Shown here in pieces: positions 1 through 64,000 of a DNA stretch of 64,000 bases. Where the stretch lies: the NCBI GenBank assembly GCA_964577965.1, contig CAZOAT010000002.1, positions 4,698 to 68,697 of the forward strand, read 5' to 3'. The position numbers and the translations under genes were made by a program. The first letter of the stretch is position 1. Every line of letters begins with the position of its first letter. Source of the stretch: an uncultured Gemmatimonadaceae bacterium. GTDB taxonomy: Bacteria; Gemmatimonadota; Gemmatimonadetes; Gemmatimonadales; Gemmatimonadaceae. The notes under the pieces were generated by a model, which saw only the letters and a program-made list of their open reading frames with translations, searched no databases and was not told the DNA's origin.

Positions 1-1010
1 TGCCTGTGGAGCGCGATTCGCTGCTACGCGTGCGGGTGCCACACGCACAAGCCGAATTCGACTCCCTGTCATATATCGAGCGGATGATGCTGCATGCCGC
101 CGCCGACGATCTGCAGCACTGGCTCACCGGCATCCGTGGTGCGGCTGCGTCGCGGATCGCCTTTCTCCGCGGCAGCCTGCTGTATGTGGTGGACGCCGAC
201 GGCACCAACGAGCGGCAGCTCACGGTGCGTGGGCGAGCGCTGTCGCCTGCGTGGCACCCGAGCGGACGATGGATCGTGTACTCCGACATCACCGACGTGG
301 GCACGCAGATCGCCGAGGTGGACGTCGGTACCGGGAAAGTGCGGCTGCTGACAGTCACTCCGCGTGGGTACAACATCACTCCGGTGTACACTCCCGACGG
401 CAAGCGGATAGTGTTCGCCGCGAGCGGGACGGGCGGCAGTCAACTCGTATCGGTGGATCGCGAGAGCTCGCGGCTGACGCGACTCGGCGCGCAGACGCGG
501 AACGCTTCGTCACCCACGTTCAGTCCCAACGGCCGGAGAATGGCGTTCGTGGCTCCGCGCACGTGGCAGGGCACCGGCTCGACCGTCCGGATGACGCCGC
601 AGCTCTTCACCGCCACTGCGACGGGAACCGGACTTCAGCAACTCACCGCCAGTACGTTTGGCGTACGCAGCTACCGAACCAGCCCGGAATGGTCGCCGGA
701 CGGGAGATATGTGACCTACACGCAGCAGGGCGGCGGCTTTCAGGTATGGCTGATCGGCGTCAACGACAAGCGGAGCAGACAGCTCACCCGCGGTCGCGAC
801 CATGAGGACGCATCGTGGGCGCCGGACAGCCGGCACCTCGTGATCACCGCCGGCCGAGATCAGACCGATCTGATCGTGCTTGACATCGTGACCGGCCGGA
901 GCCGGGAGCTCGTTGTGGATGGACGGCTACCCGCGTGGAGCCCGCGGTGGGATCCCTCCCACCCGCTGGTCCGCCGGGTCAGCACCTACGCGACGAACGA
1001 GGATGAGTGA
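1..1010 (+). CDS. TolB-family periplasmic beta-propeller protein, 5' end outside window
   Basis: ORF 6..1010 stays open to the left edge. It has five PD40/WD40-like blades (SPAWHPSGRWIVYS, TPVYTPDGKRIVFA, SPTFSPNGRRMAFV, SPEWSPDGRYVTYT, ASWAPDSRHLVIT). The TolB N-terminal domain is missing, so the window truncates the gene. Confidence 0.75.
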   Translation, partial: PVERDSLLRVRVPHAQAEFDSLSYIERMMLHAAADDLQHWLTGIRGAAASRIAFLRGSLLYVVDADGTNERQLTVRGRALSPAWHPSGRWIVYSDITDVGTQIAEVDVGTGKVRLLTVTPRGYNITPVYTPDGKRIVFAASGTGGSQLVSVDRESSRLTRLGAQTRNASSPTFSPNGRRMAFVAPRTWQGTGSTVRMTPQLFTATATGTGLQQLTASTFGVRSYRTSPEWSPDGRYVTYTQQGGGFQVWLIGVNDKRSRQLTRGRDHEDASWAPDSRHLVITAGRDQTDLIVLDIVTGRSRELVVDGRLPAWSPRWDPSHPLVRRVSTYATNEDE

Positions 1011-1043
1011 GTCTCCACCCGCTCCAGCGAGCGGGCGCGCGAG

Positions 1044-2045
1044 CTACCAGCCGAGCACCATCGCGAAGATCAGCGGCGCAACTATTGTCGCATCCGATTC
1101 GATCATGTACTTCGGCGTATCGACGCCCAGCTTGCCCCACGTGATCTTCTCGTTGGGGACCGCGCCGGAGTAACCGCCGAAGCTCGTGGTCGCATCGCTG
1201 ACCTGACAGAAGTAGCCCCACAGCCGGACGTCCTCCTGCTTGAGGTCCTGATGCAGCATCGGCACCACGCAGATCGGAAAATCGCCGGCTATTCCGCCTC
1301 CGATCTGGAAGAAGCCCAGTGATGCGTCGCTGGTGATCTCCCCGTACCACTCTGCCAGGCGCATCATGTACTCGATACCTGTCCGCACGGTGTGGACGTT
1401 GCGAATCGTTCCCGAGATGCAGTGTCCCGCATACATGTTTCCCAGAGTGGAGTCCTCCCACCCGGGCACGAAGATGGGAAGGTTCTTCTCCGCTGCCGCC
1501 ACCATCCAGGAGTCGCGCGGGTCGATCTCGTAGATCGGTTCCAGCCGGCGGCTGCTGACGAGGCGGTACAGGAACTCGTGCGGGAAAGCCCGCTCGCCCT
1601 TCGCCTCGGCCGCCTTCCACTCGTCCAGTACGGCGTCCTCGATGCGCCGCATTGCCTCGCCTTCGGGGATGCACGTGTCCGTGACGCGGTTCATGTGGCG
1701 GTCGTACAGCGCCTGCTCGTCGTCGGCACTGAGATCGCGATAGTCCGGAACCCGCTCGTAGTGTGTGTGCGCGACGAGGTTGAACAGATCCTCCTCCAGG
1801 TTCGCGCCGGTGCAGGCGATGCCGTGCACTTTGTCCTGGCGGATCATCTCGGCGAGCGAGAGGCCGAGCTCACCCGTGCTCATCGCCCCCGCGAGCGTGA
1901 CGAACATCTTTCCGCCTCCATCGAGGTGGCGGATGTAGCCTTCGCCGGCATCCACCAGGGATGCCGCGTTGAAATGCCTGAAGTGGTGGCGGATGAACTG
2001 TGAGACAGGTCCGCTTGCCCGGCTGCCCGTGGAGGGCCGGTTCAT
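1044..2045 (-). CDS. Deoxyhypusine synthase-like protein (polyamine aminobutyl-transferase family)
   Basis: ORF 1044..2426 trimmed to the ATG at 2045 (MNRPSTG). It shows a family pattern along its whole length (GGKMFVTLAGAMSTGELG, FQIGGGIAGDFP, SGAVPNEKITWGK). The upstream 127 codons are Arg/Ser/Pro-rich and overlap the next gene. Confidence 0.8.
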   Translation of the reverse strand: MNRPSTGSRASGPVSQFIRHHFRHFNAASLVDAGEGYIRHLDGGGKMFVTLAGAMSTGELGLSLAEMIRQDKVHGIACTGANLEEDLFNLVAHTHYERVPDYRDLSADDEQALYDRHMNRVTDTCIPEGEAMRRIEDAVLDEWKAAEAKGERAFPHEFLYRLVSSRRLEPIYEIDPRDSWMVAAAEKNLPIFVPGWEDSTLGNMYAGHCISGTIRNVHTVRTGIEYMMRLAEWYGEITSDASLGFFQIGGGIAGDFPICVVPMLHQDLKQEDVRLWGYFCQVSDATTSFGGYSGAVPNEKITWGKLGVDTPKYMIESDATIVAPLIFAMVLGW

Positions 2046-2142
2046 GGCGCGTCCTCGCTGAGGAGATTGACGGGGAACGCGTCGCACGGAGCGCGCGACT
2101 GTCAGCGCAATATACTCGGGGCCCCCGGAGGACGCGGCCCGA

Positions 2143-2496
2143 TCACCCGCCAAGCAGGCTTGACAGTGCGACGGCGGCAGCGATTCCGACGACGGCGACC
2201 AGTCCAAGCAGAACCCCGGCTGTGAGCCCGACCGTGCGACCCGCGGCGAACTCGCGTGTCTCCACAGCGCGGATCTCGGCAGTGGCGATGGCGACGCGGG
2301 TGCTGTCGGCAGCGGTGAACCCAACGAGCGAGTCTCCTTCGACGTAGGCACCGCGCAGTGTGTACACGGCACCGTCGGAGCGCGTGATCCGTGCTTCGCG
2401 TGACTGGAGTGGTGCATCCGCAGCAACGGGAACAGACTGTCGTTGCCAAGAGGTGCAGGCAGAGCAAAACAGCACCAGCAGGAGAGCTCGTCGCAT
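2143..2496 (-). CDS. Small lipoprotein with C-terminal hydrophobic helix
   Basis: N-terminus MRRALLLVLFCSAC is a signal peptide with a lipobox-like Cys. The C-terminus GLTAGVLLGLVAVVGIAAAVAL is hydrophobic. No family recognised. Confidence 0.5.
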   Translation of the reverse strand: MRRALLLVLFCSACTSWQRQSVPVAADAPLQSREARITRSDGAVYTLRGAYVEGDSLVGFTAADSTRVAIATAEIRAVETREFAAGRTVGLTAGVLLGLVAVVGIAAAVALSSLLGG

Positions 2497-2506
2497 GTCG
2501 ATTATC

Positions 2507-3109
2507 TCATAAACCGAGGTCAGCCGCTTCGCGCTGCATGGCGCGAATCACGAAAGCAATATGTTCCTCAAGATCCACCCCCAGGTCCGTGGCCCCATTC
2601 ACGATGTCGTCGCGATTCACGCCGCGCGCGAATGCCTTGTCCTTCATCTTCTTGCGCACCGAACGCGCGTCCACGTCGCTCACGCTGCGGGAGGGCTTCA
2701 CCAGCGCCGTGGCGGTGATCAGTCCTGTGAGCTCGTCCACGGCGAAGAGCGCTTTCGCCATGAGGGTGCTGCGTGGCGCGCCCGTGTACGCAGCGTGTCC
2801 CAGAATGGCCTCGAGCACGTCCTCCGGATAGCCGCGTTCTCTGAGAATGCGCACGCCTCCGGCGGGGTGTTCCTCGGTTGGTGAGTGCGCATCATTCGGG
2901 AAACGCTCGTAGTCGAAGTCGTGCAGCAGCCCGGCAAGCCCCCAGCGCTCCACGTCCTCACCGAACTTCCCGGCATACGCCCGCATCCCTGCCTCGACGG
3001 CAAGCATGTGCTTGCGGAGGGAATCGCTGGCGGTGAATTCGTGCATCAATCCGAGCGCCTGCTCGCGAGTGGGAATCGTCAAGCCGCTCCTCCCTGGTCG
3101 AGGAAACAC
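2507..3109 (-). CDS. HD-domain metal-dependent phosphohydrolase
   Basis: 200 aa with the HD signature LLHDFDYERF and a downstream His cluster (ILGHAAYTG). The GTG start overlaps the thrC stop region. Confidence 0.75.
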   Translation of the reverse strand: MFPRPGRSGLTIPTREQALGLMHEFTASDSLRKHMLAVEAGMRAYAGKFGEDVERWGLAGLLHDFDYERFPNDAHSPTEEHPAGGVRILRERGYPEDVLEAILGHAAYTGAPRSTLMAKALFAVDELTGLITATALVKPSRSVSDVDARSVRKKMKDKAFARGVNRDDIVNGATDLGVDLEEHIAFVIRAMQREAADLGL

Positions 3110-4260
3110 TCCGGATACTTCACTCCGGATCCTGTGTTGAAGATGACGACCCGCTCGTCAGGTCGCACCGCGCCAGTATGCAGGAGCCGGCGCAGGGCCG
3201 GTACGCACGCGCCTCCTTCCGGAGCAGCAAAGATCCCTTCGGTCCGCGCCAGCTCCCTTGCTCCCGCGATCAGCTCGGAGTCAGCTACCGCCACTGCGGT
3301 GCCGCCGGAGGCGCGTACGGCGTCGAGGATGAGGAAGTCGCCGATCGCCCGGGGAACGCGCAGTCCCCCGGCGCACGTCTGCGCATCGGGAAACTCCGTC
3401 GCGAACCGCTCGCCCTTGTCGAATGCGCGAACGATGGGAGCACAGGTCTCCGACTGCACGACTATCATCCGCGGTCGCTCTGCTCCGATCCAGCCCAGCG
3501 CCTCCATCTCGGCGAACGCCTTCCACATTCCGATCAGTCCGGTGCCGCCACCGGTAGGGTACACGATGGCATCCGGGAGGCTCCAGGCCAACTGCTCGGC
3601 GAGCTCGTAGCCGAGTGTCTTCTTCCCCTCGACACGATACGGCTCCCTGAGCGTCGCGACGTCGAACCACCCTTCCTCCTCCTTGCGCCTCGCGACTTCT
3701 GCCGCACAGTCGGTGATGAGCCCGTCAATCAGCGTCACGCTGGCACCGGCGACTTCGCACTCGAGACGATTGGCCACAGGCGTGTCGGCGGGCATGAAGA
3801 TGTAGACTGGAATCCCGGCGAGTGCGCCATATGCGGCCAGAGCGCTCGCGGCGTTTCCGGCGGATGGCGTAGCGAGTGCGGTGATGCCGAGTTCCTTCGC
3901 CATGGACACTGCCGCTGCCATCCCGCGGGCCTTGAAGCTGAGCGTCGGATTCTGCGACTCGTCCTTCACGTACAACTCGCGTATGCCGAGTGACGCGCCG
4001 AGCGCACGCGCGGGAAGCAGTGGGGTGAATCCCTCGCCGAGCGTGGTAATGCTTGCCTCGTTGCGCGGCGGCAGGACCTCGCGGTAGCGCCACATGCTGG
4101 AGCCACGCCAGCGGAGCGCCTCACGCGTAAGCGCGCGACCCGCACGGACCAGATCGTAGCGCACGAGCAGTGGCTTTCCGCACGCGGTACACGTGGTGTG
4201 AATGCTCCCGGGCTCATACGCGGTGCTGCACGCTCCGCACTCGAGGTGCGTTACGTACAC
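3079..4260 (-). CDS. thrC: Threonine synthase
   Basis: 393 aa. It has an N-terminal Zn-ribbon-like CGAC...CTAC and the PLP-lysine motif SFKARG, with PLP fold-type II architecture. Confidence 0.85.
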   Translation of the reverse strand: MYVTHLECGACSTAYEPGSIHTTCTACGKPLLVRYDLVRAGRALTREALRWRGSSMWRYREVLPPRNEASITTLGEGFTPLLPARALGASLGIRELYVKDESQNPTLSFKARGMAAAVSMAKELGITALATPSAGNAASALAAYGALAGIPVYIFMPADTPVANRLECEVAGASVTLIDGLITDCAAEVARRKEEEGWFDVATLREPYRVEGKKTLGYELAEQLAWSLPDAIVYPTGGGTGLIGMWKAFAEMEALGWIGAERPRMIVVQSETCAPIVRAFDKGERFATEFPDAQTCAGGLRVPRAIGDFLILDAVRASGGTAVAVADSELIAGARELARTEGIFAAPEGGACVPALRRLLHTGAVRPDERVVIFNTGSGVKYPECFLDQGGAA

Positions 4261-4285
4261 TGCAGCCGGGTCGAAACCATTGGGC

Positions 4286-4918
4286 TCAACGGAGCCCGAG
4301 AAGCTTGTGCGTCTGCATGCTCAGGTGCCAGCGCGGGTGGGCCAGGCAATATGCGACCGCTGCCCGCGTGTTCGCCTCGAGGTCCGGGCCGTCCATCGGC
4401 TGGAGATAGAAGTGCCGGAAGTCGAGTGAGGCGAACCGCTCCGGCGGCGCATCCCTCTGCGGATACACCAGCTTGAGCTCGTCGCCGGAGGTCTGGACCA
4501 GCGGTGCGCGCGCCTTGGGACTGATGCAGATCCAGTCAAGCGTAAGTGGAGCGGGACGCGTTCCGTTCGACTCGACCGCGACCTGAAAGCCGCGCGCCTG
4601 GAGCGCAGCTATCGCCGCCTGATCGAGTTGAAGCAGCGGCTCGCCGCCTGTGCAGACGACGTACGGGTGGCCGTCGCTTACCGTCGGCCATGCTGCTGCG
4701 ACGGCGTCCGCGAGCGACTGCGGCGTCTCGAACCGCCCACCGTCCGGGCCGACTCCGACGAAATCGGTGTCGCAGAAGTCGCAGATGGCGGTCGCTCTGT
4801 CCTGCTCGCGGCCCGTCCACAGGTTGCAGCCGGCAAAGCGGCAGAAAACCGCGGCACGCCCGGTGTGGGCGCCCTCTCCCTGCAGGGTGTAGAAGATCTC
4901 CTTGACCGTGTACGTCAC
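4286..4918 (-). CDS. queE: 7-carboxy-7-deazaguanine synthase (radical SAM)
   Basis: N-terminus [29 protein letters not shown] is typical of QueE. The cluster motif is C-x14-C-x2-C ([19 protein letters not shown]). The gene overlaps the queC stop by 4 nt. Confidence 0.9.
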
Positions 4919-5643
4919 GGCCGGGCTTCCTGCTCGAGTGCCGCAAAGTCGGCGTACCGTGCCGGGTCGGCGACACCCGCCTCGGAAAACCCCCGAAGCC
5001 GCAACTGGCAGGCGTCACACCGGCCGCACGCCTCTCCCGATGTGCCCGGATCGTAGCAGCTCACCGTCTGCGCGTAGTCCACACCGAGTGAGAGGCCGAG
5101 CTGGATTATCTCACGCTTGGTGAGATCGATGAGTGGAGTACGCACGCGGATCTGCATAGCGTTCTCGGTGCCAGTCCGCGTCCCGAGCCTTGCCACTCTC
5201 TCGAATGCTTCTATGAACTCGGGTCGGCAGTCCGGATAGCCGCTGTAGTCGAGGGCATTCACTCCGATGAAGATGTCGGCCGCCGCGATCACCTCGGCCC
5301 ACGCAAGCCCGAGCGAGAGCAGGATCGTGTTGCGCGCGGGCACGTAGGTGACGGGAACGCCGGTGCGGTCGGGAGCTTCGTCTCGTGGCACACCGATCGT
5401 TTCGTCAGTCAATGCCGACCCGCCGAACGTTCGGAGGTCGAGCTCCACGATCTTGTGGGCTTCGACCCGCCAGACGGACGCAACCTCGCACGCAGCCTGC
5501 AACTCCTGTTCGTGACGCTGGCCATAGCGCACGGTCAGGGCGTGCACGCGATACCCTTCGGCGCTTGCCACCGCGAGAGCCGTCGTCGAGTCGAGTCCAC
5601 CGCTCAGAAGCACAACCGCGGCCTTACTGTGTATTTCGGTCAT
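4915..5643 (-). CDS. queC: 7-cyano-7-deazaguanine synthase
   Basis: PP-loop motif [12 protein letters not shown] and a C-terminal Zn Cys cluster (CYDP...[10 protein letters not shown]). Confidence 0.9.
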
Positions 5644-5796
5644 CCACCGAAAGCTAGCGTTCCAGGCAGACGCGTAAGGGCAGGCGGCTCAACATCGGGC
5701 GAGGTTCGGAGCCAGTCGGCGACGCTGAGTGATGAACAGGCGGCGACCGTTGCGGAGTGGCTCGGCGGGCTGGCTGAAAGCAGCGCCGGCGGCGCG

Positions 5797-6246
5797 TCAG
5801 GGCGAGCCTTTCCTGAGCTCAGGGTCGAATGAGAGGTCGGCTGGCCTGAGCTGACAGTGCTCGCCACAGCCAAGATGATAGCGGCTGCGGGCGAACCATC
5901 GGTAGGCCTTCTCCGCGATCACTCTGACGAACGGGATTCTGAAGATCCACGAGATCCACCGGCCGCGGGGGAGGACGGTCAGGAGCTGCTCGACAGCCGC
6001 CGCGCCCTGCCAGGTTCGACCGTCGCTGGCGCGTATGAGCTGCAACGATTCAGCATATGCTCTGTCGGGGATCCAGGGGAATCGTGCACGAACGCCCTGC
6101 TGCTGCGATGGCACAATCTGGAAACAGTCCCGACTGTCCCACCTGGCGAGCATCCGCGTCAGGCGGCCACACACCCGGCAGTCGCCGTCGTACACGACTG
6201 TGTAGGCACTGCGGATGGAGTCTTCCGAGAGCGGTGAGATCTTCAC
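5797..6246 (-). CDS. DCC-family thiol-disulfide oxidoreductase (DUF393)
   Basis: YDGDCRVCG motif near the N-terminus. ORF 5797..6441 trimmed to the GTG at 6246 because the upstream part overlaps aguA and is Arg/Pro-rich. Confidence 0.7.
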   Translation of the reverse strand: MKISPLSEDSIRSAYTVVYDGDCRVCGRLTRMLARWDSRDCFQIVPSQQQGVRARFPWIPDRAYAESLQLIRASDGRTWQGAAAVEQLLTVLPRGRWISWIFRIPFVRVIAEKAYRWFARSRYHLGCGEHCQLRPADLSFDPELRKGSP

Positions 6247-6266
6247 GCGCCCGGGATGTGCAAGGG

Positions 6267-7289
6267 TTACACCGGAGCAGGCTGCTGCTGTGTGAGGCAA
6301 TGCAGTGTTCCGAGCCCCCACACGAGGTTCACGGCGTGGATGCCGATCACGTCTCGGTCGGGGAAGGCCGCGGCGATGATCTCGAGTGCCTCTCGGTCTG
6401 CCGGGTCGTTGAATGTCGGAACCAGCACCGCGCCGTTGCACACGTAGAAATTGGCGTAGCTGGCTGGGAGGCGCTCGCCGCGCATCATCACCGCTCGCGG
6501 GAACGGGAGTAACACGATTTTGAACGAGCTCGCACCGGATGCCAGCTCGAGGCGCCTGAGGTTGTCGGCAGAGCGCTCGTGGTTCGGGTCAGCGGGGTCC
6601 CCCTCGTGCGCGAGGAGAACGGTCCCGCCCGGAGCGAAGCGGGCGATGTCGTCCACGTGGCCGTGGGTGTCGTCGCCGATGGCTCCCTCCCCCAGCCAGA
6701 TTGTGCGCGAGATTCCGAGATAATCCGCGAACGCACGCTCGTAGTCGGCACGGGTGAGGTCCGGGTTGCGCACCTGCACGTCGGTGAGGAGCCATTCCTC
6801 GGTGACGAGGAGGGCACCGCTGCCGTCAGCGTCAATGCCTCCTCCCTCCAGAATGAGCCGTCCGCCGTCACCGCGGGCCGGCTTCTCGAGCGGGAGTCCT
6901 GTGATATCCGCAATCGCACCGCCCACGAGTGTGTCGCGCGAATAGTTGTCGTACTTGGCCCAGGCGTTGAATCCCCAGTTCATCCACTCCACCGAACCGT
7001 CGCCCCGAATCACACCTGTCGGAGCGGAATCGCGGAGCCAGACCCGGTCGGTGGGGACTTCATGCAGGCGGTAGCGGTCAGGATCCACATGGTGCGCATG
7101 GAGGTGATCGAGCGCCGACTCCCGCACCGCGGCATCGTTGCAGATGATCTCTACCGGCTCGTACCGGTGGAGCACGCGTACGATCTCGGCGTAGTCCCAG
7201 CGGACCGCGTCGAGTTTCCCGGGCCAGTCCGGCTCGTGATGCGGCCAGGCGATCCACGTCGCGGCGTGCGGCTCCCACTCCGCCGGCAT
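6267..7289 (-). CDS. aguA: Agmatine deiminase
   Basis: N-terminus MPAEWEPHAATWIAWPH and C-terminal catalytic Cys context GLGTLHCLTQQQP are typical of agmatine deiminase / porphyromonas-type peptidylarginine deiminase family. Confidence 0.9.
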   Translation of the reverse strand: MPAEWEPHAATWIAWPHHEPDWPGKLDAVRWDYAEIVRVLHRYEPVEIICNDAAVRESALDHLHAHHVDPDRYRLHEVPTDRVWLRDSAPTGVIRGDGSVEWMNWGFNAWAKYDNYSRDTLVGGAIADITGLPLEKPARGDGGRLILEGGGIDADGSGALLVTEEWLLTDVQVRNPDLTRADYERAFADYLGISRTIWLGEGAIGDDTHGHVDDIARFAPGGTVLLAHEGDPADPNHERSADNLRRLELASGASSFKIVLLPFPRAVMMRGERLPASYANFYVCNGAVLVPTFNDPADREALEIIAAAFPDRDVIGIHAVNLVWGLGTLHCLTQQQPAPV

Positions 7290-7308
7290 CCGGCGGTCGG
7301 CGCTCAGA

Positions 7309-8229
7309 TCAGACGCCCAGGTAGCGGTTCAGGATCGGCGCGTATGCGTCGATCCGGCGGTCGCGGAGGAACGGCCAGTTGCGCCTGGTCTCCTCGATCA
7401 CGCGGGGATCGCACGTCGCCACAACGACCTCCGGCCCGCCGCCTGCTTCGGCGATCATCCGGCCGAACGGATCGCTGACGAAAGAATGACCGAAGAACTC
7501 GATTCCCTCGGTGCCCGCCTCATCCTCGTGTCCCACGCGGTTTACCGCGGCGACGTACACGCCGTTGGAGATCGCGTGCGCGCGCTGGGTGGTCTGCCAC
7601 GCCTGCACCTGAGCTTCTCCGGTCTCGGCCTTCTCAGCCGGGTGCCAGCCGATGGCCGTCGGATAAAAGAGAACCTGAGCCCCGAGCAGGCTTGTGATCC
7701 TGGCGGCCTCCGGATACCACTGATCCCAGCAGATCAGAACGCCGATGGTCGCGTACCGTGTCTTCCAGACCCGGAACCCGCCGGAGCCGCGGTGCGCTCC
7801 CTCGTGGGTGAGATGGGAATCACCGGGGGTGAAATAGAACTTCTCATTGAACAGCGGATCGTCCGGGATGTGCATCTTGCGATACACGCCGAGCAGCTCG
7901 CCGCCGGCGTCGATCACTGCGGCCGAGTTGCGGTAAACGCCGGCGGCCTGGCGCTCGAAGATGGGAACGATGATTGCCACTTCGAGATCGCGCGCTGTGT
8001 CCTGAAGCCGCTGGACTGTCGGGCCCGGGATCGGCTCGGCGAGGTCGAACCGCTCGGCGCGCTGCGCCTTGCAGAAGTAGGGTGCGTTGAACAGTTCCTG
8101 CAGGCAGATGATCTGCGCACCCCGAGCGGCGGCGTCGTGGACGCGCTGTACCGCGTGCTCCAGATTCGCGGCGAGATCTTCGCCAACGGTTTCCTGAACG
8201 AGTCCAACTGTGAACGGTGAAGCTGTCAT
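7309..8229 (-). CDS. aguB: N-carbamoylputrescine amidase (nitrilase superfamily)
   Basis: Carbon-nitrogen hydrolase with catalytic Cys context IGVLICWDQWYPE. It lies 19 nt upstream of aguA on the same strand. Confidence 0.85.
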   Translation of the reverse strand: MTASPFTVGLVQETVGEDLAANLEHAVQRVHDAAARGAQIICLQELFNAPYFCKAQRAERFDLAEPIPGPTVQRLQDTARDLEVAIIVPIFERQAAGVYRNSAAVIDAGGELLGVYRKMHIPDDPLFNEKFYFTPGDSHLTHEGAHRGSGGFRVWKTRYATIGVLICWDQWYPEAARITSLLGAQVLFYPTAIGWHPAEKAETGEAQVQAWQTTQRAHAISNGVYVAAVNRVGHEDEAGTEGIEFFGHSFVSDPFGRMIAEAGGGPEVVVATCDPRVIEETRRNWPFLRDRRIDAYAPILNRYLGV

Positions 8230-8310
8230 CTCATGGGCTGCTGGTCAGATCGTGATCCGGGCACGCGCCGAAGCGAATTGTAGACATCCTCACTCCGATA
8301 TCCAACAATC

Positions 8311-8877
8311 ATGAAAGAGACTCCAGTGAGCGGCGACCGCCGCACGCGACGCGCCAGCCTCCATAACGCATTCCGCGCAGTGAAGGCGCGTCAGGCCGAC
8401 CAGCGGACTCCGATGGGCCGGGTTGCCGAGAGGCTGACCCAGATTGCCAGCAGCACCTGGTTCTTCTGGCTGCATGTCGTCTGGTTCGCGCTCTGGATAG
8501 GGTGGAATGCCGGGGTGGCTGATCGCGCCTTCGATCCGTTCCCATTCGGCCTCCTGACGATGATAGTGTCGCTCGAGGCCATCTTTCTCGCCACTTTCGT
8601 CCTCATGACCCAGCAGCGGGAAGCCGGGATTGCGGAGCTGCGGGAGGAGCTGACGCTGCAGGTGAACCTGCGCATCGAGGAAGAGGTCACAAAGACGCTG
8701 CAACTGGTCGCCGGGCTGTATACTCGACTGGGGCAGACGATGGCGCAGGACACCGAGCTGGAACGGATGCTCGAGCCGCTTGACGCGGCGGCGATCGAGC
8801 GGGAAGTGACATCCCAGCTGAACGAGGCAGCACGCCAGCATCCTCGTCTTGCACGGGCGTGGAAGCGGACCAGATAA
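8311..8877 (+). CDS. DUF1003 membrane protein
   Basis: Two TM helices with the conserved FDPFPFGLLTMIVSLEAIFLATFVLMTQ core of DUF1003, followed by a coiled C-terminus. Confidence 0.7.
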   Translation: MKETPVSGDRRTRRASLHNAFRAVKARQADQRTPMGRVAERLTQIASSTWFFWLHVVWFALWIGWNAGVADRAFDPFPFGLLTMIVSLEAIFLATFVLMTQQREAGIAELREELTLQVNLRIEEEVTKTLQLVAGLYTRLGQTMAQDTELERMLEPLDAAAIEREVTSQLNEAARQHPRLARAWKRTR

Positions 8878-8993
8878 TCCCGTTCTCGAATAACGCAGTT
8901 GTTGCTGATATCCGAGGCTGGGATGGGAGCAGTGGAGACAATGGTTCAAGGTTTGCAAAAACGGATGCTCACCTAACGGAGACCTTCACACAC
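8878..8993 (+). promoter_or_regulatory. Probable promoter/leader region of the 13-gene sugar operon
   Basis: This is the only sizeable non-coding gap (116 nt) ahead of the overlapping gene array. It is visibly more AT-rich than its surroundings. No confident -35/-10 assignment. Confidence 0.25.
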
Positions 8994-10106
8994 ATGCGGC
9001 CACTGGTGTTGGTAACCGGAGGCGCGGGGTTCATTGGATCGCACGTGGCCGACGAACTCCTCGCTTCCGGATACAGGGTTCGTGCGCTCGACATCCTGGC
9101 GGAACAGGTCCACGGTGCCGGCGTGTCCCGGCCTGACTATCTGCATGCCGACGTCGAGCTCGTAGTCGGGGACATAGCGGACAGGGAGATCGTCCGCCAC
9201 TCGCTGGCCGGCGTGGATGCGGTGCTCCATCTCGCCGCGGCGGTCGGTGTCGGCCAGAGCATGTACGAGATCGAGCACTACACGCGAGTCAACAACATGG
9301 GGACGGCGGTGCTGCTTCAGGCGCTGGTTGACCGTCCGGTACGCAGGCTCGTCGTGGCGTCCAGCATGAGCATCTACGGCGAAGGGCTTTATCGTCGCAG
9401 CGACGGCACCTCCGTGCCTGCGGCTTCGCGAACTCAGGCGCAGCTGCGTCAGGGCAGATGGGAGCCGCTGGATGAGGAGGGCGAGCCGCTCGACCCCGCT
9501 CCCACTCCAGAATCGAAACCACCTTCCCTGGAATCGCTCTACGCCCTGTCCAAGTACGATCAGGAGAGAATGTGCCTGGTTTTGGGCCGCGCCTACGGTA
9601 TTCCCACCGTGGCACTCCGGCTCTTCAACGTGTACGGCACGCGGCAGGCGCTGTCTAACCCATATACCGGCGTTCTTGCGATTTTCGCATCGCGACTGCT
9701 CAACGGGAAGGCGCCGCTGGTGTTCGAGGGCGGCGGGCAGCGGCGGGATTTCGTGCACGTTCGGGATGTCGCGCGGGCCTTTCGTCTTGCGCTCGAGTCG
9801 GACGTCGCCGATGAGGTGTTCAACATCGGCAGCGGACGAAACTGCACGGTCGCGGAGATCGCCGAGCGACTTGCAAAGGTCCTGGGTAAGTCCGAGACGG
9901 CAGAGATTACGGGCAAGTTCAGAATCGGCGACATCCGCCACTGCTTCGCCGATATCTCCCAGGCTCGCGACGTCCTGGCGTACGAGCCGCAGGTGGAGTT
10001 CGATGCGGGCCTGGCCGAGCTCGCCGAGTGGCTGAGTCGGCAGACGGCAGTTGATCGTGCCGAGCAGGCGAGCGCGGAGCTCGCCCAGAGGGGACTGAGC
10101 GCATGA
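8994..10106 (+). CDS. Extended-SDR NDP-sugar epimerase/dehydratase
   Basis: Trimmed to the ATG at 8994 (MRPLVLVTGGAGFIGSH Rossmann motif). Catalytic YxxxK is present in LYALSKYDQE. Confidence 0.85.
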   Translation: MRPLVLVTGGAGFIGSHVADELLASGYRVRALDILAEQVHGAGVSRPDYLHADVELVVGDIADREIVRHSLAGVDAVLHLAAAVGVGQSMYEIEHYTRVNNMGTAVLLQALVDRPVRRLVVASSMSIYGEGLYRRSDGTSVPAASRTQAQLRQGRWEPLDEEGEPLDPAPTPESKPPSLESLYALSKYDQERMCLVLGRAYGIPTVALRLFNVYGTRQALSNPYTGVLAIFASRLLNGKAPLVFEGGGQRRDFVHVRDVARAFRLALESDVADEVFNIGSGRNCTVAEIAERLAKVLGKSETAEITGKFRIGDIRHCFADISQARDVLAYEPQVEFDAGLAELAEWLSRQTAVDRAEQASAELAQRGLSA

Positions 10107-11278
10107 TCTTCACGCCGCGCGTGCACGATCATGAGCTCTCGCGTCCGCCGCGCCGTGAGGGAGTGGACGACCGCCCGGTGGTAATAACCGGTGGCGCGGG
10201 TTTCGTCGGCTGCAACCTCGCCGCGCGCCTCCTCGGCGCTGGGCGACCCGTCGTGATTTTCGACAACATCTCCCGGCCCGGCGTGCGTGGCAATGTGGCC
10301 TGGCTGCGGGAGCGCTTCGGACGGCGATTCGAGCTTGAGGTCGCTGACGTGCGCGACCGGGAAGCGGTCTTCTCCTCCGTATATGGCGCGTCTGCAGTCT
10401 TCCACCTCGCCGCTCAGGTGGCGGTCACCGCCAGCCTCACCGATCCGGTGGAGGACTTCTGCATAAACACAGTCGGAACGCTGAACGTGCTCGAAGCGCT
10501 GAGGGCGCAGGCCCAGCCGCCGCCGCTCATCTATACCTCGACCAACAAGGTGTACGGCGATCTCGAAGACGTGACACTGCGGCGCAGCGATCGCCGATAT
10601 CAGCCCGCCGATGCGCGCATCGCGTTTACCGGTATCGGAGAGGATCGGCCGCTCGATTTCCACAGTCCCTACGGATGCTCCAAAGGCGCCGCTGACCAGT
10701 ATGTGCACGACTACGCCCGCTCCTATGGCCTGCGCACGGTGGTGTTCCGGATGAGTTGCATATACGGGCCCCATCAATACGGCAATGAAGACCAGGGGTG
10801 GCTAGCGCACTTCCTCATCAGCGCCATGCGTGGCGATCCGATCATGATCTACGGCGACGGCCGGCAGGTGCGGGACGCGTTATTCGTTGACGATCTGGTG
10901 GATGCGCTGTTGCTGGCGGAGCGCCACGTCGATCGCATTGCCGGTCAGGCCTTCAACATTGGCGGTGGTCCGGGGAACACCATCAGCCTGGTCGAGCTGC
11001 TGGATCGCATCGAGGCGCTGACGGGAGACCGCCCGGATGTGGCGATGCACGGCTGGCGCCCCGGCGACCAGCGCTACTACGTCTCGGATACGAGGAAGTT
11101 CGAGTCGGCCACAGGCTGGGTGCCGCGCGTGAACCTGGAAACTGGGATCCGGCAGTTGCACGAGTGGCTTACAGCTGTTCTGGAAGCCGATGGCGTTCAT
11201 CCCATCTGGCCGGTACCTGCAAACGCGCTGATGCGCACAGTCGCTGACAGTGGCCTGGCAGCTGAAAGCGCCCGGTGA
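10103..11278 (+). CDS. Extended-SDR NDP-sugar epimerase (CDP-paratose 2-epimerase-like)
   Basis: VVITGGAGFVGCNLA Rossmann motif and YGCSKGAADQY catalytic YxxxK. ATGA overlap with the upstream gene. Confidence 0.8.
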   Translation: MIFTPRVHDHELSRPPRREGVDDRPVVITGGAGFVGCNLAARLLGAGRPVVIFDNISRPGVRGNVAWLRERFGRRFELEVADVRDREAVFSSVYGASAVFHLAAQVAVTASLTDPVEDFCINTVGTLNVLEALRAQAQPPPLIYTSTNKVYGDLEDVTLRRSDRRYQPADARIAFTGIGEDRPLDFHSPYGCSKGAADQYVHDYARSYGLRTVVFRMSCIYGPHQYGNEDQGWLAHFLISAMRGDPIMIYGDGRQVRDALFVDDLVDALLLAERHVDRIAGQAFNIGGGPGNTISLVELLDRIEALTGDRPDVAMHGWRPGDQRYYVSDTRKFESATGWVPRVNLETGIRQLHEWLTAVLEADGVHPIWPVPANALMRTVADSGLAAESAR

Positions 11279-12275
11279 GCGTGCGGATCCGCCGGCGATC
11301 GTAGCTCACGATCAGTCGTCGGGACGCACCCTCGTCATCGAAGGCCCCCGGCGCGCACGCATCACCGACGTCGGGCTTCCCCGCCCCCTGGCCGGTGAGG
11401 TACGCGTGCAGCTGGAAGGATGCGGCATTTGCGCGTCGAACATCCCCGTGTGGGAAGGGCGAGACTGGTTCACGTATCCGCTCGATCCGGGTGCCCCGGG
11501 ACACGAGGGATGGGGGTTTATCGAATCAGCGGGTGAAGGAGTCGATTCGTTGCAGCCAGGCGACCGGGTTGCCGTGCTCTCACAACATGCTCTGGCCAGC
11601 TTCGACATCGCGCCCGTGGGGAACGTTGTGCCGCTCCCGGCGAAGTTGTCCGGCAGACCGTTTCCCGCCGAGCCGATCGGCTGCGCGTTCAACGTTCTTC
11701 GCCGGAGCGGCGTGGAGCCTGGCCAGGACGTGGCCGTCATCGGCATCGGCTTCCTTGGGGCGATCGTGACGCGGCTCGCAGCGAATGCGGGCGCACGCGT
11801 GATCGCGATCTCGAGACGGGCTTTCGCGCTTGGCGTTGCGCGGGAGTTCGGTGCTGCCGAGACGATTCAACTCGCGGATCACGCCGGAGTAATTGAGGCC
11901 GTACGCGAGCTCACCAACGGCCGCTGGTGCCATCGTGTGATCGAGGCGACTGGACTGCAGTGGCCGTTGGACATTGCCGGTGAGATCACCGCCGAGCGCG
12001 GGCGGCTCGTCGTCGCCGGCTTCCACCAGGATGGACCGCGCCGTGTGAACATGCAGCTGTGGAACTGGCGGGGACTGGACGTCATCAATGCGCACGAGCG
12101 GGACCCGCGCGAGTACGTGCGCGGAATGAGAGAAGCCGTCGAGGCGGTTGCCCGAGGTGATCTGGACCCCGATCCGCTGTACACACACCGCTTTCCATTG
12201 GAGCGGGCAGGCGAGGCGCTCGAGATGTCCGCCAGCAGGCCTGATGGCTTCATGAAGGCACTAGTTTGCACGTGA
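11250..12275 (+). CDS. Zinc-type alcohol dehydrogenase (MDR superfamily)
   Basis: GCGICASN and GHEGWG zinc-ligand regions, plus the nucleotide-binding loop VAVIGIGFLG. Confidence 0.8.
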   Translation: MAWQLKAPGERADPPAIVAHDQSSGRTLVIEGPRRARITDVGLPRPLAGEVRVQLEGCGICASNIPVWEGRDWFTYPLDPGAPGHEGWGFIESAGEGVDSLQPGDRVAVLSQHALASFDIAPVGNVVPLPAKLSGRPFPAEPIGCAFNVLRRSGVEPGQDVAVIGIGFLGAIVTRLAANAGARVIAISRRAFALGVAREFGAAETIQLADHAGVIEAVRELTNGRWCHRVIEATGLQWPLDIAGEITAERGRLVVAGFHQDGPRRVNMQLWNWRGLDVINAHERDPREYVRGMREAVEAVARGDLDPDPLYTHRFPLERAGEALEMSASRPDGFMKALVCT

Positions 12276-13312
12276 CCCACGTGACGCCATCGACAGAATC
12301 TGCTGTCGATGGTCGAACCCCTACACAGGCGATCCCGCGGCTTGGCTTCGTGGGGGTCGGCTGGATCGGACGCAACCGCATGCAGGCGATCGGCGAGAGC
12401 GGCTACGCACTGGTTGCGGCTGTGAGCGATCCTGCAAGCGAAGCGCTGGACGCAGCCGCGGCGGCCTTCCCGGAAGCGGCGCTCGCGCACCGGTTCGACG
12501 ATCTGCTCGCGATGGGGCTCGACGGGATCTCCATTGCCACGCCGAGCGCGCTGCACGCACGCCAGGCGATCGCGGCGCTGGAGCATGGATGCGCGGTGTT
12601 CTGCCAGAAACCACTGGGGCGTACAGTGGCAGAGGTTCGCTCCGTGTTGGCCGCGGGGCGGACAGCAGATCGGCTGCTCGGTGTGGACATGAGCTACCGT
12701 CACACCCGCGCGATGTCCGCGGTCCGAGACCTCGTGTTGCGCGGCGAGCTCGGCAGCGTGTTCGCCGCCGACATGGTTTTTCACAACGGCTATGGGCCGG
12801 ACAAGCCGTGGTTTCACGATCCGCTGCTTTCGGGTGGTGGGTGCATGATGGACCTGGGGGTACATCTCGTGGACCTGGCGCTGTGGACGCTCGGCTTCCC
12901 GGAGATTGCGCGCGTCAGCGGAACGCTCCTGAAGAATGGAGAGCGGTTCGGTCCTGGCAGTACGGGAGTCGAGGACTTCGCGACGGCTGAGATCAATCTG
13001 CGGAGCGGCTGCCTCGTTCGGGTCAGCTGTTCGTGGAACCTTCCGATAGGGCGCGACGCGCTCATATCCGCGACGTTCTATGGATCGGAGGCGGGAGCGT
13101 CGTTCAGGAACGTGAACGGATCGTTCTACGATTTCGAGGCCGTTCGGCTGGACGGAACTGCGACGACGCCGCTGGTCGGGCCGCCGGATGACTGGAGTGG
13201 GCGTGCGGCTGCAGTCTGGGCCGCAAGGCTCGCAAATGATCGCACGTACGATGCCTCAGTTGAGCAGCTGGTTGCGACTGCGGAAGTGCTCGACGCGGTG
13301 TACGGCCGATGA
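12266..13312 (+). CDS. Gfo/Idh/MocA family oxidoreductase
   Basis: N-terminal Rossmann LGFVGVGWIGRNR and the conserved VFCQKPL segment. A GTG at 12272 is an alternative start (GTGA overlap). Confidence 0.8.
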   Translation: MHVTHVTPSTESAVDGRTPTQAIPRLGFVGVGWIGRNRMQAIGESGYALVAAVSDPASEALDAAAAAFPEAALAHRFDDLLAMGLDGISIATPSALHARQAIAALEHGCAVFCQKPLGRTVAEVRSVLAAGRTADRLLGVDMSYRHTRAMSAVRDLVLRGELGSVFAADMVFHNGYGPDKPWFHDPLLSGGGCMMDLGVHLVDLALWTLGFPEIARVSGTLLKNGERFGPGSTGVEDFATAEINLRSGCLVRVSCSWNLPIGRDALISATFYGSEAGASFRNVNGSFYDFEAVRLDGTATTPLVGPPDDWSGRAAAVWAARLANDRTYDASVEQLVATAEVLDAVYGR

Positions 13313-14391
13313 GAGTGCTCATGACAGTCGATGCGGTCGGTGGAGTGTGGACGTATGCGCTCGCCCTGGCCGATTCGCTGCGCCCGCACGGTGTCGCCGC
13401 GGAGCTGGCCACGATGGGCCCGCGCCCTTCCGCGCGGCAGCGGACAGACGCGGCGCGGTGCGGGATCGCCGAAGTGCACGAGAGCGACTTCCGGCTCGAA
13501 TGGATGGAAGACTCGCGGGAGGATGTGGCAGCGGCCGGGGATTGGCTGCGGGAACTGGTGGAGCGTACGGAATGCGATCTCATTCACCTCAACGGATACA
13601 TGCATGGCGCCCTGGAGTGGCCGGTACCGGTGCTGATGGCCGCTCATTCCTGCGTGCTCTCCTGGTGGCGGGCGGTGCACGGGGCTACTGCGCCTCGTGA
13701 ATGGGATCGTTACCGCCGCGCGGTGCGGGCAGGTCTCGATTCGGCCTCTGTCGTCGTCTCACCGACTCGCGCCCTGCTGAAACTGATGTCAGCCGAGCAC
13801 GGCCCGATCGCGCGCACCAGAGTGATTCACAATGGCCTCAACGTTGGACGTGGTCCGCCGGAGGCGAAGGATCCGCTGGTCCTCGCGTGCGGAAGGTTCT
13901 TGGACGAAGGGAAGAACCTGTCAGTTCTGGAGCAGGTCGCTCCGCACCTGCCATGGCCGCTGCTCGTTGCCGGTGAGGTGCAGGCGGGCACGTCGAGTGC
14001 TGGAATGCTCGGCAGGCTGGAGCACGAGGAGGTGCTGAGATGGCAGCGGCGCGCCGCAATCGTGGTGCATCCGGCGCGATACGAGCCGTTCGGGTTCGTA
14101 CCGCTGGAAGCGGCAGCTGCGCGCTGCGCGCTCGTGCTTGCGGACATTCCGTCACTGCGCGAGCTGTGGGACGGTGCGGCGTTGTTCGTCCATCCGGACG
14201 ATGCCGCCGGCATCGCTGCGGCTATACATCAGCTGATAGCCGAGCCTGCCCTGCGTAGCGCGATGGGCGCACGCGCAGCGCGCAGAGCGCGCGCGTTCAG
14301 CGCCAGCGCAATGGCAGGCGCCTACGCGAGCATCTACCGGGAACTGCTGGGCAGGCCCGAATGCCCATTGGAGCTGGCATGCGCTTCGTGA
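13309..14391 (+). CDS. GT4-family (GT-B) glycosyltransferase
   Basis: C-terminal E-x7-E region YEPFGFVPLEAAAARCALV. ATGA overlap with the upstream gene. Confidence 0.8.
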   Translation: MRVLMTVDAVGGVWTYALALADSLRPHGVAAELATMGPRPSARQRTDAARCGIAEVHESDFRLEWMEDSREDVAAAGDWLRELVERTECDLIHLNGYMHGALEWPVPVLMAAHSCVLSWWRAVHGATAPREWDRYRRAVRAGLDSASVVVSPTRALLKLMSAEHGPIARTRVIHNGLNVGRGPPEAKDPLVLACGRFLDEGKNLSVLEQVAPHLPWPLLVAGEVQAGTSSAGMLGRLEHEEVLRWQRRAAIVVHPARYEPFGFVPLEAAAARCALVLADIPSLRELWDGAALFVHPDDAAGIAAAIHQLIAEPALRSAMGARAARRARAFSASAMAGAYASIYRELLGRPECPLELACAS

Positions 14392-15497
14392 TCTTCTGCC
14401 ATTCGCTGATCTCGGACTGGAACCATGGCAATGCGCATTTCCTCCGCGGCGTCGTGAGCGACCTGCTGCTGCGTGGCCATCACGTTCGTGTGTACGAGCC
14501 GCGTGACGCCTGGAGCGTGATGAATCTGGTTCGCGATGCCGGTGGGGAAGCGCTCGACCAGTTCCGCACCGCCTACCCGCAGCTCGACAGCGTGCGGTAC
14601 GATCCGGTGTCGCTGGATCTCGGGACCGTTCTGGCCGACGCCGACGTCGTGCTGGTACACGAGTGGAACGAGCATGACCTGGTCGCGCGGATCGGTGCCC
14701 ACCGGGCGCAGCATGATTCGTACGCGCTCTTCTTCCACGACACGCACCACCGATCGCTGACCGAGCCCGACGAGATGGCCAGGTACGAGCTCGCCTCATA
14801 CGACGGAGTCCTGGCGTTCGGTCGCGTGATCACGGAAGCATACCGCAGGCGCGGCTGGGCACGCCGTGCATGGACGTGGCACGAGGCCGCCGACATACGC
14901 GTGTTCCAGCCGCGGCCGTCTGCCGGCAGGGACGGCGACCTGGTCTGGATCGGAAATTGGGGGGACGATGAGCGCACGGCGGAGCTGACGGAGTTCCTCA
15001 TTGAGCCTGTGCGCGCGCTTCGGCTGCGCGCCGCCGTGCACGGCGTGCGGTATCCGCCGGAAGCGCTGGCGGCGCTGGAACGGAACGGGATTGAATACAG
15101 GGGGTGGCTGCCGAACCACCTCGTGCCCGATTCGTTCGCCCGCTACAGTCTCACTGTGCACGTGCCGCGCGGCCCTTATGCAGCGAGGCTGCCCGGGATT
15201 CCGACGATCCGCGTGTTCGAGGCGCTGGCCTGTGGTATTCCGCTCGTGAGCGCGCCGTGGACTGACGCGGAGAACCTGTTCACTCCCGAGGAGGATTACC
15301 TGGTTGCGCGGAATGGTGACGAGATGCGAGTGGCGTTGCGTACGCTGCTCGACGATCCGGCGCATGCGCAGGCGCTCGCTAACCATGGTCTGGCCGCAGT
15401 GCGAGCGCGTCATACCTGCACCCATCGGGTGGACGAGCTGCTCGCGATCGTACGGGAGTTGAGCGCCGCCGCGCCGGACGGAGCGCGCGCCGCATGA
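14379..15497 (+). CDS. CgeB-like glycosyltransferase, paralogue 1
   Basis: Start set at MRFVIFCHSLISDWNHGNAHFLRG. It shares the N-terminal S..S.W.NG.A...RG....L..RGH.V motif and the C-terminal R.FEA.ACG motif with the next two genes. Confidence 0.7.
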   Translation: MRFVIFCHSLISDWNHGNAHFLRGVVSDLLLRGHHVRVYEPRDAWSVMNLVRDAGGEALDQFRTAYPQLDSVRYDPVSLDLGTVLADADVVLVHEWNEHDLVARIGAHRAQHDSYALFFHDTHHRSLTEPDEMARYELASYDGVLAFGRVITEAYRRRGWARRAWTWHEAADIRVFQPRPSAGRDGDLVWIGNWGDDERTAELTEFLIEPVRALRLRAAVHGVRYPPEALAALERNGIEYRGWLPNHLVPDSFARYSLTVHVPRGPYAARLPGIPTIRVFEALACGIPLVSAPWTDAENLFTPEEDYLVARNGDEMRVALRTLLDDPAHAQALANHGLAAVRARHTCTHRVDELLAIVRELSAAAPDGARAA

Positions 15498-16597
15498 GCG
15501 GGGTCTCCATCGCCTTTTTCGGTTCGAGCCTGGTCTCGGCCTACTGGAACGGTGCCGCAACGTACTACCGCGGGATCGTCCGCGCACTCGCCCGGCGCGG
15601 GCACAGAGTCACGTTCTACGAGCCGGACGCGTTCGGCAGGCAGCAGCACCGTGACATCCCCGATCCGGATTGGGCGAGAGTCATTGTTTATGCGGGTGAC
15701 GACGAGGCTGCGGCCTACAGCGCTCTGGAGGATGCGGCAGGGAGCGATCTGGTGGTCAAGGCGAGCGGAGTTGGCGTGTACGACGAGCTGCTGGAGCGGG
15801 AGGTGCTGGCGCTGCACTCCAGCAGAACGCGTGTGGTCTTCTGGGATGTGGACGCACCAGCTACTCTGGAGCGTGTGCATGCTGACCCACGGGATCCGTT
15901 CCGCGCGCTGATTCCACGGTACGACATGGTACTCACCTATGGCGGGGGTCCGCCGGTGATCGAAGCGTACAGCGCTCTGGGGGCACGGGACTGCGTTCCG
16001 ATCTACAACGCGCTGGATCCTGCGACCCACCAACAGGCTGTACCGGAGCCGCGGTTTGAATGTGATCTCGGTTTTCTGGGGAACAGACTCCCCGACCGCG
16101 AAGCACGCGTGGAAGAGTTCTTTTTTCGCCCCGCAACGCTGCTTCCTGAGCGCAGCTTTCTCCTGGGTGGCAGCGGGTGGGAGGACAGGGCAGTGGCAGC
16201 AAATGTGCAGCTCCGCGGCCACGTTTACACACACGAGCACAACGCCTTCAACTCCACCCCTCTCGCCGTCCTCAATGTGAATCGCGACAGCATGGCGCAG
16301 TATGGCTTCTCGCCGCCGACGCGCGTCTTCGAGGCTGCAGGGGCGGCCGCGTGCCTCATTACCGACCAGTGGGACGGGCTGGAGTGGTTCCTCGAGCCGG
16401 GGTCGGAGGTACTCGTGGCAGCCAGCGGCAACGATGTCGCGGCACATCTGAGTCAGCTCACACCCCGGCGGGCACGTTCCATAGGCCGTGCGGCACATCG
16501 TCGCGTGCTCGCGGAGCACACCTACTCCCATCGCGCTGTGCAGTTGGAGGACGTACTGGATCTGACTTCCGCCGCGCTGGTGGGTGCAGGCTCATGA
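15494..16597 (+). CDS. CgeB-like glycosyltransferase, paralogue 2
   Basis: SLVSAYWNGAATYYRGIVRALARRGHRVTFYE and TRVFEAAGAAACLITD. ATGA overlap on both sides. Confidence 0.7.
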   Translation: MSGVSIAFFGSSLVSAYWNGAATYYRGIVRALARRGHRVTFYEPDAFGRQQHRDIPDPDWARVIVYAGDDEAAAYSALEDAAGSDLVVKASGVGVYDELLEREVLALHSSRTRVVFWDVDAPATLERVHADPRDPFRALIPRYDMVLTYGGGPPVIEAYSALGARDCVPIYNALDPATHQQAVPEPRFECDLGFLGNRLPDREARVEEFFFRPATLLPERSFLLGGSGWEDRAVAANVQLRGHVYTHEHNAFNSTPLAVLNVNRDSMAQYGFSPPTRVFEAAGAAACLITDQWDGLEWFLEPGSEVLVAASGNDVAAHLSQLTPRRARSIGRAAHRRVLAEHTYSHRAVQLEDVLDLTSAALVGAGS

Positions 16598-17748
16598 GCA
16601 GCGGCCTGGACATCGTTTTCCTCGGCCTTTCAATAACATCGTCGTGGGGGAACGGGCACGCGTCGACGTATCGCGGACTGGTGCGAGAGCTCGCAGCGCG
16701 TGGACATCGGGTGCGTTTCCTGGAGCGGGACAGGCCGTGGTACGCGGCGAATCGTGATCTCCCCCACCCACCGGGCGCGGAGACTCATGTCTACTCGTCG
16801 CTGGACGAGCTGTTCATCGATCATGGCTCAGCCGTGCGTGGCGCTCACGCTGTGATCGTCGGCTCGTACGTGCTTGACGGTGTCGCGGTTGGGGAGTGGG
16901 TTACGGAGACCGCGACAGGCGTCACCGCGTTCTACGATATCGACACGCCGGTGACACTGGCGAAGCTGCGGTCGGGCGACGCGCAGTATCTCAGCAGCGA
17001 GCTGGTGAGGCGGTACGATCTGTATCTGTCGTTTACCGGCGGGCCCACGCTCGAAGTCATCGAGCGGGAGTTCGCCTCACCTTACGCCCGCCCGTTGTAC
17101 TGCTCTGTCGATCCGGCGCAGTATCACCCAGAGAACGCGGCCGAGCGCTGGGCGCTCGGATATCTCGGCACCTACAGTGACGACAGGCAGCCCGCTGTTG
17201 AACGCCTTCTCATCGAGCCTGCGCGTACCTGCGGGATGCTTCGATTCGCGGTCGCGGGTCCTCAATATCCGGAAGCGATCGCATGGCCCTCGAATGTCGA
17301 GCGGATCGAGCACCTGCCGCCGTCGGACCACAGTCGGTTCTACAACTCGCAGCGGTTCACGCTCAATGTGACTCGGGCCGCAATGGTAGAGGCTGGATAC
17401 TCGCCGAGCGTTCGGCTGTTCGAGAGTGCGGCGTGCGGAACACCTGCGATAACCGACTTCTGGCCGGGGCTCGACGCTTTTTTTGCGATCGACGAGGAGA
17501 TTGTGGTTGCGCATGACGCTCGCGACGTCGTCAAGGCGCTCCGCGGAATGCGCGCTGGAGACGCTGAGCAGATCGGCCAACGTGCGCGTGAGCGGGTGTT
17601 GCGGTCGCATACCGCGGCGCACCGTGCAGCTGAACTGGAGACCTATCTGGTGGATCTCCTGGGAGCTGATATCACGACCCCATCGCTGACGCGCGAGGTG
17701 CAGCCGATGCCTGACGATCCTTTGCTGACTTATCCGGGGAGTCAGTGA
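16594..17748 (+). CDS. CgeB-like glycosyltransferase, paralogue 3
   Basis: ORF 16177..17748 trimmed to the ATG at 16594 (ATGA overlap). Motifs SITSSWGNGHASTYRGLVRELAARGHRVRFLE and VRLFESAACGTPAITD. Confidence 0.7.
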   Translation: MSSGLDIVFLGLSITSSWGNGHASTYRGLVRELAARGHRVRFLERDRPWYAANRDLPHPPGAETHVYSSLDELFIDHGSAVRGAHAVIVGSYVLDGVAVGEWVTETATGVTAFYDIDTPVTLAKLRSGDAQYLSSELVRRYDLYLSFTGGPTLEVIEREFASPYARPLYCSVDPAQYHPENAAERWALGYLGTYSDDRQPAVERLLIEPARTCGMLRFAVAGPQYPEAIAWPSNVERIEHLPPSDHSRFYNSQRFTLNVTRAAMVEAGYSPSVRLFESAACGTPAITDFWPGLDAFFAIDEEIVVAHDARDVVKALRGMRAGDAEQIGQRARERVLRSHTAAHRAAELETYLVDLLGADITTPSLTREVQPMPDDPLLTYPGSQ

Positions 17749-18602
17749 TGGCGACGCTGCTGCAGGAGCGGGTCAGCGCGCCCACGGCTGAGCGGGAGCA
17801 GGAGATCGCCGCACTCGGACCGTGGTTCCACAATCTGCATCTGCCTGACGGGTCACAGACCGCGCCGCAGAGCCCCCTGGGGGATTTCCCGGCATTCAAG
17901 TGGAAGCAGCTGGCTTCGCATCTGCCGCAGGACCTCTCCGGGTGGACCGCGCTCGACATCGGCTGCAACGCCGGGTTCTACACTTTCGAACTTGCAAAGC
18001 GCGGAGCAAAAGTCACGGCTCTCGATACGGAGCCGCTGTTCCTCCGCCAGGCGGAATGGGCTGCGCGCGAGTTCGGTCTCTCCGATCGCATCCGATTGAC
18101 GCGCGGCCAGGTTTACGAGCTCGCGCACGAGGAGGCCTGCTACGACCTCGTCCTGTTCATGGGCCTGTTTTATCACCTGCGCTACCCGTTACTCGCCCTC
18201 GACATCGTCGCCGACAAGGTGAAGCGGCTGTTCGTATTCCAGACGCTCACAATGCCCGGGACAGACGTATTCAGCGGGACCAATGCTGAGCGGGACATCA
18301 TGGAGCGGGAGATGTTCAACGCGCCCGGCTGGCCGAAAATGGCGTTCATTGAGCACAGCTACGCCGGAGACGAAACCAACTGGTGGGCTCCCAACCATGC
18401 GGCGGTTGAGGCGCTGCTCCGCTCCAGCGGAATGCGGGTGACCGCCCGGCCGGGCCACGAGATGTATGTGTGCGAGCCGAACCCTTTACAGGTTCCATGG
18501 AGGCGAGGTGCAGGTGCGAGTGAGCTGATGTCTGCCACTGGGTCAGGGCGGCGCTGCACTTGCACTCATGGTGTAGAGGAGAAGCGGTCCACTCGACCAT
18601 GA
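17745..18602 (+). CDS. Class I SAM-dependent methyltransferase (CmoB/DUF1698-like)
   Basis: SAM motif I LDIGCNAGFYTFELAKRGA and a CmoB-like N-terminal segment GPWFHNLHLPDG. GTGA overlap with the upstream gene. Confidence 0.75.
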   Translation: MMATLLQERVSAPTAEREQEIAALGPWFHNLHLPDGSQTAPQSPLGDFPAFKWKQLASHLPQDLSGWTALDIGCNAGFYTFELAKRGAKVTALDTEPLFLRQAEWAAREFGLSDRIRLTRGQVYELAHEEACYDLVLFMGLFYHLRYPLLALDIVADKVKRLFVFQTLTMPGTDVFSGTNAERDIMEREMFNAPGWPKMAFIEHSYAGDETNWWAPNHAAVEALLRSSGMRVTARPGHEMYVCEPNPLQVPWRRGAGASELMSATGSGRRCTCTHGVEEKRSTRP

Positions 18603-19495
18603 TTGAAGCCGTAAAGATCTGGAACGAACCGAACAACCTTTCGCACTGGGATTTCACTGCGGATCCCGAATGGAAGCAGTTTGCCGCGATGGCAAGCCAG
18701 GCGGCCGAGCGCACCCGGTCGTGCGCGCCGCACCTCAAGGTTGTGATGGGCGGCATCTCTCCGATCGATCCGGCGTTCGTTCAGCGCCTGCTCGACCACG
18801 GTGCGCTCAATGACGTTGACGCCGTCGCCGTCCACGGGTTTCCGCTGGACTGGAATCACTGGCGGCTGCACGAGTGGCCGGAGAAGGTGCGGGAGATCGA
18901 GGAGGTCGCGGGGAAGCCTGTCTGGGTGACGGAAGTCGGCGTCTCCAGCTTCGGCGCGGACGAGGTGCAGGCGTTCGGGCTGCGGCGGACGCAGCAGCTG
19001 CTGGCCGGCGTGGATCGTGTCTACTGGTACAGCCTGCTCGACCTGCCGATTACCTGGGAGGCCACCACCCGGCACAGGGAGAGCGAGGGGAGCTCGTATT
19101 ACCGGCACTTCTACATGGGGCTGGTCCGGGAGGACGGGACCCCAAAAGAGGCAACCCGATTTTTCGATTCGCGCATCGGGATGTGTCAGTGGTTCCACTT
19201 CGAGGATCCCAGACTGGAGCTTGCGGTGCATTGGCTGCGGGAGCTCGGCGTGCGCCGGCTGCGCACCGGGCTGAGCTGGGCCGATCGCTATCGCGAGAAC
19301 TCACTCGACTGGTTCGACAGACAGATGGAAGCGCTCCAGGAGTTCGACGTCACGCTGACCCTTTGCTTCACCCCGGCACACTGTGGAGTGATGCCACACC
19401 ACGCCAGTCCGCCAGTGAACGCCAGTCAGTTCGCCGATTTCACGCAGGAGATGCTCGAGCGGTACGCGCCCGCGCCCGCAGGCGTGTCCGGCTGA
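18599..19495 (+). CDS. Clan GH-A (GH39/GH5-like) glycoside hydrolase, apparently circularly permuted
   Basis: The ATG at 18599 overlaps the methyltransferase stop (ATGA). WNEPN acid/base motif at residues 8-12, VTEVG nucleophile motif around residue 112. The C-terminal 110 aa resemble strands beta1-beta3. Confidence 0.65.
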   Translation: MIEAVKIWNEPNNLSHWDFTADPEWKQFAAMASQAAERTRSCAPHLKVVMGGISPIDPAFVQRLLDHGALNDVDAVAVHGFPLDWNHWRLHEWPEKVREIEEVAGKPVWVTEVGVSSFGADEVQAFGLRRTQQLLAGVDRVYWYSLLDLPITWEATTRHRESEGSSYYRHFYMGLVREDGTPKEATRFFDSRIGMCQWFHFEDPRLELAVHWLRELGVRRLRTGLSWADRYRENSLDWFDRQMEALQEFDVTLTLCFTPAHCGVMPHHASPPVNASQFADFTQEMLERYAPAPAGVSG

Positions 19496-19496
19496 G

Positions 19497-20120
19497 TTGA
19501 GGGGATTGACGGAAGCGACAGTCTTCTTTCTGGTTCGACATGCGCTGTGCGACCCGGTCGGCGTTACGATCGCCGGCCGTGGTGGTGCGGTGCCGCTGAA
19601 CGCGGCTGGTCGCCGGCAGGCGTCCTCGCTTGCAGAGCGGCTACGTGAGGTGGAGCCGCATGCGCTCTATTCAAGCCCGCTTGACCGCGCGCTCCAGACC
19701 GCGGAGGCGATTGCGCGCGTCGTGGGGCTGGACGTCGTCACCGACGATGCCTTCACGGAGGTGGATTTCGGCGGCTGGACAGGCGAGCGTCTCTCTGATC
19801 TTGCTGAGCGGTCTGAGTGGCGGCGCTTCAATCAGCTGCGGAGCTGGGCGCAGGTGCCCGATGGAGAGCTGATGATCTCAGCCCAGGCACGCGCGGTCGC
19901 TGGACTCGCGCGACTGCGAGTCGCGCACCCCGGGAATCGGGTGGTGATCGTCACGCACGCGGATGTGGTCCGCGGAGTGCTCACCCACGCGGTCGGTGCT
20001 CCGCTCGACATGCTGCTGCGCTTCGAGTGCGATGCCGCGTCGGTCAGCGTTGTCACGCTCGACAACGACAATGTGCGCGTGCTCCGCGTGAACGACTCCG
20101 GTTCGCTGGCGGGACTGTGA
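19497..20120 (+). CDS. Histidine phosphatase family protein (phosphoglycerate-mutase-like)
   Basis: N-terminal FFLVRHA (RHG-type catalytic motif) and a second catalytic His in VIVTHADVV. TTG start 1 nt after the upstream stop. Confidence 0.75.
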   Translation: MRGLTEATVFFLVRHALCDPVGVTIAGRGGAVPLNAAGRRQASSLAERLREVEPHALYSSPLDRALQTAEAIARVVGLDVVTDDAFTEVDFGGWTGERLSDLAERSEWRRFNQLRSWAQVPDGELMISAQARAVAGLARLRVAHPGNRVVIVTHADVVRGVLTHAVGAPLDMLLRFECDAASVSVVTLDNDNVRVLRVNDSGSLAGL

Positions 20121-21457
20121 CACGCCGCTCACACCAGCCACTTCCCGGGTCGCCGCGCCACGTTCTGCTCTGGGCCAGAATATTCGAAAGCCTCTGGTTC
20201 ATTCCCGCTCTGGGCGCGGCTGCCGGCGTAATCCTGGCTGTGATCACGCTCTCTTTCCCGATCGCCGGCCAGCTGGAGGACACCTGGATCTATCCCCTCC
20301 TGTTCAGCGGCGAACCCGAAAGCGCACGAGCCGTTCTGAGCACAATCGCCGGCAGCCTCATCACGGTCACGGGTGTCGTTTTCTCGGTGACAATCGTCAC
20401 GCTGCAACTGGCGAGCACACAGTTCACGCCGCGGGTGATGCGCGGGTTTATCGCCGATCGCACGAACCAGTTGGTGCTGGCGATCTTCATTGGAACGTTC
20501 ACATATACGCTTCTCGTTCTTGGCGGCCTCGGCTCGCCGGGACACGGTGAGGATGGCGTTCCGGTCATCGCGGTCACGCTCTCCCTGGTGCTGCTGCTCG
20601 TCAGCGTTGGCGCGCTGATTCTGTTCATCAACAGATCCGCACGGTCGGTTCAGGTCTCCACGATCCTGAGGCGAGAGGCCGAGCAGGCCGTGAATCGCGA
20701 CAACGGGATTTTCCCGGCTGGCGTCGGCACCGGTATTTCCGAAACCGACTTCACACCGCCATCGGGTGACCCGGCATCAGTTCGTGCGCGCGGACCCGGC
20801 TACGTGCAGGCGGTGGATGGCAGCGGGATGCTGGAGCTCGCCCGGAAGCAGAACGTGGTCGTGGAGATCAAAGTGTCCGTGGGCGAGTTCCTGTTCCCGG
20901 AGAAGACAGTTCTCTGCGTCTGGCCGGCCGAACGTGTGAGCGATGAGCTGAACGGAGAGCTGCTCGACCTGGTCGTGATCGGCCCTGAGCGAACACCGCA
21001 GCAGGACGTCGAGTTCAGCATCGGGGCGGTCGCCGACATCGCGGTCCGCGCCCTGTCCACCGGCATCAACGATCCGACCACGGCAATGCTGGCGATTGAT
21101 CGCCTGACTGAGATCCTGGGATCGCTCGCAGGATCCGGGGAGGAGGCGGTGCGCGCTGATGAATCGGGAGTGCCGCGGCTCGTGGTTCGAAGGACAACAT
21201 TCGAGCGAGCGGCGGGGCTCGCATTCGATCAAATCAGACTTCACGGTGCGGGGAATCCCGCCATCGTGAAGAAGATCCTGGACTCGATGCTCGATCTGCT
21301 GCCGCTGTTGAACGCGTACGAGGCAGCCGCGATCCGCCGGGAAGCAGACCGGCTGCTGTCAGCGGCGCGCCAGAGTTCTCCCCGCGACGAGCTTCCCGAT
21401 GTCGAGGAGCTGGCGCTCCGCGTCCTGCGCGAAACTCCCGGCAGTCAGACGAGCTGA
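20117..21457 (+). CDS. DUF2254-like membrane protein
   Basis: ORF 19817..21457 trimmed to the GTG at 20117 (GTGA overlap). Four N-terminal TM helices are followed by a large soluble domain, matching DUF2254 architecture. Confidence 0.6.
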
Positions 21458-24225
21458 CGCAGCACGTACGGCAGGATGCCGCCGTGCCGGTAGTAGTTCA
21501 GCTCCTCCGGCGTATCGACGCGCGAGCGTACCTGAAACTCCCGAACGGCTCCGTCAGCTGAACGCGCACGCGCCGTCAGCACTGCACGCGGCGACATCGA
21601 TTCGTGCAGTCCGACAAGGTCATAGGTCTCGAAGCCGGTCAGTTCGAGAGTGTCGCGAGTCTGCCCGCCCACGAACTCGAGCGGAAGCACCCCCATGCCG
21701 ACGAGGTTGGAGCGATGGATCCGCTCGAACGACTCGGCAATCACGGCGCGAACGCCGAGCAGCAGCGTTCCCTTGGCGGCCCAGTCACGCGAGGAGCCGG
21801 TACCGTACTCCTTGCCGGCCAGGATGATGAGTGGTGTGCCGAGTGCCTGGTACTCGGTGGACGCGTCGAAGATCGTCTTCGGCTCGCCACCGGGCTCCAT
21901 CGTCGTCCAGCCACCTTCCGTTTGAGGAGCGAGCTCGTTGCGCAGGCGGATATTGGCGAAGGTGCCACGCAGCATCACTTCGTGGTTGCCCCGGCGCGCT
22001 CCGTAGGAATTGAACTCCCTGGTCGTTACGCCATGCGCGATGAGCCACTTGCCCGCGGGACTCGCCGCCGGGATCGAGCCGGCGGGAGAGATGTGATCGG
22101 TGGTTATCGAATCTCCGAGCCGCGCCAGCACGCGCGCGCCGGTTAGGGGCCGTATCGGAGGTGGTGCCAGCGTGAGGCCGTCGAAGAACGGCGGATTCTT
22201 CACGTACGTCGAATCCGGATCCCACGCGAAGCGATCTCCCTCGGGTACCGGTAGTCCACGCCAGTTCTCGTCGCCTGCGAAAACGTTCGCGTACTGCTCG
22301 CGGAACATGTCGGCCTGCACCGAGCGCAGGATCTCGTCCGCGACTTCCTTCGGGCTCGGCCAGATGTCACGCAGGTACACCGGGCCGTCCCGTCCCGCAC
22401 CGATCGGCTCAGTCGCGAAGTCGATGTCCATCCGCCCCGCGAGCGCATACGCGACGACCAGCGGTGGCGACGCCAGGTAGTTGAATCGTGTGAGCGGGTT
22501 GATGCGTCCTTCGAAGTTGCGGTTCCCCGACAGCACAGCTGCAACGATGAGCTTGTTCTCCTCGATCGCTTCCGCTACCGGCTCCGGCAGCGGCCCCGAA
22601 TTGCCGATGCACGTGGTGCAGCCGTAGCCGACGAGGTTGAAGCGCAGTGTGTTGAGAGCGCTGGTGACCCCGGCTTTGTTGAAGTACTCGGTCACCACTT
22701 TGGAGCCCGGGGCCAGGCTGGTCTTCACCCAGGGCTTGGTCGCCAGTCCCCTCTCCACGGCATTCCGCGCCAGCAGTCCGGCCGCGAGCATCACGCTCGG
22801 GTTCGAAGTGTTGGTGCAGCTCGTGATTGCGGCGATCACAACCGAGCCATGGCCCAGCGGGAATGTGACGTCGTTCATCGTCACCGGGGTCGCGCCGTAC
22901 TGGTGCTGCTGCTCCTCCTGCGTCCGCGGCACGATTTCCGGGGAGAGCTCAGGTGAAGCGGCAACGGCGTGCGCCTGTCTGGCTCCGGCGACACCCGCCA
23001 GCGTGCCCGCCTTCTCCAGCTCGACCGCGAGCGACTCGCGGAACAGCTGCTTCGACATCTTGAGTGGCACTCTGTCCTGCGGCCGCTTGGGCCCGGCGAG
23101 ACTCGGCTCCACTGCGCCGAGGTCGAGCTCGAGCGTGTCGCTGAACACCGGATCCGGCGTCGCATCGGTGCGGAACAGCCCCTGTTCCTTGCAATACTCC
23201 TCGACCAGCCGTACGTGAGGCTCCTCCCGTCCCGTGAAGCGCAGATACTTGAGCGTTTCGTCGTCCACCGGAAAGAAGCCCATCGTCGCACCGTATTCGG
23301 GTGCCATGTTTCCGATCGTGGCGCGATCGGCGAGCGACAGGTTGGAGAGACCTGCGCCGTAGAACTCCACGAACTTGCCGACGACCTTCTTCTGCCGGAG
23401 GATCTGCGTCACCGTCAGAACCAGGTCGGTCGCCGTAGCGCCCGGCGGCAACTCGCCGTGCAGCTTGAAGCCGACTACTTCGGGGATAAGCATCGAGACC
23501 GGCTGGCCGAGCATGGCGGCTTCGGCCTCGATGCCACCGACACCCCAGCCCATCACTCCCAGCCCATTGATCATCGTGGTGTGAGAGTCTGTTCCGACCA
23601 GCGAATCGGGGTAGGCCAATACGCCTTCCTCCGTCTCGCGGCTGAACACCACGCTCGCCAGGTACTCCAGATTGATCTGGTGTACGATCCCCGTGTCGGG
23701 GGGCACAACGCGGAAATTATGGAAGGCCGTCTGCCCCCAGCGGAGCAGCGCGTAGCGCTCCTGGTTCCTCTCGAACTCCAGGTTTGCGTTTATCAGAATC
23801 GCCGCCTCCGATCCGTACTCGTCCACCTGCACCGAGTGGTCAATGACGAGATCGACAGGCTGCAGAGGGTTGATCTTCGCCGGGTCGCCACCGAGCGCAG
23901 CCAGCGCTTCGCGCATTGCCGCGAGGTCAACCACCGCGGGAACGCCCGTGAAATCCTGCAGGAGGACGCGTGCCGTGCGGAACGAGATCTCCAGCTGCGC
24001 GGCGCTGGAGCTGTCCCAGGTGGCCATCGACCGGATATCAGCTTCACGCACGAAGCTGCCGTCTTCGTTTCGCAGGAGATTCTCGACCAGGATCCTGAGG
24101 CTGAAGGGAAGCCGGGAAACCGTGGAACCGGGGAGACTGTCGAGCGCGGACAACCGGAAAATGACGTACGAGCGGCCATCGACCTCGAGCGTGCCGCGGC
24201 TGCCGAATGAGTTGGGGTTTGCCAT
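21445..24225 (-). CDS. acnA: Aconitate hydratase A
   Basis: 926 aa. Fe-S ligand contexts [18 protein letters not shown] and [10 protein letters not shown] are present. Confidence 0.95.
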
Positions 24226-24235
24226 TTACCGAAAT

Positions 24236-25405
24236 CTAAACCGGCTCGACTTCCTCGTCCCCTTCAGAGCCCAGTGTCTCACCAACCGTTTCGGCGAGGT
24301 GTGGGACATCGGCCTGTGAAGCTTCGAGCGCCGGCATTTCGTCCGGTACCAGCGGCTCCGCGGTGATGGCGAGGGTCGGACAGTGGTTGACGAAATCGCC
24401 GTCAGCAGGGGACCACTTCACGACAGGCTTTCGTGCGAACGCCTTGCCGTCGTCCCCCATCGCCATCGTCTCCGGCGCGAGCGCCACGCACAGCGTACAG
24501 CCGACGCACTTGGCCGGGTCCACCTCGATACGGATCTCTCTTCGTGGAAAGACGCCGGTCGGCTGTTCCAGGCAGGCGGAACAGGCGTCGATTGCCTCGG
24601 TTGCTGCCTGGTAGCCGGCGTGGATCAACTCCTCGGCGTGCGAGAAGCTGAACCAGGGTATGTGCGAAATCTTCGGCCGGATCAGAAGCATCGGTGGGCC
24701 GGCCCACTGCACGAGCGGCGCGAGCTGCAGTGCATGCATCATGGTGGACGCCGCCCGCATGTATATCGAGGCGAAACCGGCGGAAACGATGTCGTTCCGC
24801 TGAGGGATGTCGCTGCTGCCGACATCCACGGCGATCACCGCGTCCATGCCGCGCGCCGCGATCGCGACGGGGAGGTTGTCGATCACCCCGCCGTCGGCGC
24901 ACACACGCCGGCCGATATAGCCGGGGGGAAAGAACCCGGGCAGGGCGCAGGACGCGTATACGGCGTCGGGCGCCGCGACGTCGCGCAGCCCCGGAAGCCC
25001 CCAGACGACCTGAGCACCCTGCTGCAGATCCACCGTGTTCACCAGCACGGGAATCTCGAAGTCGGACAGCCGCACCGGGGGCACGATGGACAGGCAAAGC
25101 TCCCTGAGCGGTTGCTCCAGGTAGATGGATACAGCGTTCTGTCGCTGCCGCAGCATGCCGATGCGGTCGAGTCTGAAGAGGTCGCTCCGTCTCAGCTCCA
25201 GCGCGCGTTTCTCCATATCGTCCAGGCTCATGCCGCCAGCGAACGCGGTGCCGATCAGTGACCCGATGCTCGTTCCTGCCACCAGCGCTGGCACCAGCTC
25301 CCGCTCCGTGAGCGCGCGCAGCACGCCGACGTGGGCGATGCCTTTGAGGCCGCCGCCACCCAGCACGAGCGCGATGCGCCTGGACGGGAGGGGGAGTGAA
25401 GTCAT
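24236..25405 (-). CDS. Patatin-like phospholipase fused to a C-terminal single-cluster ferredoxin domain
   Basis: Oxyanion and nucleophile motifs LGGGGLKG and GTSIGS. The C-terminus has CVGCTLC...HCP (C-x2-C-x2-C...CP). The start is either the ATG at 25405 or the ATG at 25435. Confidence 0.8.
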   Translation of the reverse strand: MTSLPLPSRRIALVLGGGGLKGIAHVGVLRALTERELVPALVAGTSIGSLIGTAFAGGMSLDDMEKRALELRRSDLFRLDRIGMLRQRQNAVSIYLEQPLRELCLSIVPPVRLSDFEIPVLVNTVDLQQGAQVVWGLPGLRDVAAPDAVYASCALPGFFPPGYIGRRVCADGGVIDNLPVAIAARGMDAVIAVDVGSSDIPQRNDIVSAGFASIYMRAASTMMHALQLAPLVQWAGPPMLLIRPKISHIPWFSFSHAEELIHAGYQAATEAIDACSACLEQPTGVFPRREIRIEVDPAKCVGCTLCVALAPETMAMGDDGKAFARKPVVKWSPADGDFVNHCPTLAITAEPLVPDEMPALEASQADVPHLAETVGETLGSEGDEEVEPV

Positions 25406-25457
25406 GAGACGTATATTGATAAACCAACGCGTCATTCACCGCCTGAGCCATCCACAC
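25406..25457. promoter_or_regulatory. Short divergent intergenic region with an AT-rich core (TATATTGATAAA)
   Basis: The AT-rich 12-mer at about 25412-25423 stands out in GC-rich DNA. It lies about 35-45 nt upstream of the plus-strand ATG at 25458. A promoter role is inferred only. Confidence 0.2.
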
Positions 25458-26648
25458 ATGACCGACCCGCTCCTCGAATTTCGTGAGGAGTTTCCGATCC
25501 TGAAGCGCACGACTTACCTCGTGTCGCACTCGCTCGGCCCGATGCCCCGGACCGTACCGGAACGGCTGGCGGAGTACGCGGAGCACTGGGGTACCCACGG
25601 CGTGCGTGCCTGGAACTTCGGGTGGTGGGAGCTTCCGGTCACAGCGGGCAACGCGATCGCGCCATTGCTTGGCGCGCCGGACGGCGCGGTCGTGATGCTG
25701 CCCAACGTGACCCTGGCCCAGTCCGTGGTTCTGTCGGCGCTCGATTTTCCCCGCGAGCGGAACGAGATAGTCATGACAGGGCTGGACTTCCCCTCGGTGC
25801 TGTACGCCTTCGACGCGCTTGCACCACGGTTCGGTGCGACCATCACGCGCGTGCCCTCGGCCGACGGGATTACGCTGGACATGGACCGCCTTCTGTCCGC
25901 GATCACCGAGCGGACGCGGCTGGTGGCTATCTCGCACGTACTGTTCAGGTCCGCTTTCATCGTCGATGTCGCTGCGGTGTGCGAGCGGGCTCGCGAGGTT
26001 GGCGCGCTTGTATCGCTCGACGCGTTCCACTCGGTGGGGATCATGCCGGTGGACGTGCGTGCGCTCGGCGCGGACTTCCTTACCGGCGGCGTGCTGAAAT
26101 GGCTGTGCGGCGGTCCCGGAGGATGTTTCCTGTACGTGGCGCCGCATTTGCGCGACACGCTGGCCCCGGCGCTGACCGGCTGGCAGGCGCACGTCCGGCC
26201 GTTCGAGTTCGAGCCGGAGCACGAGTACACCTCCGGGGCGTTTCGTTGGCTGAACGGCACGCCAGTAGTACCCGCGTTGTATGCGGCGGTGGAAGGGCCC
26301 CGGATCGTGGCCCGTGCCGGCGTGCCGGCGATTCGGGCGAAGAGCATGCGACAGACAGCGCGGCTGATCGAGCTTGCTGTCGAGCGGGGCTACCGGGTGC
26401 ATGCTCCGCAGGAGGCGGAGCGGCGTGGAGGAACTGTAGCGATCGACGTGCCGAACGCGTTCGCCGTCGCCCAGGCGCTGCTGGAGCGTGACATTCTCGT
26501 CGATTACCGCGCAGGCGCGGGGATCCGCGTCGCACCTCACTTCTTCACCCGTGACGAGGAAATCGAGACGGTGATCGCGACGATCGAGGAGGTCCTGGCG
26601 ACGGGCGCATGGCGCAAGCACTCCGGTCACTCAGCCGTCGTAACCTGA
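25458..26648 (+). CDS. Kynureninase-like PLP-dependent enzyme (aminotransferase class V fold)
   Basis: ORF 25125..26648 trimmed to MTDPLLEFREEFP. PLP-lysine context TGGVLKWLCGGPGG resembles the kynureninase motif. Confidence 0.7.
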   Translation: MTDPLLEFREEFPILKRTTYLVSHSLGPMPRTVPERLAEYAEHWGTHGVRAWNFGWWELPVTAGNAIAPLLGAPDGAVVMLPNVTLAQSVVLSALDFPRERNEIVMTGLDFPSVLYAFDALAPRFGATITRVPSADGITLDMDRLLSAITERTRLVAISHVLFRSAFIVDVAAVCERAREVGALVSLDAFHSVGIMPVDVRALGADFLTGGVLKWLCGGPGGCFLYVAPHLRDTLAPALTGWQAHVRPFEFEPEHEYTSGAFRWLNGTPVVPALYAAVEGPRIVARAGVPAIRAKSMRQTARLIELAVERGYRVHAPQEAERRGGTVAIDVPNAFAVAQALLERDILVDYRAGAGIRVAPHFFTRDEEIETVIATIEEVLATGAWRKHSGHSAVVT

Positions 26649-26679
26649 CCTGAGCGCGAGACTGACGAGGCGCGGAGGA

Positions 26680-27585
26680 GTGCGGGTCAGCACCCGCGTA
26701 GCGCAGGCAATGCGGCGCGGCCAGCCGGTAGTCGCCCTGGAAAGCTCCGTTTTCGCACAGGGGCTGCCGCGCCTGTCGAATGCGGAGGCGGCGCGCAGAA
26801 TGATTCAGGCGGTGACTGAAGCTGGCGCCGTTCCGGCTGTAACTGGCGTCGTTCGTGGTGTCCCCGTCGCAGGGCTGGAGACCAGGGACCTGAACCGGTT
26901 CCTCGACAGCGAGGACATCCCCAAGGTCAGCGCCCGTGACCTCGCTGGTGGCATGGGGAGCGGCAGCGATGGAGCGACCACCGTTGCCGCCGCCATCGTG
27001 CTGGCGCATCGTGCGGGGATCGCCGTGTTCGCGACCGGCGGAATCGGGGGAGTTCATCGCGGCAGCGGACACGATGAGTCCGCCGACCTGCTCGAACTGT
27101 CCAGGACACCCGTGATCGTAGTCTGCTCAGGCGCCAAGGCGATCCTCGATCTGCAGGCGACGGCCGAGCGGCTGGAGTCTCTTGGTGTGACCGTAGTCGG
27201 CTACCGGACGGACACGATGCCAGCGTTCTACAGCCGGGAGACGGGGATTCCCGTGTCTGTAAGGGTGGATACGGCGGATCAGGTCGCTGCCATCTACAGG
27301 GCGCACTCGGCGCTTGGCCGACCTGGCGCGCTGCTGGTGGTTCAGCCGCCGCCGCCCGCGACAGCCCTCACACACGCCACAGTTGAGGGGGCGGTCACCA
27401 CAGGCCTCCGGTCGGCTGCGAGAGCGAAGGTTCGAGGCGCGGCCGTCACCCCGTTTCTGCTGAAAGCGGTCGCGAAAGCGACCCGCGGCAGGTCCCTGGC
27501 CGCCAATCTGGCGCTCCTGGAGCTCAACGCCGGCCTCGCCGGCGAAATCGCCGCGTCTGTTGCGGTGGCACGGAATAATCGTTGA
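26680..27585 (+). CDS. psuG: Pseudouridine-5'-phosphate glycosidase
   Basis: Indigoidine-synthase-A-like family pattern: VALESSVFAQGLP, ATGGIGGVHRG, VVCSGAKAILD. Confidence 0.85.
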   Translation: MRVSTRVAQAMRRGQPVVALESSVFAQGLPRLSNAEAARRMIQAVTEAGAVPAVTGVVRGVPVAGLETRDLNRFLDSEDIPKVSARDLAGGMGSGSDGATTVAAAIVLAHRAGIAVFATGGIGGVHRGSGHDESADLLELSRTPVIVVCSGAKAILDLQATAERLESLGVTVVGYRTDTMPAFYSRETGIPVSVRVDTADQVAAIYRAHSALGRPGALLVVQPPPPATALTHATVEGAVTTGLRSAARAKVRGAAVTPFLLKAVAKATRGRSLAANLALLELNAGLAGEIAASVAVARNNR

Positions 27586-27643
27586 ACTGGACTGAGGCGC
27601 AGTGGTACAATGTTGAGAACAGCCGCACACCGAGGAGAGCTGC

Positions 27644-28768
27644 ATGGCCAACCCCTTTCTGAGCTCTGAGGAGTACGATGACCGTGCACATCAGCTCTAT
27701 AACGAGGGGAGGTACGACGACGCGCTAGAGACCCTTCGCGAAGGTCTCGCGATCTATCCGACGTCCGTCGAACTGCACGTGGGAGTGGGCTACGCGTACC
27801 ACGCGCGCGAGGAGTATGCGTGGGCGCGGCGGAGCTTCGAGGAGGCGCTCATCCTCGACCCGGATCACGAGGACGCGCTGGCGGGACTGGGAGAAACGCT
27901 GCTCAAGTTCGGGCAGCCGGAAGCGGCGCTGCGCACGATGTACAAGACGCGCGAGCTCGGCTACGACGACGACGTCGAGCTCATGCTGCAGATCGGCCGC
28001 GCCCTGTTTCGCGAGGGCATCATGGAGCAGGCGAAGGAGTTCTTCGACGTCGCCGCGGCTCATGCGCCGGAACTGGCCGAGGCCGTCGCGTGCTCTGGAT
28101 ATGCGCAGCACAGGATGGGTGATGAGCGAGGTGCGGTGACCACTCTGCGGCGCGCGCTGAAGCTCGATCCCGACCACGTAGAGGCGCGCATCTACCTCGG
28201 CAACATCCTGTATGACAGGGGTGAGTACGAGGCTGCACTGTACCACCTCGACCGGACGACTCCCGAGGACCACTGGGACGAGCTTGGAATCTGGCGGCTC
28301 ATCGAGCTGAAGAAGACGATCTATCGCCTGCGCGATGGCGATCCTGAGCTGAAGCTTTGGGAGGACAGGATCGGCGATCTTGCGGGTGAGATAGACGACA
28401 TCGACGAGATGCTCGCCGAGATCGAGTCGCGGGCGGCTGACGCCGCGGAGACGCAGGCGCGCGGACAGCTCGAGCTGTTCGGTACGCTGCTCTCGAGCCT
28501 GGCCGGAAAGAAACAGGAGCCGGTTGCCGAAACGCGGGAGATGCACACCATCACCGTCGATGAGCGCAGCCAGTTCAACGGCACGTGGGAGGAGATACTG
28601 CGTCAGATGCAGCGCGCCCGCGGATCTTCGCAGCGGTCGCTGCAGGAGTTCATGGTGACGGAAGCCCGCCGCGCCTACTCGCTCACGGGGGTGCGGATCT
28701 CCACCTCCAGTGCGGAGCGTTTCATTCGCGACAGTGCGGACGCGGGGTTGCTCAGGATCCTGGAGTGA
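27644..28768 (+). CDS. TPR-repeat protein
   Basis: Repeated 34-residue A/Y/L patterns, for example YNEGRYDDALETLREGLAIYP and EEALILDPDHEDAL. Confidence 0.7.
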   Translation: MANPFLSSEEYDDRAHQLYNEGRYDDALETLREGLAIYPTSVELHVGVGYAYHAREEYAWARRSFEEALILDPDHEDALAGLGETLLKFGQPEAALRTMYKTRELGYDDDVELMLQIGRALFREGIMEQAKEFFDVAAAHAPELAEAVACSGYAQHRMGDERGAVTTLRRALKLDPDHVEARIYLGNILYDRGEYEAALYHLDRTTPEDHWDELGIWRLIELKKTIYRLRDGDPELKLWEDRIGDLAGEIDDIDEMLAEIESRAADAAETQARGQLELFGTLLSSLAGKKQEPVAETREMHTITVDERSQFNGTWEEILRQMQRARGSSQRSLQEFMVTEARRAYSLTGVRISTSSAERFIRDSADAGLLRILE

Positions 28769-29748
28769 GCGAGGCAACGCGGCAGATCGCGCTCGGCGCC
28801 CTTGGCAGCGCGCGGGCGGCTGTCGCGCGTGTGAGTCCTTCACGCCATCCGGAAGACGCTGCAGCGGATCTGATCGAGGCGTGGGGAAGCACCGAGACCG
28901 CGTTGCGCGCGCTGCTCAACGGCTCGCCTCTGTCGGGGCAGGACCTCGTGCGTGAAGTACGGAAGCGGGAGATGATCTCGCTCACGGTAACGCACTCACT
29001 CCTGGACTTTCACACGGTGCGTGAGCGGCTGAACGACACGTCGTACCGCCCACTGGCGGCGGACATGGAAACGGCGCGTGAAGCTGTCGGTCACCTCGAT
29101 GCAGCCCTCGGGGACGTCGCAACGGGAGCTGCCGCGGGAGCCGCGCAAACCTCGGACGCGGCTCAGGTCGGGGCACAGTCCGCTGCTCCGCCGGTCGCTC
29201 CGGCGGTTCCCGGGGTCGAGCCAACCCGTCGAACGGGATTCTGGTCGCAGATCCCGACGTGGGGCTGGATACTCGTCGCGGTCCTGGCGGTCGCGGTCGC
29301 CGGAGCCGCACTGTTTTTCACGGTGGGTGGCCGCGACGAGCTCACCGAGGGCCGCAATGCGCTTCGCGAGGGCCGGCGCGAGGCCGCCCGCGGAGAGTTC
29401 GAACGGGTTGCACGTCAGAATCCGCAATCCGCTGAGGCGCATCTCTTTCTCGCGAGAATGGCACGGGAAGAATCGGACTACGTGAGGGCCAGGCGACACG
29501 CCGAAGCGGCGATCCGGGCGGAACCGGAGAGCGGACTGGCCAACCGGGAAATGGGCACGATTCTGTACGCGCTTGGCAACTATGAACTGGCACGCCGGTT
29601 TCTGGAACGCGCGATCCGCTACAGCCCGGAGGACAGAACGGCGCAGGGGGTCATGGGCTGCACGCTGGCGCGGCTCGAGCAGCGCGAGCTCGCGCTGCGC
29701 TTCCTGAACAGGGCGGGACCGGGACCGTGGAGCGATTGCGCGAGATGA
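28765..29748 (+). CDS. Membrane-anchored TPR-repeat protein
   Basis: Trimmed to the GTG at 28765 (GTGA overlap). It has a central TM helix (WGWILVAVLAVAVAGAALFF) and C-terminal TPR repeats. Confidence 0.6.
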   Translation: MSEATRQIALGALGSARAAVARVSPSRHPEDAAADLIEAWGSTETALRALLNGSPLSGQDLVREVRKREMISLTVTHSLLDFHTVRERLNDTSYRPLAADMETAREAVGHLDAALGDVATGAAAGAAQTSDAAQVGAQSAAPPVAPAVPGVEPTRRTGFWSQIPTWGWILVAVLAVAVAGAALFFTVGGRDELTEGRNALREGRREAARGEFERVARQNPQSAEAHLFLARMAREESDYVRARRHAEAAIRAEPESGLANREMGTILYALGNYELARRFLERAIRYSPEDRTAQGVMGCTLARLEQRELALRFLNRAGPGPWSDCAR

Positions 29749-29833
29749 CGACGTAGCGAGTAGCCACCAGAACTGCCCGCCTGTCTTGCCGCTTCTCCTT
29801 TCCGCCAGGCGCCAGCCGCCAGTCGCCGCATCA

Positions 29834-32434
29834 ATGCGCCCGGAATCCGTCATCCGCACAACGCTCGCGAACGGCCTGACCGTTCTCGTCCACCACGACT
29901 CCGGCTCCGACGTCTCAGCGATCGTCACGTACGTCCGCGCGGGCTACTTCGACGAGCCAGACCACATCGTCGGGATATCGCACGTCGTCGAGCACATGTT
30001 TTTCAAGGGTACCCCGACGTACGGGGTCGGGGAGATAGCTCAGTCGACCAAGGCCGCAGGCGGTTACCTGAACGCGCACACGATCTACGATCACACCAGC
30101 TACTACACTGTTCTGCCGGCCGCCGCGTTCGCCAGAGGGCTGGAGATCCAGGCGGACGCGTACGCCAACTCGCTGATCGATCGGCAGGAGCTGGCGCGCG
30201 AGCTGGAGGTGATCATCCAGGAGGCGAAGCGGAAGGCTGACAACCCGTCCGCTGTCACGACCGAGACGCTGTATGAGCTGCTGCACGACCGGCATCGCAT
30301 CCGCCGCTGGCGGATCGGGCGGGAGGCTGGACTCCGCCAGCTGGATCGCGCCGACGTGCACGGTTTCTACCGGACGTTCTACCAGCCGTCGAATACAATC
30401 CTCGCGATCTCCGGGGGCGTAGAGCCGGACGTGGCGCTGAGAGAGGTCGAGCGGCTGTACGGAGGTCTGCCTGATGCGCCGGTGGAGCGCGCGCCCGGCC
30501 CGCGGGAGAATGGCTCGGGCGGATTCCGCTACCGCGAGCTATCGGGCGACGTTACGCAGACGCGCCTCGCCTTCGGCTGGCGCGCGCCGGGCATTCACGA
30601 TCCTGCCGGCCCCGTGCTCGATCTGGCGGCGACCGCGCTCGGGTCGGGCAGGGGATCGCGCCTTTACCGCGCTGTACGCGAACGACAGCTGGCCAGCTCT
30701 GTCACGTCGCACAACTACACGATGGCTGAGCTGGGCGTCTTCACGATACACCTGGAGATGGAACCCGCCACCACCATCGAAGCGGCACGTGCGGCATGGG
30801 GTGAAGTACTCCGGATGCGCAAGGATCCGCTCCCTGACCACGAGCTGGAGCGGGCACGGCGGTTGTACGAAGCGCGCTGGCTGAGAGGACTCGAGTCGAT
30901 GGAAGGGCGCGCGACGTTTCTCGCGTCCTGGGAAGCGCTGGGTGGATGGGAGATCGGTCCGGTGTATCTCGAAAGCGTTCGCGTTGCGACTGCAGCTGCT
31001 GTTCGCGATGCGATGCAGGCGCATCTGAAACCGGCCGACGCTTCGGTTCTGGCGTACAGGCCAGCGGCCGCCAGAGAGATCGCTCCGGACGCGGATGCAA
31101 TGCTGCGTGAGCTGGCGCACACTCCGTTTGCGGTGTCCGCGGCGGAGCGCCCGCGTGTTGCGCCGGTCCCCGCGCCGGCCCGGGTCGAGCTGGAACGGGA
31201 AACGGGTGGAGTTAGCGTGTATCGGACGGCGCGCGGTGTACCGATCCTCGTGCGCCGGCGCCGCGGGCTCGCCTTTGCGTATCTCGGCGCCTATGCCGGT
31301 GCCGGCGCGATGGCCGATCCCCGGGCTAGCGCTGGACTCACGCTTCTTCTCGCGCGGAGCGCAGTCAAGGGTACAGCCACGCGAACAGCCGGTGAGATTG
31401 CGGAGGCGGCGGAGTCACTTGGCGGGACGATCGTAGCGTCGCCGTCAGGGGATGCCTGCGGCTGGAGCCTGTCTGTTCCCGTTGCGGCTGCGGCGCGCGC
31501 GCTCGAGTTGCTCGCGGATGTCGTGCAGAGGGCACGGTTCGACCCGGCCGTACTGGAGACAGAGAGAGCGATCGCGCAGTCGGATCTGGCGTCGATGCGC
31601 GACGACATGTTCTCCTGGCCTCTCAGGCTGATGAACCAGGCCGCGTTCGGGGCGCATGCGTATGCCACACCCACGGCGGGGACGGAGGAGGGTCTGCGGT
31701 CGGTGACGGCGGGCGACCTCCGGAGTGCGCATCAGGACCGTTTCGGGCGCGGTTCTGCCGTCATCGCGGTCGTGGCTGACGCCGATTCGAACGATCTCGC
31801 CCAGCTCGCAGCAGCAGCCTTTGGCGAGCTCGCCGTGGGTGAGGTCGCCATGGCTGCCCCTCCGGAGTGGCTTGTGGGTGGATCACGGGAGGAATCACGC
31901 GATAAAGCGCAGACGGCCATCGCGCTGGGCTTCCCCGCACCTGCCCGGCGCGACCCGGACCGATTCGCGATGGAGCTCGTGACGAAGGTCGCGAGCGGGC
32001 TCGGTGGCCGGTTCTTCGAGGAGCTGCGGGACAGGCGCTCGCTCGCGTACACAGTTCACGCCTTCTCCTCCGCACGTCCATTGGCGGGGGTGTTCGCGAC
32101 CTACATGGCCACCTCTCCCGAACAGGAGGAAGCCGCGCGCGACGGGATTGTCGCAGAAGTGCTGCGTCTTCGTGATCAGCCCCCGACAGGGGACGAACTG
32201 GAGCGCGCCCGGGAGTACGCAATCGGGACGGAAGTCATCCTGCGTGAAAGCGGTGCGTCATTGCTCTCGGAAATGATCGAGGCGTGGCTTTTCGGGGATC
32301 TCGAGGAACTGGATGCGTACGAGTCGGCGATGCGGGCACTGACGGCCGACGATCTCGAGCGGGTGATCCGCGCTTATCTCGATCCTGCGAGGCTGGTCAC
32401 GGGTTTGGTGCGCGGTCGGGGACGCGAGGTGTAG
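29834..32434 (+). CDS. M16-family (insulinase-like) zinc peptidase, fused two-lobe form
   Basis: HxxEH motif HVVEH near the N-terminus. A second, inactive-type M16 half follows. Start set at the ATG at 29834; the ORF track begins at a TTG at 29786. Confidence 0.8.
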   Translation: MRPESVIRTTLANGLTVLVHHDSGSDVSAIVTYVRAGYFDEPDHIVGISHVVEHMFFKGTPTYGVGEIAQSTKAAGGYLNAHTIYDHTSYYTVLPAAAFARGLEIQADAYANSLIDRQELARELEVIIQEAKRKADNPSAVTTETLYELLHDRHRIRRWRIGREAGLRQLDRADVHGFYRTFYQPSNTILAISGGVEPDVALREVERLYGGLPDAPVERAPGPRENGSGGFRYRELSGDVTQTRLAFGWRAPGIHDPAGPVLDLAATALGSGRGSRLYRAVRERQLASSVTSHNYTMAELGVFTIHLEMEPATTIEAARAAWGEVLRMRKDPLPDHELERARRLYEARWLRGLESMEGRATFLASWEALGGWEIGPVYLESVRVATAAAVRDAMQAHLKPADASVLAYRPAAAREIAPDADAMLRELAHTPFAVSAAERPRVAPVPAPARVELERETGGVSVYRTARGVPILVRRRRGLAFAYLGAYAGAGAMADPRASAGLTLLLARSAVKGTATRTAGEIAEAAESLGGTIVASPSGDACGWSLSVPVAAAARALELLADVVQRARFDPAVLETERAIAQSDLASMRDDMFSWPLRLMNQAAFGAHAYATPTAGTEEGLRSVTAGDLRSAHQDRFGRGSAVIAVVADADSNDLAQLAAAAFGELAVGEVAMAAPPEWLVGGSREESRDKAQTAIALGFPAPARRDPDRFAMELVTKVASGLGGRFFEELRDRRSLAYTVHAFSSARPLAGVFATYMATSPEQEEAARDGIVAEVLRLRDQPPTGDELERAREYAIGTEVILRESGASLLSEMIEAWLFGDLEELDAYESAMRALTADDLERVIRAYLDPARLVTGLVRGRGREV

Positions 32435-32438
32435 CTCA

Positions 32439-33968
32439 CTATTGCGCTGCCTCCTGCAGCGCCGATTTTGCCCGCTGCAGTGCTGCTGCCGCAGGCCGCA
32501 ACCGCCGGTCCGGCGCGCGCAGGCCGCGAATGGCGTCGTAATCGCCCGCCTCATACACGATGAGCCCCTTGATCGCGGGTTGTGTGGTGGCCCATGCCGC
32601 GGTGCCCCAGATCGCGAGCTCCTGACTCTCCTCCCCATGCACTCCGGGGAACCCGCCGGCAGCGAACACCCAGTGGTTCTTCTGCCTGTCCCCACCCTGG
32701 CGCAGCCATCGTTGCGCGATGCGGATACGCGTGTCGAGTGTCGCCGCGCCGTCGAATCCGGGGAAGAGCATGAAGCCGAGCACGTCTATCGGTGAGCCCG
32801 GTGCGGCTGCCCATGCGTAAAGCGTGCTGTCGCGCGAGCCGAAACTCGACGCAGCCACAGCCACACGCGTGGCCGGTCTTACCCGGTGGATCGCCGCTGA
32901 AGTCTGCGTCAGGTACTCGATCCAGAATTCGGGCGGCTGCAGCCCGACCTCGGAAACCCCCTGCCCGTACGGCTCGAGTGCTGGCAGTACGATCGTAGGG
33001 CGCAGCCAGCGGGTCAGCTGATCGACGTCCCGCACCCGCGCGCGTATGTATGCATCCGGCGATCGTGCGATCTGTCTGCGTGCGTTGCGAGGGTAGGTGA
33101 GCGTGACGATCAGGACAGTGGTGTCCGTGCGGAGCTCGTCAAGTGCGCGCACGAGCGAGTCCATGGCGACCGCCTGAATTCCGTCGGGGCGGACGATGAC
33201 ACTGATTGCGTCAGTCTCGAGAAGCCGAAGGAGTCCCGTGTCGCTGTTCATCGCATGCGCGGGGGGAGCGGCTGTCACTGTCGGGAGAATCTTCACACCG
33301 AGTGCGAAATCGCCGTCCGGCCGCTCCTGCAGCTGCTGTGTCGCGTACCGACTGTAGCTGCGGACTGCGGCGGCCCCATCCGGCACCTCGATCAGGACGA
33401 GTCCAGTCACCACCATCGCGATGGTGCCGAGCCCGACACGCCCGAGCGCGGTGATGCGCCAGTGGGCGGGAAGCGCCGGCGCGAGCAGCGGGATCTGCAG
33501 GTATGTCTTCCACAAAGCAGCCGGGCCGAAGATGGTCCCCAGCGCGTTTGCCTGCGCTGCGGCAAGCGCCAGAACGGCCGTGGGCGGCGTGCCGCCCCGC
33601 AGAGTCATGTATTTGGATATCGCCACCGCGGCGATCACGATGTTGTACAGCACGATCGGCACGCCGAACAGGGGAGTCACCAGACGCCTGCTGGTGGCAT
33701 ACAGCGCCTGCAGAACGAACAGGATGGTCGTGAACGGCCACACCCAGGCAACCGGCTGCAGGGCGCGCCCGTACAGGGTCGACGAAGCCGCGACGGCGAT
33801 GATGGCCGCGGGCGCGACCAGGAGCCCCGCCAGAGCGCTGACCGTGGCGAAACGCCGCGGCGCGAGCCGGTAGCGCGTGATGCGTCCGGCGAGCAGTACG
33901 TTCCACGCCAGCATCAGCGCTGAAATGAGAACGTACAAGTGGACGAGTGACGGTATCCGTGCGAGCAC
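32439..33968 (-). CDS. Polytopic membrane protein with large C-terminal soluble domain, unknown function
   Basis: About 6 N-terminal hydrophobic helices, then an alpha/beta-looking domain of about 300 aa. The codon pattern is consistent with coding. No family recognised. Confidence 0.55.
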   Translation of the reverse strand: MLARIPSLVHLYVLISALMLAWNVLLAGRITRYRLAPRRFATVSALAGLLVAPAAIIAVAASSTLYGRALQPVAWVWPFTTILFVLQALYATSRRLVTPLFGVPIVLYNIVIAAVAISKYMTLRGGTPPTAVLALAAAQANALGTIFGPAALWKTYLQIPLLAPALPAHWRITALGRVGLGTIAMVVTGLVLIEVPDGAAAVRSYSRYATQQLQERPDGDFALGVKILPTVTAAPPAHAMNSDTGLLRLLETDAISVIVRPDGIQAVAMDSLVRALDELRTDTTVLIVTLTYPRNARRQIARSPDAYIRARVRDVDQLTRWLRPTIVLPALEPYGQGVSEVGLQPPEFWIEYLTQTSAAIHRVRPATRVAVAASSFGSRDSTLYAWAAAPGSPIDVLGFMLFPGFDGAATLDTRIRIAQRWLRQGGDRQKNHWVFAAGGFPGVHGEESQELAIWGTAAWATTQPAIKGLIVYEAGDYDAIRGLRAPDRRLRPAAAALQRAKSALQEAAQ

Positions 33969-34075
33969 GTTCAGAAGTGTAGAAGCGCGCGACCAACGGG
34001 AGCAGGTGCGGCGCGCAAGCTAGATGCCGCCGGGGTGAGTGGCAACAACATAGGGCGGGACATAGCTTACGCACG

Positions 34076-34600
34076 ATGAAGAGCGGCGCGCTGCTCACGC
34101 TTCCCAACACGGTCTCGCTGTCCCGTTTGGTGCTCGCCGCCGCGTTCATCATCGCTGGCGGGGCATGGCAGCGCGTGCTGCTGATAGCGGCCGCAGGGGC
34201 CACCGATTTTCTCGATGGCTGGATCGCCCGGCGGCAGCGGATCGAGTCTCGTATGGGCGCTCTGCTCGATCCGATTGCTGATCGTGCATTTGTCCTGACC
34301 GCGGTATCGGTGTACCTGTTCGAATCGCTGATCACGACCACCGAGTTCTTCGTCATCCTGGCGCGTGATCTTGCCACGGCGGTCGGGTTTATCGTCGCGA
34401 AGCTGGTGCCCCGGCTGCGGCCAGCAGTATTCGAAGCGCGTCTCCTCGGCAAGTCGGTCACCGTACTGCAACTCGCCTTCCTGATCATCGTGCTGGTGAT
34501 CCCGGCGCTGAGCGATGCGCTGGTGCTCGCGATCGGTGTCCTGTCAGCAGCGTCGATCGTGGACTACACGCTCGCGCTCTGGCGCGCTCGCGCGCGCTGA
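34076..34600 (+). CDS. CDP-alcohol phosphatidyltransferase family protein
   Basis: The complete signature D-x2-DG-x2-AR-x8-G-x3-D-x3-D is present in DFLDGWIARRQRIESRMGALLDPIAD. Confidence 0.85.
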   Translation: MKSGALLTLPNTVSLSRLVLAAAFIIAGGAWQRVLLIAAAGATDFLDGWIARRQRIESRMGALLDPIADRAFVLTAVSVYLFESLITTTEFFVILARDLATAVGFIVAKLVPRLRPAVFEARLLGKSVTVLQLAFLIIVLVIPALSDALVLAIGVLSAASIVDYTLALWRARAR

Positions 34601-34605
34601 GGCTG

Positions 34606-35097
34606 GTGGCTCCCCGGCGGCGCTGGACCTGCGCGTACACCCTCGCAGCGTCGTTTCTCCTGCTGTGCGGCCCGGCCGATGCAATGGCCCAGACGAGCGA
34701 CCGCCCGTTTGTCGTGGAGCTGCGGCTGGATGGTCTCGGAGGTGGACGCGACTCACCTGCAGCGGTGCACGCGGGTGTCGGCGTCGCGCGGCGGCTCGGC
34801 ACGTACGCCCAGCTGGCGCTGATCGGCGGGTTGGGTCCGTCAGAGGACGGTATGAGCGGGCGACTGGAGACGGCCGCGCGCTTCCATCTCGATCCCTTTC
34901 GCCAGCGTCGCTGGGGAGCATACGGCGGTGCCGGCGCCGGGGTTCACTGGGCCGACTCGAACGAGCCCTTCCTGCTGGTTCTGCTGGGCGTGGAAGGCCC
35001 GCCCCGACGTGGCTGGGCACCTGCGATCGAGCTGGGGCTCTCCCGGGGAGTGCGACTTGGCGTGGCCGTACGTCGTGGAGCGTCAGACCGCCGCTGA
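34606..35097 (+). CDS. Secreted Gly/Ala-rich hypothetical protein (possible small beta-barrel)
   Basis: Signal-peptide-like N-terminus ending ADAMAQ, then alternating hydrophobic/Gly pattern. It starts 5 nt after the upstream gene. Confidence 0.45.
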   Translation: MAPRRRWTCAYTLAASFLLLCGPADAMAQTSDRPFVVELRLDGLGGGRDSPAAVHAGVGVARRLGTYAQLALIGGLGPSEDGMSGRLETAARFHLDPFRQRRWGAYGGAGAGVHWADSNEPFLLVLLGVEGPPRRGWAPAIELGLSRGVRLGVAVRRGASDRR

Positions 35098-35110
35098 GCT
35101 GAAAACGCGA

Positions 35111-35141
35111 ACGCCCTCGCTTTTCAGTCAGGCGAGGGCGT
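35111..35141. terminator. Hairpin between convergent genes (possible bidirectional terminator)
   Basis: Perfect 10-bp stem ACGCCCTCGC / GCGAGGGCGT with an 11-nt loop. A T-run follows on the minus-strand reading (TCGCGTTTTC). It lies between the stops at 35097 and 35169. Confidence 0.4.
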
Positions 35142-35168
35142 CGTCCAGTCGGGGTCCGACGAACGGAT

Positions 35169-35426
35169 CTAGGCCGTCGCGGTCTGGCCCACTTTGGGTG
35201 GCCGCACAAAGCGCTCCCCAACGGTGCGGAGCTCGTCCAGCTGCTTATCGTCCAGCTCAGGGTACCGGTCGGCCAGATAGCGCATCGTGTCCTCGAACCA
35301 CTCGTCATGATGCGCGGGGTCGCTCTCGGTGACTCCGCAATGAATCACGTGATAAAACATCTCATCACGCGCCTGCTCGAACGCCGTCGGCGTCACGCTC
35401 GGGCGCGGTTTGCTCCTTCTGCTCAT
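35169..35426 (-). CDS. Hypothetical protein (85 aa)
   Basis: ORF 35169..35486 trimmed to the ATG at 35426, which is preceded by GAGGGG. No family recognised. Confidence 0.45.
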   Translation of the reverse strand: MSRRSKPRPSVTPTAFEQARDEMFYHVIHCGVTESDPAHHDEWFEDTMRYLADRYPELDDKQLDELRTVGERFVRPPKVGQTATA

Positions 35427-35482
35427 TACCCCTCGGTTCTCAGTGAAGTGGCCATACCACTTAAAGATAGCAAGGAGCGGGC

Positions 35483-36325
35483 TCAAACGCGCTCTCTTGA
35501 TCGTGCAAAAGTGAGAACTGATTCACATAGCTGTGCAGGGCTCTCTTCAGGTACGAGCCGGCCAGAGCCATGCATCCGCAGGAGCCGCGCTGAAGGCATG
35601 ATGTTCACCAGTCGCTCTGGCAGTTTCGGACTGATCGCGCGGTCCTGATCTGCCCAGATGACGAGTGTCGGTGCCTGCACCGCCTGCAGCTCCTCCTCGG
35701 TCAGGTCGTCCTCTCGCACGGACCGGCCGAGGCGCAGCAGGTGGTTCGGTCCGTCCTGACCGGCGAAGGGCGCAATGTACCGGGCGATCAGCTCTGATGG
35801 CATGTGCTTCGGGTCAGCAACGCCTTCCTCCAGGATCCGACGCAGCAGCGGAGCAGCTCCCAGCACACCGCGGGTCAGGCGGAACGCGAATCGGGCGGTG
35901 CTTCGCTGCATCGTCTCAATGTCACGAGCCGGAAGCTCATCCAGCACCGGAGGGTTGATGACCACGAGTCGCTCGACTCGTTCCCTGCGCGTCGCGGCCA
36001 GCCGCAGGGCGATCGTACCTCCCAGGTCCACACCGACGAGCACGCCACGTGACACGCGGAGCGCAGTCATCGCCGAATCCACATACTCGGCCTGGGCGGC
36101 GACACCGAAATCTGAGTCGAACGGGCGATCAGATTCGCCGTAGCCGAAAAGGTCGAGTGCGAAGGCTGTGTGTCCCGCCTCGGCGAGCTCAGGCGCTACA
36201 TGACGCCAGAGAAAAGAGGAAGTCGCGAAGCCGTGGAGGAGCACGAAGGCGGTGCCGCCGTGGCCGTACCGCTCCACGTGCATTGAGCCTGGCCCTACCG
36301 GAATACGGAGATGATCAGCTTGCAC
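35483..36325 (-). CDS. Alpha/beta hydrolase
   Basis: [10 protein letters not shown] oxyanion region and a nucleophile-elbow-like VGVDLGG. Typical length of 280 aa. Confidence 0.75.
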
Positions 36326-36382
36326 GTGAGTTTGAACGGTTCATAGCTTTGTCGGTACACACTCCCGCAAAGTCGAGCTTAC

Positions 36383-37129
36383 ATGGCAGCCAATCCCTCA
36401 GGCGGGCGCCGATCCAGGCGCGCCCGTCCTGCATCAACCCGGCCAAACTCGTTCTACCTGATCCTCGGCGCAATTGCGCTGGTCGGAGTAGCCGGTCTGG
36501 CGTACGTGGCGCTTCGGCCCGAGGCAGCCCTCGCCCCTCCGCGGGAGCTCCCGGCTGATCTCGCCGAACTCGGACCGGCGCAACCCTACGTCAAGGGCGA
36601 CACGAACGCGCCTGTACAGATCCACGAATTCGCCGATTTCGAGTGTCCAGCCTGCGCCCGTTTCGCAGTGATTACCGAGCCGGATGTGCGAACCCGAATA
36701 ATAGACGCGGGTCGCGCGAGCCTGAGCTACTACGACCTGCCGCTCCCGCAACACCTGCACAGCTATCCAGCCTCGCATGCCGCGGCGTGTGCGGACGAAC
36801 AGGGGCGCTTCTGGGAGATGCACGACAAGATCTACGAGGCACAGGACGCATGGCGTACGGGCCGTACCAACAATCCGCGCGGCGTCTTCCGCGACCTGGC
36901 TCGCTCCATCGGGCTAAATCTCAATCAGTGGGAAGAGTGCTACGACTCCCAGAAGTACCAGAGGCGTATCGACGCGAATCACGCCGAAGCGATTCGCCGG
37001 CAGATCAGCTCCACGCCCAGCTTCATCGTGAACGGCCGTGTGCTCCCTGGTGCTGTGAGCTTCGATGAGCTGAACAGGGCGGTGACTGAGGCGGCTGAGG
37101 CTCGGCAGTCAGGCGATACCGCGAGGTGA
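36383..37129 (+). CDS. DsbA-family thiol:disulfide oxidoreductase
   Basis: N-terminal TM anchor and thioredoxin-fold active site FECPAC. Confidence 0.8.
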
Positions 37130-37569
37130 ACAAGCGGAGGACGATAGCGGCCCTCGCCCTGGCGGGGATTTTCGTCGCGCTCTACCTCACGCTGACCCGG
37201 CTTGGTGTCATCGGCGGCGGTGCACTCGTGTGCACAGTAGGCTCATGCGACATTGTGAACGCAAGCCGTTGGGCGACCTTTCTCGGACTGCCGGTGGCAG
37301 TGTGGGGTCTCGGGTACTACGTGGTGACCTTCGGTACGGCGATCGTCTCGCTCCAGGAGCGGTTCGCCAACTCGATGCAGCTCTCGCGCGCACTGCTCTT
37401 CCTCGGCGCGACGGGGTTTCTCTTCTCCGCGTGGCTCACATATCTCGAGCTGTTCGTGATCCGCGCGATCTGCCAGTGGTGTGTGGTGTCGGCGGTGCTC
37501 GCGACGGGGATCTTTGTGGCGAGCCTGCTGGATTACAGAGAACTGCAGCAACCAGCGATGAGCGATTAG
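37126..37569 (+). CDS. Vitamin K epoxide reductase (VKOR) family protein
   Basis: Four TM helices, a loop Cys pair (CTVGSC) and active site CQWC. 4-nt overlap with the DsbA-family gene. Confidence 0.8.
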   Translation: MNKRRTIAALALAGIFVALYLTLTRLGVIGGGALVCTVGSCDIVNASRWATFLGLPVAVWGLGYYVVTFGTAIVSLQERFANSMQLSRALLFLGATGFLFSAWLTYLELFVIRAICQWCVVSAVLATGIFVASLLDYRELQQPAMSD

Positions 37570-37616
37570 CGGAAAGGACTGCGGTTCCGCATTTCGCCAA
37601 CAGGTCAGCTGCTGAG

Positions 37617-37634
37617 AGCTGCCAGCTGGCAGCT
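37617..37634. repeat. 18-nt perfect palindrome AGCTGCCAGCTGGCAGCT in a convergent intergenic gap
   Basis: Read directly from the sequence. It is preceded by a GCGGAA/TTCCGC hairpin at 37569-37590. Function unknown (terminator or protein-binding site). Confidence 0.5.
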
Positions 37635-37645
37635 AACTCTGGCAG

Positions 37646-38023
37646 TTAGCCCCTGTGGTAGCTCCTCTGCCGTGCCGCCGCATCTTCCAGTCGAAGTTTC
37701 GGCTTGACCTCCTGATCCTCGTACCCTTCCGCCCGCGCACGACGCCGGAATGGCACGAGATCACGGCCCAGCTGCACCAGCGCACGCGTGGCGACCGTAC
37801 CCGCCAGCGGCTCCGGGATCCCCATCACCCTGATGTACGCGTCGATGGCGCGGTCGAACGACATGTCTTCCGCCAGCGTGTCCACGAACATCAGCGCGTT
37901 GTCCACGTGCGCCCGAATGATCGTCTCCTCCGCACGTGCATGGGACAGCTTCAGCCGCCGCTCGGCATTCGGATTGAGCTTGCGTCCGAATATGGATTCT
38001 GGGAACAGACGACTCAGGAACAT
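37646..38023 (-). CDS. Hypothetical protein (125 aa)
   Basis: The ORF has coding-like composition and lies 53 nt downstream of acs on the same strand. No family recognised. Confidence 0.45.
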   Translation of the reverse strand: MFLSRLFPESIFGRKLNPNAERRLKLSHARAEETIIRAHVDNALMFVDTLAEDMSFDRAIDAYIRVMGIPEPLAGTVATRALVQLGRDLVPFRRRARAEGYEDQEVKPKLRLEDAAARQRSYHRG

Positions 38024-38076
38024 TCGCGATCTCCGGTTCTGGCGACCCCGAGCAACGCACGCTTCGCGCCAGTCAG

Positions 38077-40041
38077 TTAACCCTCCTTATCCTCGTACTG
38101 TTCCTTCAGCGCGGCTACCACGTTCGGATCGGCGAGCGTCGTCGTGTCCCCGAGGGCCCGCCCTTCGGCGACATCCCGCAGCAGCCGGCGCATGATCTTC
38201 CCCGACCTGGTCTTGGGCAGGTCTGCGGAGAAGAGTATGTCGTCGGGGCGCGCTATGGCGCCGATCTTTTCGGCTACGAAGTCGCGCAGCTCGTCGCGCA
38301 GCGCGGGACTCGGTTGACGGCCTTCCCGCAGCGTCACGAACGCGGCGACTGCCTGCCCCTTCAGCTCATGCTCCTTGCCGACGACAGCCGCTTCCGCAAC
38401 GGCCGGATGCTCTACCAGCGCGGACTCCACCTCCATCGTGCCGATCCGGTGGCCGGCCACGTTGAGTACGTCGTCCACCCGCCCGAGTATCCAGTAGTAG
38501 CCGTCGTCGTCGCGCTTCGCGCCGTCGCCGGGGAAGTAGAGATCGGGCCGGTCAGGCCACTTCGTGAAGTATGTCTCCACGTATCGATCGGGATCGCCCC
38601 AGATCGTGCGAAGCATCGACGGCCAGGGTTTCGTCAGGGCCAGGAGGCCACCACCGACCGGGATCACTTCGCCGGTGCTGTCCAGCAACTCGGCGAAATA
38701 CCCTGGGAGTGGCTTTGTGGCACTGCCCGGCTTGGTCTCGGTGATCCCCGGCAGCGGAGAGATCACGATCGCCCCCGTCTCCGTCTGCCACCACGTGTCC
38801 ACGATCGGGCAGCGATTGCCCCCGATGTGCTCCTGGTACCACATCCATGCTTCAGGGTTGATCGGCTCCCCCACCGAGCCGAGCAGACGGAGTCGCGAAA
38901 GGTCGTGCTTCGCGGGATGCTCCTTCCCCCACTTCATGAAGGCGCGGATCGCGGTCGGCGCTGTGTACAGGATGGTCACGCCGTGCCGTTCGCAGATGTC
39001 CCAGAAGCGGTCCTTCTCGGGCCAGTCAGGTGCGCCCTCGTACATCACGCACGTGGCGCCGCAGGCGAGCGGCCCATACACGATGTAAGAATGGCCGGTC
39101 ACCCAGCCCACGTCCGCTGTGCACCAGAAGACGTCCTCGTCGCGCAGATCGAAGACCATCTTCGTCGTCGCCGCCACACCGGTGAGGTAGCCGGCGGTCG
39201 TGTGCACGATCCCTTTCGGCTTGCCGGTAGTTCCTGAGGTGTAGAGGATGTACAGGACGTCTTCGGCGTCCATCGCCTCGGGCTCGCAGCCTATCTTCGC
39301 CGTGCGCATCAGGCGGTGCCACCAGTGGTCGCGCCCTTCCTGCATCTCGGCGAATGCTTCGTCGCCCTCAGCGCCCGCGCGCCTGCGAACGACCACCACG
39401 TTCTCGATTGACGGGCATTCCGCGACGGCGCGATCGGCGTTGCGCTTGAGCGGGACAACCTGACCACGGCGGTAACCGCCGTCGGCGGTGATCAGAAGCT
39501 TGCATTCCGCATCGTTGATCCGATCACGCAGCGACTCAGGAGAGAAGCCACCGAACACGACCGAGTGGATCGCGCCAATCCGTGCGCAGGCGAGCATCGA
39601 GATCGCCGCTTCGGGGATGAGCGGAAGGTAGATCGCAACGCGGTCGCCGCGTTTCACGCCGAGCGAGCGCAGCACGTTGGCGAACTTGGTGACCTCGACG
39701 TACAGCTCCCAGTAAGTGAGAGTTCGGCGGTCTCCCGGCTCTCCTTCCCAGACAAGGGCTGCCTTGTTGCGGCTGGCAGACCGGATGTGCCGGTCCACGC
39801 AGTTCACCGCCACATTCAGTGTTCCGCCGGTGAACCACTTCGCGTGCGGAGGCTCCCATTCGAGCGCCGTCTTCCACGGGGTGATCCACTCGAGCTCGCC
39901 AGCGCGCTCTGCCCAGAAGCTCTCGAAGTCATTCGCGGCGGTCTCGTATACGGCCGGCTCGCGAAACTGAGCCGAAGCGCGGAAATCCTCGGGCGGGGGA
40001 AACTTCCGGTGTTCCTGGAGGAGGACGTCAATATCAGCCAT
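38077..40041 (-). CDS. acs: Acetyl-CoA synthetase
   Basis: 654 aa. AMP-binding motif [11 protein letters not shown] and C-terminal [11 protein letters not shown]. Confidence 0.95.
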
Positions 40042-40202
40042 GACCTAATCTGGCCACTCAGGAGGGGTGGGGGAATCGGGCGCACTGCACAACTCTCCGG
40101 TTGCGGCTGGATCCGAGCTGCTGCCTGCGGGGCGTGAGCCCGAATGCTCTCACAGCCTTACTTTCCTTCTGAATACCAACCGCGAATAAGAGGGAGGGAC
40201 TG

Positions 40203-40778
40203 ATGAAGCTGCGGTATCTCGGTTTGGCGCTCGTTGCCGGCGCTTGTGCGACCACCAGCTCGCTGCCGATTGCGAGCGAGCAGGATACGTTCTGGCGTAA
40301 TCTGGCGTCGCTGTGCGGCCAGGCGTTCGAGGGACGCATTGTGCACTCATCGCCGGGCGACACTTCCATGGCGAACCAGCGCCTCGTGATGCACGTACGC
40401 GAGTGCTCCGATGAGGAGATCCGCGTCCCCTTCCACGTGGGCGATGACCGCTCGCGGGAGTGGGTTTTCACGCGCACAAACACCGGGCTCCGCCTGAAGC
40501 ACGATCACCGGCACGAGGATGGACAGCCGGACAGCGTCACGATGTATGGCGGCGATACGCGCGCGCGGGGCGAGAGCTGGAGACAGAGCTTTCCCGCTGA
40601 CGCGCATACCGCGTCGATGAACCCGCTCTATCAGACGAACGTCTGGACAGTGGAGCTGCGTCCCGGGCAGAGCTACATCTACGATCTGGAACGGATCGGC
40701 ACCGACAGGCGCTTTCGCGTCGACTTCGATCTCACGCGTCCGGTTGCGGCACCTCTACCGCCGTGGCGAGTGCAGTGA
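40203..40778 (+). CDS. Lipoprotein, unknown function
   Basis: MKLRYLGLALVAGACATT is a signal peptide with lipobox LVAGAC. Confidence 0.6.
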   Translation: MKLRYLGLALVAGACATTSSLPIASEQDTFWRNLASLCGQAFEGRIVHSSPGDTSMANQRLVMHVRECSDEEIRVPFHVGDDRSREWVFTRTNTGLRLKHDHRHEDGQPDSVTMYGGDTRARGESWRQSFPADAHTASMNPLYQTNVWTVELRPGQSYIYDLERIGTDRRFRVDFDLTRPVAAPLPPWRVQ

Positions 40779-41932
40779 CACCGCCCTCTGCTGCGGTCCA
40801 TGGGACCGCGGAGGCGACGCCGGCGAGCGTGACGGATCCGGTCAACGCGAGAATTCTCGCGGTCTCGGAGGACCGCCTCGCAGGTTTCGTCGAGGAGCCG
40901 TTCGCCGAGATCGCGCGGCTGGTGGAAATCGAGGAAAGCGTAGTGCTCGAGCGGTTGCGGGCGATGCATGCCGCTGGAACGATCCGTCGCATCCGCCAGA
41001 CGCTGATGGCGAACAATCTCGCACCCGGTGCACTGGTCGCGTGGCGCGTTCCTCCCGATCTGCTCGATGCAGCGTTTGAGTTCATGGTCCGGGAGGATCC
41101 GTTCTCGGGACACGTTGTGATCCGCTCCACCGACGCGGAAACGCCTGGCTCGGCGTACCGCCTGTGGACCACGCTGAAGGTTCCGCAGGGGTTCTCGGTC
41201 GAACGACATTGTGAGTTGCTGCGCGACTGGATCGGGGCGGAGGCGTTCCGTGTGATGCCGGCGAAGAAGCTGTTCACCCTGGGCGTAGGACACGTGCGCA
41301 GGCGCGACGTGGCGCCCGGCAGCCGGAGCGACGTGCCGGGCGCCGTGCTGAGCACTGACGTGCAGCAGCTCACACCGCTGGAGTGGCGGGTGCTCGAACC
41401 GCTCAAGCGGGAATTCACGGAGGACGAGATCGCGCCCGGGCCCTGGGCGCGAAGAGCAGCGGAAGCAGGGCTCACACTCGGCGAATTCGCCGACGCCGCG
41501 CGCGGCCTGCAGAGCCGCGGTGTGCTGGGGAGGTTCTCCACCTTCCTCGAGCATGTGAAGCCGACGGCCGGCGGAGTGCGCGTGACCCGGTACAATGCGC
41601 TGTTCCACTGGCGGGTTCCCGAGGGTCGCGAGATCGACGCCGGTCGCGAGGTGGGCCGCCACCACATCATCACGCACGCGTACTGGCGGGAAGGAGGGCC
41701 CGAGTTCGCCAATGTCAACGTGATGGCGGTGGCGCACGGGATGGAGAAACCGGCGGTGCTGGAGCACAAGGCAGCAATTGACGCACACCTGGCCGAAGCC
41801 TCGATCCCCGTCCTGTACACCAACGTCTTCTGGGGCGGACGGAGCGAGATAAAGCCCTCCGAGATCCTTCCGTCGGAGTACGAGCGGTGGTGCGGCGCAC
41901 AGGGCGTTGATCCGGACGCCATGCGTGGCTAA
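40775..41932 (+). CDS. Fused siroheme decarboxylase-like protein (NirDL / AhbAB-type, two AsnC-like halves)
   Basis: Two tandem halves, each with the family pattern. Half 1: GTIRRIRQTLMANNLAPGALVAWRVP...YRLWTTLKVP. Half 2: GVLGRFSTFLEH...YNALFHWRVP. The GTG at 40775 gives a GTGA overlap; the ATG at 40763 is an alternative. Confidence 0.65.
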   Translation: MTPPSAAVHGTAEATPASVTDPVNARILAVSEDRLAGFVEEPFAEIARLVEIEESVVLERLRAMHAAGTIRRIRQTLMANNLAPGALVAWRVPPDLLDAAFEFMVREDPFSGHVVIRSTDAETPGSAYRLWTTLKVPQGFSVERHCELLRDWIGAEAFRVMPAKKLFTLGVGHVRRRDVAPGSRSDVPGAVLSTDVQQLTPLEWRVLEPLKREFTEDEIAPGPWARRAAEAGLTLGEFADAARGLQSRGVLGRFSTFLEHVKPTAGGVRVTRYNALFHWRVPEGREIDAGREVGRHHIITHAYWREGGPEFANVNVMAVAHGMEKPAVLEHKAAIDAHLAEASIPVLYTNVFWGGRSEIKPSEILPSEYERWCGAQGVDPDAMRG

Positions 41933-43448
41933 CGGTGTCGTGTTTCTCGTCGGTGCGGGTCCTGGTGATCCGGGCCTGCTCACGGTGCGCGCCCGTGAGC
42001 TGATCGACAGTGCCGACGTGATCGTGTACGACGCGCTCGTGCCGATGGAGATCATCAGCGACGCCGGAGAAGGCCCGTCGCCGCCGGAGCTTTACTACGT
42101 CGGGAAGCGTGGCGGCGACAAACGTTCCGCATCGCAGTCAGACATCTGCGCACTGCTTGTGGAGCTGGCCAGACAGGGGAAGCGCGTCGTCCGGCTGAAG
42201 GGCGGCGATCCATTCGTCTTTGGCCGTGGCGGAGAGGAAGCGCAGGCGCTGTTCGATGCCGATGTCCCCTTCGAGGTCGTTCCGGGTGTGACAGCTGGAA
42301 TAGCTGCACCCGCGTATGCGGGGATTCCGGTGACCCACCGCGGCCGATCAACGTCGGTGACGCTCGTGACCGGGCATGAGGATCCCGGGAAAGGTGGCGG
42401 GCAGACTGACTGGGGCGCGCTCGCGCGGCTCGCCGGCAGCGGCGGTACGGTCGTAGTGTACATGGGTGCAAAGACGCTGCCGACGGTAGTGCGGTCGCTT
42501 CTTGCTGGCGGGCTGGATCCGCACGTACCGGCTGCTGCTGTATCGCGCGGAACCCACAGCCGGCAGCAGACAGTAGTCGCCACAGCCGGGACCATTGTGG
42601 ACGAAATAGCCCGGTCCGGGGCGACAGCCCCGATGGTTGTCGTCTTCGGCTGGACCGTTCCTCTCCGCGACGAGCTCGCGTGGGTCGAGCAGCGGCCGTT
42701 GTTCGGCAAGACTGTCGTCGTCACGCGCGCCACGCAGCAGGCGGGTACGCTCAGCCGTCAGCTTCGCGAGACGGGCGCACGGGTGATGGAGATGCCTGCG
42801 ACAAAAGTTGCGCGTCTCGACAGCGCGGGACTGCAAACCGCCATCGCCCGGCTGCAGGAATATCAGTGGGTCGTGTTCACCAGTCAGAATGCAGTCAACA
42901 TTTTCTGGGAGCAGTTGCTGGCGGCGTCGCGCGACGCCCGCGCTCTCGCTGGAATCCGGGTCGCGGCAGTCGGGCCCGGGACGGCCGGCGCGCTGCTCTC
43001 GCACGGGATTATCGTGGACGTGGTGCCGGAGAGGTTCGTCGCCGAAGGGCTGCTTGACGCGCTGCGCGAACGGAGCGGGGTGGAAGAGGCGAACGTGCTG
43101 TACGTGACCGCCGAGGGCGCACGCGACGTGCTGCGCCCGGGACTGGAAGAGCTCGGGGCCCGTGTGGAGGTGGTGCAGGCGTATCGGTCCGTTCGTGACG
43201 GGCGCGGCGCCGAACGGCTCCGTCGCGAGCTGGAGCGCGGCGGCATCAGCTACGTAACGGTGACCTCCGCGTCAGCGGTGAAGGCTTTCGTGGAGCTCGT
43301 CGGGGAAGAGGCGGCGCGCAGGGCGCGACTGGTGTCGATCGGTCCCGTAACGAGCTCCGCCGCGCGGGAAGCAGGGCTGGACGTGGTCGCCGAAGCGGAG
43401 GAGGCCACGATGGACTCGCTCGTCCGGGCACTCACACGCGCCGGGTAG
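41907..43448 (+). CDS. cobA-hemD: Uroporphyrinogen-III C-methyltransferase fused to uroporphyrinogen-III synthase
   Basis: N-terminal half has VFLVGAGPGDPGLLT and GGDPFVFGRGGEE. The C-terminal 260 aa are HemD-like (two Rossmann-like repeats). The start could also be the GTG at 41925 or 41940. Confidence 0.85.
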   Translation: MIRTPCVANGVVFLVGAGPGDPGLLTVRARELIDSADVIVYDALVPMEIISDAGEGPSPPELYYVGKRGGDKRSASQSDICALLVELARQGKRVVRLKGGDPFVFGRGGEEAQALFDADVPFEVVPGVTAGIAAPAYAGIPVTHRGRSTSVTLVTGHEDPGKGGGQTDWGALARLAGSGGTVVVYMGAKTLPTVVRSLLAGGLDPHVPAAAVSRGTHSRQQTVVATAGTIVDEIARSGATAPMVVVFGWTVPLRDELAWVEQRPLFGKTVVVTRATQQAGTLSRQLRETGARVMEMPATKVARLDSAGLQTAIARLQEYQWVVFTSQNAVNIFWEQLLAASRDARALAGIRVAAVGPGTAGALLSHGIIVDVVPERFVAEGLLDALRERSGVEEANVLYVTAEGARDVLRPGLEELGARVEVVQAYRSVRDGRGAERLRRELERGGISYVTVTSASAVKAFVELVGEEAARRARLVSIGPVTSSAAREAGLDVVAEAEEATMDSLVRALTRAG

Positions 43449-43479
43449 CAGCGTCGGCTCATCAACAGCTGCTTGCGGC

Positions 43480-44427
43480 GTGATCCGCATCGGCACACGT
43501 GCGTCCGATCTGGCCGTCCTGCAGGCCCGAATTGTCGAGCGCGGTCTGGTCGCGTCCGGAGCCGAATGCGAGCTGGTCACCATCCGCACGACCGGTGACA
43601 AGCGCAATGCAGAGCCATTCGCCGAGCTTGGAGCGAAGGGGCTGTTCACGAAGGAGCTCGAGACCGCGCTGCTCCGAAAGAAGGTCGATTGCTGCGTGCA
43701 CTCGCTGAAGGACCTGCCCACCGCCCCCGCCGACGGGCTGGAGATTGCCGTCATCCTGGAGCGCGCAGATCCCCGTGATGCACTGGTCGTCGCGCACGTA
43801 ACACAGGCGTCGAGTCTGGCTGAGCTTCCCGCCGGATCGAGGGTGGGAACGTCCAGTCTTCGCCGGCGGTCGCTCCTCCGCAACGTGCGAGCTGACCTGG
43901 AAGCCGTGGAGTTGCGTGGCAACGTCCCGACGCGGTTGAAGAAGCTCGACTCGGGTACCGTGCACGCCGCGATTCTCGCCGCGGCCGGGCTGATCAGGCT
44001 GGGCGCGCAGCAACGGATCGCGGAGTGGCTCGATCCTCCAGAATGGCTACCGGCACCCGGACAGGGAGCCATTGCCGTGCAGGTGCGCTCAGGCGACAGC
44101 CGCACGCGCGACCTGCTTCAGAGTCTGCATCATGTCCCAACGGATATCGCGGTGCGCGCTGAGCGCTCCCTCCTGGCCGGTCTGGAGGGCGGCTGCCAGG
44201 TGCCGATCGGCGCGCTCGCCATGCAGATGCGGGACGGCCTCACGTTGCATGCTTTCATCTCGGATCTGCACGGCCGGCAGCTGCTGCGCGGCTCGACGAT
44301 AGTGGACGAGCGCGATCCTGAGCGCGCGGGTGCGGCGCTCGCGGCGGACCTTCGGGCGCGTGGTGCCGGGTCGCTCCTGGCCGAGTTGCGTGGCGCGGAC
44401 CAGGTGCCCGCCCCGCAACCGGAGTAG
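43480..44427 (+). CDS. hemC: Hydroxymethylbilane synthase (porphobilinogen deaminase)
   Basis: [16 protein letters not shown]-terminus and cofactor Cys context [10 protein letters not shown]. Confidence 0.9.
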
Positions 44428-44437
44428 TTTTTCGCCG

Positions 44438-45448
44438 ATGTCCGAGTTTCCACTCTCGAGACCACGGCGGCTCCGGCGCACCGCGCCACTGCGCGCGCTG
44501 TTCCGCGAGACCCGACTGTCTCCAGGCCAGCTCGTGCTGCCCCTTTTTGTTCGCACGGGGAACGGGGTTCGTCGCGAGGTGGCTTCGATGCCGGGGGTGG
44601 CTCAGACATCGGTGGACGAGATGATGCGCGATGCTGAAAGCGCCGCGCGCGCCGGATTGGGTGGTGTGATGCTTTTCGGCGTCCCTGATTCGAAGGACGC
44701 CACCGGTACGGGTGCCTGGGACGAGCAGGGCGCTGTGCAGCAGGCGGCACGGGCGCTGAAGAGCGAGTTCCCCGGGCTCGTGGTAATGACCGACGTGTGC
44801 ATGTGCGAGTACACCGATCACGGCCACTGCGGAGTGCTGCGTGACGGAGAGGTGGATAACGACGCCACGCTCGAGCTGCTGGCGCGAACGGCCGTATCGC
44901 AGGCAGCAGCCGGTGCGGACGTCGTCGCGCCAAGCGACATGATGGATGGCCGGGTGCTGGCCATCCGCGAGGCGCTCGACGATGCCGATCTTGGAAGCAC
45001 CGTGGTGCTGAGCTATGCGGTGAAGTACGCGTCTGCTTTCTATGGTCCGTTCCGGGAGGCCGCCGAGTCAGCGCCCCGGTCCGGCGATCGAAGGGCATAT
45101 CAGATGGATTCTGCCAACTCGGACGAGGCGATCCGGGAGGTTCTGACGGACATCGGTGAGGGCGCGGACGCCGTGATGGTCAAACCGGCTGGTCCGTGCC
45201 TCGACATTATCTCTCGCGTGCGCCGCGAGATAAGCTTCCCGCTGGCCGCTTACCAGGTGAGCGGAGAGTACGCCATGATGCAGGCCGCAGCAGCCCGCGG
45301 CTGGCTTGAGCTGGAGAAGGTGATGATAGAGTCTCTGTTGGCGATCCGCCGCGCGGGCGCCGACGTGATCGTGACGTACTTTGCCCGTGAAGCAGCAGGA
45401 TTCCTCACCGAAGGCATGGACCGCGACCCCAAACCCGATCCCTCATGA
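44438..45448 (+). CDS. hemB: Porphobilinogen synthase (delta-aminolevulinate dehydratase), Zn-type
   Basis: Trimmed to [15 protein letters not shown]. Cys-rich metal site [12 protein letters not shown] and Schiff-base Lys in VMVKPA. Confidence 0.9.
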
Positions 45449-47055
45449 CAGCGCCGCAGCCAGCGAGCCACACCGACGAAATGAAGCCCCACGGACGCGT
45501 CGCACGGTTCATCGATCTGGTCGAACGGGGGGGGAACAGGCTCCCGGACCCGATCACTCTCTTCGTTCTGCTCGCCGTGATGGTCGTGGTGATCTCGTGG
45601 ATTGCGGCGAGAGCAGGCGTGACGGCGGTGCACCCGGCAACGGGTGAGGCCGTCGGAGTTGTGAACCTCATGTCGTTCGAGGGACTGCGCCGCATGCTGA
45701 CTGGCGCCGTCGGCAACTTCACCGCATTCCCGCCACTCGGTCTGGTCATCGTCGTCATCATCGGCATCGCCGTAACGGAACGCAGCGGGCTGATAGGCGT
45801 GGCGTTGAAGCGGCTAGTCACCGCGGTCCCTCCATCTCTGCTCACGATGACCGTCGTGTTCGCGGGGGTGATGAGCAGCATGGCGGTGGACGCGGGCTAC
45901 GTGGTGCTCGTGCCGCTTGGCGCGATGATTTTCGCGGCAGTCGGCCGGCATCCGCTGGCCGGTTTCGCGGCCGGTTTCGCCGGTGTCTCGGGTGGATTCA
46001 GCGCCAACCTGCTGATCACCTCCCTGGACCCGCTGCTCGCCGGAATCTCGACGGAGGCGGCGCGCCTGATCGATCCGGTTTATGAGGTCAACTCGACGGC
46101 GAACTACTACTTCATGATTGCGTCCGTGTTTCTGCTCACGGCGGTCGGTACGTGGGTCACGGCCAAGTTCGTGGAGCCGCGCCTTGGCAGGTGGGACAGC
46201 TCGCAGGCGGGTGAGTTGCTGCCGCCTGACACCGGCGCGATCACTGAGCAGCAGCGGAAGGGACTCTTCGCCGCGGGGATCGCCCTGGTCGCGATGCTGG
46301 CGCTGTTCGCCCTCATGGTCGTTCCGTCCGGCGCGCCCCTGCGGGACCCGGAGGCAGCAGGGGCGGAGTTCCTCGTGCAGCGCATCCGGCCGTTCTTCGA
46401 CAGTATCGTGACGCTGATAATGGTCATGTTCCTCGTCATCGGGCTTGCATACGGGATCGTGGCCGGCACCATCCGTTCTGACAGGGACGTGGCGCGCATG
46501 TCGTCGGAAGGGGTGGCGATTCTGGGGTCCTACATCGTGCTGGCGTTCGCCGCAGCACAGTTCATCGCGTACTTCAACTGGTCGAACCTTGGGCTGATAC
46601 TTGCAATCAATGGAGCGTCCGCGCTGCGGGCTGTGGGGTTCACCGGATTGCCGCTGCTTCTCTCGTTCGTGATCGTGGCGGGATTCATCAACCTGTTCAT
46701 CGGCAGCGCCTCCGCGAAATGGGCGGTGATGGCTCCCGTGTTCGTGCCGATGTTCATGCTGACCGGGTACTCGCCCGAAGTCGTGCAGGTCAGTTATCGC
46801 GTTGGTGACTCCGTCACGAACATCATCACGCCGCTCATGCTGTACTTTCCGGTCATACTCGTGTTCGCTCAGCGGTACGATCGCCGTGCGGGACTCGGAA
46901 CGATCGTCTCGCTGATGCTGCCGTATTCAGTGGCCTTCTTCATCGGGTGGATCGTCATGATGGCCATATGGCTGCTTGCGGGCTTTCCGCTCGGTCCGGG
47001 CGCTCCGGTGGACTACATACCTGGCGGCCTCACCGGCTCGCCCGCCGGGCCCTGA
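45445..47055 (+). CDS. AbgT-family transporter (p-aminobenzoyl-glutamate transporter family)
   Basis: 536 aa polytopic protein with the AbgT-type N-terminus ([19 protein letters not shown]). ATGA overlap with hemB. Confidence 0.8.
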
Positions 47056-47072
47056 CGGTGTCGCAAGCCGCG

Positions 47073-47771
47073 ATGGCGCGAGCCGCCGCACCGCTGGCAG
47101 TTGTCGTCGCTGCCGTTGCGCTGGCGTGCGGTACTCAGCCGGAAGAGCGTGCACCTGGTGCCGATACCACTGCGCTGGTCGCACCGCCGCCGCCGGTTCC
47201 GGACGTCATCGCGATTCAGCACGACCGCGATTTCGAGCTCACGGGAGACACCATACCGGAGACGGTGCGTGTTCGCGGCACGGGCAACAGCTACGACTCG
47301 CTCGACGTGCGCCTCGAGGTACGGGCGCGTGATGGGACGGTTCTGTACGTGGATCGGTGGTCTTCACAGCTTTATTTCGTGTACGAGGATCGGGCGCAAT
47401 TTTCCGACGCAGAAGTCCTGCGCCGGGTGCGCGCACATCTGCAGCGGCTCGTGCACGACAGCTCCTACTTCGACCCGCGCTCTGGCAGGCAGCGCAGGCC
47501 GATCTTCCAGGTTGACCGGGATCACGTGGCATACTCGGTGGCCGAGCGTGACTGGCGCGACGAACATGGTGTTGCCGACACTACCCGGCTCGAGCCGGAG
47601 GCGCACAGCGAGATCCGTGCAGCAGACGCGTCAGCTGAGCGCGTCGCGGGTCTGGTCTCGGAGTTGAATATGGTACCGTCGTTCACGTATTACGCCGGAG
47701 GCGAGGCCAACTACACGATTGCGTGGAGCCCCTCCGAGCGCAGGTTTTTCACTGTCAGAGCATGCTGCTGA
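47073..47771 (+). CDS. Lipoprotein, unknown function
   Basis: Trimmed to MARAAAPLAVVVAAVALACGT (lipobox ALAC). No family recognised. Confidence 0.5.
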   Translation: MARAAAPLAVVVAAVALACGTQPEERAPGADTTALVAPPPPVPDVIAIQHDRDFELTGDTIPETVRVRGTGNSYDSLDVRLEVRARDGTVLYVDRWSSQLYFVYEDRAQFSDAEVLRRVRAHLQRLVHDSSYFDPRSGRQRRPIFQVDRDHVAYSVAERDWRDEHGVADTTRLEPEAHSEIRAADASAERVAGLVSELNMVPSFTYYAGGEANYTIAWSPSERRFFTVRACC

Positions 47772-47792
47772 GGATCGCGGCCGGGGTTTGAG

Positions 47793-48293
47793 ATGAGAGA
47801 GCAGGTTATGGATGGTGGACGCCGGAAGGCGACGTTCGCAGCAGGCTGCTTCTGGGGCGTCGAAGCGGCTTTTCGAAATACGGAGGGTGTGACCGGGACC
47901 AGGGTCGGCTACGCCGGCGGCCATACACAGAACCCGACCTACGAGCAGGTCTGCTCGGACACGACCGGTCATGCTGAAGCGGTGGAGGTCGAGTATGACC
48001 CTGTCCGCGTCAGCTACGAGGATCTTCTGAGGGTCTTCTGGGAGAACCACGACCCGACCCAGCGGAACAGGCAGGGCCCGGACGTGGGCTCGCAGTACCG
48101 ATCCGCTGTCTTCTGGCACGGCGACGACCAGCGCAGGACCGCGGAGCAGTCGAAAGCGGCAGAGGAAGCCTCGGGAAGACACTCCCGCGCGATCGTTACG
48201 GAGATCGTCGAGGCGACTCCGTTTTACGAGGCTGAGGACTACCATCAGCAGTATCTCGAGAAACGCGGACTGGCGACCTGTCGGATTCTCTGA
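47793..48293 (+). CDS. msrA: Peptide-methionine (S)-S-oxide reductase
   Basis: Active-site motif GCFWG, followed by GYAGG...NPTYEQVC. Confidence 0.9.
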
Positions 48294-48405
48294 CCACGGA
48301 CGGCTCAGACCGCACAGAACCAGTCAGGACGGTGGGACGCGCCAATCGCTGGCACGCCTGTACCGGCCGCCGGCGCTACGGCCAGCGCCTTGCAAGTAAT
48401 GCAGC

Positions 48406-48882
48406 GTGACTCACTCGGGGGCCGCAATGCCGGACACGAACGACCACACGCGGGCAGCTGCGCCGGCGGTGGGGGATCGGCGGCACACCCGCGGGGGGAG
48501 CCTTGACGGCTTGACCGTACGGGACGCTGATCTGGAACCGAAGCGCGGCATCCGGTACGTCGCCTGGCTGTTCAAGACGATCGCCGTGCTGCTGCTGGCC
48601 GTTATGGTGACCGAGCTCGCTATCGCGCTCACCGACCCTGCTTCGGCCGGCGCAGGGATGCTCCTTGGCGAGTCAGTGAGGCTTCTGGCGCTTGCCGGAT
48701 TGCTCTGGGGCGCGGCCGATCTGGCGCTGATGCTCATCCAGTCGCACTATGACCTGAGGGCGACCCGGATTCTCCTGGCGCGGCAGAACGCGCTCATGGA
48801 GCGGGTGGCCGGCGCGCAGGAGGAGCCAGCCACGGCGACCGGGAAGGAGCCGGCGATGCATTTGCACCGGGAGGGGCGTTGA
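48406..48882 (+). CDS. Hypothetical membrane protein
   Basis: Two predicted TM helices (IAVLLLAVMVTELAIAL, LLALAGLLWGAADLALMLI). No family recognised. Confidence 0.45.
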   Translation: MTHSGAAMPDTNDHTRAAAPAVGDRRHTRGGSLDGLTVRDADLEPKRGIRYVAWLFKTIAVLLLAVMVTELAIALTDPASAGAGMLLGESVRLLALAGLLWGAADLALMLIQSHYDLRATRILLARQNALMERVAGAQEEPATATGKEPAMHLHREGR

Positions 48883-49148
48883 CTACGAGCAAGGAAACGA
48901 ACTGGATGGACCACCCGGTGCTGAGGCGCCTGGTCCATGAGATCAACGGCCTGTCCCTCGCCGAGCGGATCACGATCGTCAAAGGCCTTGTACCTGCGAT
49001 TGCCGACGAGCTATCGGACCGCGAATACGACGGCTTCGTGGAGGCCATACGGCTCAAGGGCGAGCGCTTCCACGAAGCGCAGTCGCATCCGGGCGAGGGT
49101 CGGTCGAGCAGGACCGTGCCGGGCGAGAGGGATCTCGAACGCCGGTAG
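48879..49148 (+). CDS. Hypothetical protein (89 aa)
   Basis: The ORF overlaps the upstream stop (TTGA). Helical, charged composition. No family recognised. Confidence 0.4.
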   Translation: MTTSKETNWMDHPVLRRLVHEINGLSLAERITIVKGLVPAIADELSDREYDGFVEAIRLKGERFHEAQSHPGEGRSSRTVPGERDLERR

Positions 49149-49247
49149 CGGAGGTCGGTTGCAGGGAGCGCCGACCCGGCGTATAGCTCTGTAACCGCCG
49201 GGCACCGTAAGCCGTAGGGTTACTCGTCCCTCAACTCCGGGTGACTC

Positions 49248-49409
49248 ATGGCTGACAATCACGGCACAAAGGCCGTACGTGCAGGAATTTCCTTCGGCTC
49301 GGCACTCGCTATCGCGATCTCGTGGAGCACCCACCACTCGATACTGTGGGCGATACTGCACGGAGTTCTCTCGTGGCTCTATGTCATTTACTATGCGCTT
49401 ACCAGATGA
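49248..49409 (+). CDS. Small hydrophobic protein (53 aa), not in the supplied ORF track
   Basis: Hand translation gives MADNHGTKAVRAGISFGSALAIAISWSTHHSILWAILHGVLSWLYVIYYALTR, ATG to TGA, with two TM-like segments. It lies in a gap that is otherwise non-coding. Confidence 0.4.
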   Translation: MADNHGTKAVRAGISFGSALAIAISWSTHHSILWAILHGVLSWLYVIYYALTR

Positions 49410-49472
49410 ACACGGCTGGCGCTGGATCGGTCGCGGTCCAGCAAGCGGCCTGCGACTCACCACCAACAACCG

Positions 49473-50510
49473 ATGCGCTACCGAAGCTTTCCCGGCACTG
49501 ACGTCACTGCGAGCGAGATCGGCTTCGGTACCTGGACTCTGTCCACCGGGTGGTGGGGGGAGAAGAGCGACGACGAGGCCGTGGTTCTTCTGCGCGAGGC
49601 GCTCGATGAACGCGGGATCACCTTCTACGACGCGGCTGACGCGTACGGCAACGGCCGCAGCGAGTGGCAACTGGCCGAAGCATTCAGGGGCCGTCGGGAC
49701 GAAGTGGTGTATGCCACCAAGGTCGGGTACGACATCTACGACGAGGAGGCGGCCCGCACGCGCCGCGGCCAGTCGGAGCTGCCGCAGAGGTTTGAGCGCG
49801 AATTTCTGCGTCATGCCGTAGAGCAATCGCTCCGCCGCCTCGAGACGGACCGCATCGATGTCCTCCAGCTGCACAACGTCAAGATGGAGCACATCCGCGA
49901 CCCCGCGGTGTGGGAGGCGCTGCGCGAACTGAAGCGGGAAGGGAAGATCCGCGTCTGGGGTGCGGCGTTCGGACCGGCCATCGGCTGGCTGTACGAATCA
50001 GTCGAGCTGTGCGAACGCGAGTCGGATATCGGCACTATCCAGATGATCTGGAACGTGCTGGAGCAGCACCCCGGTTCAGCGATGATCGAGGCGGCGCGCG
50101 AGCATGCACCGAACTGCTGCTTCAACGTGCGCGTGACCCACGCCTCCGGGATGCTCGAAGGGCACTATACCGAGGACACGGTCTTCGCGGACAACGACCA
50201 TCGGCGTCACCGGCCGCGTTCCTGGCTGATCAACGGCCTGCAGAAGATCCGCACGCTCGATTTCCTGACCGAGCGGATGACGCTCGGGCAGGCCGCGCTG
50301 AAATGGCTGCTCGCCGAGCCGCTGGTCGTGACCACGCTGCCGAACGTGTATGATGCAACTCAGCTCGCGGAGTTTGCGGCAGCGAGTGAGCTGCCGGATC
50401 TGAGCAGCGAGCAGCTGGAGCGCGTGGCGGAACTCGCCGCGCGCAACTTCGGGGTGGACGAGGAGCCGATGCGGTACAAGGGAACCATGGAGCGGGCCGC
50501 GGCGTCATGA
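49473..50510 (+). CDS. Aldo/keto reductase
   Basis: AKR motifs GFGTW and YDAADAYGNGRSE, with TIM-barrel length. Confidence 0.85.
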   Translation: MRYRSFPGTDVTASEIGFGTWTLSTGWWGEKSDDEAVVLLREALDERGITFYDAADAYGNGRSEWQLAEAFRGRRDEVVYATKVGYDIYDEEAARTRRGQSELPQRFEREFLRHAVEQSLRRLETDRIDVLQLHNVKMEHIRDPAVWEALRELKREGKIRVWGAAFGPAIGWLYESVELCERESDIGTIQMIWNVLEQHPGSAMIEAAREHAPNCCFNVRVTHASGMLEGHYTEDTVFADNDHRRHRPRSWLINGLQKIRTLDFLTERMTLGQAALKWLLAEPLVVTTLPNVYDATQLAEFAAASELPDLSSEQLERVAELAARNFGVDEEPMRYKGTMERAAAS

Positions 50511-51304
50511 GGACCGGGGAAGTCAGGACGCTGGGTGAGCTGGTTGACCGCGTTACACCCGAGCATCCTGACAAGGCTACCGGTCGCTGGCGCGATACCG
50601 GCGTGTACCGTGGCTCGCCAACGGCGCCGCGGCAACTGCTAACCAGCCTCGACCGGCTCGGTGGAGAGAATCCGCCGCACACCAAGGCTGACCTGGAAGC
50701 GCACATCCTCCGGAATTTCGCCCGCTACTCCCGTCCGCATTTTCCCACCGCGCCGACAAACGACTGGGAGCTTCTGGTCGCCGCGCAGCACCACGGCGTT
50801 CCTACGCGGCTTCTCGACTGGACCTACTCTCCGTTCGTCGCAGCTCACTTCGCCACGCTGCCGTACCGCGCGCGCGGCGATGAGCGTGATCGTGCGGTCT
50901 GGCGCCTCGACTGGCAGGCGCTGCATCGCAGGTTTGGTCTTCCCGAGCTGGCGCTTCTCATCACAGACCTCGAGCGGGAGCTGGGTGGCTCAGTGCCGTT
51001 CACCCCGTGGCGATTGTTCGAGGGCCGTTCCGAGCGCGACTTCGCCTGCATGCTGGAGCCGCCATCACTCGACGCGCGGATAATCGCCCAGGCGGCAGTC
51101 TTCACGCTGTGCACCGACACGTCGCGGCCCTTTGATGTTTTCCTGGAGGGACACGGACTCGCCGACGCTCTCACGAAGTTCGTCATACCGGCCGCGGACG
51201 TGAGCCGCATTCGCGATCAGCTGGATCTGGTTGCGATCGACGAACGCCGCCTCTTCCCCGACCTGGATGGTCTCGCCGCGCAGCTGAGACGGTATTACTC
51301 GTGA
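50507..51304 (+). CDS. FRG-domain protein
   Basis: GVYRG (FRG-type motif), AQHHGVPTRLLDWTYSPFVAAHFA, ARIIAQAAVFTL, and C-terminal LFPDLDGLA. ATGA overlap with the reductase gene. Confidence 0.7.
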   Translation: MRTGEVRTLGELVDRVTPEHPDKATGRWRDTGVYRGSPTAPRQLLTSLDRLGGENPPHTKADLEAHILRNFARYSRPHFPTAPTNDWELLVAAQHHGVPTRLLDWTYSPFVAAHFATLPYRARGDERDRAVWRLDWQALHRRFGLPELALLITDLERELGGSVPFTPWRLFEGRSERDFACMLEPPSLDARIIAQAAVFTLCTDTSRPFDVFLEGHGLADALTKFVIPAADVSRIRDQLDLVAIDERRLFPDLDGLAAQLRRYYS

Positions 51305-51513
51305 GTCGCGGACTCGGCGGCGCGCTGATCGTGGTCGGGCTGGTGCTGATTCTGCTCGGTGGGCTGGCCTGGGTGGGGATGCTGGGATGGTTCGGCCGGC
51401 TTCCCGGCGACATCAGGCTGGAACGCGGAGCTACCCGTATTTACGTGCCGCTCGTCTCGATGCTGATCGTGTCGCTCCTGATCAGCCTGGCCGCATACCT
51501 GTTCCGGCGCTGA
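51301..51513 (+). CDS. DUF2905 small membrane protein
   Basis: GRLPGDIRLERGATRIYVPLVSMLIVSLLISL matches the DUF2905 core. GTGA overlap. Confidence 0.7.
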   Translation: MSRGLGGALIVVGLVLILLGGLAWVGMLGWFGRLPGDIRLERGATRIYVPLVSMLIVSLLISLAAYLFRR

Positions 51514-51517
51514 GCCC

Positions 51518-51808
51518 GTGTCCGACAGCCTTTCACTCCGACTGCGTGTTCTCCCCGGTGCCCGGCGCGACGAGATCGCCGGCTGGTACGGCGACGCGGT
51601 CAAGGTGCGGTGTCAGGCACCAGCGCTCGATGGCCGCGCGAACGAGGCGGTTACTGAATTCCTCGCCGACGTACTCGGCCTGAGGCGCGCCGATGTCACA
51701 CTCGTTCACGGACTGCGAGGCCGCGATAAAGTCGTCGAGGTCCGGGGGCTCACCGCCGGGGAACTGTACGCGCGCCTCGGTATTCCTGCTCCGGCATCGC
51801 GGGCTTGA
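51518..51808 (+). CDS. DUF167 (YggU-like) protein
   Basis: VLPGARRDEI...VRCQAPALDGRANEAV..FLA...V.LVHGLRGRDKVVEV pattern. Confidence 0.7.
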   Translation: MSDSLSLRLRVLPGARRDEIAGWYGDAVKVRCQAPALDGRANEAVTEFLADVLGLRRADVTLVHGLRGRDKVVEVRGLTAGELYARLGIPAPASRA

Positions 51809-52305
51809 CCTCGAAACGTTCCCGCTCCGCTCTGATGGCGGCGCGCAGTGCTGCTGCCCGCCCGTCCGTCCGTACCGAGATCTCCTCCGGCGGCGTCGTG
51901 TACCGCAATCGCGCCGGACGCACCGATGTCGCACTGATCTCAGTGGGCGCTCCGGCGCGGTGGCAGCTGCCGAAAGGGCTTGTTGAACACGGCGAGAAGC
52001 CCGACGAGACCGCCGTCCGCGAGGTCCGCGAGGAGGCCGGTGTGCAATCGACCATTGTCGCTCCCCTGGATCGGATCGGCTACTGGTACCAGCGTAGCGA
52101 GAACGGAGCGCGTGTCCGCGTGCGCAAGTTCGTACACTTCTACCTGCTCCGGTATCGCTCCGGTAACGTAAGGCAGCACGACAACGAAGTCCTGGAGGCA
52201 CGGTGGGTGCCTCTGGAGGATGCCGCGGGGATGCTCGCTTTCGCCAGCGAGCGCGCTGTGCTCGCCGAAGCCGCGCGGAAGCTCAGAGGCGAGCGGGACC
52301 GCTAG
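51805..52305 (+). CDS. NUDIX hydrolase
   Basis: Nudix box GLVEHGEKPDETAVREVREEAGV. Confidence 0.85.
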   Translation: MTSKRSRSALMAARSAAARPSVRTEISSGGVVYRNRAGRTDVALISVGAPARWQLPKGLVEHGEKPDETAVREVREEAGVQSTIVAPLDRIGYWYQRSENGARVRVRKFVHFYLLRYRSGNVRQHDNEVLEARWVPLEDAAGMLAFASERAVLAEAARKLRGERDR

Positions 52306-53030
52306 CGCGTCGCTTTCTTGTCGTAGGTCGGCCGCACGGCACCGTGGTCCACCGGTTCCGGTGGCGTGCGCAGGAAGAGGAACTCGTACAGCAGTGCCGC
52401 CACCGCCCCGCCTATGAGCGGGCCGATCCAGAAGATCAGCTGCGCCTCGTACACGCCGCTTGCTACCGCCGGCCCGAAGGAGCGCGCGGGGTTGAGCGAC
52501 GCGCCTGTCAGTGGCCCGATGGCAAGGATTCCAGCCGTCAGCGTGAGTCCGATCGCGAACCCCCCGACCTTCGGCGCCTTGGGATCCACAGCGGTCCCGA
52601 ATACCGCGAGCACCAGGAAGAACGTCGCGATTGCCTCGAGGATGATCGCCTGAGTGCCGGTGATGTCGAGCGAGACCGCCTGACCTCCGCCCCGAGTGGC
52701 TTCGAAGAGTGCTATAGGGAACGTCGCCTTGAGCGCGTATGCTGCGGCCATGGCGCCGATCAGCTGACTCACGATGTACAGTCCGCCCATCATCGCCTCG
52801 ATCCGCCTGGTCAGGAGGAACCCCAGTGTCACCGCCGGGTTGAAGTGCCCGGAGATGCGCATGAGCGCGGTGACCATCACCGCCAGGATCAGCCCGTGCG
52901 CGAACGCCACCTCCATCAGACCGCCGGGAGCGTTGGGCCCGAACGTGACCATGATCGCCGCGCCGCCCACGAAGACGAGCGCGAACGTCCCTATGAACTC
53001 GGAAACGAAGTGGCGAATCGCATCCCGCAT
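52302..53030 (-). CDS. Aquaporin / MIP-family channel
   Basis: Two NPA motifs (NPAVTLG, NPARSFG) and six TM segments. Confidence 0.9.
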   Translation of the reverse strand: MRDAIRHFVSEFIGTFALVFVGGAAIMVTFGPNAPGGLMEVAFAHGLILAVMVTALMRISGHFNPAVTLGFLLTRRIEAMMGGLYIVSQLIGAMAAAYALKATFPIALFEATRGGGQAVSLDITGTQAIILEAIATFFLVLAVFGTAVDPKAPKVGGFAIGLTLTAGILAIGPLTGASLNPARSFGPAVASGVYEAQLIFWIGPLIGGAVAALLYEFLFLRTPPEPVDHGAVRPTYDKKATR

Positions 53031-53089
53031 GCAGCCTCCGTGGTGCGCGGCAGGACCGCGCGGTAGCTACGACGATGTGTCCGTTGTAC

Positions 53090-54337
53090 TCAACTCTGCT
53101 GACGCAGCACCAGCGCGGCGTTGATGCCGCCGAAACCGAACGAGTTCGACATCACACACCCCGCGCGCTTCTCCCTGCCGTCGCCGGCAAGGTAGTCAAG
53201 ATCGCAGGCGTCGTCCGCTTCGGTAAGATTCACCGTAGGCGGCAGCCACCCCCGCTGCATCGCCAGTGAGCATATCGCGACCTCAATCGCGCCCGACGCG
53301 CCAAGCGCGTGGCCATAGTATCCCTTCGTACCACTCAGTGCCATGCGGCCAGCGTGCTCTCCGAAAACCGACTTCACGGCCAGTGTCTCGGTCGGATCGT
53401 TGAGTGGCGTCGAACTGCCGTGCGCGTTGATGTACTCGACTTCGCCCGGTGAGACATGTCCGTCTTCCAGCGCCAGGCGCATTGCTCTGGCCGCCTGCGC
53501 GCCGTCGGGCAGCGGGGCAGTCATGTGATACGCGTCGTTGGTCGTGCCGTAGCCGAGAACTTCTCCATAGATGAGTGCTCCCCTCGCTTGCGCCCGCTCG
53601 TACTCCTCAAGGACCACGACGGCAGAACCCTCACCCATGACGAATCCGTCGCGCCGCTTGTCAAACGGACGGGACGCGCGTTCCGGCTCGTCGTTCGCCG
53701 TGGACATTGCGCGTATGAGCGCAAAGGCGCCGAAGCAGAGCGGAGCGAGCGGCGCTTCGGCACCGCCGCAGACCATGATGTCCGCGTAGCCGTCGCGGAT
53801 CTGGCGGAACCCTTCGCCAACGGCGATGGTGCCGGATGCGCAGCTCATGGAGTTGGTCGAATTGGGACCGGTAAGGCCGAATTCGATCGCCACATTGCAG
53901 CTCGATGCGCCGCCGAAAACTCCCAGCGCGAGATAGGCGTCCACAGCCCGCAGTCCGTCCTTCAGGTACGCGGCCAGCTGGCTCTCGGCGTAACTGCATC
54001 CGCCGAGCGCGCTCCCCATCATCGAGCCCACCCGGTCGCGATCCTCGCGCTCCATCCTGAGACCGGAGTCTTCCATGGCCATTCGTGCCGCGACGAGTGA
54101 GAACTGCCCGAATCGATCGAGCCGCTTTGCGCGCTTCTGCTCCAGGTGATCGGTCGGCACGAAATCGCGGACCTCAGCGGCGTTTCTGCTGCGAAACGGA
54201 GTGGGGTCGAATCGGGTAACGCCCCGAACCGCCGAGCGCTGGCTCCGCAGCCCGTTCCAGAGGCCCTCCTTGCCGATGCCGATTGGCGTCACCGCGCCTA
54301 CACCCGTGATCGCCACCCGACGACGCTGCGTGTGCAT
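53090..54337 (-). CDS. Beta-ketoacyl-ACP synthase II-like condensing enzyme
   Basis: Trimmed to MHTQRRRVAITGVGAVTPIG. Cys-His-His triad contexts are SCASG, YHMTAP and INAHGSSTP. Confidence 0.85.
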   Translation of the reverse strand: MHTQRRRVAITGVGAVTPIGIGKEGLWNGLRSQRSAVRGVTRFDPTPFRSRNAAEVRDFVPTDHLEQKRAKRLDRFGQFSLVAARMAMEDSGLRMEREDRDRVGSMMGSALGGCSYAESQLAAYLKDGLRAVDAYLALGVFGGASSCNVAIEFGLTGPNSTNSMSCASGTIAVGEGFRQIRDGYADIMVCGGAEAPLAPLCFGAFALIRAMSTANDEPERASRPFDKRRDGFVMGEGSAVVVLEEYERAQARGALIYGEVLGYGTTNDAYHMTAPLPDGAQAARAMRLALEDGHVSPGEVEYINAHGSSTPLNDPTETLAVKSVFGEHAGRMALSGTKGYYGHALGASGAIEVAICSLAMQRGWLPPTVNLTEADDACDLDYLAGDGREKRAGCVMSNSFGFGGINAALVLRQQS

Positions 54338-54338
54338 C

Positions 54339-54857
54339 TCAACTCCTGTTGTGTGACTCTGCGGCGCTCGCGAGGCCGGAAAGTGTGCGCGAGGCAATTC
54401 CGTGAATGAACACCGGTCCGATCACGCTGGTTGCGGCGAGCCCTCCTATGAGCGGCCAGCGTGGCCCGTCCCAGGCATGCACGATTCGAACGAGTGTCGA
54501 TCCATCCAGCGGTGAGAACAGCCACTCCACGTCCATGCCCGTGGTGATTCCTCCCACATGCCGGAAGCGGATCGCCGGCCGGTCGTGATCCACCGCCATC
54601 AGCGACAGCCACCAGGTTGGCCAGTTCGCGATCCAGAACGGGCGATTGGCAGCCATTTCCACGAGACCACCGTCGTCCTCCCTCTGGCGGAATCGCACGT
54701 ACCTGTAGTGCGGGAGATGGCGGGGCCATCCTTCGACCTCGCTTGCGATCGCGAAAATCGCTTCGATCGGGGCGTGGACCAGTCGTTCGTCCACTGTCAT
54801 CATGCGGCGGTTGAGCGGCATTACGCCGAGCGGCCCGATGGCCGGTGGGTGAGTCAT
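54339..54857 (-). CDS. SRPBCC-superfamily (polyketide cyclase/dehydrase / START-like) protein
   Basis: About 170 aa with a typical SRPBCC N-terminus (V.API..IF....EVE.WP..LPHY). The ATG at 54857 overlaps the methyltransferase stop (ATGA). Confidence 0.6.
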   Translation of the reverse strand: MTHPPAIGPLGVMPLNRRMMTVDERLVHAPIEAIFAIASEVEGWPRHLPHYRYVRFRQREDDGGLVEMAANRPFWIANWPTWWLSLMAVDHDRPAIRFRHVGGITTGMDVEWLFSPLDGSTLVRIVHAWDGPRWPLIGGLAATSVIGPVFIHGIASRTLSGLASAAESHNRS

Positions 54858-55576
54858 TGCGCGCCCTCTCGGTAAGAGTGTGCGGGGGTCCAGCTCGCGG
54901 TGATGCGGAAACCACGGCGCGAGTGCACAGCGGCATCCCTGCCGAGCGCCTGCCGCGCAAGCGACTGCAGCTCCGGAACCGTGTATCCGCGTCGGATGGA
55001 CGCGATGCCGTCGTGCCGGCTCACGGGGTGAAAGCGGAGAGCGAAAGAGGCGAGCCACAGCCCGACGACGGCCAGTCGGCTGCGCCGGATGTCGCTCACT
55101 ATCGCGCGCATCCGTGCCACCCGGTCGATCTCGCGAATGAGCTCCGCCGCGACAGTAGCACTGAAGTGGTGCAGCAGCTGCGAGCAGGTCACGATGTCCA
55201 CGCTGTTATCGCGGAACGGGAGCGCGCCCGCGTCCGCAACCAGTGTGGCGGCTACGCGGGAGCTGCTCACGCGGGCGAGATCATTCGAGGCATCCAGTCC
55301 CACGGTGAACAGGAGTCTGTCGCGACCGCGCGCGAGCGCCTGGGCGGCCCAGGGGATGTCGCCCAGCCCGGTTCCAACGTCGAGCAGCGACACACTTGCC
55401 GGAGCGCTGTCGAGAGCGGCATCGATCTCGCGGAGCACGGCGCGTGTTCCACCGAACAGCCGGTTCGACAGAGCGACGTCGCGCATCGATCTCCTCACGA
55501 GTGCTGGATCGAGCGTGCGGTCGTCCAGGATCTCCGGGTGATCGGCGCGCGGTGTCGTTGCCGAAAGGGCGGTCAC
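54854..55576 (-). CDS. Class I SAM-dependent methyltransferase
   Basis: SAM motif I LLDVGTGLGD and a post-I acidic residue. The GTG at 55576 overlaps the flavin reductase stop (GTGA). Confidence 0.75.
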   Translation of the reverse strand: MTALSATTPRADHPEILDDRTLDPALVRRSMRDVALSNRLFGGTRAVLREIDAALDSAPASVSLLDVGTGLGDIPWAAQALARGRDRLLFTVGLDASNDLARVSSSRVAATLVADAGALPFRDNSVDIVTCSQLLHHFSATVAAELIREIDRVARMRAIVSDIRRSRLAVVGLWLASFALRFHPVSRHDGIASIRRGYTVPELQSLARQALGRDAAVHSRRGFRITASWTPAHSYREGAQ

Positions 55577-56043
55577 TTGCCGAGCTGTGTGTAGCCGCCG
55601 CGATAGTACACGAGCGGCTCGCCTGGACGGCTGTCTGCGATCTCCACGATGCCGGTGAAGATCGTGTGGTCTCCGCCGGGGAACGCATCTGCACGGCGGC
55701 ACTCCATCCACGCAAGCACGTCGTCGAGAATCGGCGCACCTGACTGGCCAGGTCGGAAGCCGATGCCATCGAACCTGTCCACTTCCTGATCGCTGAACCG
55801 CCGGGCAAGCACTTCCTGCGACGCCTCGAGGACGTTCACGACGAAATGCGTTGCTGACTGCAGCGCGTCGTACATGCGTGCTTCGTGATCGATGCACAGC
55901 AACACCATCGGGGGTGACAGGCTGAGCGAGCAGAAGGAGCTCACGGTCATGCCGGCGTCGCCTTCGCTGCCGCTCACGGTGACTACGGTGACGCCACTGA
56001 CAAACCGGCCCAGCACGCTGCGGAAGGTGTCGGGGTCGATCAT
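55573..56043 (-). CDS. Flavin reductase-domain protein (FMN-binding split barrel, HpaC/RutF-like)
   Basis: FRSVLGRFVSGVTVVT...MTVSSFCSLSLSPP pattern. The ATG at 56043 overlaps the upstream stop (ATGA). Confidence 0.8.
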   Translation of the reverse strand: MIDPDTFRSVLGRFVSGVTVVTVSGSEGDAGMTVSSFCSLSLSPPMVLLCIDHEARMYDALQSATHFVVNVLEASQEVLARRFSDQEVDRFDGIGFRPGQSGAPILDDVLAWMECRRADAFPGGDHTIFTGIVEIADSRPGEPLVYYRGGYTQLGK

Positions 56044-57254
56044 GCGGCCGCCGGTGCGCGGCCGCCGAGCAGCAGCGGGAGAAGGAATGCCGCCCGCAGC
56101 AGCTCCCGGGGAGGAATGAAATCGCCGCATACGCCGACGAGGATGTCGGCGAGGTCTTTGCGCCGCGCCAGAGTCGCAGTGAATCGGTTCATCAGCGCCG
56201 GTCGGGCGACGGCCACGCTGACGAGCCTCTCGACTGCCCACTTGCCCGCGAACTCGCTCCGCCGCGTGCGTCGGTATTCGCGCATCATCTGGGGCTCGCA
56301 TCGCGCCTCCTCCAGTACTGAAAGCGCAAGCGGTGCGAGCAGCTCGGCGCCGCGCAACGCCGCGAAGATGCCTTCACCGGTGAACGGATCGTAGAAGTCC
56401 GCTGCATCTCCAACCAGGGCCACTCCCGGAGTCCACGGTCTGGTCACTCGACTGGCGAACGGCCCGGTGGCGCGCACCGGCCCGCGGCGGCCGGCCGCCA
56501 TGAAACGGTTGCGCAGGTGTGGACGGTGGTGAATCCAGTGCTCGAGGAATCCTGCAGCGTTTCCTGCGACGCTGCGGGCGGCGGAGGTCGGGATGACGAC
56601 AGCAACGTTGGTGACGTCCCCCACAGGAGCGAGTCCGAAGTAGCCGCCCCCATCCACATGCATCTCGCCAGCGCTGGTCAGCCCGGACACACCCTCGTAG
56701 TGAGCAGTGAGTGCGAGGCGCGACGGCCATCTGAACCGGTGCGCCACACCGGCACGCCGTGCGACGACAGAACGAAGCCCGTCCGCGCCGACCACGAGCC
56801 TGGCGCTCACGCGCAGTCCCGTTCCCGCGTCGGCCGTTGCGACCACCCCTGTCACACGGCCGCCTGCAGTTCGTACGAGATCGCCGACCCGGGCGCCTTC
56901 AACGACCCGGGTGCCGGCACGCGCCGCGGCCTCCAGGAGCGCGGCGTCGAGAATCGTTCGTCGCACTGCGAGCCCGCTGTCGCTGTAACCCCGGAATCCG
57001 TGCGAGCCCGCGAACTCGCCATGCAGCCATTCGCCGCGCGGCGAGCGCACCCGCATCCCCGAAAGCTGCGAGCCGTGCGGCTCGACCTGGGAGAGCACGT
57101 TCATCGCCACCAGCATACGCGACGATTCGGGACTCAGGTACTCCGCGCATGCTTTGTCGCGGGGGAAGCGTGCTCGATCCAGAAGCACCACGCTCGCTCC
57201 CGATCGGGCGAGCGCCCACGCAGTGGCGGAACCGGCCGGTCCCCCGCCCACCAC
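56040..57254 (-). CDS. Geranylgeranyl-reductase-family FAD-dependent oxidoreductase
   Basis: VGGGPAGS dinucleotide motif, an early Cys (DKACAEYLSP), GADGLRSVV and GDAADFYDPFTGEGI. The true start may lie a few codons upstream. Confidence 0.75.
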   Translation of the reverse strand: MVGGGPAGSATAWALARSGASVVLLDRARFPRDKACAEYLSPESSRMLVAMNVLSQVEPHGSQLSGMRVRSPRGEWLHGEFAGSHGFRGYSDSGLAVRRTILDAALLEAAARAGTRVVEGARVGDLVRTAGGRVTGVVATADAGTGLRVSARLVVGADGLRSVVARRAGVAHRFRWPSRLALTAHYEGVSGLTSAGEMHVDGGGYFGLAPVGDVTNVAVVIPTSAARSVAGNAAGFLEHWIHHRPHLRNRFMAAGRRGPVRATGPFASRVTRPWTPGVALVGDAADFYDPFTGEGIFAALRGAELLAPLALSVLEEARCEPQMMREYRRTRRSEFAGKWAVERLVSVAVARPALMNRFTATLARRKDLADILVGVCGDFIPPRELLRAAFLLPLLLGGRAPAAA

Positions 57255-57277
57255 GCAGACGTCGGCGCGCAGCGAGG

Positions 57278-58711
57278 TCAGGCGACCGCCCGGGCAACGC
57301 GCTGAAACGCTCCCATGTATCGCCAGTGCGGGCGGGGCAGGTTCAGGATCGATGCAGCCCGCGTCAGGTAAGGCAGGACCCGTGATTGTGAGTCAGCCGA
57401 GAACATGAACCTGGGATGCGCGGTCGCGAACCGCCGGAGGCGGAGAACGATCTCTCCCGCATCCAGCACGGGTGACATGTAGAACCGCGGGGCGAGCAGT
57501 GCATCGCGCGACTCGACGACACCTTCGCTGAGTGCGATGCTGTGGAGCGTCGTGCCGGGGTAGATGCGCAGCCCGACCGTCACGTATACGGCATCCCCGC
57601 GGCCCAGCCGCCATCCGGCGAACGCCAGCGTCTCTTCGATGGTGGCCATCGTCTCACCCGGCCCACCGACGAGAAAGATCCACAACGCTTTCAATCCGGC
57701 TCGCTCGACCCGCTCGGCGGTCTCCCGTGCGCGCGCGACGGAGAAGCCCTTCTCCAGTCGGTCGAGCACCCGATCGCTCGCACTCTCAGCAGTGATTCCA
57801 ATCGCGCGGAAGCCGGCTGCACCCATCGCCGCGAGCAACTCGCGTGGAGCCACTGCCGGGGTGAAGTTCGTGGTTTCCAGCGTCACCGTGAGCCGACGGC
57901 GGGCGATCTCCTCGCAGACTTCCATCGCGTGCCCCGGCGGCGAGTTGAAGGTGGAATCCACGAAGTCGAAATGACGGACACCCGCTTCACGGTTCAACAG
58001 CTCGATCTCGTCGGCGACCAGTGCGGGCGCACGGGTGCGGTAGCCGAACCCCTCCACGTTGCGGTAGGTGCAGTAGATGCAGCGGAAGACGCAGCCGCGT
58101 TTCGTCTGGATTGGAATCGTTCCACCGTGCCGCTGGTATCTCCGGAGGTCGAACCAGTCGTGCAGCCGCGCAGGGGGCAGTGAATCCAGATCCGCCTCGT
58201 CACCGGGAGGGGCGAATTGCACGATCGAGCCCGAGCGCTGGACAATGCCTGGAATGCACCGTTCTTCTCTGGAAGCGAGCGACTCCACGAGCTCGACGGT
58301 CGCGCGTTCTCCGTCGCCGGCTACCCCGTAATCCACACCGAGTTCGGTGAAGAGGGCTTCAGGGGCGACGCCGAACGCAGCGCCACCGGCTATCACCGTA
58401 GCTCGTGGAGCCACCACCCGCAGCTCCTTCATGATCGCGATCGCTTCGGGGGTGTAGTGCCGAAGCATCATTGAATCGCTGTTGTCGATGTTTCTAACGG
58501 AAAGTCCGATCACGTCCGGCCGTACTGCGCGCACTGCCGCGCGAACCGACCGGATCGGTGTGCGGTCGAAGCAGAGATCGAGTGCGCGCACGTCATGGCC
58601 GGCAGCGCGGAGGGCAGACGCTACGCACCCGAGGCCATTGGGCACGACCGGATACGGCTGTCTCTCCCGGTTGGCGCTGACGAGCAGGACGCGCGCTCCG
58701 GGGGTACTCAC
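57278..58711 (-). CDS. B12-binding-domain radical SAM enzyme (class B)
   Basis: N-terminal cobalamin-binding-type domain (RVLLVSANRE..PVVPNGLGCVASALRAAGHDV) and radical SAM motif GCVFRCIYC. The GTG at 58711 overlaps the DUF92 stop (GTGA). Confidence 0.8.
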   Translation of the reverse strand: MSTPGARVLLVSANRERQPYPVVPNGLGCVASALRAAGHDVRALDLCFDRTPIRSVRAAVRAVRPDVIGLSVRNIDNSDSMMLRHYTPEAIAIMKELRVVAPRATVIAGGAAFGVAPEALFTELGVDYGVAGDGERATVELVESLASREERCIPGIVQRSGSIVQFAPPGDEADLDSLPPARLHDWFDLRRYQRHGGTIPIQTKRGCVFRCIYCTYRNVEGFGYRTRAPALVADEIELLNREAGVRHFDFVDSTFNSPPGHAMEVCEEIARRRLTVTLETTNFTPAVAPRELLAAMGAAGFRAIGITAESASDRVLDRLEKGFSVARARETAERVERAGLKALWIFLVGGPGETMATIEETLAFAGWRLGRGDAVYVTVGLRIYPGTTLHSIALSEGVVESRDALLAPRFYMSPVLDAGEIVLRLRRFATAHPRFMFSADSQSRVLPYLTRAASILNLPRPHWRYMGAFQRVARAVA

Positions 58712-59487
58712 GCAAGCACCGTCAGCAGTCCCACCGAGACTGCCCCACCAGACAGCGTCGCCAACGCGTTCACGAGGTCGTTCCGCAGCCCCGGAACGCC
58801 GCCGATGAATTCTGAGGGGTGTCCGCAGACGTGGACGAGTCGTTCGGTGCCGCGATCGCACGCGGGGCACCATCGCTGTTCCTGAACGGTTGCGCCGATT
58901 ATCGAGTCTGCCAGCATTCCCGCCACACCTCCGATGAGTAAAACCCACAGCGGGGCGTCCAATCCCAGCAGCCTGGCGCCAGCGGACACGATGAGCGCCC
59001 CGAGGATTCCTGCTCCTGTACCAGCAAGCGTTACGCCCCCGGAAGCGCCGGCTTGGACGGGCTTTGCCGTGACGATCGATCGGGGGACCTCACTGGACAG
59101 CAGTCCGAGCTCGGTCGCCCAGGTGTCGGCGCTCGAGGCTGCAAGTGCTCCCGCGGCGAACGCGACCCACACGGGCTCCCTCGTCAGCGCGTACATCACG
59201 GCGCCGGCGGCGAACGCGCCGCCGTTGGCCAGGACCTGCGCGGCATCGCGCGAGCCGCTCTTTTCGGGGAGTCCGCCTGCCTTCCTCACCTTGGCGTCAC
59301 GTCGAAGGCGGGAGACCGTGGTCGCCGCACCGAAGTACAGAAGCAGGAGAACCAGCCAGGCACCTCCGGCTGCTATCGCAGCGACGCCGGTAAGCAGGGC
59401 GGCCAGAACACCCGAGGCCGTCAGCCCCAGCGCGGCCGTCACGGCTCCATGCGATCTTTGTTCCTGTTGAAGCCATTTTCCCGGCAC
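58708..59487 (-). CDS. DUF92 / TMEM19-family integral membrane protein (VTE6-like)
   Basis: Polytopic protein. Conserved C-terminal region GMLADSIIGATVQ and Cys-containing loop CPACDRGTE. The start is uncertain; I chose the GTG at 59487, preceded by GGAGGG. ATG codons at 59541/59547 would abut the divergent gene. Confidence 0.6.
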   Translation of the reverse strand: MPGKWLQQEQRSHGAVTAALGLTASGVLAALLTGVAAIAAGGAWLVLLLLYFGAATTVSRLRRDAKVRKAGGLPEKSGSRDAAQVLANGGAFAAGAVMYALTREPVWVAFAAGALAASSADTWATELGLLSSEVPRSIVTAKPVQAGASGGVTLAGTGAGILGALIVSAGARLLGLDAPLWVLLIGGVAGMLADSIIGATVQEQRWCPACDRGTERLVHVCGHPSEFIGGVPGLRNDLVNALATLSGGAVSVGLLTVLA

Positions 59488-59545
59488 GTTAGGTTGCGCC
59501 CTCCGCTGCTTCTGTTTGCACCCCCGCCGCTCCGCCCACATCAGC

Positions 59546-60166
59546 ATGTCTGCAACCGTTGACGCACTCCTCCCGCTGAGCCTCCTCGAGGCAGTGCGTA
59601 CCCTGGATACTCCGGCGGGCGACGATGACGCGGAATACGTGGACGAGCTTCGCAGCAAACGCCTCGGCCTCAGCGACACCGTCTACGCACAGATCCGAAG
59701 GTACACGGAAGCCGCCAAGCGCAACGAGCGCCTTCCGATGAGCGAGGCCGTCGGAATAGCGCGACTCATTGGACGGCGTCCGGATGCCGACCGCATCTTC
59801 CGCGATGGCGGTACGTGGCTGGCGAATCAGGTACATAACCGCATTGCCCGGCCGGTACGCTGGATCATCCGCTTCCTGCCTTCGATCGTCGCACGACCGC
59901 TGGCCTTCCGACAGACGAGACTCGTCGCCGAACGGTATTACAACGGATCCATTGAGCGCGTCGGTTCGTTCGTGCTGCTCGCGGTGCCGGAGTCGCCGAC
60001 TGCCGGCTCCGCTCCGAATGCAGCCGGTTGTGTGTACTACGAGGCGAGCCTGGGAGTGATCCTTCAGAAGCTCCTCGACGCCGGCGGGCGAATCGAGCAT
60101 GTGCGGTGCGCTGACAAGGGCGACGGCGTGTGCCAGTGGCGCGCAGACTGGCGACAGGGGCGATGA
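59546..60166 (+). CDS. Hypothetical protein with V4R-like (4-vinyl-reductase-type) C-terminal signature
   Basis: C-terminus IEHVRCADKGDGVCQW resembles the E..C...GD..C.F ending of V4R small-molecule-binding domains. Weak, motif-level call only. Confidence 0.35.
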   Translation: MSATVDALLPLSLLEAVRTLDTPAGDDDAEYVDELRSKRLGLSDTVYAQIRRYTEAAKRNERLPMSEAVGIARLIGRRPDADRIFRDGGTWLANQVHNRIARPVRWIIRFLPSIVARPLAFRQTRLVAERYYNGSIERVGSFVLLAVPESPTAGSAPNAAGCVYYEASLGVILQKLLDAGGRIEHVRCADKGDGVCQWRADWRQGR

Positions 60167-61344
60167 GCACGCTCGCGCCTGCAACGCTGCCGCGCCTGCA
60201 GGAGGCGATCCGGGAGGCGGGCCTCGACGGCTGGCTCCTCTTCGATTTTCACGGAATAAATTCGATCGCCGCAGGGATGCTCCGCCTGGAGGGGTTCACG
60301 ACGCGCCGTGGCTTCGCCTGGATCCCTGCTACCGGCACTCCGACCGCGCTGTCGAACGCGATAGAGCAGGGGCCGTGGCGCAACTGGCCGGGTGAGTGGG
60401 AGATGGTCCAGTACAGCGGCTGGCGCTCGCTGGAGTCCTCGCTCGCGAAGCTCGTCGGAGGCAAGCGGGTGGCCATGGAATACTCACCTGGCGACGCGGT
60501 GCCATACCTCGATCGCGTTCCTGCAGGAGTTCTGGAGATGGTGCAGTCAGCCGGCGCGACGGTCTTCACATCGGCTGACCTCGTGACCGCGTTCTACGCG
60601 GTATGGACTGACGCGGACAGGGCTTCTCACGAACGGGCTGCCAGGGTCATCGCAGGCATCGCGCAGGCGGCGATTCGGCTTGCTGGCGAACGTGCATCCG
60701 CCCAGCCGATCACTGAGTACGAACTTGCTCAGTGGATACTGGCGCGGTTCGCCGACTCGGGACTGAGCACCGATCACGGTCCCATAGTGGCCGTCGGGCC
60801 GAACGCGGCGAATGCGCATTACGAGCCGCTGCCGGCCGTATCTCCACCCATCGAGCGCGGAACGATCCTGCTCGTCGATCTCTGGGCGAGGGAGGATGGG
60901 GGCGTCTTTGCCGATCAAACCTGGATGGCATCCCTCGGTGAGCCGGGCGAACGGGACGCGAAGGTCTGGACCGCCGTGCGCGAAGGGCGTGACGCTGCCA
61001 TCGACCTGCTGCGCGCGCGTCTCGGTGCAGACGCGCCGGTGAAGGGAGCTGACGTGGATGATGCAGCCCGCACCACTATCGAGCGTCACGGCTTCGGCGA
61101 GCGCTTCATCCACCGGACCGGCCATTCGATCGATTCGCGGGACCTGCACGGGTCAGGTCCCCACCTCGACAACTTCGAGACTCACGAGGAGAGAGCGCTG
61201 ATCCCCGGTGTCGGCTTCTCCATCGAGCCCGGGATCTACATTCCCGGCGAAGTCGGAATGCGCTCGGAAGTGAACGCTTTCATCGACGGACGCCAGCTGC
61301 TGGTCACCCCGGCCGAATATCAGCGCGATCTGTTGATAGTCTGA
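60163..61344 (+). CDS. M24-family metallopeptidase (Xaa-Pro aminopeptidase/dipeptidase-like)
   Basis: Trimmed to the ATG at 60163 (ATGA overlap). Metal-ligand contexts are VDLWA..DGGVFADQT, HRTGHSID, FSIEPGIY and RSEVNAFI. Confidence 0.8.
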   Translation: MSTLAPATLPRLQEAIREAGLDGWLLFDFHGINSIAAGMLRLEGFTTRRGFAWIPATGTPTALSNAIEQGPWRNWPGEWEMVQYSGWRSLESSLAKLVGGKRVAMEYSPGDAVPYLDRVPAGVLEMVQSAGATVFTSADLVTAFYAVWTDADRASHERAARVIAGIAQAAIRLAGERASAQPITEYELAQWILARFADSGLSTDHGPIVAVGPNAANAHYEPLPAVSPPIERGTILLVDLWAREDGGVFADQTWMASLGEPGERDAKVWTAVREGRDAAIDLLRARLGADAPVKGADVDDAARTTIERHGFGERFIHRTGHSIDSRDLHGSGPHLDNFETHEERALIPGVGFSIEPGIYIPGEVGMRSEVNAFIDGRQLLVTPAEYQRDLLIV

Positions 61345-62336
61345 AGGACTGCAGCGAGAGAGTCGGCGAGCGCGGCATCCTCCCCCGCTCCCAGCACCAT
61401 CGCGAACTTGCGGATCCCCATCGCGCGTGATTCGCGCACGAGTACTGCTGCCAGCCGTCCGTCGATCAGCCAGAGTTCTCCCCTGTCGGGAGCGCGTGCA
61501 AAAAGTGCCTGGCTCGCCTCATCCCTTCTGAGGCGTGCGCGCCACTCGCCCGCGAGGCGAACTCCATCATGGAACCCTATCGCCCGCGGGAGCGAATCGC
61601 GGTGCCACACATATCCGTGCAAAGGCAGCAGCACGATCAGCCTGCCGCGCCCCACTTCGGCACCACGGAGCCCCACCGAGCGCCGGATGTCCTCGATGGT
61701 GACAGGCGGGCCGGGTGAGGCAAGCGGCACAGGCGGTCCCACGCTCACCAGCAGCGCGTCGGCGATACCAGCCAGCTCGCGCGACGGATAGCCCGCAGTG
61801 TCCGTCCCCGCGACGGCGATCGCTATCTCCGATGCCGGCGCCAGGCGTGCGCTGCGGCTCATGTCGCTCAGGCCGGTCAGCATCGCGTCCCGCTCGCGCG
61901 GCGAGATCGCTCCCGGCAGGAACACGACCGTATGCAGCGACTCAGCGGCCACGATCGTGCGCAGTGCGGCGGCGGCGCGCCTCCGACCGGCCGTGTCGGC
62001 TTGCAACAGCCGGAGAAGCGTCGCAGGCTCGCGAGAAGGACCACCGAACGTCACGAGCCCTGCGCGCCGGCTGAAGGGGAACGAGTCAGCGGAAAACTCG
62101 ACACGCTCGATCACCCACTGTCCCGTGCGACTCACGTCCAGCCGCAGCAGGCGCGACACCGTGCTCGTGGTCGGTGTGAGCGGCACCATACGGCTCAGAC
62201 CGTCCACCGCCGCGATCGGGGAAAGGCCGGACGGCGCCGCGATCGCTCCTGGAACGAGCAGAAGCTCGACACTTTCGGCCATCGGCTGCTGAACCGGAAC
62301 ACAGGCAGCCTGTACCATGGTATAGACTGCAGCCAT
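61320..62336 (-). CDS. Hypothetical protein
   Basis: Long ORF with coding-like composition and no recognised family. The start is uncertain (ATG at 62336, 62318 or 62282). The 3' end overlaps the peptidase gene by 25 nt. Confidence 0.4.
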   Translation of the reverse strand: MAAVYTMVQAACVPVQQPMAESVELLLVPGAIAAPSGLSPIAAVDGLSRMVPLTPTTSTVSRLLRLDVSRTGQWVIERVEFSADSFPFSRRAGLVTFGGPSREPATLLRLLQADTAGRRRAAAALRTIVAAESLHTVVFLPGAISPRERDAMLTGLSDMSRSARLAPASEIAIAVAGTDTAGYPSRELAGIADALLVSVGPPVPLASPGPPVTIEDIRRSVGLRGAEVGRGRLIVLLPLHGYVWHRDSLPRAIGFHDGVRLAGEWRARLRRDEASQALFARAPDRGELWLIDGRLAAVLVRESRAMGIRKFAMVLGAGEDAALADSLAAVLQTINRSR

Positions 62337-62404
62337 GCGGATTCCGGACGCGGTCCGCTTCCAGGCTTTCACCCGGGGTATTCTTTGTGCGTCCGTCATT
62401 TCCA

Positions 62405-63244
62405 ATGAAGATGCGTCGCCGACTCCTGCCCGCCACCCTGGCCGGCGTACTCGCGATCCCGATGCTGGCCTGTTCCGGCGGGGACCGACCGGCCTATGCC
62501 CGCTCCGCGGAGGTCGAACGCGGAGTGACGATCGTCGATCCGCCGGAGGGGGTCTACACCCCGATCGCGGTGCAGAATGGCGGGAGCATCGCCGGGTCTG
62601 TGCGCTTCACGGGTGAAGCACCCGAGGATTCGACCATTGCAATCACGCGCGACGAGCGGGTCTGCGGGAACACTTTGCGCCGGATCACTGTCGAGACATC
62701 CGGAGATCGGGTCGCCGGTGCGCTCGTGTGGCTGGCGGACGTGCGTAGCGGTCGGGCCTTGCCGCTTGCGAAGAGGTTCGAGCTCGTGCAGACCCGCTGT
62801 ACCTTCGGGCCGTTGGCTCAGGTGGCGATCGCGGGCGGGGCCCTGAACGTGCGCTCGGACGACGCCGTGCAGACCCGCACGGTGGTAGTGGACACGAGAA
62901 CGCTGGACACGCTGGCGGTGCTCCCCTTCAACAGCCCCGGCGCCCTCGTTCCGCTCGACGCACAGTTGCGGCGGCCGGCCATGCTCGAGATCCGTTCCAC
63001 CACGCATCCATGGATGGAGGCGTGGGTGGCGGTGCTCGATCACCCGTACTTCGCCACGACGAACAGGGACGGGTCGTTCACGATCGAGGCGATCCCGGCC
63101 GGGAGTTATCAGGTGAAGGCGTGGCATCCGCGATTCGGGCTCACGACCGGTACTGCTGCCGTTCAGGCGGGCGGAACGTCGACCGTCGAGCTGGAGTTCG
63201 GCGCCGGCAGCGGGAACGAAGCGGCGGCGGTAGCTCAGAGGTAG
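62405..63244 (+). CDS. Lipoprotein with C-terminal carboxypeptidase-regulatory-like (Ig-like) domain
   Basis: MKMRRRLLPATLAGVLAIPMLACSGG signal/lipobox. The C-terminus NRDGSFTIEAIPAGSYQVKAWH is typical of CarboxypepD_reg-type domains. Confidence 0.6.
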   Translation: MKMRRRLLPATLAGVLAIPMLACSGGDRPAYARSAEVERGVTIVDPPEGVYTPIAVQNGGSIAGSVRFTGEAPEDSTIAITRDERVCGNTLRRITVETSGDRVAGALVWLADVRSGRALPLAKRFELVQTRCTFGPLAQVAIAGGALNVRSDDAVQTRTVVVDTRTLDTLAVLPFNSPGALVPLDAQLRRPAMLEIRSTTHPWMEAWVAVLDHPYFATTNRDGSFTIEAIPAGSYQVKAWHPRFGLTTGTAAVQAGGTSTVELEFGAGSGNEAAAVAQR

Positions 63245-63256
63245 CGGCGGGAACGG

Positions 63257-64000
63257 TCAGCGGATGAGCGCGCGGTCAATCGCCATCGCCACAAACAGCA
63301 CAGCCAGGTAGAGCAGTGAGAAGCGGTAAATCCGCCACGCCTCGCCGGCCGGGTTCTCGCTGCGCATCAGATGCAGCAGCTTTCCGAGGAAGATCGCACC
63401 CGAGACGAGCGCGACGGCGAAGTACCACCACCCCAGCACGCCGAGAGCGATCGGAAGCAGCGTGAGTGGCAGCAGGACGACCGCGTACCAGACCATCTCG
63501 CTCATCGTCTCACGCTCTCCCCAGACGAGCGGCGCCATGGGGACGCCGGCCCGGCCATACTCGTGCTGCTTGAGAATGGCAAGCGCCCAGAAATGCGGTG
63601 GCGTCCAGTAGAAGACTATGGCGAACAGGTACAGCGCCGGCACTTCGATGTGGCCGGTTACCGCAGCCCATCCGACCAGGGGCGGGAAGGCGCCCGCAGC
63701 ACCTCCGATCACGATGTTCTGCGGCGTGCTGCGCTTCAGCCACCTGGTATACACGAAGACGTAGAAATAGAAGCCGCCAAGTGCGAGCACTGCGGTGAGG
63801 GTGTTCGCGAAGCTCGCGAGCAGATAGGTGGCAGCTGTTGCGAGCGCCACACCGAACGCGAGTACGGCCAGAGGTGCCATCCGGCCGCTCGGGAGTGGCC
63901 GCCTTCGCGTGCGCACCATCAGATCGTCTATGTCGCGATCGAAGTACATGTTGATCGCGTTCGCACCGCCGGCCATGAGGTAGCCACCAACGAGCACGAT
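63257..64000 (-). CDS. ctaB: Protoheme IX farnesyltransferase (heme O synthase), 5' end outside window
   Basis: UbiA-family polytopic protein with NAINMYFDRDIDDLMVRTRRRPLPSG. The ORF is open to the right edge. Confidence 0.8.
   Translation of the reverse strand: MVLVGGYLMAGGANAINMYFDRDIDDLMVRTRRRPLPSGRMAPLAVLAFGVALATAATYLLASFANTLTAVLALGGFYFYVFVYTRWLKRSTPQNIVIGGAAGAFPPLVGWAAVTGHIEVPALYLFAIVFYWTPPHFWALAILKQHEYGRAGVPMAPLVWGERETMSEMVWYAVVLLPLTLLPIALGVLGWWYFAVALVSGAIFLGKLLHLMRSENPAGEAWRIYRFSLLYLAVLFVAMAIDRALIR

Follow-up and report, generated by a model that had tools for sequence, protein, structure and literature searches.

The 12 co-directional genes on the + strand at positions 8994–21457 of the window, by which we mean the whole 64-kb stretch of DNA that was analysed, form one operon, and this operon is the local version of a very widespread gene cassette. 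We consider the chances about even that the cassette makes, in the cytoplasm, a methylated glycoside or short oligosaccharide that is probably inositol-based. On this reading the product would be a small methylated cyclitol glycoside or oligosaccharide, plausibly serving as a stress protectant. We found in the literature no description of the cassette or its product. The first nine genes of the operon recur with their order kept in at least a dozen bacterial phyla, and model rhizobia are among the carriers.

Layout and gene products of the operon

The genes, g1 to g12 in order, are tightly packed and coupled through stop codons that overlap the next start. ATGA overlaps occur at 10103, 13309, 15494, 16594 and 18599 and GTGA overlaps at 17745 and 20117; there are further overlaps of 29 nt (11250), 10 nt (12266) and 31 nt (14361), and a 1-nt gap before 19497. 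All of these junctions had been listed in the earlier note and are confirmed, as are its domain assignments by profile searches; its count of 13 genes is not, and its own list of contents sums to 12. Independent gene predictions from three metagenome assemblies of this organism give the same picture except for alternative starts, with g9 beginning at ATG 17748 and g11 at 19506, the latter leaving a 10-nt gap. The 116-nt intergenic gap that precedes g1 (8878–8993), presumed to hold the promoter and leader, is AT-richer as had been described, at 51% GC versus 65% for the operon. It contains no Rfam match and no match to the sigma-70 consensus, and no promoter or terminator signals above chance are found inside the operon. 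A DUF1003 membrane protein with a TM segment (8311–8877, + strand; PF06210, 94 bits) is possibly an accessory or thirteenth gene product, although it falls outside the coordinates given in the earlier note; the minus-strand ORF that overlaps its gene (8290–8958) has no family match. The cassette in the window is flanked by membrane proteins, DUF1003 upstream and DUF2254 downstream, an observation that goes against the cytoplasmic reading.

Hydropathy analysis gives four TM segments for g12 and neither a TM segment nor a signal-like N-terminus for g1–g11, and the earlier description of the first products as soluble holds for those eleven. Also as described, Wzx/Wzy, an ABC exporter, a priming transferase and a chain-length regulator are absent from the operon and from the whole window. 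No genes for lipid-carrier priming, flipping, polymerisation or outer-membrane export are encoded in the 64 kb, the remainder of which consists of housekeeping genes.

The first four products are predicted epimerases and dehydrogenases. The extended SDR g1 (8994–10106; PF01370, 177 bits) is a UDP-hexose 4-epimerase (GalE)-type enzyme that carries an insertion of ~40 aa; its best PDB relatives are the UDP-hexose 4-epimerases 6wjb and 4zrm, its motif as read off the sequence is S-x-S..YxxxK and not the dehydratase TDE, and its median identity with relatives is 64%. The second extended SDR, g2 (10103–11278), is of the CDP-tyvelose 2-epimerase type (PDB 9rl0 and 1orr, 276–282 bits) and carries an STNKVYG motif. 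A Zn-dependent (MDR) polyol/cyclitol dehydrogenase is encoded by g3 (11250–12275; ADH_N and ADH_zinc_N), the best NCBIfam match of which is the scyllo-inosose 3-dehydrogenase IolM, at a score far under the cut-off, and the best PDB match sorbitol dehydrogenase. The Gfo/Idh/MocA sugar/cyclitol ring dehydrogenase g4 (12266–13312; PF01408 and PF22725) has inositol 2-dehydrogenase IolG as its best NCBIfam match, with a score well under the cut-off, and its PDB relatives include the glycoside 3-dehydrogenase DgpA, 1,5-anhydrofructose reductase and scyllo-inositol dehydrogenase.

Four glycosyltransferases follow. The GT4 enzyme g5 (13309–14391; Glyco_transf_4 and Glycos_transf_1) is the least conserved core gene product (47% median identity); its best NCBIfam match is MshA, in the C-terminal domain only and far under the cut-off. 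The CgeB-type GT-B transferases g6 (14361–15497; PF13524, 124 bits), g7 (15494–16597; 131 bits) and g8 (16594–17748; 137 bits) are three old, non-redundant paralogues: g6 is 26–29% identical to g7 and g8 versus 60% to its own orthologues in other phyla, and an R-x-F-E motif is among the residues common to all three and their orthologues. The most conserved gene is g7, with 67% median identity across phyla. A PDB search with its sequence found no relative; its AF2 model has a GT-B fold (pLDDT 91), and the nearest solved relatives by Foldseek are the GT4 enzymes mycobacterial MMP ManT, GlgM, BshA, MshA, SPS and TreT, all of which glycosylate soluble cytoplasmic acceptors. PimA, PimB and PglA, with lipid-linked acceptors, are also among the GT4 matches.

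The CmoB-like SAM-dependent methyltransferase g9 (17745–18602) scores 319 bits on TIGR04290, for which the cut-off is 300. Its relatives, found in at least 574 GTDB species genomes, form a compact family (155 clusters at E<=1e-30). The nearest solved relative, CmoB, aligns over the core only (E 1e-10) and is a carboxymethyl transferase, so the group transferred by g9 is not certain.

The GH-A assignment of g10 (18599–19495) in the earlier note was correct; what it missed is that this (beta/alpha)8 barrel is circularly permuted, the chain starting at strand 4 (WNEPN). Residues 115–296 of an unpermuted relative match window positions 18602–19159 and residues 12–112 match 19172–19468; the alignment with PslG, one of the few PDB sequence matches of g10, shows the same split. 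The AF2 model is an eight-stranded barrel (pLDDT 85) with partial Foldseek matches only, to GH128, GH10, GH53 and GH5, and the NEP and TEVG glutamates are invariant. The last two genes encode a branch 1 histidine phosphatase, g11 (19497–20120; PF00300, His_Phos_1, 164 bits), and a DUF2254 membrane protein, g12 (20117–21457; PF10011, 363 bits). Although g12 is coupled to the operon here, a DUF2254 gene occurs elsewhere in two Rufibacter loci only, at 28% identity, and g12 is not a conserved member of the cassette.

Conservation and neighbours of the cassette

Among the relatives, for which we took a census of 80 loci, the cassette order is conserved in ~13 phyla, the loci coming from Gemmatimonadota, Bacteroidota, Pseudomonadota, Desulfobacterota, Acidobacteriota, Verrucomicrobiota, Planctomycetota, Chloroflexota, Armatimonadota, Cyanobacteria, Actinomycetota, Fibrobacterota and Binatia. 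The fixed cassette is g1–g9, namely the two SDRs, the Zn-dehydrogenase, the Gfo/Idh/MocA enzyme, the GT4, the three CgeB-type transferases and the TIGR04290 methyltransferase. All of g1–g8 are present, with order kept, in 26 of the 50 loci that have at least 9 kb upstream of the methyltransferase gene, and g8 is directly upstream of that gene in 50 of the 74 loci with enough sequence. Median identities of the cassette genes across phyla are 47–67%. Plasmids that carry the cassette are found in Sinorhizobium, Rhizobium, Azospirillum, Roseomonas and Xanthomonas, and its order is also kept on pSymB of Sinorhizobium meliloti 1021 (at about 242–258 kb) and p42b of Rhizobium etli CFN42. In many phyla it stands alone with unrelated genes on either side, as in Xanthomonas sacchari and on the two rhizobial replicons just named.

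The GH-A-type barrel and the histidine phosphatase are regular companions. A barrel is encoded in 45 of the 80 loci, permuted in 22 and unpermuted in 23, the two forms never occurring together. The unpermuted barrel is fused to the second SDR: in 18 relatives g2 lies behind it in one stop-free ORF, and for X. sacchari and R. etli RefSeq gives the pair one joint CDS. Full-length g11 orthologues (at least 40% identity) are near the cassette in 17 of the 80 loci and in S. meliloti.

The commonest extra neighbour is inositol-3-phosphate synthase, encoded 0–764 nt from a cassette gene in 14 of the 80 loci (~18%); S. meliloti, where its neighbours are the phosphatase gene on one side and, on the other, a gene encoding a 587-aa protein that carries no annotation, brings the total to 15. 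There are two synthase types that cluster apart, one TIGR03450-like and the other scoring on PF07994 and PF01658, and one neighbouring type reaches 431 bits on the mycothiol INO1 model, under its cut-off. Neither type is present in the 64-kb window, which, like the share of only ~18% of loci, weighs against the inositol-based reading. A mini-locus without g1–g8 combines the synthase, the GH protein, the phosphatase, the methyltransferase, a GT9-like gene and a second methyltransferase. Other biosynthetic neighbours of the cassette are UDP-xylose synthase and an NTP-transferase.

Proposed pathway and alternative explanations

In the pathway that we propose, each enzymatic step of which is assigned from family membership, the 4-epimerase-like g1 and 2-epimerase-like g2 would convert common NDP-hexoses to rarer epimers. 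The GT4 and the three CgeB-type transferases, the latter perhaps acting as a complex, would glycosylate a soluble cytoplasmic acceptor one sugar at a time. Because inositol-3-phosphate synthase is the commonest extra neighbour, the acceptor is probably inositol phosphate or inositol. The histidine phosphatase would supply the dephosphorylation step familiar from two-step compatible-solute pathways; a ring hydroxyl of the cyclitol or sugar would be inverted, through oxidation and reduction, by the Zn-dependent and Gfo/Idh/MocA dehydrogenases; the TIGR04290 enzyme would O-methylate the product; and the GH-like barrel may trim, prime or recycle it.

We infer, as the earlier note did, that the product is methylated and retained within the cell. 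The soluble enzymes, the absence of lipid-carrier genes, the stand-alone cassettes of many phyla and the fold of g7 agree with this, whereas the occurrence of an exporter in 8 of the 80 relatives does not; the interpretation given in the note is supported in part. Soluble GT4 enzymes also serve lipid-linked surface-glycan pathways, and solubility alone is therefore no proof of a cytoplasmic product. It is possible, if unlikely, that the cassette makes a glycan for export, built in the cytoplasm with no lipid carrier and carried to the periplasm or the cell exterior either by an ABC half-transporter (compare NdvA/ChvA and cyclic glucans) or by a DUF2254, DUF1003, YihY/BrkB or EamA protein. An MsbA/NdvA-like ABC exporter is encoded 0–169 nt from a cassette gene in those eight loci (six Gemmatimonadales, two Verrucomicrobia), directly after the methyltransferase in two of them, and among the 8 Gemmatimonadales loci whose flanks are long enough, 6 carry it; g12, translationally coupled to g11, holds the position where the six Gemmatimonadales relatives have the exporter. 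A DUF1003 gene recurs within ~500 nt of cassette genes in four loci from three phyla (L043, L051, L054 and L073), and in S. meliloti one lies ~3 kb away from the closest gene of the cassette; YihY/BrkB is found in five loci, and EamA in isolate T265. The cassette of S. meliloti adjoins a polysaccharide pyruvyl transferase gene, which, like the eight exporters, goes against retention. However, no one membrane protein is conserved with the cassette, and we saw no exporter next to the cassettes of X. sacchari, R. etli and S. meliloti, in the Bacteroidota loci, or in the two Gemmatimonadales loci that most resemble the window. The exporter itself scores under every NCBIfam cut-off; periplasmic and outer-membrane components are absent, and the GH-like protein, unlike PslG-type EPS hydrolases, has no signal peptide. 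An exporter or priming transferase beside the cassette in relatives had been anticipated as the mark of an ordinary EPS/O-antigen locus: the exporter is there in a minority, and no priming transferase, flippase, polymerase or outer-membrane export gene recurs beside the cassette among the 80 loci. With no priming transferase anywhere, this is still not such a locus.

It is quite unlikely that the transferases instead act on an acceptor that is not a carbohydrate and is produced by genes elsewhere in the genome. Such an acceptor could be a protein, a secondary metabolite, a carotenoid or hopanoid, or else a membrane lipid, with a glycolipid or glycosyl-inositol lipid as the result. The namesake CgeB has been connected with the glycosylation of the spore crust in Bacillus, PimA, PimB and PglA are among the fold-search relatives, and the synthase link is also compatible with an inositol lipid. 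Against this, the 80-locus census shows no recurrent neighbouring gene for a phosphatidylinositol-phosphate synthase, an acyltransferase, carotenoids, hopanoids or a carrier protein, phyla whose envelopes differ greatly share the same cassette content, and the phosphatase and GH-like barrel better suit a soluble phospho-glycoside route. That the operon serves to break down or salvage methylated cyclitol glycosides from plants is highly improbable, although the hydrolase-like barrel, the IolG- and IolM-like dehydrogenases, the phosphatase, the DgpA-like fold and a sugar ABC importer near the S. meliloti cassette could be read that way, since the conserved core is four GT-B transferases and a methyltransferase, the neighbours are biosynthetic, and the cassette has no conserved transporter or kinase partner.

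Comparison with known systems

The operon shares with Wzx/Wzy-, ABC- and synthase-dependent surface-polysaccharide loci several GT-B transferases, NDP-sugar epimerases and a GH-A/GH39-like hydrolase, but it lacks a priming transferase, a flippase, a polymerase, a co-polymerase and an outer-membrane export protein, and g10 differs from PslG-type hydrolases in its permutation as well as in its lack of a signal peptide.

The cytoplasmic reading finds closer parallels elsewhere. In the GpgS/GpgP, MpgS/MpgP, SPS/SPP and OtsA/OtsB pairs, the phospho-glycoside formed by a cytoplasmic glycosyltransferase is converted to the free solute by a phosphatase specific to the pathway; mycobacterial GpgP is a histidine-phosphatase-family enzyme in this role. 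The analogy drawn in the earlier note holds at the level of that family, whereas a GpgP-like identity for g11 is rejected (no GpgP match at E<=1e-8 in the PDB search, the nearest entries being PspA and PhoE), and the cassette has far more tailoring enzymes than any known compatible-solute pathway. The first steps of mycothiol synthesis (Ino1, MshA and an inositol-phosphate phosphatase) follow the same logic of a synthase, a GT4 acting on inositol phosphate and a phosphatase, and the matches of g5 to MshA and of the neighbouring synthase to the INO1 model, both under cut-off, are in keeping with it. In contrast, no MshB, MshC or MshD homologues are seen with the cassette, and its host phyla are not known as mycothiol producers.

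The mycobacterial methylmannose polysaccharide (MMP) cluster (mmpH, manT, meT1, meT3) resembles the cassette in its compact set of soluble GT4-type transferase, SAM methyltransferase and hydrolase and in its lack of exporter and lipid-carrier genes, and it yields a methylated product in the cytoplasm. Among structures, ManT (7qsg) comes first as a match of g7, but the similarity is at fold level only (13–16% identity), with an E-value tied with many other GT4 enzymes. The cassette differs in its CmoB-like TIGR04290 methyltransferase, in adding four oxidoreductases, four GT-B enzymes and a phosphatase, and in its link to inositol-3-phosphate synthase and its spread over ~13 phyla rather than mycobacteria alone.

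Plants make methyl cyclitols by an inositol methyltransferase, a two-dehydrogenase epimerisation of ononitol to pinitol, and the formation of galactosyl cyclitols. The rhizobial rhizopine (3-O-methyl-scyllo-inosamine) itself is excluded as the product, as the cassette has no aminotransferase. The likeness to the plant route and to rhizopine would lie in activities only, a sequence relationship not being expected, and the set of activities appears to be the same: an inositol source, an O-methyltransferase, a dehydrogenase pair capable in principle of inverting a single ring hydroxyl, a GalE-type epimerase and glycosyltransferases.

The operon and its relatives across phyla

The run of genes at 8994-21457 on the forward strand of the window is, as judged by sequence comparison, the local copy of a widespread bacterial cassette. 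An earlier note on this DNA had counted thirteen genes; the ORF listing and its translation give twelve, all co-directional (g1 to g12). The tight packing that it described is present. Four-base ATGA or GTGA overlaps lie at 10103, 13309, 15494, 16594, 17745, 18599 and 20117, longer overlaps at 11250 (29 nt), 12266 (10 nt) and 14361 (31 nt), and 1 nt separates g10 from the gene that starts at 19497. Upstream of g1, a gap of 116 nt (8878-8993) is AT-richer, with a GC content of 51% vs 65% in the operon. Pfam and NCBIfam profile searches recovered every domain that had been named, from the two extended SDRs (g1 and g2), the Zn-ADH (g3), the Gfo/Idh/MocA oxidoreductase (g4), the GT4 (g5) and the three CgeB-like transferases (g6 to g8) to the methyltransferase (g9), the GH-A-type barrel (g10), the histidine phosphatase (g11) and the DUF2254 protein (g12). 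Hydropathy analysis agrees with soluble products for g1 to g11, in which no transmembrane or signal-like segment was found, and g12 has four transmembrane segments. The same genes were called in three further, independent metagenome assemblies of this organism, a Gemmatimonadaceae bacterium, with only two differences of start, g9 being called from ATG 17748 and g11 from 19506.

A scan for promoters and terminators found no site above chance inside the operon, and there was no Rfam family match across 7500-22500. Directly upstream of the operon is a gene for a DUF1003 membrane protein (8311-8877), beside which lies a sigma-70-like promoter match (8281-8309). A 222-amino acid ORF on the minus strand (8290-8958) overlaps the DUF1003 gene in antisense orientation; it matched no family and is likely to be spurious.

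The remainder of the window is of housekeeping character, with queuosine, polyamine, aconitase, heme/siroheme, acetyl-CoA synthetase and peptidase genes. The polyamine genes, on the minus strand at 1044-2426 and 6267-8229, encode a deoxyhypusine/homospermidine-synthase-like protein, an agmatine deiminase (PAD_porph) and an N-carbamoylputrescine amidase (CN_hydrolase). An unusual fusion of a patatin-like phospholipase with a C-terminal single-cluster 4Fe-4S ferredoxin domain is encoded at 24236-25435 (minus strand). The tetrapyrrole cluster at 40763-45448 encodes a siroheme-decarboxylase-like protein (NirD/L, AhbA/B-type), a TP_methylase-HemD fusion, HemC and HemB, which suggests an alternative heme route via siroheme.

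Relatives were collected by an alignment search with the g9 methyltransferase; at least 574 species genomes of GTDB carry one, and 80 loci were kept for comparison. Gene order was assessed by searching these loci with the twelve window proteins (tblastn). The order g1 to g9 is identical in about 13 phyla, and median identity ranges from 47% for the GT4 (g5) to 67% for g7. All of g1 to g8 are present in the same order in 26 of the 50 loci whose sequence extends 9 kb or more upstream from the methyltransferase, and the same order was found in Sinorhizobium meliloti, Rhizobium etli, Xanthomonas sacchari and the isolate genome of Gemmatimonadetes bacterium T265. Plasmid or chromid copies are found in Sinorhizobium (pSymB), R. 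etli CFN42 (p42b), Azospirillum, Roseomonas, Bradyrhizobium and X. sacchari. In Rufibacter and Acidobacteriota loci, 2-6 kb of additional DNA separates g8 from the methyltransferase gene; it holds a sensor kinase, unconserved ORFs or, judging from the inspected translation, a likely transposase, and was uninformative. The methyltransferase belongs to a family already recognized by NCBI, TIGR04290, for which g9 scores 319 bits against a curated cut-off of 300. The family is compact, with only 155 clusters (50% identity) at E<=1e-30 out of 1.84 billion representatives; searches of public genomes and metagenomes returned related proteins in the thousands. The cassette is common and conserved, and in the literature that we searched no text describes it or its product. 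Because it resides on pSymB of S. meliloti (in strain 1021 at about 242-258 kb) and p42b of R. etli (in CFN42 as RHE_RS22255-22300), the question of its function is directly testable in genetically tractable strains.

Transferases, oxidoreductases and a permuted barrel

The three CgeB-like (PF13524) proteins share 26-34% identity with each other, and each is 60-67% identical to its own positional orthologue in other phyla. Since orthologues are closer than paralogues, the triplication is old and every copy is under separate constraint. A search with g7 found no sequence relatives in the PDB. Its AlphaFold model (pLDDT 91) has a GT-B fold, and the Foldseek matches are GT4 enzymes at 13-16% identity, including ManT of the methylmannose polysaccharide (MMP) pathway, GlgM, BshA, MshA, PimA and TreT, together with sucrose-phosphate synthase and the sucrose alpha-1,2-glucosyltransferase tll1591. 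The rank of ManT carries no weight, because the E-values are essentially tied. What is informative in the model-based matches is the enzyme class, that of retaining transferases with mostly soluble acceptors.

Among the oxidoreductases, g1 resembles UDP-hexose 4-epimerases and g2 has a strong likeness to CDP-tyvelose 2-epimerase (276-282 bits); on inspection, the motifs of both are of the epimerase type and not the dehydratase type. The closest likenesses of g4 are to glycoside 3-dehydrogenase DgpA, anhydrofructose reductase and scyllo-inositol dehydrogenase, and that of g3 is to sorbitol dehydrogenase. The best NCBIfam matches of g3 and g4 are the inositol-pathway proteins IolM and IolG, both far under the cut-off.

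Two companions of the cassette are present in the window, the barrel protein g10 (18599-19495) and the histidine phosphatase g11, which has a full-length orthologue in 17 of the 80 loci and in S. meliloti. The g10 chain begins at a WNEPN motif, whose usual place in clan GH-A barrels is after strand 4. In an alignment with an unpermuted relative (from locus L078), window positions 18602-19159 correspond to residues 115-296 of the relative and positions 19172-19468 to its residues 12-112, and an alignment of PslG to g10 is split likewise. The AlphaFold (AF2) model (pLDDT 85) is an eight-stranded barrel, for which the sequential alignments of Foldseek gave partial matches only, to GH128, GH10, GH53 and GH5. 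The N-E-P acid/base after strand 4 and the nucleophile after strand 7 expected of clan GH-A are both found, and the catalytic glutamate motifs W8-N9-E10-P11 and T111-E112-V113-G114 are invariant in 31 sequences. The canonical strand order from 1 to 8 is absent: in g10, strand 4 comes first and strands 1-3 are the last in the chain. Taken together, the alignments and the predicted structure identify g10 as a circular permutant of a GH-A-type barrel. N-terminal truncation or misannotation was considered and rejected, as the stop-to-stop ORF offers at most 25 extra residues and the missing strands are found C-terminally.

The permuted family is itself widespread, with proteins of about 300 amino acids at 60-80% identity that source databases label beta-xylosidase. 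A barrel is encoded in 45 of the 80 loci, permuted in 22 and unpermuted in 23, and the two forms never occur together. In 18 loci the unpermuted barrel and the g2 orthologue, a CDP-tyvelose-2-epimerase-like SDR, share one stop-free ORF. In-frame fusions of this kind lie at L078 1225-3369, L086 7862-9760 and L087 10440-12479, and RefSeq carries the barrel-SDR fusion as a single CDS of 632 amino acids in X. sacchari and 679 in R. etli. The recurrence of the barrel and its fusion to g2 argue that it is integral to the system and functionally tied to the 2-epimerase-like SDR. This exclusive choice between a permuted barrel and one joined to an SDR represents a clean natural case of protein-topology evolution.

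Neighboring genes and the question of export

The complete set of ORFs from the window and the 80 loci was clustered all-against-all, and recurrent clusters were searched against protein families. Each recurrent accessory gene is separated from a cassette gene by 0-764 nt, and apart from DUF1003 the window has none of them. Inositol-3-phosphate synthase occurs as two sequence types that do not cluster together, in nine and five loci respectively, across at least nine lineages; in S. meliloti its gene lies between the phosphatase gene and a gene for a 587-amino acid protein. The latter protein is encoded in 17 loci (for example L021 10817-12589) and in S. meliloti (L083 4380-6128), with some variation around this length, and has no match in Pfam, NCBIfam or the PDB. 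Visual inspection shows a PRTase-like 'LLVDEGPGLSGSS' motif and, C-terminally, a kinase-like 'HHDDHFFPG' motif. Other recurrent neighbors are an NTP-transferase with a fourth CgeB-like gene (12 loci), a HAD-IIIA phosphatase (six loci), a UDP-xylose-synthase-like SDR (six of 80 loci, and also S. meliloti, R. etli, X. sacchari and isolate T265) and DUF1003 (four loci and the window; at distances of up to about 500 nt in Flavisolibacter, Luteolibacter and Variovorax and of about 3 kb in S. meliloti). A reduced locus without g1 to g8 (L011 7094-12595; also L031, L034, L037 and L052, of which L031 lacks the synthase) has the order inositol-3-phosphate synthase, permuted glycoside hydrolase, histidine phosphatase, TIGR04290 methyltransferase, heptosyltransferase-like GT9 and a second methyltransferase.

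Some neighbors were seen by eye or from annotation. In five Thermoanaerobaculia loci (L012, L020, L025, L033 and L045), genes that probably encode a ferritin-like stress protein, a trehalose-6-phosphate synthase and a topoisomerase IB lie 3' of the methyltransferase, which also has a two-component, sigma-54-type regulator pair beside it. RefSeq annotates a sigma-54-dependent regulator after the cassette of X. sacchari. The only locus tag with a literature match was SMb20231, a sugar-binding protein near the S. meliloti cassette. The alphaproteobacterial general-stress motif of EcfG/RpoE2, GGAAC-N16-17-CGTT, has a single match in the S. meliloti locus, which is the chance frequency; this match precedes the ndi genes rather than the cassette.

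The absence of export and priming machinery, on which the earlier note had built its proposal, holds for the window: no Pfam family of initiating polyprenyl-phosphate glycosyl- or phosphoglycosyl-transferases matched the operon or the scanned window ORFs, and the window has no flippase, polymerase, chain-length regulator or outer-membrane export protein. The operon does not have the defining features of lipid-carrier surface-polysaccharide loci, whether of the Wzx/Wzy or the ABC type. Extended across phyla, the comparison upheld the conservation of the cassette and the lack of a priming transferase, which was also absent from the inspected recurrent neighbors (roughly those in at least five of the 80 loci), but not a complete lack of exporters: a generic MsbA/NdvA-like ABC half-transporter, the sole exporter-like neighbor, adjoins the cassette in eight of the 80 loci.

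That transporter gives some substance to the main alternative, that the product is exported after its assembly in the cytoplasm. An ABC exporter adjoins the cassette in six of the eight Gemmatimonadales loci with enough flank, the DUF2254 gene g12 holds exactly that position in the window, and a pyruvyl transferase adjoins the S. meliloti cassette; however, no membrane protein is conserved family-wide, and the rhizobial and Xanthomonas copies have no adjacent exporter. We consider export possible but doubtful. It is quite unlikely that the transferases decorate a lipid, a protein or a secondary metabolite, and a catabolic role for the operon is highly improbable.

The predicted product and known pathways

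The central proposal of the earlier note, cytoplasmic assembly on soluble intermediates, is supported by the evidence assembled here, with each of the enzymatic steps deduced from family membership. We favor, with moderate confidence, a pathway in which a methylated, probably inositol-based glycoside or short oligosaccharide would be assembled in the cytoplasm. Inositol or inositol phosphate is added here as a candidate acceptor or aglycone. A more specific scenario, which is speculative and rather unlikely, is that the cassette is an unrecognized, very widespread bacterial route to a methylated cyclitol glycoside, with the CgeB-like trio building it as a hetero-oligomer and the permuted GH-A barrel servicing it, and that the product confers desiccation or osmotic tolerance on soil bacteria, among them rhizobia. 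If a new soluble methylated cyclitol glycoside were indeed made, a major class of stress protectants would be added to bacterial physiology, and the large CgeB-like transferase family would gain a function outside Bacillus spores. As part of the same speculative scenario, the product would be a bacterial counterpart of the pinitol and galactosyl-cyclitol protectants of plants.

The logic of the cassette is like that of compact cytoplasmic glycan and solute pathways, such as those for MMP and early mycothiol and the GpgS/GpgP type, although by sequence it is a member of none of them. It differs from the mycobacterial MMP-type cluster in having no orthologue of MeT1 or MeT3, the nearest solved relative of g9 being CmoB, and the likeness of g7 to ManT is at the level of fold only (about 15% identity). 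With the two-step pathways, in which a glycoside-phosphate synthase is followed by a phosphatase, the cassette shares a dedicated phosphatase encoded with a glycosyltransferase. That phosphatase, g11 (His_Phos_1), is not close to GpgP, and its orthologue adjoins the inositol-3-phosphate synthase and the glycoside hydrolase in other loci.

Follow-up and report, generated by a model that had tools for sequence, protein, structure and literature searches.

Seven open reading frames on the minus strand are tightly packed between positions 53090 and 59487 of the window (the whole stretch of DNA that was analyzed, 64,000 nucleotides from an uncultured Gemmatimonadaceae bacterium), forming an operon whose coordinates were reproduced by an ORF check (Table 1). 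What could a B12-binding radical SAM (rSAM) enzyme, a flavoprotein with its flavin reductase, a methyltransferase (MT), a cyclase-like SRPBCC protein, and a ketosynthase (KAS) make together? A preliminary description of the locus had proposed a lipid or a prenyl- or alkyl-quinone and had found no described pathway that fits. The latter holds, as no published account of the cluster was found in the searchable literature. As for the product, a tailored lipid or alkyl-quinone-like class is indeed the most reasonable, and the evidence favors an alkyl-quinone or phenolic lipid.

Organization of the operon

Table 1. Genes of the operon and its divergent neighbor, with positions in the window
Feature	Position	Strand	Remarks
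DUF92 integral membrane protein, 259 aa	58708..59487	-	Operon gene 1
Class B (cobalamin-binding) radical SAM enzyme, 477 aa	57278..58711	-	Signature gene of the operon
FAD-dependent PHBH-fold flavoprotein, GG-reductase superfamily	56040..57281	-	413 aa from CTG 57281; 404 aa from GTG 57254
NAD(P)H:flavin reductase, HpaC/HsaB type, 156 aa	55573..56043	-	PF01613
Class I SAM methyltransferase, PRK06202 type, distantly UbiE/MenG-like, 240 aa	54854..55576	-	Methyltransf_11 and NF004851
SRPBCC protein related to polyketide aromatase/cyclases, 172 aa	54339..54857	-	Polyketide_cyc
FabF-type beta-ketoacyl-ACP synthase II (KAS), 415 aa	53090..54337	-	Last operon gene; TIGR03150
Weakly V4R/BchJ-like ORF	59516..60166	+	Divergent; candidate hydrophobic-ligand-binding partner, membership in the system uncertain

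Four of the junctions are 4-nt overlaps of start and stop codons: GTGA between the DUF92 and rSAM genes (58708-58711), ATGA between the flavoprotein and flavin reductase genes (56040-56043), GTGA between the latter and the MT gene (55573-55576), and ATGA between the MT and SRPBCC genes (54854-54857). Between the SRPBCC and KAS genes, the sequence reads TGA-g-ATG, a spacer of a single nucleotide (54338). All of these read exactly as first described. The junction between the rSAM and flavoprotein genes does not. The 23-nt gap reported there (57255-57277) presupposes that GTG 57254 is the start codon of the flavoprotein, which would cost the protein its first Rossmann strand. The frame is open upstream of this codon (…LTSLRADVCVVGGGPAG), and a relative whose rSAM enzyme is 84% identical has ATGA exactly at the position of CTGA in the window (57281-57278). 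This junction is therefore also a 4-nt overlap, its C being due either to the use of CTG as a start codon or to an error in the sequence, and the flavoprotein probably starts at CTG 57281. The seven genes are supported as one conserved, translationally coupled operon. Every motif quoted in the preliminary description was found in the translations, and the profile-HMM annotation that it had suggested assigned a family to all seven genes.

The B12-radical SAM enzyme and its neighborhoods

The rSAM enzyme combines a B12-binding domain (PF02310) with a Radical_SAM domain (PF04055) carrying the motif GCVFRCIYC; the CxxxCxxC cysteines, C207, C211, and C214, are invariant in alignment A1. Its N-terminal domain matches TsrM (6wte, 4e-32), and identity to its family orthologues is 64 to 84%. 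Among curated families, the best match is TIGR04072, but the score (326.7 bits) stays below the cutoff of 360, which speaks against membership in this “ladderane” family. All sampled relatives, those of anammox bacteria included, likewise score 299 to 346 bits. Judged by these scores, the group of the window enzyme is placed as a sister group to TIGR04072. The window enzyme belongs to a widespread, so far uncharacterized family.

BzaD comes second among the curated families (224 bits, far under the cutoff of 450). BzaD acts after an O-methyltransferase in anaerobic dimethylbenzimidazole synthesis. The BzaC/BzaD/BzaE system resembles the operon in pairing a SAM methyltransferase with a B12-radical SAM methylase, there acting on an aromatic ring. 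Unlike in that system, there are neither bzaA/B nor cobT genes, and the context is that of lipids or polyketides, not cobamides. The roles of the Bza methyltransferases, including ring C-methylation by BzaD, have been described (PMC8123684).

How well is the operon conserved? Of the 42 Gemmatimonadaceae/Gemmatimonadales loci with enough downstream DNA, 40 show the order rSAM-FAD-flavin reductase-MT-SRPBCC-KAS, and the operon is retained where the downstream flank differs. Its sub-modules recur in other, unrelated phyla and in different neighborhoods. Such was the outcome of the neighborhood search that the preliminary description had called for.

Other phyla supply the decisive evidence. There, relatives of the rSAM enzyme (37 to 47% identical to that of the window) adjoin three types of partner: a type III polyketide synthase (T3PKS) in at least 11 sampled loci (L069, L070, L072-L076, L081, L082, L086/87, and L095), a FabF-like KAS (L062, L093/94, L064, L085, and L096), or a MenA-like UbiA prenyltransferase with or without a geranylgeranyl reductase (GGR) (L067 and L083). 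The link between KAS and rSAM occurs in at least five lineages outside the Gemmatimonadota, and one Planctomycetia genome carries a KAS-rSAM-FAD trio. None of the sampled rSAM loci holds both a KAS and a T3PKS, a mutual exclusion that looks like gene displacement. The operon does lack a T3PKS, as had been observed, but this lack is also the key clue: in relatives, the rSAM enzyme and the MT adjoin one in place of KAS and SRPBCC. Outside the phylum, a free-standing rSAM-MT-SRPBCC-KAS operon was found between unrelated flanks, with MT, SRPBCC, and KAS in the same order as in the window. In some anaerobic relatives (L081 and L085), a U32-family gene replaces the flavoprotein; the U32 proteins UbiU and UbiV are O2-independent quinone-ring hydroxylases.

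Methyltransferase, cyclase-like protein, and ketosynthase

The MT, with its motif I (LLDVGTGLGD), scores 46 bits with Methyltransf_11 and, over its full length, 131 bits with NF004851 (cutoff 243). Homologues with 30 to 37% identity adjoin a T3PKS in L086, L074, Roseomonas L090, and Deinococcus L092. The MT of the T3PKS-MT-rSAM locus L086 is 37% identical, and those from Roseomonas and Deinococcus belong to T3PKS-MT-FAD operons on plasmids. Another homologue sits beside rSAM-SRPBCC-KAS in L062, and in L093 an annotated UbiE/Methyltransf_11-type MT, matched by position and annotation, occupies the same slot. Hierridin (hidABC) and the methylated alkylresorcinols of planctomycetes are documented products of the T3PKS-MT-FAD type of operon (PMC10896814, PMC8086630). 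With such hidABC/Srs-type operons, the window shares a homologous PRK06202-type MT, a PHBH-fold flavoprotein, and a plan that combines a condensing enzyme with tailoring of the ring, a likeness at the level of operon type. Unlike them, it has a FabF-type KAS and a TcmN-like SRPBCC protein instead of a T3PKS, and it adds the rSAM enzyme, the flavin reductase, and DUF92.

The SRPBCC protein scores 31.8 bits with Polyketide_cyc, and its best PDB matches are TcmN ARO/CYC (4e-5), BexL, and WhiE/ZhuI-type cyclases. Of the TcmN pocket residues, W28, Y35, W65, S67, and W95 do not vary among 55 orthologues. R69, catalytic in TcmN, is changed to M or Q in this putative aromatase/cyclase, and R82 to an invariant H. 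As in type II PKS systems, a ketosynthase of the FabF/KS-alpha superfamily adjoins it; unlike in those systems, this single FabF-like enzyme comes without a chain-length factor or ACP. By sequence, the KAS is almost a textbook FabF (TIGR03150, 511.4 bits, above the cutoff of 493.75), with its Cys, His, and His in the contexts SCASG, AHGSST, and YGHALGASG. It is 60% identical to the KAS of an rSAM-MT-SRPBCC-KAS locus in Armatimonadota.

Flavoprotein and flavin reductase

What kind of enzyme is the flavoprotein? It carries GGGPAG, GADGLRS, and GDAADFYDPFTGEGI and scores 82 bits with FAD_binding_3, 102 with QhpG, and 133.8 with GG-red-SF (cutoff 158.8). The preliminary description had called it geranylgeranyl-reductase-like, and it does share with the GGR family (ChlP/BchP, archaeal GGR, MenJ) the PHBH fold, GxGxxG, GDAAxxxDPxTGxGI with TGEGI, and a GGR-type cysteine after PRxK (PRDKxC[A/G]EYLSP); archaeal GGR is matched at 1.7e-16. 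However, the score lies below the family cutoff, YxWxFP is missing, and there is no GGR_cat match, so a canonical geranylgeranyl reductase is rejected. With the FAD monooxygenase encoded in the T3PKS operon from Roseomonas, the flavoprotein has two motifs in common, DKxCGE and GGYxGLxxV. Overall, its resemblance to the FAD enzymes of such operons is weak: the L064 orthologue is 29% identical, and the window protein matches over 47 residues only. Together with the L064 protein from Planctomycetia, the flavoprotein falls in a separate, unnamed subgroup.

The adjacent flavin reductase (PF01613, 152.6 bits; HsaB, 142, and HpaC-type, 126, both under the equivalog cutoffs) is translationally coupled to the flavoprotein, its gene being overlapped at both ends.

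DUF92 and the flanking genes

DUF92 (PF01940, 181 bits; TIGR00297, 104 bits, under the cutoff of 206) lies upstream of the rSAM gene in 49 of 51 family loci; in at least 8 loci, lipoprotein genes are inserted between the two. It is missing in the family member L029 and in all out-of-phylum versions examined, a distribution that marks it as a probable accessory, an add-on peculiar to the Gemmatimonadaceae. The mixture of isoprenoid-type and acyl-type enzymes described earlier for the operon depends mainly on this one gene.

The divergent ORF matches NCBIfam BchJ at an E value of 1.4e-4 (21.8 bits, cutoff 74) and has no Pfam match. Most family loci extending upstream of the operon carry this ORF in synteny, again divergently transcribed, and the flanking M24 and often MIP genes are likewise syntenic within the family. 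The ORF is a candidate ligand-binding partner, not a DNA-binding regulator, a kind of gene that the locus had been described as lacking. The reported lack of an ACP and a prenyltransferase was borne out: ACP, chain-length factor, and thioesterase are absent from the cluster and the 64-kb window, and the operon has no prenyltransferase. The sole nearby UbiA-family gene gives no match to MenA-like queries. In a relative it adjoins a COX15/CtaA gene, and it is therefore probably a haem O synthase.

What does the operon make?

Our tentative answer, to which we give a little less than an even chance, is a pathway to a tailored phenolic lipid of the alkylresorcinol, alkyl-hydroquinone, or quinone type, in which KAS and cyclase would replace a T3PKS and the B12 enzyme would add a C-methyl group. 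The chemistry, each step of which we infer from homologies and gene neighborhoods, would run as follows. The FabF-type KAS would extend a fatty acyl-ACP from the housekeeping fatty acid synthase with malonyl-ACP, with no reduction in between, and the TcmN-like SRPBCC protein would fold, cyclize, or aromatize the poly-beta-keto end, the two jointly doing the job of the single T3PKS of related clusters. The PRK06202-type MT would methylate the ring. The rSAM enzyme, by analogy with the pairing of BzaC and BzaD in methylation of the benzimidazole ring, may methylate a carbon beyond the reach of ordinary SAM chemistry, either in the ring or in the neighboring chain. In the Gemmatimonadaceae, the flavoprotein, with reduced flavin from the adjacent reductase, would hydroxylate the ring to a hydroquinone or quinone or, less likely, reduce a double bond. 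DUF92 would be a lineage-specific membrane accessory.

This proposal draws on the three kinds of rSAM partner, the minimal operon outside the phylum, the MT homologues in T3PKS-MT-rSAM and T3PKS-MT-FAD operons, and the closeness of the SRPBCC protein to type II PKS aromatase/cyclases, with its invariant pocket. It draws as well on the motifs shared with the Roseomonas monooxygenase and the coupled flavin reductase, on the U32-family gene in the flavoprotein's place in anaerobic relatives, and on BzaD, a ring C-methylase, as the second-best rSAM family. Counting against it are the near-textbook FabF, the want of an ACP, chain-length factor, or thioesterase, the replaced Arg69, the weak similarity of the flavoprotein to the T3PKS-operon enzymes, and its GGR-type cysteine.

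Could the product be free of any aromatic ring? FabF might elongate an acyl-ACP that the rSAM enzyme has methylated, branched, or cyclized, the GGR-like flavoprotein reduce a C=C bond, and MT and SRPBCC either complete the product or act as its carrier, the outcome being an unusual branched or modified membrane fatty acid akin to that expected of the “ladderane-candidate” cluster kuste2802-2805 of Kuenenia stuttgartiensis. The canonical FabF, the GGR-type cysteine and TGEGI, and the Planctomycetia trio are in keeping with this, as is the name of the closest curated rSAM family (TIGR04072, “lipid biosynthesis B12-binding/radical SAM protein”). Cultured Gemmatimonadaceae, the family to which most carriers of the window type belong, are aerobes, and ladderanes are not known from them. 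In Kuenenia, the B12-rSAM gene kuste2803 is clustered with the FabF gene kuste2804 (PMC4790861, PMC2649909), and the cluster also encodes another condensing enzyme. This rSAM enzyme is uncharacterized (PMC13459092). Expressed in E. coli, kuste2802-2805 gave no new fatty acid, though the majority of the proteins were found to be insoluble (PMC4790861). Fatty acid tailoring would leave unexplained why rSAM and MT pair with T3PKSs, a MenA-like prenyltransferase, and U32 proteins and why SRPBCC is close to aromatase/cyclases, and every sampled rSAM enzyme scores under the TIGR04072 cutoff. We consider it unlikely, if a serious contender.

The isoprenoid or prenyl-quinone pathway toward which the preliminary description leaned is distinctly improbable. 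DUF92 would here be a VTE6-like prenyl-phosphate kinase, the flavoprotein would saturate a prenyl chain as MenJ and ChlP do, MT and rSAM would methylate a menaquinone-like head, SRPBCC would bind quinones like Coq10 (PF03364 includes Coq10 as well), and KAS would be a mere neighbor. DUF92 itself, weak MenJ, UbiH, UbiE, and MenG matches, and the UbiA partners of rSAM relatives fit well enough, yet the recurrent KAS-rSAM link, the MT-SRPBCC-KAS order kept across phyla, the absence of DUF92 outside the family and in L029, the failed GGR tests, and the missing prenyltransferase do not. A two-component FADH2-dependent halogenase making a halogenated lipid or polyketide would account for the coupled reductase and for the top solved-structure matches of the flavoprotein, all halogenases (CndH at 3e-23, 8zop, Mpy16, Bmp2, and PltA). 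Both the catalytic Lys and WxWxIP, present in a halogenase-type homologue from Skermanella, are absent from the window protein and all five aligned family orthologues, which contradicts this identity and makes such a system the least credible of all. Might the genes share no pathway, being co-transcribed neighbors held by family-level synteny? The flanking genes are syntenic too, and conservation within a family is weak evidence of shared function, but five 4-nt overlaps and a 1-nt spacer, retention beside a changed flank, and sub-modules in unrelated phyla leave this very little room.

Returning to the phenolic lipid pathway, its product in the dozens of Gemmatimonadaceae soil bacteria that carry the operon is most likely a membrane lipid that is methylated and has a ring, resorcinol- or quinone-like, as its head.

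Operon Layout and Gene Junctions

A preliminary description had recognized seven co-directional genes on the minus strand between 53090 and 59487, and both the ORF list and the junction sequences bear it out (see table). The family labels of the seven genes are likewise upheld by Pfam and NCBIfam profile searches, and the overlaps GTGA, ATGA, GTGA, and ATGA and a 1-nt spacer were found again at the same positions. The exception is a 23-nt gap that had been placed before the flavoprotein. The flavoprotein ORF as listed starts with the GTG at 57254, directly on its GxGxxG motif, and upstream of this codon the frame is open (…LTSLRADVCVVGGGPAG), without ATG, GTG, or TTG. In the relative L001, whose B12-radical SAM enzyme (rSAM) is 84% identical, an ATGA overlap at the homologous position gives MTSLRADVCVVGGGPAG; the counterpart in the window is CTGA at 57281-57278. 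Because the frame is open upstream and L001 has ATGA where the window has CTGA, the gap is most likely a fifth 4-nt overlap. The same overlap pattern is present in the called genes of two closer relatives. No canonical start codon in the window preserves the first Rossmann strand (57254-57281), and the flavoprotein most likely starts either at a rare CTG used through translational coupling or at a codon obscured by a base error.

The G+C content of the window is about 65%, and composition is unbroken at the operon. Judged by the names of its homologues, the window belongs to the Gemmatimonadaceae. An Rfam search of the whole window gave no B12 riboswitch or other RNA element at the gathering threshold. 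A promoter and terminator scan of 52200-60400 gave nothing exceeding shuffled expectation, and the operon boundaries are therefore drawn from gene spacing and strand only.

Coordinates of the operon genes, their upstream neighbors, and the accessory genes of related loci
Locus	Feature	Position	Strand	Remark
Window	DUF92	58708-59487	minus	
Window	B12-radical SAM	57278-58711	minus	
Window	FAD protein	56040-57254/57281	minus	Upper end, alternative starts
Window	Flavin reductase	55573-56043	minus	
Window	Methyltransferase	54854-55576	minus	
Window	SRPBCC	54339-54857	minus	
Window	KAS	53090-54337	minus	
Window	V4R-like ORF	59516-60166	plus	Divergent from operon; weak BchJ/V4R-like match (E 1.4e-4), no Pfam match
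Window	M24 peptidase	60130-61344	plus	37-nt overlap with preceding V4R-like ORF
L070	Cupredoxin	9035-9454		
L071	Cupredoxin	9553-9963		
L073	Cupredoxin	9565-9945		
L075	Cupredoxin	8111-8482		
L082	Cupredoxin	1615-2016		
L088	Cupredoxin	144-548		
L083	Cupredoxin	12617-12985		
L081	U32 family	13058-14302		Geomonas
L085	U32 family	1746-2498		Unassigned metagenome contig
L025	Lipoprotein insert	9408-9980		
L027	Lipoprotein insert	9525-10010		
L028	Lipoprotein insert	8404-9959		
L037, L038, L047, L059, L060	Lipoprotein insert			Same position

Conservation within the Gemmatimonadaceae

How widely is this arrangement shared? A genome scan with the rSAM, one genome per species, yielded about 60 loci of Gemmatimonadaceae/Gemmatimonadales and 20 outside the phylum; the loci annotated are the best 80 of about 590 genome matches to the rSAM family, and genes were counted by tblastn of the window proteins against them. 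Among these best 80, the order rSAM-FAD-flavin reductase-methyltransferase (MT)-SRPBCC-KAS, the last a FabF-type beta-ketoacyl-ACP synthase, is complete in 40 of the 42 family loci with sufficient downstream DNA, and DUF92 lies upstream of the rSAM in 49 of 51. Median identities to the window are highest for KAS (71%), rSAM (69%), and SRPBCC (63%), followed by the FAD protein (56%), flavin reductase (54%), MT (53%), and DUF92 (46%). The neighborhood is thus conserved in the family, and sub-modules of it recur outside the phylum. Gene order within the family is not by itself strong proof of shared function, since the flanking genes are syntenic as well: the V4R-like ORF, separated from DUF92 by less than 60 nt, and the M24 peptidase stand beside the operon in the majority of family loci with enough upstream sequence, and downstream there is often an aquaporin gene.

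DUF92 is the loosest member of the operon. It is missing from L029, and at least eight genomes have small predicted lipoprotein genes, one or two in each, between it and the rSAM; these genes have no counterpart in the window. An ACP was considered for these inserts and rejected, as those with a plausible coding ORF encode small predicted lipoproteins; the L025 insert, the one scanned against Pfam, gave sub-threshold matches only. The DUF92 protein belongs to PF01940 (181 bits; cutoff, 27.5) and scores 104 bits on TIGR00297, under the cutoff of 206. The phytyl-phosphate kinase VTE6 is a member of the DUF92 family.

Several individual loci deserve mention. Of the seven genes, L051 (Gemmatimonadales, 10001-12119) carries rSAM and MT only (67% and 53% identity), as a lone pair adjoining a multicopper oxidase, a chromate transporter, and a LytS/LytTR two-component system. 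At 5737-6303 of L057, from a metagenome-assembled genome (MAG) labeled Gemmatimonas aurantiaca, the SRPBCC gene is missing, as is the MT gene's 3' third, by deletion or assembly artifact; a second MAG with that label (L061) has both genes. L035 (JADGRS010000289.1), a 4.6-kb contig in a MAG labeled Burkholderiales, carries a Gemmatimonadaceae-type V4R-DUF92-rSAM-FAD arrangement with 66% rSAM identity, and its placement there is probably a binning error.

Partner Genes outside the Phylum

The neighborhoods of the rSAM outside the phylum are the main result of the analysis. Some 30 were examined (20 out-of-phylum genome loci and 9 further representatives), with heuristic ORF calls in the foreign loci. 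A type III polyketide synthase (T3PKS) adjoins the rSAM in L069, L070, L072, L073, L074, L075, L076, L081, L082, L086/87, and L095. These proteins match Chal_sti_synt_N and _C, and the Cys/His/Asn triad is readable in their sequences. In L086 the order is T3PKS-MT-rSAM, with a true geranylgeranyl reductase (GGR) 2 kb away. Other loci carry a KAS. L062 (Armatimonadota) and L093/94 have a free-standing four-gene operon, rSAM-MT-SRPBCC-KAS, among unrelated flanking genes, and the L062 KAS is 60% identical to that of the window. In L064 (Planctomycetia) the order is KAS-rSAM-FAD; the flavoprotein there is 40% identical to the one in the window and shares its NCBIfam profile. L085 has KAS-rSAM-U32 and L096 KAS-rSAM. 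None of the approximately 30 out-of-phylum loci has KAS and T3PKS together.

Three further kinds of partner recur. A MenA-like UbiA prenyltransferase adjoins the rSAM in L067 (KSB1; UbiA-GGR-rSAM) and L083 (rSAM-UbiA-glycosyltransferase). A divergent peptidase-U32 family gene (Pfam, 29.5 bits; no NCBIfam match) stands in L081 and L085 where the window has its flavoprotein; UbiU/V, which are U32 proteins, offer a mechanistic precedent for ring oxidation. Finally, a cupredoxin gene is often found upstream of the rSAM in the anaerobe group, mostly in loci that also have a T3PKS. In five of these loci it lies directly upstream; L082 has it on the opposite strand, and in L083 it is found 3 kb downstream.

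What of these partners in the window itself? A tblastn search with four T3PKS queries (E<0.01) found no T3PKS in the operon or the 64-kb window, nor was a MenA-like UbiA, U32, cupredoxin, or ACP gene or a paralogue of the operon genes found elsewhere in it. For T3PKS, ACP, and prenyltransferase (searched as MenA-like UbiA), these results agree with the absences first reported. Inspection of positions 1-48000 by eye revealed no gene suggesting a pathway. The translations there include QueE-like and QueC-like genes (4286-5643) and a fused uroporphyrinogen-III methyltransferase/synthase-like gene followed by a HemB-like gene (41907-45448), also read by eye.

The B12-Radical SAM Enzyme

The rSAM has a PF02310 domain (65 bits) followed by PF04055 (83 bits), the class B architecture, and its CxxxCxxC cluster motif reads GCVFRCIYC, with C207, C211, and C214 invariant in an alignment with diverse relatives. 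By domain order and cluster motif it is predicted to be a canonical class B, cobalamin-dependent enzyme. On TIGR04072 (rSAM_ladder_B12) it scores 326.7 bits, and ten out-of-phylum relatives, including two from anammox bacteria, score 299 to 346. Since all fall under the curated cutoff of 360, rSAMs of this type are best placed by profile score beside the curated "ladderane/lipid" family, as its sister group rather than within it. The next-best families are BzaD (TIGR04385; 224.5 bits, cutoff 450) and the Trp C2-methylase TsrM (PDB 6wte), which matches the B12 domain at 4e-32; both methylate aromatic carbons. BzaD acts on the ring after an O-methyltransferase. TIGR04072 and BzaD are thus the nearest known relatives, and the operon enzyme belongs to neither; Pfam and NCBIfam profiles found no bza or cobT genes in the operon. 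BzaC, BzaD, and BzaE have been named as methyltransferases (PMC8123684).

The JGI name for the rSAM is "BchE." A bacteriochlorophyll-like reading, with analogues of BchE, BchP, BchJ, and VTE6, was rejected, all scores being far under the equivalog cutoffs (BchE, 117.8 versus 481; BchP-ChlP, 65 versus 343; BchJ, 21.8 versus 74).

The rSAM belongs to a large group without a characterized member. At E≤1e-30 it has 1,098 cluster representatives, and hundreds of species genomes hold a relative. Gemmatimonadota rSAMs form one cluster among 1.84 billion cluster representatives, with the next relatives at no more than 46% identity. In a quick neighbor-joining tree, whose deep branches are short and not to be over-read, the Gemmatimonadaceae enzymes lie nearest those of KAS+U32, KAS+MT+SRPBCC, MT+U32+T3PKS, and T3PKS+MT loci, and the T3PKS+cupredoxin rSAMs of anaerobes form a separate clade.

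The Flavoprotein and Its Reductase

The flavoprotein scores 133.8 bits on GG-red-SF (TIGR02032), under the cutoff of 158.8, whereas the true GGR of L086 scores 220. It keeps the GGR-type Cys motif (PRDKACAEYLSP) and TGEGI, lacks the YxWxFP of GGRs (reading GGYFGLAPV), and has no match to PF22578 (GGR_cat). A PDB sequence search placed halogenases first and an archaeal GGR fourth. The halogenase reading prompted by these matches was rejected, as the protein has neither the catalytic Lys nor WxWxIP: in an alignment to CndH and 8zop, it shows LSGMRV at the Lys position and YFGLAP in place of WxWxIP, and five orthologues lack both features too. Judged by these scores and motifs, it appears to be a member of the GGR superfamily that is neither a GGR nor a halogenase. 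It has DKxCGE and GGYxGLxxV in common with the FAD monooxygenase of a Roseomonas T3PKS operon. BLAST against the FAD enzymes of T3PKS operons gives a 47-residue match, or 29% identity over 388 amino acids (E 5e-14) for the L064 orthologue.

The closest plasmid homologue (34%) is from Skermanella (L091; NZ_CP067421.1, 402345-413424). It has the halogenase Lys and WFWFIP and sits in a KS/chain-length-factor/FabG/acyltransferase/GT2 cluster that seems to be for an aryl-polyene-like lipid and to include a real halogenase. The two subfamilies are close, as this genuine halogenase-type homologue shows.

Translational coupling to an HpaC-type flavin reductase suggests use of free reduced flavin by the flavoprotein, as in PqsL and halogenases. 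The reductase could instead act for the rSAM or its cobalamin, by analogy with CobR, a PF01613-family protein that reduces corrinoids.

Methyltransferase, SRPBCC, and KAS

The best NCBIfam model for the MT is NF004851/PRK06202 (131 bits, full length), which is also the best family for the MT of L086. The window MT is 31 to 37% identical (E 1e-15 to 1e-22) to those of L086, Roseomonas L090, and Deinococcus L092, within an overall pairwise range of 30 to 37%, and its closest plasmid-borne homologues sit in T3PKS-MT-FAD operons of Roseomonas and Deinococcus. The hierridin operon (hidC>hidA>hidB) and planctomycetal alkylresorcinol clusters are known to have this layout; when the planctomycetal MT and FAD enzyme were expressed together, alkylresorcinols gained one methyl group, probably on carbon (PMC10896814, PMC8086630).

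The best solved relatives of the SRPBCC protein are aromatase/cyclases of type II PKSs: TcmN (E 4e-5), BexL, and the WhiE/ZhuI type. Across 55 orthologues mapped on TcmN, the pocket residues W28, Y35, W65, S67, and W95 never vary; Tyr35 is catalytic in TcmN. The other catalytic residue, R69, is replaced by Met, in the Armatimonadota type by Gln, and an invariant His stands at R82. The pocket thus appears to be kept, and catalysis would need residues other than TcmN's.

The KAS scores 511.4 bits on TIGR03150, over the equivalog cutoff of 493.75, matches solved FabF structures at 413 bits, and has the Cys-His-His triad contexts; it is predicted to be a near-canonical FabF. It is the single FabF-type KS of the 64-kb window, in which no chain-length factor, second KS, or AcpP-like ORF was found. 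The operon accordingly differs from the type II PKS minimal set, a KS-alpha/chain-length-factor pair with a dedicated ACP.

A Possible Pathway and Its Rivals

What might the operon make? Full-text literature searches found no description of the gene set or of a T3PKS paired with a B12-rSAM, in keeping with the original impression that no described pathway fits. The operon is a real and widely conserved orphan pathway. The known system that it would work most like is the hid/Srs-type alkylresorcinol tailoring operon. It has an MT homologous to those of T3PKS operons (the L086, L090, and L092 comparisons) but, having no T3PKS, lacks the defining feature of that family.

While homologies, motif states, and neighborhoods can be observed directly, all of the chemical steps are inferred from them. 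The recurrent set comprises a condensing enzyme, a PRK06202 MT, and the rSAM, with or without a ring-oxidizing enzyme and a prenyltransferase; we read the ring-oxidizing enzyme as the flavoprotein in Gemmatimonadaceae and the U32 protein in Geomonas L081 and in L085. Because this set fits the assembly of phenolic-lipid or quinone head groups, the operon may encode such a pathway, with KAS and SRPBCC in place of the T3PKS, a reading that we consider quite possible, if short of probable. The KAS would lengthen a fatty acyl-ACP, using malonyl-ACP, and SRPBCC would cyclize or aromatize the product. After ring formation the MT would methylate it, the rSAM would carry out a C-methylation, and, in Gemmatimonadaceae, the flavoprotein and its reductase would hydroxylate it. 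Displacement of the T3PKS is the key step in this reasoning, and the case for it is circumstantial.

The main rival is the tailoring of a nonaromatic acyl chain, a proposal made for kuste2802-2805 of Kuenenia (PMC2649909, PMC4790861), a cluster that contains a B12-rSAM (kuste2803) and is still uncharacterized (PMC13459092); we regard it as rather unlikely. A prenyl-quinone product would account for DUF92 and the UbiA-type relatives but leaves the KAS linkage unexplained, and is improbable. A halogenase system would share one trait with the operon, a PF01613 flavin reductase gene that overlaps the flavoprotein stop codon (ATGA), and is unlikely given the motifs missing from the flavoprotein. 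Chance synteny is also unlikely; the conserved flanking genes of the family might invite it, and the sub-modules are found beyond the phylum in other surroundings.

The phenolic-lipid or quinone reading can be carried further, to a more speculative whole. The FabF-type KS and TcmN-like SRPBCC would form a minimal, ACP-dependent, two-protein alkylresorcinol synthase that displaced the T3PKS; the rSAMs would be a large sister family of BzaD/kuste2803, acting as C-methylases of phenolic or quinone lipid head groups; and the Gemmatimonadaceae would produce an alkyl-(hydro)quinone with methyl and methoxy groups, an analogue of respiratory quinones that is of polyketide origin. Taken together, these propositions are doubtful.

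Significance

The nearest curated neighbor of this rSAM group is a long-standing, uncharacterized "ladderane" candidate, and the group is now tied to T3PKSs, FabF-type KSs, PRK06202 MTs, MenA-like prenyltransferases, and U32 proteins. These partners point to phenolic or quinone-type lipids, a compound class that can be searched for by LC-MS. The Gemmatimonadaceae include cultured aerobes, which provide a practical entry point. The operon thus offers a tractable hypothesis, its putative chemistry being read from genes. If KAS and SRPBCC do replace the T3PKS, they would represent a new way to build alkylresorcinols. If the two-protein synthase and the C-methylases are both as proposed, ideas on the related anammox enzymes would also shift away from ladderane ring formation. 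And if the product is a redox-active quinone, it would bear on respiration and oxidative-stress physiology in an abundant soil phylum.
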